Notes: generated by a model not told the origin, from the sequence alone. DNA of 36,990 nt from Abditibacteriaceae bacterium (GCA_031425655.1 JANPJS010000040.1:1-36990), one strand, 5' to 3'. Positions 1-36,990 are shown, counted from the first letter of the stretch. A program made the numbers and translations.

Positions 1-69
1 TAAACCCGTGTCGTTTCCGTGTCGCCGCAGGCGCCGTGTTCCATTGAAAATTATGGCTTTCAAATACAA

Positions 70-1131
70 ATGGATAAAGAAACCAAACTTCGGTTGACCA
101 CGCTGTCTTCGTGCGCGGGCTGAGCGTCTAAAATCGGCCCCGCCGATCTCGCGCAAGTTTTGCGCGGCTTACAACAACCGAATAACGCCAACGTGCTGGT
201 CGGCTTCGATTTATCGGACGACGCCGGCGTTTACAAGCTGTCGAGCGAAATCGCGCTCGTTCAAACGGTAGATATTTTCACGCCGGTTGTAGACGACGCC
301 TTTGATTTCGGCCAAATCGCGGCGGCCAACGCGCTCTCCGATGTTTACGCGATGGGCGGGCGGCCTTTGACGGCGCTCAATATTGCGGCCTTTCCGCGCA
401 CCGTTTTGCCTTTTGAAATTCTCGGCGAGATTTTGCGCGGTGCCTTGTCGAAAGTCATTGAAGCCGGCGCGACCGGCGTCGGAGGCCACACGGTCGAAAG
501 CGCCGAATTGCTGTTCGGATTGTCCATAACGGGCTTGGTGCATCCTCGGCGCATCACCACCAATGCCGGCGCGCGGCCCGGCGATGTTTTAGTGGTGACT
601 AAACCGCTCGGCACCGGCATTGTTTCTACTGCTATTAAATTCGAGGCGTGCCCCGACGAAATCGCTCGCGCGGCCATTGAAAGCATGGCGCAGTTGAATC
701 AATCGGCGTGCGAAACAATGATCGAATTTGGCGTGCCCGATCATATTCACGCCTGCACCGACATCACAGGCTTCGGCTTGCTCGGCCACGCGCGCGAAAT
801 GGCGCTGGCTTCGCGCGTGAGTTTGGAAATCGAAGCGAGCGCGGTGCCTTTGCTTCCGGGCGTCGAAGAACTGGCGCGCGACGGAAAATACGTCACCGGC
901 GGCGGCGGGCGCAACGCGCAGCACGTCGCGGGCGCCACCGAATATCGCGGCGAGTTGCCGGATTTTCGGCGCCACGCCTTTGTTGACCCGCAAACTTCCG
1001 GCGGTTTGCTAATGGCCATCTCGCCGGAGCGCGTTAAAGATTTGGTGCGCGCCCTGAAGCTGCGTCGTGTGCCGGGCGCGATCATCGGACAAGTGCGCGC
1101 CGGGCCGCCCGGTTTAATCGTGCGCGGCTGA
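70..1131 (+). CDS. selD: Selenide, water dikinase SelD, selenocysteine-containing (Sec at codon 18)
   Basis: ATG at 70 is in frame with ORF 160..1131 and reads MDKETKLRLTTLSSCAG-[TGA 121-123]-ASKIGPADLAQVL, the SelD N-terminal active-site position (Cys/Sec-x-x-Lys). Downstream SelD motifs: DDAGVY, VQTVDIFTP, ANALSDVYAMGG, GGHT, TDITGFGLLGH, DPQTSGGLL. tRNA-Sec follows immediately. Confidence 0.97.
133..168 (+). promoter_or_regulatory. Putative bacterial SECIS element of selD
   Basis: Two hairpins just 3' of the UGA: ATCGGC-CCC-GCCGAT (133-147) and CGCGCAA-GTT-TTGCGCG (150-166). The second has a G-initiated apical loop about 34 nt after the UGA. Confidence 0.65.
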
Positions 1132-1186
1132 CAAAGGGCGGTTAAAATGGAGTGGGCGGGCGCCATTGGCACCGTTTTTGATGAGG

Positions 1187-1281
1187 GGAGGCGCTCCGGC
1201 TCTGGTGAGTCGCGCGGTCTTCAAAACCGTTGAGTCCGCCTCGCGCGGACTGGTAGGTTCGATTCCTATGCGCTTCCGCCA
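1187..1281 (+). tRNA. selC: tRNA-Sec (anticodon UCA)
   Basis: 8-bp acceptor stem GGAGGCGC/GCGCTTCC, G discriminator and encoded CCA; anticodon loop CT-TCA-AA (TCA at 1221-1223); long variable arm GTCCGC-CTC-GCGCGGAC; T loop GGTTCGATTCC; 95 nt; adjacent to selD. Confidence 0.97.
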
Positions 1282-1304
1282 ACCACCATTTTCAGGGAGT
1301 TTTC

Positions 1305-1727
1305 ATGCAAGAAGTCACCGTTTCTAATTTGCCCGGTGCCGCAATTTGGATCATCGCAATTTCACAGCTTTTGCTGGCCGTCGGCGTGATTGCCGTATTG
1401 GCGCTGTTCGGTTCGCAGGTCGTAGCAATTCTCAAAGAAGTTAAAGGCATGGTCGAGGATATGCGTCGCGATGCCATGCCCGAAGTCAAAGCCACACTGA
1501 AAAACGTCAAAACCATCAGCGACGATGCCGCGCGCACCACGCACAATGTTACGACCGCCGCCGATAAAGTGGCCGGCGTGATTAGCACTCTGGTGTCGCG
1601 TTTTGAATCGCCCGCTGTGCGTATGGCGGGTATGCTGACCGGTGTAGTCGCGGGTGCTCGTGCCGCGAAACACGCCAAATCCGATGACAGAAACAAAAAA
1701 GGCGGCAAAAGTGGCTTATTCCGTTAA
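1305..1727 (+). CDS. DUF948/YoxC-like membrane-anchored coiled-coil protein
   Basis: N-terminal hydrophobic helix followed by an amphipathic heptad region; AGGGAG upstream; paired with a YtxH-like gene as is typical for DUF948. Confidence 0.65.
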   Translation: MQEVTVSNLPGAAIWIIAISQLLLAVGVIAVLALFGSQVVAILKEVKGMVEDMRRDAMPEVKATLKNVKTISDDAARTTHNVTTAADKVAGVISTLVSRFESPAVRMAGMLTGVVAGARAAKHAKSDDRNKKGGKSGLFR

Positions 1728-2130
1728 AGCATCTGAAAAACCATCTCCGCTGGACGGCGAGGTGCGCGCCAACAAAATCGTCATAGTCACCGGCCCCAGT
1801 TTCGGCACTGCCATCAAACTGATACTTTTTGGCGCCGCTATTGGCGCCGGTGCCGCGCTCTATTGGAAAAACCAGCAAAAGCCAGCGCCGCTTTCTGCCG
1901 TGCCCGCCGATGCCGAAGAAGTCGCTTCGCGCCTGCAAAACCTGTCGTCACGCGCCAAATCCATCGCCGGGCGAGCGCGCGACTTAGTGCAAAGCGCCGC
2001 TGAAGTCGCCGGCCCGGCTTTGCAGCAAGCCCTCATCGAAGGCCGCGCCGCCGCGCGCGAAACCGAAGACGAACTCAACGCCGAATTAAAAGAGCTACGC
2101 AAAGATTCGCCGGGGCCGGAACAAGTCTAA
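1684..2130 (+). CDS. YtxH-like (general stress / gas-vesicle-like) membrane protein
   Basis: LILFGAAIGAGAALYW hydrophobic motif followed by an Ala/Glu-rich helical region. Start uncertain (1684 ATG, 1711 GTG or later). Followed by a terminator. Confidence 0.6.
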   Translation: MTETKKAAKVAYSVKASEKPSPLDGEVRANKIVIVTGPSFGTAIKLILFGAAIGAGAALYWKNQQKPAPLSAVPADAEEVASRLQNLSSRAKSIAGRARDLVQSAAEVAGPALQQALIEGRAAARETEDELNAELKELRKDSPGPEQV

Positions 2131-2173
2131 AAATCAAACGGGCCGCGCTTAAATGCGCGGCCCGTTTGATTTT
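2130..2173. terminator. Bidirectional intrinsic terminator
   Basis: AAAATCAAACGGGCCGCGC-TTAAAT-GCGCGGCCCGTTTGATTTT, perfect 19-bp arms between convergent genes. Confidence 0.85.
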
Positions 2174-2197
2174 GTAAATCCTTTTCTACATCGCCAT

Positions 2198-2896
2198 TTA
2201 ATGCGTTCTCAAAAATTCGATGGCTTGTTCCCAAGCGTTAATTTTTTCATCAGGCATATTTCGAGAACCAGCCACCGTCTGTTGAATCCAATCAATCGGA
2301 GTTTCGTCTTCGTTATCCAAAGCATTGGTTTCAACTCCATGACTCAAAAGTAGCTCAAGCACGTCCACCCGTCCGGCTACAGCCGCGAAATGCATCGGTG
2401 TTTGCCCGCGGCCTCCACGCATATTTGGATCAGCGCCTTTGCTAATAAGCCATTCAATGAAAGCAAGATCGGCCCAAATAATCATGTTTTGCAGTGGAGT
2501 ATTAAAGCCAACATAGTGATCGAAGATGTTGAGATTTGCTCCCGCTTCTACCAGAATCCGTATCCGTTCTTCGTCGTTCCCAGTTGATGCATGTAAAAGC
2601 GGATTGAGCAGCGGCAACGCAGGATTGATTTCAGCACCAGATTTCAGCAATAGACGCATAATATCTGCGTTGCTTTTCGGTGAGCGCGCCGCGCCACCAA
2701 GAATCGAGTCCCATCCATTGCTGCCATTGGCATCAGCGCCCCAATCGAGCAAATTCTGGGTTCGTATCATATTCCCCGAACTAACTGCCTCGAACAACGC
2801 AAGATTCAATTTATGCTGGCGCGCGTGACACAAAGCCCAAAGACGATGCTTAAGCATCCATCTTCGCTCCTGCGATTTCGTTACGCGTAAGTCCAT
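2198..2896 (-). CDS. Ankyrin repeat protein
   Basis: Repeated ankyrin motifs (LLDWGADAN, LLLKSGAEIN, LVEAGANLN, TPLQ..LISKGADPN, GQTPMHFAA..G..DVLELLLSHG). Visibly more A/T-rich than its neighbours. Confidence 0.9.
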   Translation of the reverse strand: MDLRVTKSQERRWMLKHRLWALCHARQHKLNLALFEAVSSGNMIRTQNLLDWGADANGSNGWDSILGGAARSPKSNADIMRLLLKSGAEINPALPLLNPLLHASTGNDEERIRILVEAGANLNIFDHYVGFNTPLQNMIIWADLAFIEWLISKGADPNMRGGRGQTPMHFAAVAGRVDVLELLLSHGVETNALDNEDETPIDWIQQTVAGSRNMPDEKINAWEQAIEFLRTH

Positions 2897-2897
2897 C

Positions 2898-2925
2898 TTA
2901 TTTCTTCGCCAACCGTTCGCCGCCG
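2898..2925 (-). repeat. Relic duplicate of the dsbD 3' end (direct repeat of 3258-3285)
   Basis: 2899-2925 matches 3259-3285 at 25/27 nt. Both copies encode GGERLAKK*, and the differences are synonymous (GAA/GAG, CGG/CGA, TAA/TAG). Confidence 0.85.
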
Positions 2926-2968
2926 AGATACGAAGCCGATGCGTTCAAGAGCGCGGCTGGCGATTCAT
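2917..2968 (-). pseudogene. hicA: Remnant of a HicA-family toxin gene
   Basis: ATG overlaps the hicB stop (ATGA) and reads MNRQPR; another frame then reads ALERIGFVSRR, resembling the HicA N-terminus (M.KLPR...KALER.GF...RQ). Internally deleted and truncated before the GSH motif. Confidence 0.6.
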
Positions 2969-3180
2969 ACCGCGACCAAAAGCGCCTCAAACGAATCTTG
3001 CGGCACTTCGCGGCCATCCTCGCGCAAGACTTCGACATAAGCCTCAATCGCCTCGCGGATGTTGGTCAGCGCTTCTTCTTTGGTCTGCCCCTGACTGATG
3101 CAGCCCGGCAAACTCGGACACTCTACCGTCCACCATCCTTCGCCGCCGGGATAAACGAAAACTTGTCGCATAAAAGTCAT
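2965..3180 (-). CDS. hicB: HicB-family antitoxin (short UPF0150 type, no DNA-binding domain)
   Basis: WTVECPSLPGCISQGQTKEEALTNIREAIEAYVE is the HicB partial RNase H fold signature. Confidence 0.9.
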   Translation of the reverse strand: MTFMRQVFVYPGGEGWWTVECPSLPGCISQGQTKEEALTNIREAIEAYVEVLREDGREVPQDSFEALLVAV

Positions 3181-3197
3181 CTGACACTCAGTTTACA

Positions 3198-3242
3198 AGC
3201 AAAACAGCGCGCGATTGAATTTCAATCGCGCGCTGTTTTGCT
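3198..3242 (-). terminator. Long perfect hairpin, likely the dsbD terminator
   Basis: AGCAAAACAGCGCGCGATTGAA-T-TTCAATCGCGCGCTGTTTTGCT, 22-bp arms, 15 nt past the dsbD stop. Confidence 0.75.
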
Positions 3243-3257
3243 ATGCGAACCGACTCT

Positions 3258-5246
3258 CTATTTCTTCGCCAATCGCTCGCCGCCGCGCTTGAGAAAATCG
3301 GCGAAGCGTTGCGGGTCGCGCGTGAAACCTTCTTCAAAACGCGCCAATTCCTTGCCCTCTGGCGAAAGCACGACATAAAGCGGCAGCGTGACGGTGCCGA
3401 ACTGCTCAAGCTGCAATTTGGCGTTAATTTTCGATTTTTCGTCCACGCCGTCGGTGTGCAATTCCACAGAGATGAAATCTTCCAGCACGCTCGCCACTTC
3501 GGGGCGTGGCAGCACGTTTTCTTCCATCAAGCGGCAATTGGTGCAAGCGTAGCCGGTGAAATTGATGAGCAGCGGCTTGTTTTCGCGGCGCGCTTTGGCT
3601 CGCGCCGCTTCGTAATCGTCCACGATCCACGCGATGGGCGAATGCACCGCTCCGGCGGGTTGACCGTAGGCGCGCGGCGGCAAATAAGCGTCGAAATCGC
3701 CTAACGAAACCGTGCCCATCGCCGCCAACAAATAAAGGCTGGCCGCGATTGTGGCAATACCCAACGTGCGGCGAAACGGGCCGGGAGCAGTCGAGGAATC
3801 GTCATGAGGCAAACGCAGCCAGCGCAGCAAATAGAATCCGGCCACGAGGAAAATCGTGCTCCACAGCGACAGAAAAATCGGGCGCGTCAGCCATTTCAGT
3901 TGCCAAACGAAATCGGCGTTGGACAGAAATTTCAGCGCCGCCGCCAATTCCAGAAAGCCCATAAAGGCTTTGACGGAAACCAGCCAGCCGCCGGATTTCG
4001 GCAGTTTCGCCAACCATTGTGGAAATAATGCCAACAGGAAAAACGGCGAGGCGAAAGCCAAACCAAAGACCAGCATTCCCAGCGTCGGCCACAGTGGCCC
4101 GCTGCGCGCCGTGGTCGCCAGCAAAGTGCCCACAAATGGCACGGTGCAGGTAAACGAAGTCAGAGAAAAGCCCAATCCCATGAGAATCGGCACCCACAGC
4201 GAAGGCTTTTTGCCGCCCGCCATCGCGGTTTTCGGCTGCACTTTGTCCATCAGCGCCGGGGGAACCATGATCTCGAACACGCCGAAAAGATTGAGCGCCA
4301 GCAGCACAAAAATCGCTGCAAATGTCAGATTCAGCCACGGATTCGCAGCGAACTGCGTGATATTGAAATTGATGCCGAAGGCGGCTAATAGCAGCGAGAC
4401 CAGAAGCCCAATCGCCGTAAAAGTGCCGATAATGCCGGCGCAAAACGCCGTCGGCCCGGCCAAACCGCGCCCGCCGCTTTGCTCTTGTCGCTTAGTAAAA
4501 AAGCTGACGGTAATCGGAATCATCGGGAAAACGCAGGGCGTCAGCAATGCCAGAAATCCGGCGCCGAACGCCAGACCCAGAAACGGCAGCAAGCCGCTGT
4601 TTTGCGCCCGCTGCACGCGATTCGCATCGCCTTGATTATCCGATGCTGAAGCTATCGCACTTTCCGGTTCTATTGCGGGCGCCGACGTTGCGCCATTAAT
4701 CGCGCCCGGCGGCTGTTTCGGCACCGCTGTTAGCGCGGCCATGCGCTCGGTTCGCGCCGCGCCGGGCGCGATGTTAAAGGCGAAGGGAATGCTTTTTTCA
4801 GCCGGAGGCAGGCAGGTTTTATCAGTGCAAACCATGAAACGCACGCGCGCCTGCGCTTTTTGCGCGCCCGATGCGCCCGCCGCGATTTTCACAGGCATCC
4901 CAAAGGCGACAGCGTTTTCGTAAAGCTCGTCGGTGATTTTGAAAACCGGATTGCGCTTCTTCACGGGCGCTGGTTGCACCGGTTTCCCGGCGCTTTTCAG
5001 AATCTTGCCCGGCACCAGTTGCAGAGTCGTCGCCAGCGAACCGCCCGGCGGCTGCGTCAGCGAATAAAGATGCCAGCCCTTTTCGATTTTCGCCGTGACC
5101 ACCACTTGCGCGCTTTCGCCGGCTCGCGCATCCGCCGGTTCCAAGCGCGCCTGCCAAACAACTTTTTCTGACGGTGCAGCCTGCAAACCGCTGTTGAAAA
5201 ACGGCAGCATGAGAGCCAGAAAAAGGAATATCTTTCGCACGTTCAT
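3258..5246 (-). CDS. dsbD: DsbD-family thiol:disulfide interchange protein (N-terminal Ig-like domain, transmembrane domain, C-terminal thioredoxin)
   Basis: Signal peptide; GWHLYS and CTDKTCLPP in the N-domain; ALLTPCVFPMIP and SFTCTVP transmembrane cysteines; LPKSGGWL; NFTGYACTNCRLME thioredoxin CxxC. Confidence 0.93.
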   Translation of the reverse strand: MNVRKIFLFLALMLPFFNSGLQAAPSEKVVWQARLEPADARAGESAQVVVTAKIEKGWHLYSLTQPPGGSLATTLQLVPGKILKSAGKPVQPAPVKKRNPVFKITDELYENAVAFGMPVKIAAGASGAQKAQARVRFMVCTDKTCLPPAEKSIPFAFNIAPGAARTERMAALTAVPKQPPGAINGATSAPAIEPESAIASASDNQGDANRVQRAQNSGLLPFLGLAFGAGFLALLTPCVFPMIPITVSFFTKRQEQSGGRGLAGPTAFCAGIIGTFTAIGLLVSLLLAAFGINFNITQFAANPWLNLTFAAIFVLLALNLFGVFEIMVPPALMDKVQPKTAMAGGKKPSLWVPILMGLGFSLTSFTCTVPFVGTLLATTARSGPLWPTLGMLVFGLAFASPFFLLALFPQWLAKLPKSGGWLVSVKAFMGFLELAAALKFLSNADFVWQLKWLTRPIFLSLWSTIFLVAGFYLLRWLRLPHDDSSTAPGPFRRTLGIATIAASLYLLAAMGTVSLGDFDAYLPPRAYGQPAGAVHSPIAWIVDDYEAARAKARRENKPLLINFTGYACTNCRLMEENVLPRPEVASVLEDFISVELHTDGVDEKSKINAKLQLEQFGTVTLPLYVVLSPEGKELARFEEGFTRDPQRFADFLKRGGERLAKK

Positions 5247-5351
5247 TTTCTCCTTGCAAAGCGGCGAACTGCCCGCGCATTACCAAACACCGCGCGCCGC
5301 ACGCAAGTTCCATACAACAACAGCCCGTTCAATTAAGAACGGGCTGTAGTT

Positions 5352-6947
5352 TCACTCGTGCGCGACGTCTTCGTTGTCGTGCGGGACGTGCCAACGGCGC
5401 TTGTCGCGTCCGATGAGTTCATCCGATTCGGCTGGCCCCCAACTCTCTTTTTCATACGGATGCGGCGCCGGAGCGTCTTTCCAAGCATCGAAAATCGAAT
5501 CCACGATGCTCCACGCGACTTCCACTTCGTCGCGGCGCGTGAAAAGTGTGCCGTCGCCGAGCAGCGCGTCTTGCAGCAGGCGCTCGTAGGCTTCGGGTGG
5601 CTCGCCGTGTAGCCCATCGGCATACGCGAAATCCATGCGCACGTCGTGAATTTCGTTGCCGCTGCCGGGCACCTTCGCGTTCACGCGAAAAGCGAAACTT
5701 TCGTCGGGCTGAATGCGAAAGATCAGCATATTACTTTTCACGCGCTCGCCGCCCTGATTGAACAACACATTCGGCGTATCCTTCCAGCGAATCACGATTT
5801 CCGTGCTGCGCTGCGGCAGCGCCTTGCCGTGTCGCAGATAAAACGGCACACCAAACCAGCGCCAGTTGTCAACGTGAACCTTCAAGGCGACGTAAGTCTC
5901 GACGTGCGAGTCGGGCGCGACGCTTTCTTCCTCTTTATAGCCGTCATATTGGCCGCGTCGCGTGTTGTCCAACACTTCGTCGGGCGATCCAAACATCCGC
6001 AGTGCGCGCAAAACCTTGACTTTTTCGTCACGAATCGCGTTGGCCGTCAGGGAAACCGGCGCTTCCATCGCCACCATCGTCAGCAGTTGAAACATATGGT
6101 TCACGACCATATCGCGCAAAGCGCCGCTGGTTTCGTAATAACCGCCGCGCCGCCCGACGCCGACTTTTTCCGCGACGACGATTTGCACATGATCAATGTA
6201 GCGATTGTTCCAAATCGGCTCCATAATCGCGTTGGCGAAGCGCAAGGCAAGAATGTTTTGCACCGTTTCCTTACCGAGATAATGGTCAATGCGGAAGACT
6301 TCGGTTTCGTTGAAATAGCGGCCCAGAAGCTCATTAAGATCGTGCGCCGACTTCAAATCGCTGCCGAACGGCTTTTCGATAATGAGCCGCCACCAACCGC
6401 GCGGGCCGCGTGCGGGCGCATTGGCCGGGCCGCGTCCAAAGGCGCGGTCGTTTTGACGCAGCGCGCCGACATTTTCGATAATCGGCGCGAATTCGCCCGG
6501 CGGCGTGGCAATGTAATACAAACGATTGCCTCTGGTTTTGAATTGCTGCTCCAGTTCGTTGAGGCGCGCATCCAGCGTGGCGAAACTGCCGGCCTGGTCG
6601 TAAGCGCCCTGTTGATAAAAAATGCGCTCGGCCAGCCATTTCCAAACGGTTTCGTCCCAATCCAAACGCGCAAACTCCTTGACGCCGGCGGCCAGGCCTT
6701 CGCGGAACTGGGTTTCATCTTGCGGACGTCGTCCGTAGCCGACCACGACGAACTCGTCGGGCAGCAATTTTTGCACGGCCAAATCATAAAAGGCCGGAAT
6801 CAGTTTGCGATTGGTCAAATCGCCGGTGGCGCCAAAAATCGTGATGGCGCACGGCGGCGTATCGCGCTCGACGTTCACATCGGCGACGTGAATAATCGGG
6901 CAAAAATCGCCGTCGCGCGAATCGGTAAATCCGGTCATTTCACTCAT
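5352..6947 (-). CDS. zwf: Glucose-6-phosphate 1-dehydrogenase
   Basis: IFGATGDLTNRKLIPA, IIEKPFG, RIDHYLGKETVQN, GALRDMVVNH, NWRWFGVPFYLRHGK, AYERLLQDALLGD. Start taken as ATG 6947 (MSEMTG). Confidence 0.97.
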   Translation of the reverse strand: MSEMTGFTDSRDGDFCPIIHVADVNVERDTPPCAITIFGATGDLTNRKLIPAFYDLAVQKLLPDEFVVVGYGRRPQDETQFREGLAAGVKEFARLDWDETVWKWLAERIFYQQGAYDQAGSFATLDARLNELEQQFKTRGNRLYYIATPPGEFAPIIENVGALRQNDRAFGRGPANAPARGPRGWWRLIIEKPFGSDLKSAHDLNELLGRYFNETEVFRIDHYLGKETVQNILALRFANAIMEPIWNNRYIDHVQIVVAEKVGVGRRGGYYETSGALRDMVVNHMFQLLTMVAMEAPVSLTANAIRDEKVKVLRALRMFGSPDEVLDNTRRGQYDGYKEEESVAPDSHVETYVALKVHVDNWRWFGVPFYLRHGKALPQRSTEIVIRWKDTPNVLFNQGGERVKSNMLIFRIQPDESFAFRVNAKVPGSGNEIHDVRMDFAYADGLHGEPPEAYERLLQDALLGDGTLFTRRDEVEVAWSIVDSIFDAWKDAPAPHPYEKESWGPAESDELIGRDKRRWHVPHDNEDVAHE

Positions 6948-7000
6948 GGAACACCTCGAAATTCGCTTGTTCACTCACCTGACGCGGTCTCGCCGCTTTA

Positions 7001-7149
7001 AACGGGAAGACGGAAAGAACGGGAAGACGGGAAGTCTTGAGAAAGTTGACGAGGCGAAAAAGCAGCTTAAACCCAGCCCTCATCCAATATCCATCTGTCC
7101 AAAGCACTCAAATCTCTTCCCGCCTTCCCGTTCTTACCGCCTTCCCGTT
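7001..7149. repeat. Inverted repeat element built from short tandem units
   Basis: Left arm AACGGGAAGACGGAAAGAACGGGAAGACGGGAAG (7001-7034) matches the reverse complement of 7116-7149 at 31/34 nt; 81-nt spacer. Confidence 0.85.
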
Positions 7150-7197
7150 GAAAACCACGGATACATCGAACACTGCGTAAGGTGAGTTGTTAAAACG

Positions 7198-7233
7198 AAA
7201 ACGGCAGCGCGCATTGCTGCGGCGTGCCGTTTT
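7198..7233 (-). terminator. Intrinsic terminator after cpaE
   Basis: AAAACGGCA...TGCCGTTTT hairpin; on the minus strand it is followed by TTTTCGTTTT. Confidence 0.7.
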
Positions 7234-7253
7234 GCATCGAAAATACGATCAAC

Positions 7254-8486
7254 TTAGTCAGCTCGAAAAAGTCGGCCAAAAAAGCCGCCTTTGCGGTCGG
7301 GAATGGCGCCGTGCGCCGGCAAAGTGGACTCGCGCCCGGCTAATTGCTGCGCTAAAACCTGAATGCGCTTGGAAATCTGCGCTTCGGGCATGGATAATAC
7401 AACAGGCACGCCATCGTTCACCGATTTCACCACGTTGCGCCCGTCCGAAGGAATCAGGGTTTGCACCGCCATGCCCAAAACTTCTTCGACATCCTGCGGG
7501 CTGATGCCGACATCGCTGTTGGCACGATTCAGAACCGGCTGAATCTTATCGCCCGTATAAAGTTGGCGCAGCATTTCCATCGCGGTGCGCGTTTTGTGCA
7601 AAGCCAGCAAATCAAGCGAAGTCAACAGCAAGATGATATTAGCGGCATCAAGCGCCGCTAACGTAATGTCCTGTAACTGCGAAGTCGTGTCAATGATCAC
7701 GAACTGATACGATTCGCGCAACGCATCAATCACCTGCTCGACGGTATAAGCCGTGATGCTTTCGGCATAGCGCGGCGCCGAGGGTGCAACCAAAACGCGC
7801 AAGCCCGTTTCTTCGTGAACCGTCAAATACTGCTCGACAAGCTCAGAATCAATGCCGGTATGGCCTTTTTGCGAAAGCCCCGCGATAGTGTTGTCGGGGT
7901 TAAGGTTGAGCAGAAGGTCAATATCGCCGAATTGCAGGTTTAAATCCACTAAAACGATGCTGTGCGGATTGGCTTTGGCGTTCAGCACGCCGGCCATTGC
8001 CACGCCGAGATTCGCGGCCAAAATGCTTTTACCCGAACCGCCCTGCGGCGAATAAACCGCGATGACTTTGCCCTGCGGCCCTTTGGAATCGCCGCCGTAA
8101 ATCGCGCGCTGCTTGACTAAAGCCTGATTGACGCCGCGAATGGTATTGATGGCATCTTCGGGCTGCACCGGCTTGGTCAGCACGTCCCGCGCGCCGGAGC
8201 GCATCAGGTTGCGCATCAATTCCATGTCGGTGGCTTCGATCATGGCGATGACGGCGGAATCCGGCGAGGCCAACTGAATGCCCTCGACGACGGCAACGCC
8301 ATTGGAACCTAAAATCGAGCCGTCAATCAGCACGACATCGGGGCCGAGCGAACGCGCGATTTCGACGGCTTCGCGCCCGTCGGCGGCATCGCCAACTACT
8401 TCGAGTTCGCGGTCGCGCGCCAACATCGAGCGCATTTGCTCGCGCGAGGCCGGATTCGCGTCCGCCACTAAAACCGAAATCGCCAT
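7254..8486 (-). CDS. cpaE: Tad pilus assembly protein CpaE/TadZ (receiver domain + MinD/ParA-like ATPase)
   Basis: N-terminal receiver-like domain (VLVADA, EVVGDAADGREAV, PDVVLID); deviant Walker A YSPQGGSGKS; VDLNLQFGD; VLNRA; adjacent to cpaC and cpaB. Confidence 0.88.
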   Translation of the reverse strand: MAISVLVADANPASREQMRSMLARDRELEVVGDAADGREAVEIARSLGPDVVLIDGSILGSNGVAVVEGIQLASPDSAVIAMIEATDMELMRNLMRSGARDVLTKPVQPEDAINTIRGVNQALVKQRAIYGGDSKGPQGKVIAVYSPQGGSGKSILAANLGVAMAGVLNAKANPHSIVLVDLNLQFGDIDLLLNLNPDNTIAGLSQKGHTGIDSELVEQYLTVHEETGLRVLVAPSAPRYAESITAYTVEQVIDALRESYQFVIIDTTSQLQDITLAALDAANIILLLTSLDLLALHKTRTAMEMLRQLYTGDKIQPVLNRANSDVGISPQDVEEVLGMAVQTLIPSDGRNVVKSVNDGVPVVLSMPEAQISKRIQVLAQQLAGRESTLPAHGAIPDRKGGFFGRLFRAD

Positions 8487-8636
8487 AATGACTTAACCTG
8501 GAGCGTGGCTCCACAGTAATTCCAACAAATCGGCGGCGGCTGGAACGACTTGCCTGTGTCCCTTGCCGCCGCCGTTTACATTTCGAAGCAATCTGCTCAG
8601 AAGAATCTTTGCCTCGCGCTCGATGGAGACAATCCG

Positions 8637-8665
8637 ATTTTACACGGGACGCTGTCACGGGGCAA
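8637..8665 (-). promoter_or_regulatory. Putative sigma70 promoter for cpaE
   Basis: TTGCCC-N17-TAAAAT on the minus strand. Confidence 0.5.
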
Positions 8666-8689
8666 TTCTAAGGCTCCCCGATGCGTCTT

Positions 8690-11533
8690 TTAGCCGCCGC
8701 CGCCGCCACCGCCGCCTGCTCCACCACTGACGCTGCTCAAATTGAACGACTGGTTCTCGTCAATACCGGTCAGTTTAGGCCACGAATTGGGATGCAGCAC
8801 ATTTTCCGTCAAATCGGGGTTCACCGAGACACGCTTGAGGCTCGGTGTCAGGAAAATCGCCAGTTCGGTTTCGTTGTTTTCAAAGCGTTTGCTTTGGAAC
8901 AGCGCGCCCAAAATCGGAATCTTCGACAAAAACGGCACTTTCGAGACTTGTTGACGCCTGATGTTGCTAATCAAACCGCCCAAAGCGATGATGTCGCCTT
9001 CTTTAAGCACCAAAACATTGTTGACCGAGCGCACGGTTTCGCCGGGAATGAAAGTATTGCCGCGCGTGATGCCGGTTGCCTGATCAAGATCAGTCACGTC
9101 CACGCGGATTTGCAAAATAATGGTGTCATCCGCTAAAACCGTGGGACGCAAGGTCAAAATCACGCCGAAACGGCGAAAAATGATTTGTTCCTGCACGGTT
9201 CCCGCGCCGCCGCCACCGGATTGAATAATCGGAATCGGACGCGCGCCGCCGATGGTGATTTGCGCTTCGGTGCCTTCCAAAGTAGTCACGTTCGGCTTCG
9301 ACAAGATGTTGGCGTTGCCGTTTTGATACAGCGCGTTCAAGCGGGTGCGGAACGGATCAATGATTCCAAAGCCGCCGCTACCGATAAAGCCGTTACCGCC
9401 GAGAATGCTGCCCGGCTGAAACGTAGAATTAATGGTGCGGGTGGTAAGCGAAGGCGTAGCTCCTGTTGTAGTTCGCGTGCCGTCAGGTGCAACAACCACG
9501 GTTCCCGGCGTTCCCGGCGTAACTGACTGGCTGAGCAACTGCGCCGAGCCAAATTCCACACCGAGATTTTTCAGCGAGTTGCGCGAAATTTCTACCACGT
9601 TAGTGTCAATGGTAACAAGGCGCATCGCCGCTTCACCAGCATCTTCGATACGCACGAACATCTGGATATTCGTAGTTGACTTGTAGGCATTCGTCGGATG
9701 TGTGACTGTCGGCACGTCGTTATCGGGCAAACGCAAACCCAGTGCAGTCGCCGTGCTGGTCACTTGCGACTGTCCGGCTTGCTGCGCGTTCGATTGCTGC
9801 AAAACAACCGGCAGAATATCTTTGTAGCGCTGCACGCGGTCGAATTCCAAACGATTGCGAACCGTGCCGTAAACCGCGATGCCATTGCTTGCCGTGCGAA
9901 TGGCGTAAACCGAGGCCAGAGCGGTCACTTCCTGCAATCGGCGCGTCATTTCGCGGTCTTCGGCAGTAGAAATAGGCTGCTCAACCGGAGACGCTCCACC
10001 GGGGCCGCGCACCACCAAAAGCGGCAAGATGCGCTGGTTTAAACTGCCGGCGAGCGCCATCAATTGCTGTGCTTCGGCCTGTGAGCCGACCTCGCCTTTG
10101 AGAACCCAACTTCCGCCCAATGTGGACAATTCAATAGTCTGATTGCCCGTCACCAAACGCAACTGGTTTTGCGCGATTTCTTCGGGTGTCAGTGGATTGG
10201 TATCCGGCAAGAAAGCTTGATCGTAACTCAGCGCATCCTTGGTTACCACAATGCCGTTGATAACTCTGGCCGCGTAAAGGGCGGCGGTTTCTTCGGCAGC
10301 TTTGCGCTCCACTTCCTCGCGCACTCGGCCAGTTAAACGAATCGCCAGACCGCCGGCACCAAGACGCAGCGCCGTAACCTGAATGCGCGGATCGTTAATG
10401 GCGCTACGCACAGCCAACTCCACCGTTTCGGGTTCTTCAACCGTAGGCAATGGCGCATTGCTCGCGGCGTGTTCAACGACGATGTGGAACATATGAAGCT
10501 GTCCCACGGCATCGTCGCCCGGCGTCGCCGTGAACACGGCTAAAGTGGATTTTCCCGGCAAAACGCCGGTGACAGCCAAAGTGCGCGCATTGATGGCGCG
10601 TGCGTCCATGACCGTCGCGTCCGAGAAATACACGGAAAGAATGTTCCGTTGAAACGACAGCAGACTCGCCAGGCCTTTGTTGACGTTGATGACCTTAATC
10701 GGCACGCCCGACGGCAGATTTTGCGGCAGACCGGCGCGCGTCGGGAAGGGCGCGCGGCCCGGAGTGCGCGCGGGCGGCGGCAGCGAAGGCGACACGCGAG
10801 GCGGCGACGGCAGCGGCGCCATGCCGCTCGGCACACCGCCATTACGCGGATATGTTATCGCAGGCGATGGCTCTAAGGCCGGAAGCGCATTGCCGGAGTT
10901 GGCCAAAGGCAGCGATTCGGCGCCACCTTCGGGAGCGACCGGCACTAAAGTCGGAGTTGACTTCTCGATCAGCGCCGTCGAGGCTGGCACCGCGTTCGAG
11001 CTGGCAAGAGGAGCGCGCACTGTTGGTGTGGGTGGCGCAGTCGGCGCCGTGGTGCCGCCCGCCGAAGCCGCGACGGGCACGCCGGACGCCGAGCCGGAGG
11101 GAGAGGTTTGAGCCGAAGCCACCACGCGCACAGCATGAGGAATGCCGTTCAAGGTGAGCGCAACGCGTCCTGTTTCCAATGGCGTGACTAAAATGTAACC
11201 GTCGCCGCGTTCGATGCGCGCCGCTACGGAGCCATCCTGCACTTGATATGGGAAACCGGGACGGAGGTCGAAACGCAGCGATTTGCCCAGCGTTAACCAC
11301 GATTCACCGGCGCCCTGAACAAGCGGCTTGCCTGCCGACGATTGAGTCGCCGGAGCGACTTTGCCTTCGTCGGAGGCCAAAAGCGGCAGCGCAGACAGTG
11401 TCAACGCGGCTAAGACAGCAGCCGGGCCGAACAAAAAGCGGCGGCCCGTCACAACAGAAATTGGCAGCGCAGAAAGTTGTTCAGTCTGGCGGCGATGGAT
11501 CAAATAGGGAGTTTTGCTCATGATCTTTCGCAC
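8690..11533 (-). CDS. cpaC: CpaC/RcpA-type secretin with a Pro-rich N-terminal region, T2SS/T3SS pilus N-domain and BON-like domains
   Basis: C-terminal secretin domain (ANILSKPNVTTLEGTEAQITIGG, FGVILTLRPTV, IIALGGLI, KVPFLSKIPILGALFQSKRFENNETELAIFLTP); pilus N-domain LAVTGVLPGKSTL; BON-like LTGRV and LKGEV segments; between cpaB and cpaE. Start could be 11521. Confidence 0.85.
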   Translation of the reverse strand: MRKIMSKTPYLIHRRQTEQLSALPISVVTGRRFLFGPAAVLAALTLSALPLLASDEGKVAPATQSSAGKPLVQGAGESWLTLGKSLRFDLRPGFPYQVQDGSVAARIERGDGYILVTPLETGRVALTLNGIPHAVRVVASAQTSPSGSASGVPVAASAGGTTAPTAPPTPTVRAPLASSNAVPASTALIEKSTPTLVPVAPEGGAESLPLANSGNALPALEPSPAITYPRNGGVPSGMAPLPSPPRVSPSLPPPARTPGRAPFPTRAGLPQNLPSGVPIKVINVNKGLASLLSFQRNILSVYFSDATVMDARAINARTLAVTGVLPGKSTLAVFTATPGDDAVGQLHMFHIVVEHAASNAPLPTVEEPETVELAVRSAINDPRIQVTALRLGAGGLAIRLTGRVREEVERKAAEETAALYAARVINGIVVTKDALSYDQAFLPDTNPLTPEEIAQNQLRLVTGNQTIELSTLGGSWVLKGEVGSQAEAQQLMALAGSLNQRILPLLVVRGPGGASPVEQPISTAEDREMTRRLQEVTALASVYAIRTASNGIAVYGTVRNRLEFDRVQRYKDILPVVLQQSNAQQAGQSQVTSTATALGLRLPDNDVPTVTHPTNAYKSTTNIQMFVRIEDAGEAAMRLVTIDTNVVEISRNSLKNLGVEFGSAQLLSQSVTPGTPGTVVVAPDGTRTTTGATPSLTTRTINSTFQPGSILGGNGFIGSGGFGIIDPFRTRLNALYQNGNANILSKPNVTTLEGTEAQITIGGARPIPIIQSGGGGAGTVQEQIIFRRFGVILTLRPTVLADDTIILQIRVDVTDLDQATGITRGNTFIPGETVRSVNNVLVLKEGDIIALGGLISNIRRQQVSKVPFLSKIPILGALFQSKRFENNETELAIFLTPSLKRVSVNPDLTENVLHPNSWPKLTGIDENQSFNLSSVSGGAGGGGGGGG

Positions 11534-11623
11534 CTTGGCGTGTGCATACGTTTAACGGCAAAAGTCAGGGCAATACGGCCACCTGATGTGCTATAAATCG
11601 CGCAACCTGGCCACGCGATGGGT

Positions 11624-11652
11624 GCCGCCGCGCTCTTGACGAGTGCGGCGGC
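11624..11652 (-). other. GC-rich stem-loop between cpaB and cpaC
   Basis: GCCGCCGCGCTC-TTGAC-GAGTGCGGCGGC, 9 nt after the cpaB stop. No U-tract on the coding strand, so more likely an mRNA stability or processing hairpin than a terminator. Confidence 0.55.
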
Positions 11653-11661
11653 CTGTTCTCT

Positions 11662-12813
11662 TTACTGCGGCAGCGGCACCGTCGTGGTGCGCGCCGGCTG
11701 TCCGTCGGGATAAACCGTAATCTCGTAAGTCTTCTTCACAGGGACGGGTGGGACCCACGGTATCGGGCCACCCATTGGGCCGCCCATTGGGCCGCCCATT
11801 CGTGGCAAATCAGGTAGTGGCCGGTCAACCATCGGACGGCGACCGCCGCCGGTCGAAGCTTCACGAATCGGAGCGCGGGCCGGTGCGGTCGTTCCGCCGC
11901 CGCTACGCTTGGTCGAAGCCGCGTAAGGCGCGACCATCGGCTTGGTCACGCGCGCTTCGGTGAGTTGGCGCTCTGAAAGCGTGGTCGGGCGCGGCTGAAT
12001 CACGAAATCGAGCGGCGCGTTCGAGGCTTGGGCTAAAGCGATGGCTACCACTTGATCGGGCCGCACTTCGAGCGTAATCGAGGCTTCGGGCCGCGCTTGT
12101 TGCGGTGTGCCGGCGGCTGGAGTGGGAGTCGGCAACGGCTCGCCTCTGTCATTTACTAAGGGCTGGCCCTTCGCATCCGTAGTCGGCACGCCGCCGGGAC
12201 GGTCGTCGCCGCGATGAGAGCCGCGCTTGGCAACCGACGCTTTTTCGTAGTTGGCGCCGTAAACATCAACGGCCAACACGCGCGCTCCATCGGCTAAGAC
12301 GCGAGTTTCAGCTTGATCGAAGGTCGCCACCACGTCTACGAAATCGCCGATGGAAACTATATCGTGCAGCGTCGCTTTGTTGGTAACGGGAATTGACATG
12401 GCGCGATAGCCGTCCTGCAAAGCCGCCGACACACCAAGTTGGGAAATATGACCCTTTAAATCAAGGATGCGCAGCTTATCGTCTTTCGAGATCGGCTTGT
12501 TGGTGATATGGCCGACGCCCTGCCTACGCAGGCTGGTGACGTATATATCATCCGTTTCGCCGGTTTCCAGAGCAGCCGGCTCGAACATATCCGAGGTGAG
12601 AATGGCGTTCTGAGGAATGTCAAATCGCGCTTTGAAAGCTAATCCCGTTTCGACGGGCGGGGTGCCGTCCGTCGAAATTGGCACCATGTTCCCGTTGGGA
12701 TTGTTGACGATACGCGGGGCTGGGTCATCACGGCGAAGAGAATTCCAGACGAGCAGGCCTACTGCCAACAAAATAATGATCAGGCCGACTTGTGCCAGGC
12801 GGTTAAGGCGCAT
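11662..12813 (-). CDS. cpaB: Flp pilus assembly protein CpaB/RcpC (SAF domain + RcpC domain)
   Basis: N-terminal TM helix; SAF-like ARFDIPQNAILTSDM; GYRAMSIPV, IGDFVDVVATF, ARVLAVD, ITLEVRPDQ; AGGAAAGG RBS. Confidence 0.88.
   Translation of the reverse strand: MRLNRLAQVGLIIILLAVGLLVWNSLRRDDPAPRIVNNPNGNMVPISTDGTPPVETGLAFKARFDIPQNAILTSDMFEPAALETGETDDIYVTSLRRQGVGHITNKPISKDDKLRILDLKGHISQLGVSAALQDGYRAMSIPVTNKATLHDIVSIGDFVDVVATFDQAETRVLADGARVLAVDVYGANYEKASVAKRGSHRGDDRPGGVPTTDAKGQPLVNDRGEPLPTPTPAAGTPQQARPEASITLEVRPDQVVAIALAQASNAPLDFVIQPRPTTLSERQLTEARVTKPMVAPYAASTKRSGGGTTAPARAPIREASTGGGRRPMVDRPLPDLPRMGGPMGGPMGGPIPWVPPVPVKKTYEITVYPDGQPARTTTVPLPQ
11765..11800 (-). repeat. 3 x 12-bp coding tandem repeat (MGGP)3
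   Basis: GGGCCACCCATT GGGCCGCCCATT GGGCCGCCCATT in the Pro-rich tail of CpaB. Confidence 0.85.
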
Positions 12814-12938
12814 CGCAATACCTTTCCTTTTCTGAGGTTTATTCGCAAGCGTCGTTAAGAGTAAAGAGGCTCGGTTTTCCTACGACTAACGATCTGGGTT
12901 TTGGGTGCGGCCATCTACGCCTTCGGCGCGATGTAGTC

Positions 12939-12968
12939 AGCATAGCACACCGTTTCGCGCCGCTGCAA
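12939..12968 (-). promoter_or_regulatory. Putative sigma70 promoter for cpaBC
   Basis: TTGCAG-N18-TATGCT with extended -10 TG on the minus strand. Confidence 0.45.
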
Positions 12969-13110
12969 GGGCAATTAACCTGATATTCCCTTGCGCTGCA
13001 ACACGAAACTTTAACGCCACAGCCATTATAACCGCTGTTGTCACGCTGCGTTTGTCTCTGTGATTGCTCTCGTTCCCGAAATCCTCACTATTTCAGAGAA
13101 AATTGCCGCT

Positions 13111-14490
13111 TTATTGCGCGTTGTCATCCAGTTTCGACGATGAGTTTTGCGGAGGCCATAAAATCAGCGATAGAATGCGTTGGCGATCCACGGTTTCAAC
13201 GCGCAAGCGAGCGCTGCCGACTTCGATTTCGTCGCCCGGCACGGCCACGCGTCCTAAAACATCCATCATCAAACCGGCGATAGTATCGGCTTCTTCCGTT
13301 GGAAAGCCGGTGCTGAAGCGCTCGTTCACTTCTTCGATGCGCACGCGCCCGTTCAAGCGAATAGTGCCGTCGGTTTGAGGCAAAATTTCCGGTTCGGGGC
13401 GGTCGAATTCGTCGTGAACATCGCCAAATGCTTGTTCCAGCAGGTCGCCCATCGTGATAATGCCCGACGTGCCGCCGTATTCGTCAATCACGACCGCCAT
13501 TTGCTGGCGACGGCGCTTGAATTCCACCAAAACGCGGTCAATCGTCACGGTTTCGGGAATTCGCACCGCTTCGCGCACGATTGTCATCAGATTAAGAGTT
13601 TGGTTGCCGGATTCTTCGGCGGGCAGGGCCGCGGCCAAACGCACCAAATCTTTGATATGCGCAATGCCTAAAATATCGTCCAATTTATCGCGATAGACCG
13701 GCACGCGCGTGTGCGGCTGTTGTTGAAGATACGCTTGCAATTGCGCCCGCGTCATGGAAACCGGCAAGGCCGACATTTCCACGCGCGGCACCATGACTTC
13801 GCGCGCCGCTAAATCGGAAAAGCGCACTACGCGATGCAGAATTTCAAATTCGGTTTTGGTTAATTCGCCCGCATCGTGCGATTGTCCGAAAAGCAAATCG
13901 AGTTCTTCGGGCGAATGCACCTGCGCGTGACCTGCGGCGCCGTGCATTCCCAACAATTTCAACAGGAAATTCACGCTGAGGTTGAGCACCCAGACCAACG
14001 GCGAACACAGCCAGGTAATCGCTGTCATGGGCCGCACGATCAGCATAGCGGAGACATCGGCTTTTTGAATGGCGATGGTTTTGGGCAACTGCTCGCCTAA
14101 AATGACGTGCAAGGCCGTCATCACAAGATAAGCCAGCCAAAGCGCCACGACGCCCGCTGCCAGCGCCTGACCTTTTTCCGGCAAACCGGCCATAACCAGC
14201 AACGGCGTAAACAAGTGATGAAAGGTGCGCTCGCCAATCGCGCCCAAAAGCAGCGAGACGACGGTGATGCCGACCTGCGCCGCCGCGATATGGCGATCCA
14301 TTTCACGCAAAGCGCGTTGCACTAAGGCCGCCGAAGCGTTGCCCTCCGTGGCTAATTGGTCAATGCGTGTTTTGCGAACCGAAACTAACGCGAACTCGGC
14401 AGCCACGAAAAAAGCGTTGGCCAAAACCAGCGCGGCCACGATGGCCAACTGAGTCGCAACGCTGGCCAGATTCAATTCTTCGTGGGGCAT
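13111..14490 (-). CDS. Hemolysin family / CNNM (DUF21)-CBS-CorC_HlyC membrane protein
   Basis: NAFFVAAEFALVSVRKTRI, AQVGIT, LHVILGEQLPK, REVMVPR, HTRVPVY, MAVVIDEYGGTSGIITMGDLLE, and a C-terminal CorC_HlyC domain. Confidence 0.93.
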   Translation of the reverse strand: MPHEELNLASVATQLAIVAALVLANAFFVAAEFALVSVRKTRIDQLATEGNASAALVQRALREMDRHIAAAQVGITVVSLLLGAIGERTFHHLFTPLLVMAGLPEKGQALAAGVVALWLAYLVMTALHVILGEQLPKTIAIQKADVSAMLIVRPMTAITWLCSPLVWVLNLSVNFLLKLLGMHGAAGHAQVHSPEELDLLFGQSHDAGELTKTEFEILHRVVRFSDLAAREVMVPRVEMSALPVSMTRAQLQAYLQQQPHTRVPVYRDKLDDILGIAHIKDLVRLAAALPAEESGNQTLNLMTIVREAVRIPETVTIDRVLVEFKRRRQQMAVVIDEYGGTSGIITMGDLLEQAFGDVHDEFDRPEPEILPQTDGTIRLNGRVRIEEVNERFSTGFPTEEADTIAGLMMDVLGRVAVPGDEIEVGSARLRVETVDRQRILSLILWPPQNSSSKLDDNAQ

Positions 14491-14573
14491 GGTTTAATTG
14501 TCGCGGAAGGGTGAAACGAGTAGAAAAGAATGAAAAACGGCTGTCAGCCTCAAAATCATCCTATAAAACAGAG

Positions 14574-14601
14574 GAGCGTGGTCAGCCTTGCTGCCACGCT
14601 C
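14574..14601 (-). terminator. Terminator after tRNA-Thr
   Basis: Minus strand GAGCGTGG-CAGCAAGGCTGA-CCACGCTC followed by CTCTGTTTT. Confidence 0.6.
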
Positions 14602-14617
14602 TAAAAACACTCTTTTA

Positions 14618-14689
14618 AGCCACCTGTCGGATTCGAACCGACGACCTGCTCATTACGAGTGAGCTGCTCTACCCCTGAGCTAAGGTGGC
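14618..14689 (-). tRNA. tRNA-Thr (anticodon CGT)
   Basis: Minus strand GCCACCTTAGCTCAGGGGTAGAGCAGCTCACTCGTAATGAGCAGGTCGTCGGTTCGAATCCGACAGGTGGCT folds as a canonical cloverleaf; CCA is not encoded. Confidence 0.96.
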
Positions 14690-14755
14690 GACTGATTAGA
14701 AACTTTTTCAAAATGGCCGTGCGCCTGCGAAGAGAACTTCCACTTCGCGGGGAAC

Positions 14756-14784
14756 ATTATAGCCGTAGAACAGGCCGGGTTCAA
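14756..14784 (-). promoter_or_regulatory. sigma70 promoter of tRNA-Thr
   Basis: TTGAAC-N17-TATAAT on the minus strand, upstream of the tRNA. Confidence 0.7.
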
Positions 14785-14800
14785 GGGAAAACGGCTTCGC

Positions 14801-15700
14801 TTAACGCGCATACGGCGTCGGTTTTTTGGCGCGATTGCCAAAAAGTGCGCCGAAAAACGATTTTTTAGGTGGCGCAGCACGAATTTCCGGCGCCGCGACG
14901 TATTCGCCGGCCAAAATCCGCCGGGGATTCTCTAAAAAGATGCGCCGCGCCGCATCTTCGCCGACTGTGGCCACGACTACGTCCACGGCATCGGCGAGCT
15001 GAATTCCGGCATCGGTGTGTAAATCGCCGGCAATGATCGAAACCATGCCGCGCTCCAACATTTTCATGGCGGTTTTGTAAGTCGGGCGATTGTCGGCGTT
15101 GAGAAAACTGCGCGCCGTAATCTGGAGCAAAGCGCCCTGCGCCGCCGATTTTTCGATGATTGTCAGGTCGCGCTGCACATTGAGATAACGCTCCGGGTGC
15201 GCAATGATGATCGAAACGCCTTTGAGCGACAATTGAAACAGCATTTTGTCGCCGAATTCCGGCCATTCCGGGAAAGGCGATTCCAGCAAAATATACTGGC
15301 TTTGCCCGCCGACGGTCAGCCACGCATGGCGCCCGACGCGGTCGGCTAATTCGGGCGCGGCCAGCGATAATTCGGCGCCGGGAATCAGTTCGATGGCAAT
15401 TCCCGCCGCCGCAATCTCTTTATTGAGCCACGCAGTCTTCGGTGGAATCTCACGAGATGGCTTTTCCGGCCCGCGCACCTGGCGCCCGACGTGCGGCGTC
15501 ACTAAAATCTTGCGAATGCCCGACTCAGCCGCGCGCCGAGCCATGCGGATGGATTCTTCCAAATCGCGCGGGCCGTCGTCCCAGTCCGGCAAAATGTGGC
15601 AATGCAAATCGGCTTCGGGCACTAAAACCGAGGCGATTTTCGAAGCGTCCTGCGGAGCAGGAGCGGAAAAGTGAGCAGACTGCGATGCGGCTGAATTCAT
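14801..15700 (-). CDS. CpsB/CapC/YwqE-family PHP-domain tyrosine-protein phosphatase
   Basis: DLHCHILPDWDDGP, ILVTPH, IPGAE, YILLESP, IIAHPERY, IIAGDLH, ENPRRIL. Confidence 0.9.
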   Translation of the reverse strand: MNSAASQSAHFSAPAPQDASKIASVLVPEADLHCHILPDWDDGPRDLEESIRMARRAAESGIRKILVTPHVGRQVRGPEKPSREIPPKTAWLNKEIAAAGIAIELIPGAELSLAAPELADRVGRHAWLTVGGQSQYILLESPFPEWPEFGDKMLFQLSLKGVSIIIAHPERYLNVQRDLTIIEKSAAQGALLQITARSFLNADNRPTYKTAMKMLERGMVSIIAGDLHTDAGIQLADAVDVVVATVGEDAARRIFLENPRRILAGEYVAAPEIRAAPPKKSFFGALFGNRAKKPTPYAR

Positions 15701-15732
15701 CCTGTTCCCAACGAGTGGCTGTTGAATGCAGA

Positions 15733-15760
15733 ATTATAGCAAACACCACTTTGATAGCAA
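15733..15760 (-). promoter_or_regulatory. Putative sigma70 promoter of the phosphatase gene
   Basis: TTGCTA-N16-TATAAT with extended -10 TG on the minus strand. Confidence 0.55.
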
Positions 15761-15869
15761 ATTTCACTTGATTGCAAAGCTCATTCCGCGCATCGCTGCC
15801 GATTTATGTCTTCGCGGGTTTCAATGCCCAGCCCGCGATGCGGTCGCCCTTTAGCCAGCAGTGCTAATA

Positions 15870-16087
15870 ACCCAGGTTGCTACCGACTCAGCATTTTTGG
15901 AGTGCGCATATTTGGAGTGCGCGAACTGGTTCGCGCTTTTCAAGCCGACTTATCGGCGTTCAGCCTCAACAACTGCGAATAACGGGCTGTAAAACTTCAA
16001 AAATAGGAGAAACGCAGGGTTCCTGCCGATAAATCGGCTCCTCAAAGCGGCACCGAGCCGCCGCACTCCACAGACAGCAACCTGAGT
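15870..16087. mobile_element. MITE-like element carrying an inverted REP-like doublet
   Basis: Terminal inverted repeats ACCCAGGTTGCT / AGCAACCTGAGT (11/12) flanked by TAATA direct repeats (15865-15869, 16088-16092). Inside: TGGAGTGCGCGAACTGGTTCGCGCTTT..GCCGACTTATCGGC and the inverted GCCGATAAATCGGC..AAAGCGGCACCGAGCCGCCGCACTCCA. Confidence 0.65.
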
Positions 16088-16234
16088 TAATAATGTGGGA
16101 CGGCGTGTCTTTCTACTTTTCGGCGTAGACATTTGTCTGAACTGGCACGCAGCGTGCCGAAATTGGCGTGGCTTCATTTCGTGGGCGCGTTTTAGTTTTC
16201 TCGTTGCGCTCCTCGTTTTGAAACCTCATAAACC

Positions 16235-16924
16235 ATGAATATACGTCGAAGTGCGCTGGCTTTAAAAGATTTGCTGTGGAAACACCGAGTCGAGCTGCTG
16301 CTGCTATTTTGCGGTATGGCAGTGCCTCTGATTTTGCTTGAAGACCTGATGGAAGGCGTGCATCGGCAGCACAACTGGGGCTGGGATGAGCAGATTTTGC
16401 AACAAGTTCACGGGCACGCCTCACCGCGTAAAGATTTCGTGGTTTATTGGGCTACCAAAATCGGCTACTGGCTGGCGCTGCCGATTTTGGGCGGGGCCGT
16501 CTTTTTCCTGCGGCATTTGAAAAACGCGGTCGGCGCCGCTTATTTTGCCCTGACCGTTTTCGGCGCGTGGATTATGGACGGTATTGTCAAGATATTTTTC
16601 GGACGCGCGCGGCCCGATTTATGGACTTCGATTCTGCCCGAAACCAGTTTCAGTTTTCCCAGCGGCCATTCGATGATTAGCATGGCGCTGGCCTTTGCCA
16701 TCGTGGTGCTACTGTGGAACACGCGTTGGCGCTGGATTGTGCTTATTCTCGCGCCGCCGGCGGTGTTTTTAGTCGGCTTGTCGCGCATTTATCTGGGAGT
16801 TCACTACCCGTCCGATGTGCTGGGTGGCTGGAGCGCCGGGCTAATCTGGGCAACGGGCGTTTATTTCATTTGCCGGCGTAATCTGCGCGCGGCGCTCCCG
16901 CAAAAAGACACTTATAGCGGTTAG
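16235..16924 (+). CDS. PAP2-family membrane phosphatase (undecaprenyl-diphosphatase-like)
   Basis: KIFFGRARP, SFPSGHS and SRIYLGVHYPSDV motifs; multiple TM helices. Confidence 0.93.
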   Translation: MNIRRSALALKDLLWKHRVELLLLFCGMAVPLILLEDLMEGVHRQHNWGWDEQILQQVHGHASPRKDFVVYWATKIGYWLALPILGGAVFFLRHLKNAVGAAYFALTVFGAWIMDGIVKIFFGRARPDLWTSILPETSFSFPSGHSMISMALAFAIVVLLWNTRWRWIVLILAPPAVFLVGLSRIYLGVHYPSDVLGGWSAGLIWATGVYFICRRNLRAALPQKDTYSG

Positions 16925-17093
16925 GAAACGTAGCCTTCCTCCCTTTGGGCGGGTGCCCCTCTAATTGCTTTAACGGGCTTAACTCGTCCCGTTTTCGCTT
17001 GCTGCGCCCTGAATCGGCAAAAAATTCCTCTAAAAATTGGGTTTTCCGTTCGGTTGGCCGCGCGAGGCGACATTTAAGAAGTGAAAGGGCGAA

Positions 17094-18794
17094 ATGCACG
17101 ACTGGCAATTATTGCGTGACTATGTGGATCACAATTCGCAGACGGCGTTCGCCACGCTGGTCGAGCGCCACGCGAACATGGTGTATTCGACCTGCCTGCG
17201 CGAAACCGGCGATCCTGCGCTGGCCGAAGACGTGGCGCAAGTCGTGTTTCTGATTTTAGCCCGCAAAGCCGATTCGCTCCGCGAAGGCACCGTGCTAACG
17301 GGTTGGCTTTTCCAGACAGCGCGATTCGCCGGGAAAAACGCGATAAAACAGGAACAGAGGCGTCAACGCAGCGAGCAAAAGGCAGCAGAGCAAATGACCA
17401 GCGAAAGCGAAGCGAATCCCGGCTGGGCCAATGTTGAACCGCTGCTGCACGACGGTTTGGCCGCCCTGCGCGGCGACGAACGCGATGCCATTCTGCTGCG
17501 CTTTTTCGAGAATCGCAGCCTGCGCGAAACCGGCGCCGCGCTGGGAATTTCCGAAGACGCGGCGCGAATGCGCGTGGCCCGCGCGTTGGAAAAGCTGCGC
17601 CGTCATTTCACGCGCCACGGTTTTGCCGCTTCGGTCGCGCTCTTGGCGGCTTTGCTTTCCGAAAACGCCGTCCATGCCGCGCCGGCGGCGTTCGCGTCTG
17701 GGGCCGCACGTCTTTCACAAACCGCGTCGTCTTCGGGCGCGACGACCAGCGTTCTCAGCTCCAGAGCCGCTTCGCTGTCGCACGAAGTTCTGCGCGCGAT
17801 GCTTTTCAAAAAGCTCGGCGTGGCAGCCGGATTGGGCGTGTTGGTGATCGCAAGCGGCGGCGCGCTGTCGCACGTCGTTACGCGAGCCGCAACACGCAAC
17901 ACACTCGTTTCAGCGCAGCACATGACGGCAAAGCCCATCGTGACGGCAAAGCGCGCGGCGGCGAAGGCCATGGTGCCAATGCGCACCGCAGAAACGCGCA
18001 ACATGACCAAAGTAGTGATAGCACCAGAAATGAAACCCGTGTCGCCGGTGACATTGGTAAAAGCGCCAACGCCAATTCTTGTCGTCACGCGCGCCGCGAC
18101 GACAAAGCCGCCCGTCCGATTAAAGGCTTTGCCAAAAGCGTCTTCGGTTGCGCCGACTCGGCGCCGTCCGTCGCGTGTCGAATTTGCTCCAACAGCGCCG
18201 GTTCGCACTGCGGCATCGTCACAAATAAGCGCGCCGCGAGCCGCTGAAGTGTTACCTGTAACGCGAGAACTGCATTCGACGACGCGCGTTGAAAAGCCGA
18301 TTGAACCCGCTGTCGCATTGGCGCCGAAGCCAAGCGATGTGACTTCGACCGAGGCATCACCTGAGCCAATCGCCGTGGATTCCGGCCCGACAATCGCGTC
18401 GCAACCTGTGGCGCCGGAAAATGTGGCATTGAAAACGCGCCGCGCGGGGCAAGCCAAAACGCGGCGACTCAATGCGGCAAAGGCGTTTGATCTGCGCGGG
18501 CGTGTGCTGAGCATCAACGAATCGGCTGGTTCAATCAGCCTCAAACAGCCAAACGCCAATGAAAAAACAGTGACGATTCCGACCGCTGCACGAATTTTCG
18601 TGGACAATCAAGCGGCGAATCTCGAAGATATTAAGGTTGGCATGACCGCTAAAGTCCGCCTCGAAGCAGGACAGGACGTTCTTGCGATCCACGCGCACAC
18701 GCCGCTCGGACGCGCGGCACAGTGGCGCGCACGAGGGCAAAAACCGAAGGAGGGCAAAAAGAAAAGCAACAAACTTCCGATTCCGACGCCATAA
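17094..18794 (+). CDS. ECF RNA polymerase sigma factor with a long C-terminal extension (TM helix, Pro/Ala/Thr-rich linker, small beta domain)
   Basis: Region 2 (AFATLVERHANMVYSTC, AEDVAQVVFLIL, GWLFQTAR) and region 4 (ERDAILLRFFENRSLRETGAALGISEDAARMRVARALEKLR); hydrophobic segment LGVAAGLGVLVIASGG; GAAAGGG RBS. Confidence 0.9.
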   Translation: MHDWQLLRDYVDHNSQTAFATLVERHANMVYSTCLRETGDPALAEDVAQVVFLILARKADSLREGTVLTGWLFQTARFAGKNAIKQEQRRQRSEQKAAEQMTSESEANPGWANVEPLLHDGLAALRGDERDAILLRFFENRSLRETGAALGISEDAARMRVARALEKLRRHFTRHGFAASVALLAALLSENAVHAAPAAFASGAARLSQTASSSGATTSVLSSRAASLSHEVLRAMLFKKLGVAAGLGVLVIASGGALSHVVTRAATRNTLVSAQHMTAKPIVTAKRAAAKAMVPMRTAETRNMTKVVIAPEMKPVSPVTLVKAPTPILVVTRAATTKPPVRLKALPKASSVAPTRRRPSRVEFAPTAPVRTAASSQISAPRAAEVLPVTRELHSTTRVEKPIEPAVALAPKPSDVTSTEASPEPIAVDSGPTIASQPVAPENVALKTRRAGQAKTRRLNAAKAFDLRGRVLSINESAGSISLKQPNANEKTVTIPTAARIFVDNQAANLEDIKVGMTAKVRLEAGQDVLAIHAHTPLGRAAQWRARGQKPKEGKKKSNKLPIPTP

Positions 18795-18841
18795 GACATT
18801 CCATTTCAGCGGGCAACCGCACGACCCCAAGGAGAACGATA

Positions 18842-19216
18842 ATGAAACGCAGTTTGATTTTAGGCACCGCCTTAGCCCTGATGCTGGGCACCGCAACCAC
18901 CTCGATGACCCCGGCCTTCGCCGCCAAAGGCGACAAAAAAGCCGGAAAAGCCGCGGGCAAAGGCAAGCGCGGCGAAAAGATGATGGCCGCCATCAGTCCC
19001 ATGATGCTCGGCAAAGTTCTGGGAAAAACGCTGACCGACGAGCAGGCGACCGCCGTCAAGGACGCCAACAAAGCCTACGCCGAAAGCGTGGCCAAAGCCG
19101 TCGGTTTAACCGCCGCCGAACTGCAAGCTAAGATCGCCGAATATCGCAAAGCGAATCCCGGCGCCGGCAGAGGTGGCGCAGGCAAAGGTGCCGCCGCCAC
19201 ACCCGCCGCGCCGTAA
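18842..19216 (+). CDS. Small secreted Lys/Ala-rich helical protein (LTxxQ, Spy/CpxP-like)
   Basis: AAGGAG RBS; signal peptide MKRSLILGTALALMLG...PAFA; LTDEQ motif; followed by a terminator. Confidence 0.7.
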   Translation: MKRSLILGTALALMLGTATTSMTPAFAAKGDKKAGKAAGKGKRGEKMMAAISPMMLGKVLGKTLTDEQATAVKDANKAYAESVAKAVGLTAAELQAKIAEYRKANPGAGRGGAGKGAAATPAAP

Positions 19217-19249
19217 AACCGAAGTGCCGGCTTTCAACAAGCCGAATTT

Positions 19250-19281
19250 AACGGGCTGCCTTTTAAAAGGCAGCCCGTTTT
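19250..19281 (+). terminator. Intrinsic terminator
   Basis: AACGGGCTGCCTTTTAAAAGGCAGCCCGTT, a perfect 30-bp palindrome ending in a T run. Confidence 0.8.
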
Positions 19282-19359
19282 CGTTATCCAAGGCGTCTTT
19301 CAACACGGTTGTTTCGTTAAAATACAGCGCAGGTTGCTCTATCGCAGTCAAGGAGATTG

Positions 19360-20007
19360 ATGAAAATCACATTGCACCGTCCGACGCAAACCAAAGGCTT
19401 CGCGCTGAAAGAACTTTTGATCGTCATCGCGATAATCGCGCTGATTGCGGCCTTGTCCTTTCCGATGTTCGCGCGGGCACGCGAAAACGCGCGCAAATCG
19501 TCGTGCCAAAACAATCTCAAGCAAATGGGTTTGGGCTTCGCGCAATACACGCAGGACAACGGCAGTTTTCCCCTCGCCGTCTTTGGTGGAACGAAAGTGA
19601 CAAAAACGGGCGGCGCGTTGGCGGGCTGGGCCGATGCGCTGGAAATTTATACCAAAAGCCGCTGAGTGGGTTGCCCCAGCGCGACCGGCGCGCGGGGCGA
19701 CAGTCCCGGTGGGACTGGCTACATTGACTACTGGTATAACCGCAATTTATCCGGCACGAAGCCGAGCGCGATTGTGACGCCCGCCCACACGTTGCTTCTC
19801 GGCGACGGCAGCGATGGCATCGAGCGCAATGACGCGACTTACAACAAAACCACTCTTCCGCCCGCGTGGCTGAAAAACTATGGCGCGCCCTGCTGGCGAC
19901 ATCTGGGCGGCGCCAATTATGTTTTCTGCGACGGCCACGTCAAATGGCTGCGGCCCGCCGAAGTGACGACTGCCATCGGCCAACCCAACACTTTTTCGCT
20001 GCGATAA
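19360..20007 (+). pseudogene. Prepilin-type N-terminal cleavage/methylation + DUF1559 + H-X9-DG protein interrupted by an in-frame TGA (nonsense pseudogene or Sec readthrough)
   Basis: [48 protein letters not shown]; then YTKSR-[TGA 19663-19665]-VGCPS in the same frame; ends RHLGGANYVFCDGHVKW. The two ORF-track halves form one 215-codon reading frame. Confidence 0.8.
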
Positions 20008-20035
20008 AAACGGCAAACCGCTTTGCCACCAAAAT

Positions 20036-20066
20036 AAAACGGGACGCGCAGTGCGCGTCCCGTTTT
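20036..20066 (+). terminator. Intrinsic terminator
   Basis: AAAACGGGACGCGCA-G-TGCGCGTCCCGTTTT. Confidence 0.8.
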
Positions 20067-20135
20067 GTCGTTGCGGTTGTCAAACTCTGGCCTACTGCGA
20101 TAATTAATTCAGTCCCCGATTTGAAGGAGAAAGCC

Positions 20136-21581
20136 ATGCCCAAGAAAATCGCCATGATCGGCGCGGGAAGCGTCGTGTTTTGCAAAACCCTGATGAGCGA
20201 CATCATGGCCACGCCCGCTTTAGCCGACAGCGAATTCGCCTTGATGAGTCCGACCGAGCCGAAACTGCGCCGCATGGAAGCATTCGGCCAGCGAATGCTC
20301 AAAGATAACGATTTGCCCGGCTCGGTCTGGGCCACCACCGACCGCCGCGAGGCTATCAAAGACGCCGATTTCGTGGTCGTGATGATTCAAGTCGGCGGCA
20401 TTGACGCTTTCGGCATTGATTATCACGTCCCGCTCAAATATGGCGTGGATCAGTGCATCGGTGACACGCTTGGCCCCGGCGGCATCTTTCGCGGTCAAAG
20501 GCACATTCCGGTTTTGGCCGACATCGCGCGTGACATGGAACAAATCGCGCGGCCCGGCGCGATTATGCTGCAATATGCCAACCCGATGGCCGCGAATTGC
20601 TTAGCTTTGGGCCGCGTTTCCAACGTGCCTTTCATCGGATTGTGCCACGGCGTGCAAACCACACTCGACTTAATTTCCGGCTACTGCAAAGTGCCCAAAG
20701 ATGAGATTACTTACGTTTGCGGCGGCATCAATCACATGGATTGGTTTCTGAAAATGGAACACAAAGGCCGCGATTTGTATCCTCAGTTGCGCGAATTGTT
20801 TGAGCGCCCAGAATATTACAAAAACGAAAAAGTGCGCGGCGAAGTTTTCCGTCACTTCAGCTATTTTATGACCGAATCTACCGGGCATTTGTCCGAATAT
20901 GTGCCGTGGTTTCGCAAAAATCAGCAGGCGCTGGATTTGTATTGCGACGAGCCGGCTTTCGGCGGCGAAACGGGCGCGTATTACAAGTGGGGCAAGGCCA
21001 TGGCCGACAAATACGCCGAAGTTGACCCGCTTCAATTTGAAAGCACCGCTATCGAAACGCGCAGCGTCGAGTATTGCTCGTATATTTTGGAAGCGGTCAC
21101 GACCGGCGTGCCCTTTCGCTTGATGGGCAACGTGCGCAACGATGGATACATCACCAATTTGCCGAACGGCTGCTGCGTCGAAGTGCCAACTTTCGCCGAC
21201 GACACCGGCTTGCATCCGACAGTTATCGGCGCACTTCCGCCGCAATGCGCCGCCGCCTGCATGACGAATATCAACGTGCAAACGCTGACTGCCGAAGCCG
21301 CGCTGTCGGGCGACCCGGAGCATTTAGTTCACGCTCTGGCGCTCGACCCGTTGACCGGCGCGGTTTGCACGCTGCGCGAAATCCGCGAAATGGCCAGCGA
21401 AATGCTCGAAGCGCTTCGCCCGTATTTGCCGCAATTCGCCGGCAAAAGCATCAAAGCGGCGCCGACGATTTTCATCCCTGAAAACTGCGAAGCCGTGGAC
21501 GTGCCACTCGACCCGGCTTTAGCCATCGGCAAACGCTTCGGCACGCTCGTCGAGCAGAAAACGGATGCTGCGTTAAATTAA
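20136..21581 (+). CDS. Glycoside hydrolase family 4 (NAD+/Mn2+-dependent alpha-galactosidase/alpha-glucosidase, MelA-like)
   Basis: GAAGGAGA RBS; KIAMIGAGSVVF; DQCIGDTLGPGGIFRG; YANPM; IGLCHGV; GINHMDW; TESTGHLSEYVPWF; NVRNDGYITNLP; ALDPLTGAV. Confidence 0.93.
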   Translation: MPKKIAMIGAGSVVFCKTLMSDIMATPALADSEFALMSPTEPKLRRMEAFGQRMLKDNDLPGSVWATTDRREAIKDADFVVVMIQVGGIDAFGIDYHVPLKYGVDQCIGDTLGPGGIFRGQRHIPVLADIARDMEQIARPGAIMLQYANPMAANCLALGRVSNVPFIGLCHGVQTTLDLISGYCKVPKDEITYVCGGINHMDWFLKMEHKGRDLYPQLRELFERPEYYKNEKVRGEVFRHFSYFMTESTGHLSEYVPWFRKNQQALDLYCDEPAFGGETGAYYKWGKAMADKYAEVDPLQFESTAIETRSVEYCSYILEAVTTGVPFRLMGNVRNDGYITNLPNGCCVEVPTFADDTGLHPTVIGALPPQCAAACMTNINVQTLTAEAALSGDPEHLVHALALDPLTGAVCTLREIREMASEMLEALRPYLPQFAGKSIKAAPTIFIPENCEAVDVPLDPALAIGKRFGTLVEQKTDAALN

Positions 21582-21596
21582 AAGGTAATTTGAGCC

Positions 21597-22031
21597 ATGC
21601 AACATCGCGTTATCACCGCAGAAGAAGCCCGTCGCCTCTTGGTTTTGGGCGATAATCAAACGATTCGGCTCACCGGCGACGACACTAATGGCGCTTACAC
21701 GCTGATTGAGCAATACAATGATCCCGGCATCGGTGTGCCACCGCACGTTCACGCCAACGAAGACGAGACGTTTCATATCGCCGAAGGTCAAGTGACGTTC
21801 ACAATCGAGGACAACACCATCGTGGCCGAAGCGGGAACGACAGTTCATGTGCAGCGCGGCGTGCGACACTCGTTTATAGTGACGAGTGAAGGCAAAAGTC
21901 GCGTGATTCTCATCATTTCGCCGCCGGGCTTGGAAACGATGTTTGAAGAAATGCACAATTTGCCTGCCGGCCCGCCCGACATGGCGCAAATCAGCGAAAT
22001 CTGCGGGCGCTACGGCATTACTTTCGCGTAA
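21597..22031 (+). CDS. Cupin domain protein (quercetinase-like)
   Basis: PPHVHANEDETFHIAEG and VQRGVRHSF cupin motifs. Confidence 0.88.
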   Translation: MQHRVITAEEARRLLVLGDNQTIRLTGDDTNGAYTLIEQYNDPGIGVPPHVHANEDETFHIAEGQVTFTIEDNTIVAEAGTTVHVQRGVRHSFIVTSEGKSRVILIISPPGLETMFEEMHNLPAGPPDMAQISEICGRYGITFA

Positions 22032-22059
22032 AAAATCGTCTGCCAAATCAAGGACCTAA

Positions 22060-22902
22060 ATGCAAATTGGAATGAACTTGCTGTTATGGACGGCCAATCC
22101 CAGCGCCGAGCACGCCGAACTGATGGCAAAACTGCGCGGCATCGGCTACGAATTGGTCGAACTGCCGATTTTCGCTCCGGCGAATTTTCCCGTCGCCGAC
22201 GTGCGAAAAATTCTCACCGACAACGGCCTCGACGCCACCGCAACCGGCGCTTTGCCCGGCGATGCGACGCTGATTTCCGACGATGAAAACGCGGCGCGGC
22301 GCGGCGAGGAATACATGAAAGGCGCCATTGACGTGTGCGCCGAAATCGGCGCGGCGATTTTAGCAGGGCCGCTTTACCATCCGGTCGGCTCGTTTTCCGG
22401 CGTCGCGCCCACAACCGATGAAAAACAGCGTTACATCGAACGCCTGCGCCCATTGGCCGATCACGCGCAGTCAGTCGGTGTCAAGCTCGCCGTAGAGCCG
22501 CTCAATCGCTTTGAGACGCACTTTCTCAACACCTTAGCCGACGGCGCCGCTTTGGTGCGCGAGATCAATCATCCCGCCGTCGGCATTTTGTCCGACACGT
22601 TTCATCAGCACATCGAAGAGCGCAATTCCGCAGCGGCGTTGTTGGCTGCCGCAGACACCGTGATTCACGTTCACGCCAGCGAAAACCATCGCGGCACGCC
22701 CGGCAAAGGCCAAGTTGCGTGGAGCGAGTGGGCGAAAACTCTGCACGCGATGGGCTACGACAAGCGCGTGGTTATCGAAAGTTTCGGCGCAGGACTGCCC
22801 GAATTGGCCGCCGCCACGCGCGTTTGGCGCGATCTCACCGGCGACCCGTTGGTCTTAGCCGCCGATGCCTTACCGCACGTTCGGAAGTCTTTGGAGCAAT
22901 AA
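22060..22902 (+). CDS. Sugar phosphate isomerase/epimerase, D-psicose/D-tagatose 3-epimerase-like TIM barrel
   Basis: VEPLNRFETHFLNT, DTFHQHIEE, HVHASENHRGTPGKG and VIESF metal/catalytic motifs. Confidence 0.9.
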   Translation: MQIGMNLLLWTANPSAEHAELMAKLRGIGYELVELPIFAPANFPVADVRKILTDNGLDATATGALPGDATLISDDENAARRGEEYMKGAIDVCAEIGAAILAGPLYHPVGSFSGVAPTTDEKQRYIERLRPLADHAQSVGVKLAVEPLNRFETHFLNTLADGAALVREINHPAVGILSDTFHQHIEERNSAAALLAAADTVIHVHASENHRGTPGKGQVAWSEWAKTLHAMGYDKRVVIESFGAGLPELAAATRVWRDLTGDPLVLAADALPHVRKSLEQ

Positions 22903-22905
22903 CAG

Positions 22906-23301
22906 ATGCAGGCTGAAAAATCCACACGCCGCAAAACGCCTTTTGAAAAGAAACAGGACGTTTACGACAAAGACCATCGGGGAAATAAAGAGAATCCTCA
23001 TCGTTTTCGGAAGGGTAAGCCTCGGAAAAAGAAAGGTGTCAACCGCCAAGAGCGCAGCCGCACGCGCAATTTGATCCGCAATGCTATGCTTCACGCCGCC
23101 GAAGAAAATCTATCGGTGCCTTTATTAAAAACGATGGCAGAACCGATCCGGAGTTTTCCGTGGAAAGGTGCTTCAACCGTGCGTGACATTGTGGCTCGAA
23201 AAATTGAATGCCGCGCCCGACGGCAACAATTCAGCTTGTGGAAAAAGAAAAAATCCGCTGCCAGCGGAAATCCGAAGAATCCGTTGCCCGGCGATGTCTA
23301 A
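22906..23301 (+). CDS. Hypothetical highly basic protein
   Basis: ATG 3 nt after the epimerase stop; fills the gap to the next gene; very K/R-rich. Confidence 0.6.
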   Translation: MQAEKSTRRKTPFEKKQDVYDKDHRGNKENPHRFRKGKPRKKKGVNRQERSRTRNLIRNAMLHAAEENLSVPLLKTMAEPIRSFPWKGASTVRDIVARKIECRARRQQFSLWKKKKSAASGNPKNPLPGDV

Positions 23302-23328
23302 GTCGCCACAACCATAATTGGAGAAACC

Positions 23329-24162
23329 ATGAAATTCGCTTTAGCTGCGCTCGTCGCGGCCACTTTAGCTGTTCCCGCCATCGCGCAGGATGCACCGAAA
23401 CAACTCAAGGCGCTGCTGATCACCGGCGGCTGCTGCCACGATTACAAAGGCCAAAAAGACATCCTGAAAAATGGTCTGGAAAAGCGCCTTAACATCGTCG
23501 TAGATCAAATTCACAGCGATGACAAAGGCACCAAGCCGCCGCTACCGATCAACGGCAACGCCGATTACGCCAAAGGCTACGACATCGTCATTCACGACGA
23601 ATGCGCTGCCGACACCAACGATCAGGCGGTCGTGGAAGGTATTTTGAAGCCGCATCGCGACGGCATTCCCGGCATCAATTTGCACTGCGCCATGCACTCG
23701 TATCGCATCGGCAACCCCAACGAAATCGGCACCGTCGGCACGCCTCATAATTTCTGGTTCGATTATTTAGGTTTGCAATCCAGCGGACACGGCCCCCAAA
23801 AACCGATTGCCGTCGTTTATCTGCCCGAAGCCAACAGTGCCATCACCAAAGGTTTGGCGCATTGGACGACCGTCAACGAAGAGCTTTACAACAACATCCA
23901 GATTTTGCCTACGGCCAAACCGCTCGCGCGTGGATTGCAGGGCAACGGCGATAAAATCGGCCAGAACAACTCTGTAGTTGCGTGGACGAACGAATACGGC
24001 GAAAAGAAAACGCGCGTTTTCTCGACAGCCCTCGGCCACAACAACACAACCGTCGGCGACGACCGCTATCTCGATTTAGTATCGCGCGGCATCTTGTGGG
24101 CCTGCGACAAAATCAACGACGACGGCTCGCCCAAAACCGGCTACGCAGCGCCAGTCAAGTAA
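23329..24162 (+). CDS. Secreted ThuA-like (class I glutamine amidotransferase-like) domain protein, copy 1
   Basis: GGAG RBS; signal peptide; LLITGGCCHDY, NLHCAMHSY, NEELYN, RVFSTALGH, RGILWA. Confidence 0.88.
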   Translation: MKFALAALVAATLAVPAIAQDAPKQLKALLITGGCCHDYKGQKDILKNGLEKRLNIVVDQIHSDDKGTKPPLPINGNADYAKGYDIVIHDECAADTNDQAVVEGILKPHRDGIPGINLHCAMHSYRIGNPNEIGTVGTPHNFWFDYLGLQSSGHGPQKPIAVVYLPEANSAITKGLAHWTTVNEELYNNIQILPTAKPLARGLQGNGDKIGQNNSVVAWTNEYGEKKTRVFSTALGHNNTTVGDDRYLDLVSRGILWACDKINDDGSPKTGYAAPVK

Positions 24163-24174
24163 TTTGTGGAATTT

Positions 24175-25020
24175 ATGAAATTCGCTTTTGCCGCGTTCTG
24201 CGCCGTCGCGTTGTCGCTTCCTGCCGTCGCGCAGGAAGCACCGAAGCCACTTAAAGCTCTGCTGTTAACCGGCGGCTGTTGCCACGATTATAAAGCGCAA
24301 AAAGACATCTTGAAACAAGGTCTGGAAAAGCGCCTCAACATCGTCGTAGATCAAATTCACGTTGACGATAGCAGTAAAGCGCCGAAACTGCCGATTTACG
24401 GCAACGCCGATTACGCCAAAGGCTACGACATCGTGATTCACGACGAATGCGCCGGCGATGTCAATGCTCCGGCCACAATAGACGCCGTTTTGAAGCCGCA
24501 CCGCGACGGCATTCCCGGTGTGAATTTGCATTGTTCCGTTCACGCTTATCGCAGCGGCGACCGCAACAAAATCGCAGAAAAAGGTGAAGCCCGCGAGGCA
24601 TGGTTTGAATATCTCGGCCTGCAATCGCCCGGTCATGGCGCGCAAAGGCCCCTTTCCATCGCTTTTGTGCCCGAAATGGGTAGCCCGATCACCAAAGGCA
24701 TGGCCAATTGGACGACGACCAACGAAGAGCTTTACTGGAATCTCAAAATTTGGGACAGCGCCAAAACGCTCGCGCGTGGCACGCAGCAAAACGGCGACGC
24801 CGACACCAAAGAAGGCATTATTAAGAGCAACCCGGTTGTGGTTTGGACAAACGAATACGGCGAAAAGAAAACGCGGGTTTTCTCGACGACTATTGGCCAC
24901 AACAACACAACCGTCGGCGACGACCGCTATCTCGATTTGGTGGCGCGCGGCATCCTGTGGGCCTGCGACAAAATCAACGACGACGGCGCGCCCAAAACCG
25001 GCTACGCGGCAACGAAGTAG
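24175..25020 (+). CDS. Secreted ThuA-like domain protein, copy 2 (tandem paralog)
   Basis: Same architecture and motifs as copy 1, with long identical nucleotide blocks. Confidence 0.88.
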   Translation: MKFAFAAFCAVALSLPAVAQEAPKPLKALLLTGGCCHDYKAQKDILKQGLEKRLNIVVDQIHVDDSSKAPKLPIYGNADYAKGYDIVIHDECAGDVNAPATIDAVLKPHRDGIPGVNLHCSVHAYRSGDRNKIAEKGEAREAWFEYLGLQSPGHGAQRPLSIAFVPEMGSPITKGMANWTTTNEELYWNLKIWDSAKTLARGTQQNGDADTKEGIIKSNPVVVWTNEYGEKKTRVFSTTIGHNNTTVGDDRYLDLVARGILWACDKINDDGAPKTGYAATK

Positions 25021-25036
25021 GTTTTGACAAAAGGGC

Positions 25037-25067
25037 AAAGGCGTCAGGGAATTTCCTGACGCCTTTT
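25037..25067. terminator. Bidirectional intrinsic terminator
   Basis: AAAGGCGTCAGG-GAATTT-CCTGACGCCTTTT between convergent genes. Confidence 0.8.
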
Positions 25068-25087
25068 GCTGTTTCTGTTTTCGGGCG

Positions 25088-26962
25088 CTACGGACTCACT
25101 TTATGAATGCGCCAATGCTGATTCAAACCGCCCGTTGTGCCCCAGTAAGCCCACTGTATAATCTGCGCGCCTTCGGCATTGATGCCATTAGGTTTATCCA
25201 ACACCAAACCGCTGTTTGTATTGGTTAGCCTGAAAAAACCGGCATCTACGGGCGTGATTTTCCAATGCTGATTGGATTTGCCGTTCGGGTCGTATTTGTC
25301 ACGATAAAGGTCAATGGCGCCGCCGTTTTCTATCGAACTGCCGATAACTTCCAGCACCAATCCATTGCGGCGATTGACGATTTTAAACACGCCGCCGCCC
25401 AATCCGACGAAGCGCCATTGCTGGGCCATGTCATCTTTGTCTTCGCGCGCCTGCACAACCGGCGTAGCGTCATTGAGCGCGCCATCTTTAGCTTTCAGCA
25501 CCAGACCATTTTGGCGGCTGTAAATTTTGAAATAATCGCGCGAATCAATGGCCGGAGTGCTGCTAAAACCCGCGCCCTTGATAACGAACGTCGTCACCGA
25601 TTTAGCAGGCGCGATGGCGACAAAATTCTTGGCGTCATTACCGTTAATCGGCAAAGCCGTCAGCTTTTCCAGATTCTGCGTCGGCGAAGTGCGGTAACTC
25701 GCTACGGAATCGCCGATGCGCGAAAAACCGGATAAATCGTAAGTAACGCGCGTTTCCTTTTCGCTGCTGTTGGTCGTCACGATGACGAGCGTGCGCGAAG
25801 CGGCATCCAGCGCCGCGACGGAATTCGGGTCGTCAATCGAGATAATTTGAAATTCGGGCCGAATAAACTTGCTGTATTGGCCCATCACCCAGTATTTTTT
25901 GTTGATTGTATAGGCGGTCGTGACCTGATCTTTTAACGGATTCTTTAGAAATCCCCAGCCGCCGGTGTTGTCCACGACCTGCCAGTAACTCCACGCCACA
26001 GCGTGCAAGTCGCGCAAATCTTTCAATATCACCCGCGACATGGTCAGGCCCGAAGCATCGTCGTCGCCGTATTCCGACATCCAAACTTCCTTGCCCGCTG
26101 CACCGGCCAACGTGGCAAGCTGCGTGCGGGCACTGCCGCCGTAGCTGTGCGCGTTGATGCGATTCAGCATCTTCAGCGCCGTTTCGTCGTAGGCGCGAAA
26201 TGTTCGCACGGCGTTGTCAATGGAGTTGTCGTCTGAGGCGGCGACTTGAGTGCGAAGTTTGGTTCGCGCCAAAGCGCCGCCGACGGCTTTGATTACGGCG
26301 TTTTGGTGCTCCGGCTCCACAAAACAGCCCTCCTGCCAGTGGCCGAATTTCCACCAGTTGCCATCCGGCTCGTTGAACGGCTCCAGCGTTTGAAAATTGA
26401 TGCTCCAAGCGTCGTGGAAGTGTTGCACCACGCCGACTAAATAATCGGCAAACTGTCCATCGGCCTCGTTTTTAAGGTTGTCCGTTCCGCCCTGATTTCC
26501 AGTCACGCTGCCGCTTTTAGTCATCCAATACGGAGGCGAATTGGAAAACGCTTCGAGTTGATTCGCTCCTTTAGCCATCGCCGCTTTGAGCATCCAGCGC
26601 TGATTGGCGTCGGCGTCCCAATTCCATTGCCCCGGCGCGCTCTGATAGCCCGGAACAGCGGCTCGATATTGCAAAAACTGCTTATTCGGCGCCAAATAAA
26701 GCGGATTTTCACCGCCTCCGATGTTATAGCGCACGATGTTAAGGCCAAGCCCTTTTTCCAAATCGAAGGTCTTTTCGACGTAATCGCGCCGCGCCGCGTC
26801 GGGAAATCCGCCGACGACGTGCGCCCACCACGCCAACGAAGTGCCCCAGCCCTTGAATTTTTGAAATTGCAGCGCCGGTTCCAGATGCGCGGCGTAATCG
26901 GCCCGCACGCCGCAAGCTAAAGTTAAAGTCATCCCAACAAGCATCGCACGAGATCGTTTCAC
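25088..26962 (-). CDS. GH30-family glycoside hydrolase (endo-beta-1,6-galactanase-like) with a C-terminal ricin-B/CBM13 domain
   Basis: GWGTSLAWWA, LGLNIVRYNIGGG, EAFSNSPPYWMT, EPFNEP (acid/base), WMSEYG (nucleophile); QQW, QHW and QHW ricin repeats. Start inferred at GTG 26962 (GAAGGA RBS, signal peptide). Confidence 0.88.
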   Translation of the reverse strand: MKRSRAMLVGMTLTLACGVRADYAAHLEPALQFQKFKGWGTSLAWWAHVVGGFPDAARRDYVEKTFDLEKGLGLNIVRYNIGGGENPLYLAPNKQFLQYRAAVPGYQSAPGQWNWDADANQRWMLKAAMAKGANQLEAFSNSPPYWMTKSGSVTGNQGGTDNLKNEADGQFADYLVGVVQHFHDAWSINFQTLEPFNEPDGNWWKFGHWQEGCFVEPEHQNAVIKAVGGALARTKLRTQVAASDDNSIDNAVRTFRAYDETALKMLNRINAHSYGGSARTQLATLAGAAGKEVWMSEYGDDDASGLTMSRVILKDLRDLHAVAWSYWQVVDNTGGWGFLKNPLKDQVTTAYTINKKYWVMGQYSKFIRPEFQIISIDDPNSVAALDAASRTLVIVTTNSSEKETRVTYDLSGFSRIGDSVASYRTSPTQNLEKLTALPINGNDAKNFVAIAPAKSVTTFVIKGAGFSSTPAIDSRDYFKIYSRQNGLVLKAKDGALNDATPVVQAREDKDDMAQQWRFVGLGGGVFKIVNRRNGLVLEVIGSSIENGGAIDLYRDKYDPNGKSNQHWKITPVDAGFFRLTNTNSGLVLDKPNGINAEGAQIIQWAYWGTTGGLNQHWRIHKVSP

Positions 26963-26989
26963 GAGAATTCCTTCACAGCTTTTATTAAA

Positions 26990-27046
26990 CGCAAAGGCGC
27001 AAAGGCACAAAGATTATTGATTTCTTTGTGACTTTGTGTCTTTGTG
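26990..27046. repeat. Inverted octamer tandem-repeat hairpin
   Basis: CGCAAAGG CGCAAAGG CACAAAG - 11 nt - CTTTGTGA CTTTGTGT CTTTGTG, between the GH76 and GH30 genes. Confidence 0.75.
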
Positions 27047-27065
27047 CTTAACGAACTTGAGCAGT

Positions 27066-28205
27066 TCACTTAAGCGCTTTGGCCGCTGCGAAAAAAGCGC
27101 GAGCAGCGCTGGCTTGATTGATGAGTTCGCACTTTTGCAGCGGCGCGATTTGTGGCTTGTGCCACGCATTGGGATAGCGATTCGCCGGGTCGCGCACTTG
27201 CTCGTGCAAAAACGTGAGGGCGCGCAAAACCTGCGGACGATAACGCGCTTTGCCTTCGATGTGGTCGCAGGCGAGCAGGCTTTCGACTAATAAATGCGCG
27301 AAGCGGCCTTCGTCTTTGAAGGCGCCGCTTTGCGGGTCTTGCCATTTTTTCAGCGAAGCATCCGCCATTTTTAAAGCCGCGATGCGATATTCGGCGGCTT
27401 TGGCCGGTTTGGGTTCTAAAATTGAGCGCAGCATCAGCGCGCGAAACGTCAGCGCGGTATTGTAAGACCACTTCGTTTTTTCGATTTTGCCGTCGAGCTT
27501 AATGTTGTCCCACATCAATTCGTCCATCGGATCACGCAAATTGGCCAGCGTCCAATCGAGAATCTTGTCGCCCCATTCACGGTAACGCGGTTGGCGCGTA
27601 ATGCGAAACATTTCGTAGCAGGCGACGGCGGCGGGCGCAGTGATACAAGTGTTTTTCGAGGCCTTATCGGATTCGCGCCAGTAAAGGCCGCCGCCCAATT
27701 TGCCGTCCCAGCCGCTCAAAATGTAGTCCAGAGTTTTGCGGGCGCGCGGCAAATACTTTTTGCCGCCAAAGTCGTTGTGGTCTTCGAGAAACGCCAGCGC
27801 AACCCACGCATTGTCGTCGTAATAGCGATCAACCGGCTTGGGAACCGGCGATACATCGTAGCCGGGCACAGGGCCAAGCGGATTCCAATAAATGTCCAAT
27901 TTTTCAACGTATTCGTCCAGCCAAGGCCGATACTTTTTGTCGCCTTGCGCCGCGCCGCCCAATGCAGTCAGCATCACGCCACCGCCCCACAAAAACGCAG
28001 GGCCGGATTTTTTGCCTTCGGCTTTCCAATCTTCGGTGTAGAGGCCTCGTTCGGGCAGATAAAAATCGCGGCGTGCCTGCTGCAAGGCTTCTTCGCCCCA
28101 AAGTTTCATCTGCGCGGCCTGCATCGCGTTATCATCGCGCGCGAACGACGGGGCCGCGCACAAATTGAAAGCGAGGAGCGCCACAATGAGAATGAATTTT
28201 TTCAT
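27066..28205 (-). CDS. Glycoside hydrolase family 76 (alpha-1,6-mannanase-like), secreted
   Basis: Signal peptide MKKFILIVALL; RYYDDNAW catalytic DD; GGGLYW, SKNTCITAP, KWSYN. Confidence 0.9.
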   Translation of the reverse strand: MKKFILIVALLAFNLCAAPSFARDDNAMQAAQMKLWGEEALQQARRDFYLPERGLYTEDWKAEGKKSGPAFLWGGGVMLTALGGAAQGDKKYRPWLDEYVEKLDIYWNPLGPVPGYDVSPVPKPVDRYYDDNAWVALAFLEDHNDFGGKKYLPRARKTLDYILSGWDGKLGGGLYWRESDKASKNTCITAPAAVACYEMFRITRQPRYREWGDKILDWTLANLRDPMDELMWDNIKLDGKIEKTKWSYNTALTFRALMLRSILEPKPAKAAEYRIAALKMADASLKKWQDPQSGAFKDEGRFAHLLVESLLACDHIEGKARYRPQVLRALTFLHEQVRDPANRYPNAWHKPQIAPLQKCELINQASAARAFFAAAKALK

Positions 28206-28301
28206 GTCCCCATTAGACCGCGTCACGCAAGAAAAGACACGCAGAATTTTTCGCGTGCCTCTAATAAAATTCAGTCCGCATTTCAAAAGCGATGAAGCGC
28301 A

Positions 28302-29099
28302 TCAGGGCTTTTGCGGCTCATTCAGCACCGGGACGAATTGAGTGCCGTTCCAATGACGAGGATCATCATTTCCGTAAACCACATGAGCGACTTTTTGCCA
28401 ACCGTTTCCAGTCCAGCCATAGGCTGTTTCGTCGTAGCGGACTGGGTCGGCTTCGCCATACACCAACGTCAAATTGCCTCTGCTATCGGGAGACCTAATA
28501 TCGCTTGAAGAAACAGTTGATGGGCTGACGGGATTGTAACCATCGAACCTGATAAACGCCTTTGATTGCAGATTTTCGAGGAGAACTCCATAAACGTCAA
28601 CTCGACCACCAAATATGCCGTCTCCATAATTGTCCGCGACTTGGAGATAAATCAGTGGTGTTGTTTTACGGACCAGATTGAGCCACAGCGTTTGAAAATC
28701 TATCCTCATTTTGTCTGTCTTATCAGATAGGCTACGCGTGAATTCGTAGCGAAGTATTCGATGCCATGATTTTTTGGCTCCAAACCGAATCAAGTCCAAG
28801 CACGAAGAGCGGCTCAGCGACCGCCGTTCTCCGACACGCACGCTACTTGTATCGTAGAAATGCGCCGCGAAGGTGTTTCTCCCCTGTTTGAACGTGCCAA
28901 AAAATCGCGTCGGCCCTGCTGTTTTCACACCTCGCCGAATTGCGACAGGCACCTTTTTACCATGCACGACTTTCGTTCCGACGTAATATACCGCATCTTC
29001 GGCTGCCGTCGAAACAGCCCCGACCATCAATGCGATACAAATCGGCACCAGTAGCAAGGACGGAGAATGAGCGAGTTTTAAAAAGTGTCGGCGTTTCAT
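28302..29099 (-). CDS. Hypothetical exported protein
   Basis: AGGA RBS; MKRRHFLK N-terminus followed by a hydrophobic stretch and an AxA-like site; beta-rich body; more A/T-rich than its neighbours. Confidence 0.65.
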   Translation of the reverse strand: MKRRHFLKLAHSPSLLLVPICIALMVGAVSTAAEDAVYYVGTKVVHGKKVPVAIRRGVKTAGPTRFFGTFKQGRNTFAAHFYDTSSVRVGERRSLSRSSCLDLIRFGAKKSWHRILRYEFTRSLSDKTDKMRIDFQTLWLNLVRKTTPLIYLQVADNYGDGIFGGRVDVYGVLLENLQSKAFIRFDGYNPVSPSTVSSSDIRSPDSRGNLTLVYGEADPVRYDETAYGWTGNGWQKVAHVVYGNDDPRHWNGTQFVPVLNEPQKP

Positions 29100-29125
29100 T
29101 TGTCCTGAGTGTGCGTCAATACCAA

Positions 29126-29159
29126 AAAAGCCGCATGGAATTGAATCCATGCGGCTTTT
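29126..29159 (-). terminator. Intrinsic terminator after the DUF1080 gene
   Basis: AAAAGCCGCATGGA-ATTGAA-TCCATGCGGCTTTT; 6-T run on the minus strand. Confidence 0.8.
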
Positions 29160-29190
29160 CGCGGCTCTCATTCAAATTTTCTGCGATTTG

Positions 29191-29925
29191 TTACGGAGCG
29201 GTTTTAAGCACGATGTCTTTGAACTGCACCGTCATCGGCGGGCCGGCGTGAAGTTGCAGCGCCAAGACGCCGGTCTTGGCGCCGACGGCGGTTTCGTCGG
29301 TAACGTCAACCGTGGCTTTGCCGTTGATGAAATGCTGAAGATGGTTGCCGTGCGCGACGATTTTGTAATCGTTCCAGTCGCCGGGCTTGATGGCGGCTTG
29401 AATATCTGCGGATTTGCCGACTTCGCCAGCTACTTCGATTTTTGGTTTATTGGGCGCGTCGCCTTCACGAATCACGACTTTCTGGCCGCGCTGCGCGAGA
29501 ATTCCGCGTCCTTTTTCTTCGTAAAGAATGCCCGAATAGGTTTTCCCGACCTCGAAATCGGCCTGATAGCCGGAAACAACCCAATTTTTGTCGTCCACAA
29601 CTTTGCTGCGATATTGCACGCCCGAATTGCCGGAGCCGTTGGCCAGCCCGTCTTTGTCCAGGATTTTGAACTTGAAATTCAACTCAAAATCGCCGACTTC
29701 GCCGATTTTGTCGCCGTCTTTCCAGACCAGAAACGTGTTGCCTTTGGCGACCTTTTCCGGTGTCGTTTTGCCGGTGATGGCGCCGTCCTGCACCGACCAC
29801 AGTTCCATGTTGCCGGCCCAGCCGGTCAGGTCTGTGCCGTTGAAAAGCTGCTTTTCAGCAGCGCGCGACGACGAGGCCGCGAGAAAAGTCAGTCCGAGAA
29901 CAGCCGCAGTTGCGATGATTTTCAT
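29191..29925 (-). CDS. DUF1080 (3-keto-disaccharide hydrolase family) secreted protein
   Basis: Signal peptide MKIIATAAVLG; LFNGTDLTGW, WSVQDGAITG, GNSGVQYRS, GYQAD, WNDYKI, GVLALQLH, VQFKDI. Confidence 0.92.
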   Translation of the reverse strand: MKIIATAAVLGLTFLAASSSRAAEKQLFNGTDLTGWAGNMELWSVQDGAITGKTTPEKVAKGNTFLVWKDGDKIGEVGDFELNFKFKILDKDGLANGSGNSGVQYRSKVVDDKNWVVSGYQADFEVGKTYSGILYEEKGRGILAQRGQKVVIREGDAPNKPKIEVAGEVGKSADIQAAIKPGDWNDYKIVAHGNHLQHFINGKATVDVTDETAVGAKTGVLALQLHAGPPMTVQFKDIVLKTAP

Positions 29926-29930
29926 GATAA

Positions 29931-30818
29931 TTAACGTCCTTTTGGGTCTTGATTGGCCTTGAGTTCTTCTTCGGTTACTTTCGATTCGACGCCTTTTTCC
30001 GGCACGTCCACTTTGGCCGTCCATAAAATCGCGTTCAAAACGGTTTTGCGCTGGTCATCGTTGCCCCAGCCTTTGTGATTATGCCCGCCGGTGAAACCGA
30101 AGCCGCGCCCGCCGTCGGGCCGTTCGACGGCCCACGCGACGTGCTGCGGCGTTTTGGCGGCGACTTCGGCGCGCACCGCGTCGTTGCCGCTGTGCGGGCC
30201 ATTGCCGCGCTGCATGGTGCTTTCGGGCGCAATCGCGGAGAGAATCGGCGTGACACCGGCCATACCGTCCTTGAAGCGCATATGAAAATACCATTCGTCG
30301 TTGGTGCTAAATGGCTTCACGCCGTTAGAAATCGGATGCTTGGGCATTTCCTTGAATTCCGCCGTCCAGTGCGGATTGACCGACCAATCGGTTTCAAAGT
30401 AGCCGCCGAGCCACTCTTTGAATTCCGGGCCGCCTTTGTCTTTGGGCACTTCGACGCCGTAATGCAGGCAGACAATGCCCGCGCCGCGCTTCATTTGCTC
30501 GCCGAGTTGCTTCAAGCGGTCGCCGCTGAGAGCAACATGGCCGCCGCCGCCGTCGCAATACATTACGATGGTGTCGGCCTTCGCCAATTCTTCGGGCGTG
30601 GGCCATGCAGCGCTGAGATGCACTTTGGTTTCGACTTGCGGCGCGTTTTCGTCGAGACACTTTTTCAGCAAAAGCAGGCCGGCGTTGTGTTCGTGCTGAC
30701 CCGGCCCGTGGCTGGGTTTTCCGGCGATCATCACCACGGATTTTTTGTCGGCAGCAAACGCGGAAGTGGTCATTAATGCTCCTAAAAGCAACAGAGAGGA
30801 GATGCGTTTCATGTTCAT
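29931..30818 (-). CDS. Secreted ThuA-like domain protein
   Basis: Signal peptide; IAGKPSHGPGQHEH, VCLHYGVE, DEWYFHMRF, GRGFGFTGGH, LNAILWTA. Confidence 0.88.
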   Translation of the reverse strand: MNMKRISSLLLLGALMTTSAFAADKKSVVMIAGKPSHGPGQHEHNAGLLLLKKCLDENAPQVETKVHLSAAWPTPEELAKADTIVMYCDGGGGHVALSGDRLKQLGEQMKRGAGIVCLHYGVEVPKDKGGPEFKEWLGGYFETDWSVNPHWTAEFKEMPKHPISNGVKPFSTNDEWYFHMRFKDGMAGVTPILSAIAPESTMQRGNGPHSGNDAVRAEVAAKTPQHVAWAVERPDGGRGFGFTGGHNHKGWGNDDQRKTVLNAILWTAKVDVPEKGVESKVTEEELKANQDPKGR

Positions 30819-30865
30819 GGTGGTGTTTTGAAAATTGCTGCGGGCGCAGGTTGCGTGTCGCCCCA

Positions 30866-30906
30866 AACAAAAAGCGGGACGAGAAATTCTCGTCCCGCTT
30901 TTTGTT
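30866..30906 (-). terminator. Intrinsic terminator-like hairpin after the MFS gene
   Basis: AACAAAAAGCGGGACGAGAA-A-TTCTCGTCCCGCTTTTTGTT, perfect 20-bp arms. Confidence 0.75.
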
Positions 30907-30920
30907 CCGCAACTTGGCTT

Positions 30921-32564
30921 TTACGCTTCTGTGGCAGCGGGAAGTCCGCCCGCCGCTTCATCGCCCGACAAATGCACGGCTTGATAACCGCCGCGCGATT
31001 TAAAGTAAAGCATCAAGCCGATGTAAGAAAGCAGCATGATAACCGGCAAGATCGAAATCGTAGCCAGCGCTTTCTGTTTGGCGTCTTTTTCCGTCGAGGT
31101 GACGGCATCCTGTTCGCTGGCCGGCAAGGTCTTCACAGCGTCCGCGTCTACTTTGGTGTAGCCGCCCAAAACGTAAGTGTCCGCTTTGGAAACCTTCTGA
31201 TAAGTGCCGGGAGATTTCGCATTGATGGCTTGTTGCCACGAATCTTCCTGCATTTTTCCAATCAGGGGCGAGCCGATGATGCCGACGGTCAGCATTCCGA
31301 TACCGGCAATGGCGTTCAATGTGAGCGCGCCGCCTTTGGGAAACTGCTCGCTCACAATGCCCAGCGTGGTCGGCCAAAAGAAGCTTTTGCCGATGCCGTA
31401 GAGCGTCGCCGCGAAAAAGATAAAGGCCAGACCGGAAGCGCCCGCAAGCAGGTTCAGGCCGATGATGGCGAGGACGGAACAAAGCATCAACAGGCCCAGA
31501 GGCGTCAGTTTTTCAATGAGCGGGCCGGCGGCGAAAAAGCGCAGCGCCATCATGATGGCCGAGGTGTAAACCAGAACCCAGGCCGGATTGAGGCCGCCTT
31601 CTTTCATCGGCCCTTCCATCAAGCCGCCGATAGCGCCGTCGGTGCCCAGTTCGGTGATGGCCAACGGCATCATAATCAGGCAGAGCACAATCATCAGCGG
31701 GCGTCCCAACGAACGCGCGTAAAGACCGTAACCGACAGCCGTCGCGGCCACCAATATCATCGTGACCGCATCGCCCCATTTGAAGACGTTGCCCAATTCC
31801 TTGAACATCAAATAGGCGGCGATAGCAGCGCCGATGACGCCGAATTCGGCCAGCATTTCGCGGTAACTTGTGCCCGAAGCCACGCGTTCCTGAACCGGAA
31901 ATTTCGCAGGCCCCAGCATGATGAGGTAAACGATGGCCGGCAGCGCCAGCATATAAACCACGATGCGCCAATCGTTTTGCACTGCCTCGCCCAGAAAAAT
32001 CGTGATGATGCCGCCGATGACCAATCCCGCCGGCCATCCGGCGTGCAGAATGTTGAGCCACTTAGCTTTCTGACGACTAAACAACGTGGCGACAACCGGG
32101 TTGATAAACGCCTCAACGGTGCCGTTGCCCAAGCCCAGCACGACCGAACCCCAATAAAGATAGCCCCATGCCTGCGCCTGCGCGCTGGCCAGAGCTTCGC
32201 CGGTTAGAGTTGTGCCGGTATGCACCAGGCCATAGGCTTGAAGCACCATAACCGCGTAAATCACGTAACAAACCGCGCTGAAAAACATTGCGGCTTTGTA
32301 GCCGATGCGGTCAATGATGAAGCTGAAAAGAATGATGCTGATGGCAAAGGGCCACAATCCGGCACCAAATAGCTCGCCCGATTTCACAGGCGACAGGCCA
32401 AAATCCTTCGGCCACAAATCGGGGTTGTTGATGAGAATCGCGCGCGTGATAAACGCGGTGGACGTGGTAATCAGGGCCATAAAGCAGCCCCAGAACAACT
32501 TCATGTCTGCGGCGCTGACGGGCGGCGCGGGCGTGGACGACGTTGATTTATCGGACGACAACAT
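30921..32564 (-). CDS. MFS transporter (sugar/glycoside permease-like)
   Basis: AAGGAG RBS at MLSSDKS; many TM helices; IIDRIGYK, GLGNGTVEAFINP, NILHAGWPAG, YGIGKSFFWPTTLG. Confidence 0.9.
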   Translation of the reverse strand: MLSSDKSTSSTPAPPVSAADMKLFWGCFMALITTSTAFITRAILINNPDLWPKDFGLSPVKSGELFGAGLWPFAISIILFSFIIDRIGYKAAMFFSAVCYVIYAVMVLQAYGLVHTGTTLTGEALASAQAQAWGYLYWGSVVLGLGNGTVEAFINPVVATLFSRQKAKWLNILHAGWPAGLVIGGIITIFLGEAVQNDWRIVVYMLALPAIVYLIMLGPAKFPVQERVASGTSYREMLAEFGVIGAAIAAYLMFKELGNVFKWGDAVTMILVAATAVGYGLYARSLGRPLMIVLCLIMMPLAITELGTDGAIGGLMEGPMKEGGLNPAWVLVYTSAIMMALRFFAAGPLIEKLTPLGLLMLCSVLAIIGLNLLAGASGLAFIFFAATLYGIGKSFFWPTTLGIVSEQFPKGGALTLNAIAGIGMLTVGIIGSPLIGKMQEDSWQQAINAKSPGTYQKVSKADTYVLGGYTKVDADAVKTLPASEQDAVTSTEKDAKQKALATISILPVIMLLSYIGLMLYFKSRGGYQAVHLSGDEAAGGLPAATEA

Positions 32565-32625
32565 AGTCTCTCCTTGATGACGGCGAATAAAATAAACGAC
32601 AAAACGGCGCGGGGGTGTTGGGAAA

Positions 32626-32654
32626 ATTGTATCCCTCCCCGCGCCGCAATTCAA
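32626..32654 (-). promoter_or_regulatory. Putative internal sigma70 promoter for the MFS gene
   Basis: TTGAAT-N17-TACAAT on the minus strand, immediately after the long hairpin. Confidence 0.55.
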
Positions 32655-32724
32655 GTGACGAGCTACGAGTGACGAATGACGAGTAGGTGCTTTACTCGTC
32701 ATTCGTCACTCGTAGCTCGTCACT
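32654..32724. repeat. Perfect 32-bp inverted repeat composed of heptamer units
   Basis: AGTGACGAGCTACGAGTGACGAATGACGAGTA-GGTGCTT-TACTCGTCATTCGTCACTCGTAGCTCGTCACT. Confidence 0.92.
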
Positions 32725-32726
32725 CC

Positions 32727-34157
32727 TCAAACCGGTTTCGGTGCGTCACCCTGTTTTTTGAGTTCGTCAATCATTTCCTGGCTGACATCCACGCGATTGA
32801 CAACCGTTCTGCCCGGTCTTGCCACCGGCGGCGTGGGAACCGGCCCCCACTCGTGCTTGGCCTGAAAAAGTTTCTGCCCCGAATTGAGTAGGCTGTCCCA
32901 GCTAATCTGCTTGCCGGTGTAAGAACACTCGCGGCACAGAATGGCGGTCAGCGTGCTTTCGGCAACGGCAACGCCCTCGTTGAGCGGCTTGCCGGCTTTG
33001 ATGCCGTTGATCATGTCAATGTGTTCTTGCTGATAAGCATCGCGCCCACCGCCCGGAGCCGCCCATTCCTTCTCGCCCTTGACCCAGATGCGGCTGGAGC
33101 AGTTGGAGGTGCCTTTGCTGCCCTGAATGAACTCGGAAACATTGCCCGCCGTGTTGTCCATGTGACGCGCGAAGGACAGCACTTTGACGCCGCCGGGATA
33201 AGTCAATTCCGTGGCAAAGTGATCGTAAATGTGGCCGAACTGCGGCTGCACACGGATTTGGCGCCCGCCCATGCCGACCGCTGACACCGGATGCGCGCCG
33301 ATGACCCAGTTCATCACGTCGAGGTTGTGCAAGTGCTGCTCTACGACAAGGTCGCCGCAAATCCAGGTGAAGTAATACCACTGGTTCATTTGCCATTCCA
33401 TGTCGTTTTTGTATTTATCGCGCCCGCCGCGATCCCACAGGCCACCCTGATTCCAGTAGCACTGTCCACTCACGATGTCGCCGATAGCGCCTTCCTTGAT
33501 CTTGTTGATCGTTTCGATGTAGCTCTTCTGATGGCGGCGCTGCGTGCCGGCGACAATGCTGAGCTTTTTCTCATCGGCCATTTTCGCGGCAGCCAAAATC
33601 TGTTGCACGCCCCACGCATCTACTCCAAACGGCTTTTCGGCGAAAACGTGCTTGCCTTTTTCAATCGCATACGCGACGTGAATCGGACGAAAGCCGGGCG
33701 GCGTGGCATGAACCATCAAGTCAATGCCGGAATCAATGACGCCTTTGTAAGCATCGAAGCCGCTGAAGCAACGCTCGTCGGGACAATCAACTTTGTCCTT
33801 GTATTTGGCGTCGTTTTTCACGCCGTTGCGGCTGCCTCCGGCCTTGTCGAAAGCGTCGCCGACGGCCCAAAGCTGCATTTCCGGCGCGGCGTCCAAACTT
33901 TCACGGACAGCGCCGTTGCCGCGTCCGCCGCAGCCAACCCAGCCGATTTTGATGCGGCCATTGCCCTGTGCGTGCGCGTAGTTGGTGCCCAGCGCGCCAT
34001 ACGCGCCGGCGAAAACGGCGGTGCTGGTTAGCAGTGTTGCGCCCTTGACGAAGTCGCGGCGCGACAAATCAGCAGCCGCTTCGTTGGCGACTGGCGGGAC
34101 TGTTTGAGGCGCTTCTTGCGGCGCTTCGTGTTGCGTGGTGTTTTCCTGATTTTCCAT
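32727..34157 (-). CDS. Tat-exported Gfo/Idh/MocA-family oxidoreductase
   Basis: AGGAAGG RBS; twin-arginine SRRDFVK and AHA cleavage site; GWVGCGGRGNGA Rossmann motif; ATPPGFRP, HVFAEKP, GTQRRH, GDLVVEQHLHNLD. Confidence 0.93.
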   Translation of the reverse strand: MENQENTTQHEAPQEAPQTVPPVANEAAADLSRRDFVKGATLLTSTAVFAGAYGALGTNYAHAQGNGRIKIGWVGCGGRGNGAVRESLDAAPEMQLWAVGDAFDKAGGSRNGVKNDAKYKDKVDCPDERCFSGFDAYKGVIDSGIDLMVHATPPGFRPIHVAYAIEKGKHVFAEKPFGVDAWGVQQILAAAKMADEKKLSIVAGTQRRHQKSYIETINKIKEGAIGDIVSGQCYWNQGGLWDRGGRDKYKNDMEWQMNQWYYFTWICGDLVVEQHLHNLDVMNWVIGAHPVSAVGMGGRQIRVQPQFGHIYDHFATELTYPGGVKVLSFARHMDNTAGNVSEFIQGSKGTSNCSSRIWVKGEKEWAAPGGGRDAYQQEHIDMINGIKAGKPLNEGVAVAESTLTAILCRECSYTGKQISWDSLLNSGQKLFQAKHEWGPVPTPPVARPGRTVVNRVDVSQEMIDELKKQGDAPKPV

Positions 34158-34215
34158 GAGTAAAATCCTTCCTAAAATTGTAAATGGCCGCACGAAGCGC
34201 CCATGTAACTCGTGT

Positions 34216-34647
34216 TTACAGTTCGTCAATCATGCGAATTCGTTCGATGTGGCGCCCGCCTTCAAAGGGCGTTTCGAGCCAGATTTTGACGATTTCGAGA
34301 GCAGTTTCTTCGCTGACCATACGTTGTCCGAGCGAAATGCAGTTGGCATCGTTGTGCAAACGAGACAAACGCGCCGATTCCAAATTCCAGCACACGGCGC
34401 AACGCACGCCGCGCACGCGGTTGGCGACCATCGCTTCGCCGTTGCCCGAACCGCCCAGCACAATCGCGCGCTCGGCTTCGCCATTGACGATAGCTTCGGC
34501 AGCGGGCCGCACATGAAGCGGATACGGCACAGCGGCCTCGGAGAACGCGCCTTTGTCCAACACTTCGTGGCCCAATTCCACAAGGAACTGCTTGATACGT
34601 TCCTTGTAAGCAAAACCGGCGTGGTCGGAACCGAGAGCGATCTTCAT
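34216..34647 (-). CDS. rpiB: Ribose-5-phosphate isomerase B (RpiB/LacA/LacB family)
   Basis: MKIALGSDHAG, GGSGNGE, ANRVRGVRCA, SRLHNDAN, FEGGRHIERI. Confidence 0.93.
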   Translation of the reverse strand: MKIALGSDHAGFAYKERIKQFLVELGHEVLDKGAFSEAAVPYPLHVRPAAEAIVNGEAERAIVLGGSGNGEAMVANRVRGVRCAVCWNLESARLSRLHNDANCISLGQRMVSEETALEIVKIWLETPFEGGRHIERIRMIDEL

Positions 34648-34649
34648 AA

Positions 34650-34724
34650 GAGTTTTGAGTTTTGAGTTTTGAGTTTTGAGTTGGCGGATTGGAACTCAAA
34701 ACTTAAAACTCAAAACTCATAATT
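34650..34724. repeat. Inverted heptamer tandem repeats (GAGTTTT)n / (AACTCAA)n
   Basis: GAGTTTT x4 + GAGTT (34650-34682), 10-nt loop, AACTCAA AACTTAA AACTCAA AACTCAT (34693-34720). Confidence 0.9.
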
Positions 34725-34729
34725 GCCGT

Positions 34730-35977
34730 TCAATCTTCTCGCACGATGCGGAATCCGGCGAAAGGGCCGTCGGCGAGCCACCATTTGCTTTTGGGTTTAT
34801 TGGGGTCGTGCCACGAGATTTCCTGCTTCGCGCGCCAGGCATTGTTTACTTTTTCGGCGGGCGCGGCAAACGAGCCGCCTTTCAATACGCCTTCGCCGTC
34901 GTAGCCCGTTACCCATTCACCGGCGTTGCCCAGCGTATCGTAAAGGCCCCACGCATTCGGCGCTTTTGCGCCGACAGAATGCGTCTTTTCTTCGGCATTT
35001 TCTTTAATCCAGCCCACCTTTTTCAGTTCATCAAGCGACATTTTGACGGGCGCGTTTCCAGCTAAGGCAGCGTATTCCCATTCGGCTTCGGTGGGAAGAC
35101 GGTATTTTTTGCCGGTTTTTTTCGAGAGCCACGCGCAATACATTTCCGCAGAATGGCGCGACAGACTGATGGCGGGAAAACCTTCGTGTCCGAAACCGCG
35201 ATCCGGCGCGCCATAAGGCAGGCTGGGGCGCGTTTTGCCGTCAATTTTGGCGCCTTCCTCGTCGCTCAGGTCGAGTTTGAACATGAATACGTCGAATTCA
35301 TCCCACGCCACTTCTTTCTGACCGATCCAGAACGATTTGACTGCGACTTCGTGCAACGCACCGGCATCTTTCGGGTTCGGAAGCATGACTTTGCCCGCCG
35401 GAACCTTCACCATTTTAAATTTCACCAGCGTGCCGGCGATTTTTTCTTCCTGAACCGTCACGCCCGCAGCGTTGGGCACAGCGACTACGGGCTTCATTGG
35501 CTGCGACGCGGGTTTGGCCGCCGGACTGGTCGTTGGTTTGGGGCCGGGCTTGGCGACAGGCTTGGCAGCCGCCACTCGGCTTTGAACTTGGACGGAGTTG
35601 ACGATTTTGGCGTTCGGCACCAGACGGCGAACGGTTTTTTCCGCTAATCCGCGCTGGGAAACATCGGCTACGAAACCGTTCAGAAATACGGTTTTATTGC
35701 CCCCGCTTGTGCCCACTGAAACGCGATGACCAGAGAGCGCGGATTGGGCGTTTAAGGCTTTGAGTAATGTAATCCCAAGCTGCTGAGACGGCGTTTTCGA
35801 GGCCGGTTTGCACGCTTGGCACACGGTTTTGCAAGCCGGTTTGGAAACCGCAGGCGCGGCGGTCACACTCAAAGCACTGCCAAAAGTGCAAAGAAGGGCT
35901 GTGGCTACCGCGCGAGAAGGGACGATGTTGGAAAGAACCAAGCGCATATCTTTATTGACGCCATTAAAACGGCGCAT
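34730..35977 (-). CDS. Exported BON-domain + formylglycine-generating-enzyme (SUMF1/FGE-sulfatase) fold protein lacking the FGE catalytic cysteines
   Basis: AGGAG RBS at 35977 (alternative start 35947); signal-like N-terminus; BON-like VFLNGFV...IVNSVQV; FGE motifs KMVKVPAG, FWIGQKEV, YRLPTEAEWEYAA, PNAWGLYDTLGNAGEW, LKGGSF, GFRIVR. Confidence 0.88.
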   Translation of the reverse strand: MRRFNGVNKDMRLVLSNIVPSRAVATALLCTFGSALSVTAAPAVSKPACKTVCQACKPASKTPSQQLGITLLKALNAQSALSGHRVSVGTSGGNKTVFLNGFVADVSQRGLAEKTVRRLVPNAKIVNSVQVQSRVAAAKPVAKPGPKPTTSPAAKPASQPMKPVVAVPNAAGVTVQEEKIAGTLVKFKMVKVPAGKVMLPNPKDAGALHEVAVKSFWIGQKEVAWDEFDVFMFKLDLSDEEGAKIDGKTRPSLPYGAPDRGFGHEGFPAISLSRHSAEMYCAWLSKKTGKKYRLPTEAEWEYAALAGNAPVKMSLDELKKVGWIKENAEEKTHSVGAKAPNAWGLYDTLGNAGEWVTGYDGEGVLKGGSFAAPAEKVNNAWRAKQEISWHDPNKPKSKWWLADGPFAGFRIVRED

Positions 35978-35990
35978 TATTTATCTCCTG

Positions 35991-36962
35991 ATGACGTGGG
36001 GAATTTCGCTGTGCCAGTTTACCTTGCGCGCGGAGGAGCGACAGCCGAATGTTGCTGCCAACGCCAGAATTCTTAGCTCGAAGTTAGACCGGTTCGAGTT
36101 TTCTGAGTTGCAGATGGGCGTGCGCGCTCGATTGGTGGTGTGGGCGCCTTCGCGCGAACGCGCCGAAAGCGCGTGCCGGCTGGCTTTTGCGCGCATGGCC
36201 GAACTTGAAAACAGCATGAGCGATTATCGCCCGCACAGCGAAATCAACCGTCTCGCTGCCCGCGCCGGAGGCCCGGCAGTGCCGATTAGCGCCGACTTGT
36301 TTTTCGTCCTCGCTCATGCTCAGCACATCGCGCGGCTCAGCGACGGCGCTTTCGATGTCACCATCGCGCCGCTGATTCAATTATGGCGCCGCGCCCGCAA
36401 AAGTAAAACACTGCCGCCGCCCGCCGAGCTTGCTCACGCCCGCGCGCTCGTCGGTTGGAAATACTTGCGGCTTGACCGAAAAAAACAGACTGCGCAGCTT
36501 ATCAAACACGGTATGAAACTCGATTTGGGCGGCATCGCCAAAGGCTACGCCGGCGACTGCGTGCTTGACGTTTTGCGCCGTCAGGGCATAAAACGCGCGC
36601 TTTTCGAGGCCGGAGGCGACATCGTGTTGGGCGATGCGCCGCCCGGACAGCGAGGCTGGAATATCGAAGTCGAAAACGCAGCGCCCAGCGCGCCGAAAAT
36701 GCTTTCCTTATCCAATTGCGCGGTTTCCACATCGGGCGATACCAACCAATTCGTCGTGATTGGCGGCAAGCGTTATTCGCACGTCGTCAATCCGAAAACC
36801 GGGCTGGGCCTGACCAATCGCGTCATCGTGACGGTCATCGCGCCGCGCGGCATGACAGCGGACGCGCTTTCCAAATTAGGTGTCGCCGATGAAAAGCATC
36901 GCCGCCGTTTGCTGCGCGCTTTTCCCGATGTTAAAGCGTATATTCGCCGCGTTAAATCTTAA
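35991..36962 (+). CDS. apbE: FAD:protein FMN transferase ApbE
   Basis: MG...SEINRL, SDGAFDVTIAPL, LDLGGIAKGY, EAGGDI, AVSTSGD, RYSHVVNPKTG, ADALS. Start uncertain (35925 ATG, 35955 TTG or 35991 ATG). Confidence 0.93.
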   Translation: MTWGISLCQFTLRAEERQPNVAANARILSSKLDRFEFSELQMGVRARLVVWAPSRERAESACRLAFARMAELENSMSDYRPHSEINRLAARAGGPAVPISADLFFVLAHAQHIARLSDGAFDVTIAPLIQLWRRARKSKTLPPPAELAHARALVGWKYLRLDRKKQTAQLIKHGMKLDLGGIAKGYAGDCVLDVLRRQGIKRALFEAGGDIVLGDAPPGQRGWNIEVENAAPSAPKMLSLSNCAVSTSGDTNQFVVIGGKRYSHVVNPKTGLGLTNRVIVTVIAPRGMTADALSKLGVADEKHRRRLLRAFPDVKAYIRRVKS

Positions 36963-36990
36963 GACACACCAGATGGCACCAACAAAACGG

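Follow-up and report, generated by a model that had tools for sequence, protein, structure and literature searches.

The carriers known to be flavinylated by ApbE, as covered in parts of three published accounts (PMC8238504, PMC11334425, PMC12052999), include FMN_bind proteins (NqrC, RnfG, NosR, PceC, and PplA), DUF2271, DUF3570, Flavodoxin_4, and FMN_red. FGE, sulfatase, and GFO go without mention in the main texts of PMC8238504 and PMC11334425, and orphan apbE genes are put at 4% of genomes in the set described in the former. For the Gul clusters, the relevant sections of 10.1101/2024.03.25.586180 propose that NAD is recycled on 3-ketoglucose and treat cytochromes as a mere possibility. Our literature search found no description of an FGE-fold flavin carrier with a dedicated ApbE. 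Here we describe a locus that may encode one. We put at roughly 0.65 the probability that its ApbE modifies a secreted FGE-fold protein with FMN at Ser252, and that this carrier passes electrons to haem or quinone and thereby reoxidises the NAD(P)H of an exported Gfo/Idh/MocA dehydrogenase.

The window is the whole of a 36,990-nucleotide contig (C40) from an Abditibacteriaceae bacterium; sequence 3' of position 36990 is not covered. On the plus strand, apbE (35925..36962; Pfam ApbE, E 5e-71) encodes an FMN transferase of a distinct FGE-linked clade. The minus strand carries a run with intergenic gaps of 5-162 nt. It comprises the genes for the secreted, 415-residue FGE-fold (SUMF1/PvdO-like) protein (34730..35977; Pfam FGE-sulfatase, E 3e-26), the rpiB/LacAB sugar-phosphate isomerase, a genus-level accessory (34216..34647; LacAB_rpiB, E 8.5e-52, and above the TIGR01120 cut-off), and the Tat-exported Gfo/Idh/MocA NAD(P)-binding dehydrogenase (32727..34157; Pfam GFO_IDH_MocA; Tat motif S-R-R-D-F-V-K). 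Three more accessory genes follow, for an MFS transporter (30921..32564; MFS_1), a secreted ThuA-like protein (29931..30818; Pfam ThuA), and a secreted DUF1080/3keto-disac_hyd protein of the 3-ketoglycoside lyase/hydratase family (29191..29925; PF06439, E 7e-37). The preliminary description had listed these seven genes, and all are where it placed them, with Pfam support. The FGE-fold gene likely starts at ATG 35977, which has an AGGAG motif. The longest apbE reading frame begins at TTG 35808; the likely start, ATG 35925, gives a signal-peptide-like N-terminus (likely Sec; such N-termini were judged by eye). With these starts, the 5' ends of the two genes overlap by 53 nt.

Across genomes, conservation centres on a core of three, namely apbE, the gene for the FGE-fold protein, and that for the Tat Gfo/Idh/MocA. 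Of 201 genomes surveyed in the phylum, 88 contain the FGE subfamily, and 87 of these 88 also encode the clade ApbE (86 at at least 300 bits, one interrupted by a contig end), the exception being genome G027. No clade ApbE was found in the 113 genomes of the phylum that lack FGE (top score 271 bits). The head-to-head arrangement noted at the outset occurs in 68 of 87 genomes, far above chance. All 68 FGE-positive genomes left out of profile building encode the clade ApbE, although part of the metagenome rows behind the profiles could come from their species; the genomes are also kin, and the counts are not independent events. The dehydrogenase clade likewise occurs in 88 of 201 genomes, 86 of them in common with the FGE set. 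In a Bacteroidota sample the FGE subfamily is present in 10 of 151 genomes, with Gfo adjoining in all 10 and apbE in 7, and the 141 FGE-less genomes contain no clade ApbE. Counting against the proposed carrier, apbE is missing from the surrounding 6.5 kb at 19 of 99 non-G loci with sufficient flank, and the FGE-fold and Gfo genes are unlinked in several genomes. The co-occurrence check proposed in the preliminary description thus bears out apbE, FGE, and Gfo, with apbE conserved next to the FGE gene. None of the observations that would speak against that proposal (apbE not kept beside these genes, a canonical substrate just beyond the contig end, a cluster with no flavinylated protein) was made, as far as could be tested.

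Do the other four genes belong to the system? The run's single strand and short gaps, and a gene order that three same-genus genomes retain up to the ends of their contigs, would suit a reading in which all seven genes form one conserved glycoside oxidation/elimination pathway with DUF1080, ThuA, MFS, and RpiB as integral parts. Inside the genus such a pathway is compatible with the carrier we favour. However, the complete run occurs in this genus only, and outside it each gene is found near FGE in at most 4/80 metagenome or 2/37 phylum loci: rpiB in 2/37 and 0/80, MFS in 2/37 and 0/80 (and 1/10 Bacteroidota), ThuA in 1/37 and 3/80 with a window-derived profile, and DUF1080 in 1/37 and 4/80. 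More distant ThuA genes lie near four Bacteroidales loci. The Gfo protein is also far from BT2158/AL3. We consider a conserved seven-gene pathway highly improbable, and the accessory genes, at 1-4 loci per group, do not keep the place in the module first given to them. A commoner fourth partner is a TIM-barrel AP_endonuc_2 gene, near the FGE gene in 10/37 phylum, 10/80 metagenome, 7/10 Bacteroidota, and 16/20 further loci. Linkage of Gfo to DUF1080 or to a TIM-barrel lyase is what a Gul-type pathway would lead one to expect. Within the genus, DUF1080, ThuA, MFS, and RpiB may handle the oxidised product, a suggestion that we make tentatively.

The FGE-fold protein consists of a signal peptide, a BON-like insert (residues 72-132; 35582..35764, minus strand), a Pro/Ala/Lys linker, and an FGE domain that lacks the catalytic Cys pair. 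In catalytic FGE/SUMF1, that pair follows a GGS[FY] segment. The corresponding segment in the window, KGGSFAAPAEKV, has no Cys, and no Cys is conserved near it among 128 homologous domains; the protein does not match a catalytic FGE/SUMF1. The protein had been introduced as a BON-FGE-fold protein; the FGE fold stands, but the insert, at 23.6 bits against a PF04972 cut-off of 27, falls short of a BON domain and is private to this protein, being absent from the 11 closest homologs among the matches listed. An AF2 model (pLDDT 93.6) most resembles Treponema denticola TvpA (2y3c) and PvdO (5hha) in Foldseek (E 1e-13 to 1e-11, TM 0.6-0.7).

The predicted flavinylation site is a loop, modelled as coil, that reads D246-G-K-T-R-P-S252 (35222..35242, minus strand; Ser codon 35222-35224). 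The family consensus is D-A-[VI]-[STA]-R-P-[ST]-x-P-Y. Among 148 homologous domains, the terminal Ser/Thr and the preceding Pro/Ala are retained in all and the Asp in 141; across 128 domains the terminal position is the sole column where Ser and Thr interchange exclusively. The window protein does not match the canonical ApbE site, but homologs P0242, P0247, P0259, P0261, P0315, P0348, L193, L197, and L200 carry canonical DAISGAT or DAITGAT at the equivalent loop. The family combines an invariant Ser/Thr six residues past an Asp on an exposed loop with signal-peptide-like N-termini and a genomic link or fusion to apbE. Two features count against the site: R-P replaces G-A, a change beyond the motif variants assayed by experiment, and 51/148 domains have Ala, Leu, Asn, or Val at position -3. 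In its favour, G-to-A and A-to-V changes do no more than halve flavinylation in the part of PMC12052999 that bears on this. Also against the site, PvdO, which is not known to be modified by ApbE, reads D-G-D-T-R-P-G at the aligned loop, where T-R-P could be an older trait; no cofactor was detectable in purified PvdO (PMC6206403).

PvdO also raises the possibility that the flavinylated FGE-fold protein is itself a catalytic oxidoreductase acting on the Gfo product, with Gfo recycling NAD internally. Among solved structures PvdO is the closest in sequence (E 4e-18), and it is required for a periplasmic oxidation (PMC6206403). Outside the motif, other segments are invariant in the subfamily, D-P-Q-x-P-K-S-x-W-W among them; these might form the wall of a substrate pocket, or equally a Gfo-binding surface. 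The preliminary description had held that an exported dehydrogenase needs a partner for reoxidation, but this is not obligatory: in the sections cited, Nasseri et al. propose that exported Gfo enzymes recycle NAD by 3-ketoglucose, which would suit the oxidoreductase. On the other side, the Gfo clade tracks FGE nearly one to one (86/88; 20/20), more tightly than any lyase-type gene, and we regard a catalytic FGE-fold protein as unlikely.

Could ApbE instead serve another target? None of the 32 canonical D-x-x-[ST]-G-A-[ST] matches in a six-frame search of the genome lies on C40, in agreement with the earlier statement that the window holds no classical substrate, and such matches occur in just 1 of 80 clade-ApbE loci. 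FMN_bind and DUF2271 profiles have no match in this 97%-complete genome (they match 4/14 and 2/14 control genomes); the DUF3570 profile was blank in the genome and in its control, and carries no weight. The genes 3' of apbE in three same-genus genomes are unrelated (peptidase M15, SelB, and glycine zipper). Judged by sequence, these loci offer no other candidate substrate.

The window ApbE scores 239.8 bits (Pfam cut-off 25.6) and has the ApbE fold, the Asp-Ser-His triad, and the DLGGIAKG and TSG segments. Residues S218, H234, and D261 (numbered from nt 36081), which correspond to the triad in the section of PMC12052999 used here, are invariant in 53/53 clade members, as are the clade marks D48 and W-R103. 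In an alignment with 7ESA, 6NXI, 1VRM, and 5MGY, the four solved ApbEs carry W-G-F or W-H-I at W-R103. A point against the proposal is K265 of the window protein, a Lys (4/53) where Thr or Ser prevails. The predicted ApbE-FAD-FGE complex scores 0.76, against 0.00 for the best control. In calibration, 116/157 solved and 2/215 mismatched pairs attained the mark, counts that apply only roughly here. Runs share at least 92% of contacts, with a partner pLDDT of at least 86. The predicted interface includes FGE 70-81, the motif loop, on ApbE 193-199 and 215-223, and the loop is thus predicted to dock on the ApbE active site, although the score may mirror general knowledge of ApbE motifs learned by the model.

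An ApbE-FGE fusion exists (P0331), the kind of clue used for DUF2271 in a section of PMC8238504. Fusions of FGE to NapC/NirT, a tetrahaem cytochrome, occur in 21/151 Bacteroidales genomes, and fusions to PSCyt1, a monohaem cytochrome c, were also found. The window protein has no fused haem. A flavin is the usual two-electron/one-electron adaptor between NAD(P)H and haems, which would explain why the haem-fused form still keeps the flavin site. In the mechanism we propose, the dedicated ApbE would attach FMN to Ser252; the flavoprotein would likely take hydride from dehydrogenase-bound NAD(P)H and pass single electrons on, probably by NADH to FMN to haem or quinone, and the exported NAD-type sugar dehydrogenase would thereby feed the respiratory chain. 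In this host an alternative complex III operon is present on contig C73, and its product is one candidate acceptor. The genes, their linkage, the conservation of the motif and its shading into the canonical form, and the fusions are observed, and the docking of the loop on ApbE is predicted; we infer the covalent flavin, the Gfo contact, a flow of electrons towards sugar oxidation, and their way out in the host. The preliminary description's central idea, that the FGE-fold protein is both ApbE substrate and redox partner of Gfo, is strongly supported, as a prediction, by co-occurrence, the invariant Ser/Thr of a motif that shades into the canonical site, ApbE and cytochrome fusions, and the modelled complex.

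NapC/NirT cytochromes normally supply periplasmic reductases with quinol electrons. As a fusion partner of FGE, such a cytochrome could signal the reverse flow, from quinol through NapC-type haems and FMN to NAD(P)+, reducing a keto-sugar or re-reducing Gfo. However, electron transfer from menaquinol to NAD+ is strongly uphill (about -75 versus -320 mV), and most FGE members, including that of the window, lack a NapC domain. We judge this direction very unlikely.

The dehydrogenase belongs to an uncharacterised clade whose nearest solved structures are inositol dehydrogenases, as weak matches. An orthologue of the BT2158/AL3 glycoside 3-dehydrogenase is rejected: NF058561 gives 33.4 bits against a cut-off of 750, and 21 bits for a Bacteroidales member. 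The 3-keto-glycoside cleavage first suggested for the cluster consequently remains an analogy. The enzyme probably acts on a sugar, glycoside, or cyclitol. The window Gfo carries W-N-Q and VEQH. From this W/Q/H signature and a like-arranged Fervidibacter sacchari locus, it is likely of the kind dbCAN calls GH177. In the portions of PMC11535203 concerned, the F. sacchari FGE, ApbE, and Tat GH177 genes have near-consecutive accessions and are all transcribed, although FGE and Gfo transcript levels correlate poorly (Spearman 0.36, n=8).

Might Gfo then cycle NAD on its own as a glycosidase of the GH109/GH177 type, or act with DUF1080 as the oxidase in a redox-neutral pathway like Gul, while FGE is a non-redox scaffold or lectin and ApbE serves another target? 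The GH177 label on the F. sacchari Gfo beside FGE and ApbE, W/Q/H residues common to SiaHI (annotated exo-alpha-sialidase in the PMC11535203 supplement, as excerpted), the W-N-Q and VEQH of the window Gfo, and DUF1080 in the same run would all fit. Yet SiaHI has no definite function attributed (PMC4030854), 0/31 F. sacchari GH109/177/179 proteins expressed in E. coli were active in the results of PMC11535203 drawn on, and DUF1080 linkage is rare. Such a reading also leaves unexplained why Ser/Thr is invariant, why canonical GAT forms and fusions to ApbE or cytochromes occur, and why clade ApbE is absent from 113 FGE-less genomes. We find it quite unlikely.

If the FGE-fold carrier is real, one group of orphan apbE genes gains a likely substrate, part of the orphan-apbE genomes is accounted for, and the recognition code of ApbE widens to a predicted second version. 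The carrier may also explain by what means an exported NAD-dependent dehydrogenase regains its oxidised cofactor in a place with no free NAD pool. Some GH177-annotated proteins would then be subunits of a redox complex and for that reason inactive alone, as with the Armatimonadota proteins in the excerpted PMC11535203 results. The system occurs in cultured Parabacteroides distasonis (WP_008779407.1) and apparently in F. sacchari. More broadly, we lean slightly towards a widespread periplasmic respiratory dehydrogenase whose NAD never leaves the enzyme, in which a flavinylated FGE subunit oxidises bound NADH and feeds haems and quinone, and for which a branch of ApbE co-evolved to read R-P-[ST] rather than G-A-[ST].

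How does this system compare with those already described? It shares fold and periplasmic location with PvdO (5HHA), which is tied to an oxidation, and 2Y3C, but PvdO has Gly at the invariant Ser/Thr; unlike true FGE/SUMF1, the family lacks the catalytic Cys pair. LacA is a FAD-dependent GMC enzyme with a cytochrome subunit, whereas the dehydrogenase here has a Rossmann fold of the NAD type, with the flavin expected on a different protein, the carrier. Periplasmic sugar oxidation, a multi-component dehydrogenase, and a nearby DUF1080 are common to LacABC as outlined in PMC9007349. As in Tannerella SiaHI (GH177) and GH109, the Gfo is Tat-exported and has W-x-Q and H where AmGH109A has Y226, H228, and H259, and it probably falls in that dbCAN class; unlike in GH109, the G-G-H-G-G acid/base loop is absent from SiaHI and the F. 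sacchari protein (PMC11535203, table excerpt). With the Gul and BT2156-BT2160 systems, in the sections of 10.1101/2024.03.25.586180 considered, it shares a Tat-exported Gfo/Idh/MocA, whose NAD would by analogy be tightly bound, and neighbours such as DUF1080 or a TIM-barrel protein of lyase type. Neither ApbE nor FGE is encoded in the Gul clusters of those sections, and our Gfo is no orthologue (NF058561 33 bits versus 750; 8TDF 41 bits with the clade profile). Finally, as with the ApbE carriers in the literature portions cited at the outset, apbE adjoins the gene of a secreted protein that bears D-x-x-[ST]-x-x-[ST], is occasionally fused, has linked cytochromes, and keeps an intact Asp-Ser-His triad. 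In contrast to those carriers, the acceptor here is an FGE-fold domain whose motif usually reads R-P-[ST] and whose partner would be an NAD(P)-binding dehydrogenase, and the ApbE forms a distinct clade (D48, W-R-x-A-R, Q223).

The preliminary description had placed seven genes at 29191-36962: DUF1080, ThuA, MFS, Gfo/Idh/MocA (Gfo), RpiB and FGE-fold genes and apbE. All seven were found there, apbE on the plus strand and the other six on the minus strand. The nearest named homolog comes from an Abditibacteriaceae bacterium and the majority of the rest from Armatimonadota, taken here as family and phylum of the host. The window is the entire contig, one of 327 in a 97%-complete genome, and apbE ends 28 nt from the contig end. 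The claim that no classical ApbE substrate is encoded was borne out beyond the window for two substrate families. Domain searches of the 97%-complete source genome gave no match to FMN_bind or DUF2271, which makes this an "orphan apbE" genome as the term is used in the main text of PMC8238504, and the canonical ApbE motif was absent from every cluster protein. A search for DUF3570 was likewise blank, with a control that also gave no signal. When the motif was relaxed to D-x-x-[ST]-x-x-[ST], the FGE-fold protein (34730-35977, minus strand) was the only secreted cluster protein with a match, D246-G-K-T-R-P-S252 (35222-35242), which is the predicted ApbE site. The one other match in the cluster falls within the N-terminal tail of the MFS protein, a segment that looks cytoplasmic. 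The genome as a whole has 32 canonical-motif matches; two were inspected by eye, a DnaJ-like and a pilin-like ORF, and neither was flavoprotein-like.

The source genome has two apbE genes. The second (locus L062:112-1320 on contig C263) is divergent, has a C-terminal extension and is truncated on its upstream side by the contig end; no recognised substrate for it was found in the source genome. Given likely starts, the window apbE and the FGE gene share 53 nt at their 5' ends (35925-35977), so that each promoter would sit within the other gene. The stop-to-stop frames of the pair overlap in many relatives too. A promoter and terminator scan came out near chance (8 vs 4.2 ± 2.1; 19 vs 16.2 ± 4.3). 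Short tandem TCAAAAC repeats lie directly upstream of rpiB (34650-34680). At a distance of 29 kb from apbE there is a dsbD gene (3258-5246, minus strand). The main text of PMC8238504 ties DsbD to ApbE-DUF3570 systems, and no neighbours of that type were found at the window dsbD.

How widely are these genes linked? The window proteins, together with those of related loci, served to build profiles (A2, FGE, 80 rows; A3, ApbE, 53; A4, Gfo, 55), which were searched against one set of 201 genomes of the phylum. The FGE subfamily was present in 88 of them. ApbE scored at least 300 bits in 86 genomes, all within the FGE-positive set, and in one further FGE-positive genome an ApbE beside the FGE gene is interrupted by a contig end; genome G027 has the FGE gene without an ApbE of this clade, which is defined by a score gap and shared residues. 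The best ApbE score across the 113 FGE-less genomes was 271 bits. In the 87 genomes with both genes, 68 pairs are head-to-head, nine are otherwise within 6 kb, nine are on separate contigs and one is 24 kb apart. FGE-positive genomes outside the profile loci gave ApbE in 68 of 68, head-to-head in 52. The Gfo clade was found in 88 genomes, 86 of them in common with the FGE set. These counts, like those outside the phylum given next, are descriptions and not tests, as kin genomes are not independent.

The same association was seen outside the phylum. Of 151 genomes drawn from the phylum to which a Bacteroidetes record belongs, 10 had the FGE subfamily, with Gfo adjoining in all 10; five have a clade ApbE adjacent, two a more distant ApbE adjacent and three none, and clade ApbE was absent from all 141 FGE-less genomes of the draw. 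Metagenomes gave 575 loci; in the 80 best, many on short contigs, Gfo lay within 6.5 kb in 54 and apbE in 49. A scan of genome contigs with a single protein yielded only four loci, all of generic FGE type and each lacking apbE as well as the motif, and the Atlas returned only FGE-sulfatase clusters. The three-gene module of apbE, FGE gene and Gfo is real and widespread. Some Armatimonadota (loci L169-L174 and L180) have two FGE paralogs, each by a different Gfo subclade, with one apbE common to both; the second paralog type carries R-P-S-x-[SV]-Y-x-L-P-D and is usually downstream of its own Gfo.

The expectation that DUF1080 would share this co-occurrence failed (one of the 37 phylum loci has it nearby, as do four of the 80 best metagenome loci), while that for apbE, FGE gene and Gfo stood (86-87 of 88 genomes). 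In three same-genus genomes, RpiB, MFS, ThuA and DUF1080 complete the run as far as contigs extend. Outside the genus they are rare as module parts: RpiB and MFS were each near two of the 37 phylum loci and ThuA near one, and the same 80 metagenome loci gave no RpiB or MFS and three ThuA, with profiles seeded from window proteins that miss distant members. Pfam placed ThuA near four more Bacteroidales loci. The four genes are local additions to the core. An AP_endonuc_2 TIM-barrel gene is nearby more often (10/37 and 10/80 of these loci; 7/10 and 16/20 in two smaller sets). A BON insert was considered as a functional part and rejected.

The minus-strand run extends beyond DUF1080 (25088-29171; gaps of 19, 96 and 55 nt) with an ORF of 289 aa that matches no Pfam family, a GH76 gene and a GH30 gene with ricin lectin domains. 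These genes may be co-transcribed with the module and may point to a substrate derived from mannan or galactan. Converging on them is a plus-strand sugar cluster (19866-25020) of GH4, a cupin, an AP_endonuc_2 TIM barrel of the same family as the core's most frequent companion elsewhere, a 131-aa unknown protein and two tandem ThuA paralogs.

The putative flavinylation site departs from the known one. The ApbE site is D-x-x-[S/T]-G-A-[S/T], in which G-to-A or A-to-V changes merely halve flavinylation (accessible part of PMC12052999), and replacement of G-A by R-P counts against the mechanism. Across 148 distinct domains, the columns read D (141), A (130), V/I (113), S/T (97) or A (41), R (115), G (22) or H (7), P (142) or A (6), and finally S (92) or T (56) without exception; in an earlier set of 128 domains, this last position was the sole column with pure Ser/Thr exchange. 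In the same loop, Parabacteroides distasonis WP_008779407.1 has D-A-I-S-G-P-T, and six library proteins and 3 of 20 Bacteroidales loci have the fully canonical DAISGAT or DAITGAT. In sequence, homologs bridge the R-P-[ST] motif to the canonical site. With Gly at -2, apbE was nearby in 0 of 20 loci (two short-flank loci dropped), and all these forms come from one lineage; with another residue, it was nearby in 80 of 99 (26 dropped), a share inflated by counting short-flank loci that have apbE. This pattern fits near-canonical sites being served by a housekeeping ApbE and R-P sites by a dedicated one, which keeps the Asp-Ser-His triad and has marks of its own (D48, W-R103-x-A-R, Q223). The absence of apbE from some loci also counts against the mechanism.

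Fusions link the same domains. Protein P0331 joins ApbE and an FGE domain in a single chain; the 120 best matches of a search for longer homologs, dominated by multi-FGE proteins, included no such fusion with ApbE. A membrane-anchored NapC/NirT cytochrome followed by an FGE domain occurs in 21 of 151 genomes of a Bacteroidales-type order, and the 20 of 26 places fetched all have four CxxCH motifs and a Gfo gene in the locus. Five other FGE homologs carry a PSCyt1 monohaem domain. One domain joined to two unrelated cytochrome types points to electron transfer. A form of about 720 aa (loci L104, L120 and L122; proteins P0174, P0194 and P0339) has an FG-GAP-like repeat region and a motif-bearing FGE domain.

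The FGE domain model has a confident fold (pLDDT 93.6) that matches TvpA, PvdO and FGEs, with the catalytic cysteines absent. A complex predicted from ApbE, FAD, Mg and the FGE domain had a score of 0.76, with the best control at 0.00. Of 157 solved pairs 116 reached the mark on this scale, as did 2 of 215 mismatched ones; with our own alignments and ligands, these counts apply here approximately. Contact agreement between runs was at least 92% and partner pLDDT at least 86. The best-resolved contacts put motif residues D72-T75 on ApbE 193-197, and the predicted interface includes FGE 70-81 and ApbE 215-223, which contains the triad Ser. The predicted complex supports ApbE binding of the motif loop.

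On the observed linkage, motif and fusions, we propose that the dedicated ApbE would engage the motif loop and place FMN on Ser252, a reading we put at about 0.85. If so, the flavin would probably oxidise the NAD(P)H of Gfo and pass electrons onward to haem or quinone. The carrier of the source genome is without haem; the genome encodes many CxxCH proteins. Dozens of ORFs across many contigs are 800-1200 aa long with a pair of CxxCH motifs, and presumably resemble planctomycete-type cytochrome proteins. Contig C73 (locus L204:7194-19345) has an alternative complex III-like operon (pentahaem cytochrome, Fe-S subunit, NrfD, ActD, cytochrome c) accompanied by CtaA/UbiA-family and SCO genes.

Gfo (32727-34157, minus strand) has a Tat signal and weak likeness to inositol dehydrogenases among solved structures; it was ruled out as an orthologue of BT2158, the characterised glycoside 3-dehydrogenase of the Gul pathway. 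The preliminary description held that such an exported enzyme needs reoxidation outside. In the accessible part of the Gul preprint, periplasmic Gfo-type enzymes keep NAD tightly and stall when reduced, with recycling most likely by 3-ketoglucose and possibly by cytochromes; an outside acceptor would thus be useful, not obligatory. Fervidibacter sacchari encodes WP_259102025.1 (FGE family), WP_259102028.1 (ApbE) and WP_259102030.1 (Tat Gfo), the last called GH177 with W/Q/H as in SiaHI; each of the three has transcripts, and the proteome table lists FGE and Gfo (accessible part of PMC11535203 and its supplement). From the accessions and residue signature, we infer that this trio is the same module. 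In those transcripts, Spearman correlations over eight substrates were 0.83 (ApbE-Gfo), 0.62 (FGE-ApbE) and 0.36 (FGE-Gfo). The same source lists 31 F. sacchari GH109/177/179 proteins in E. coli, none active. In the accessible parts of PMC11036162, PMC13274419 and PMC4604654, content relevant by search term was limited to the size of SiaHI and a locus tag.

How does the module compare with known systems? An FGE-fold ApbE substrate was not described in the literature searched, with most subscription papers outside the search. The main texts and small supplements of PMC8238504 and PMC11334425 had no mention of FGE, sulfatase or GFO; the large supp1 cluster table of PMC8238504, outside the search, may list such clusters. 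Two further points count against the mechanism: PvdO shares T-R-P with the FGE-fold family but lacks the final hydroxyl, and purified PvdO had no detectable cofactor (accessible part of PMC6206403). We conclude that the module probably extends ApbE-dependent extracytosolic electron transfer in a new form.
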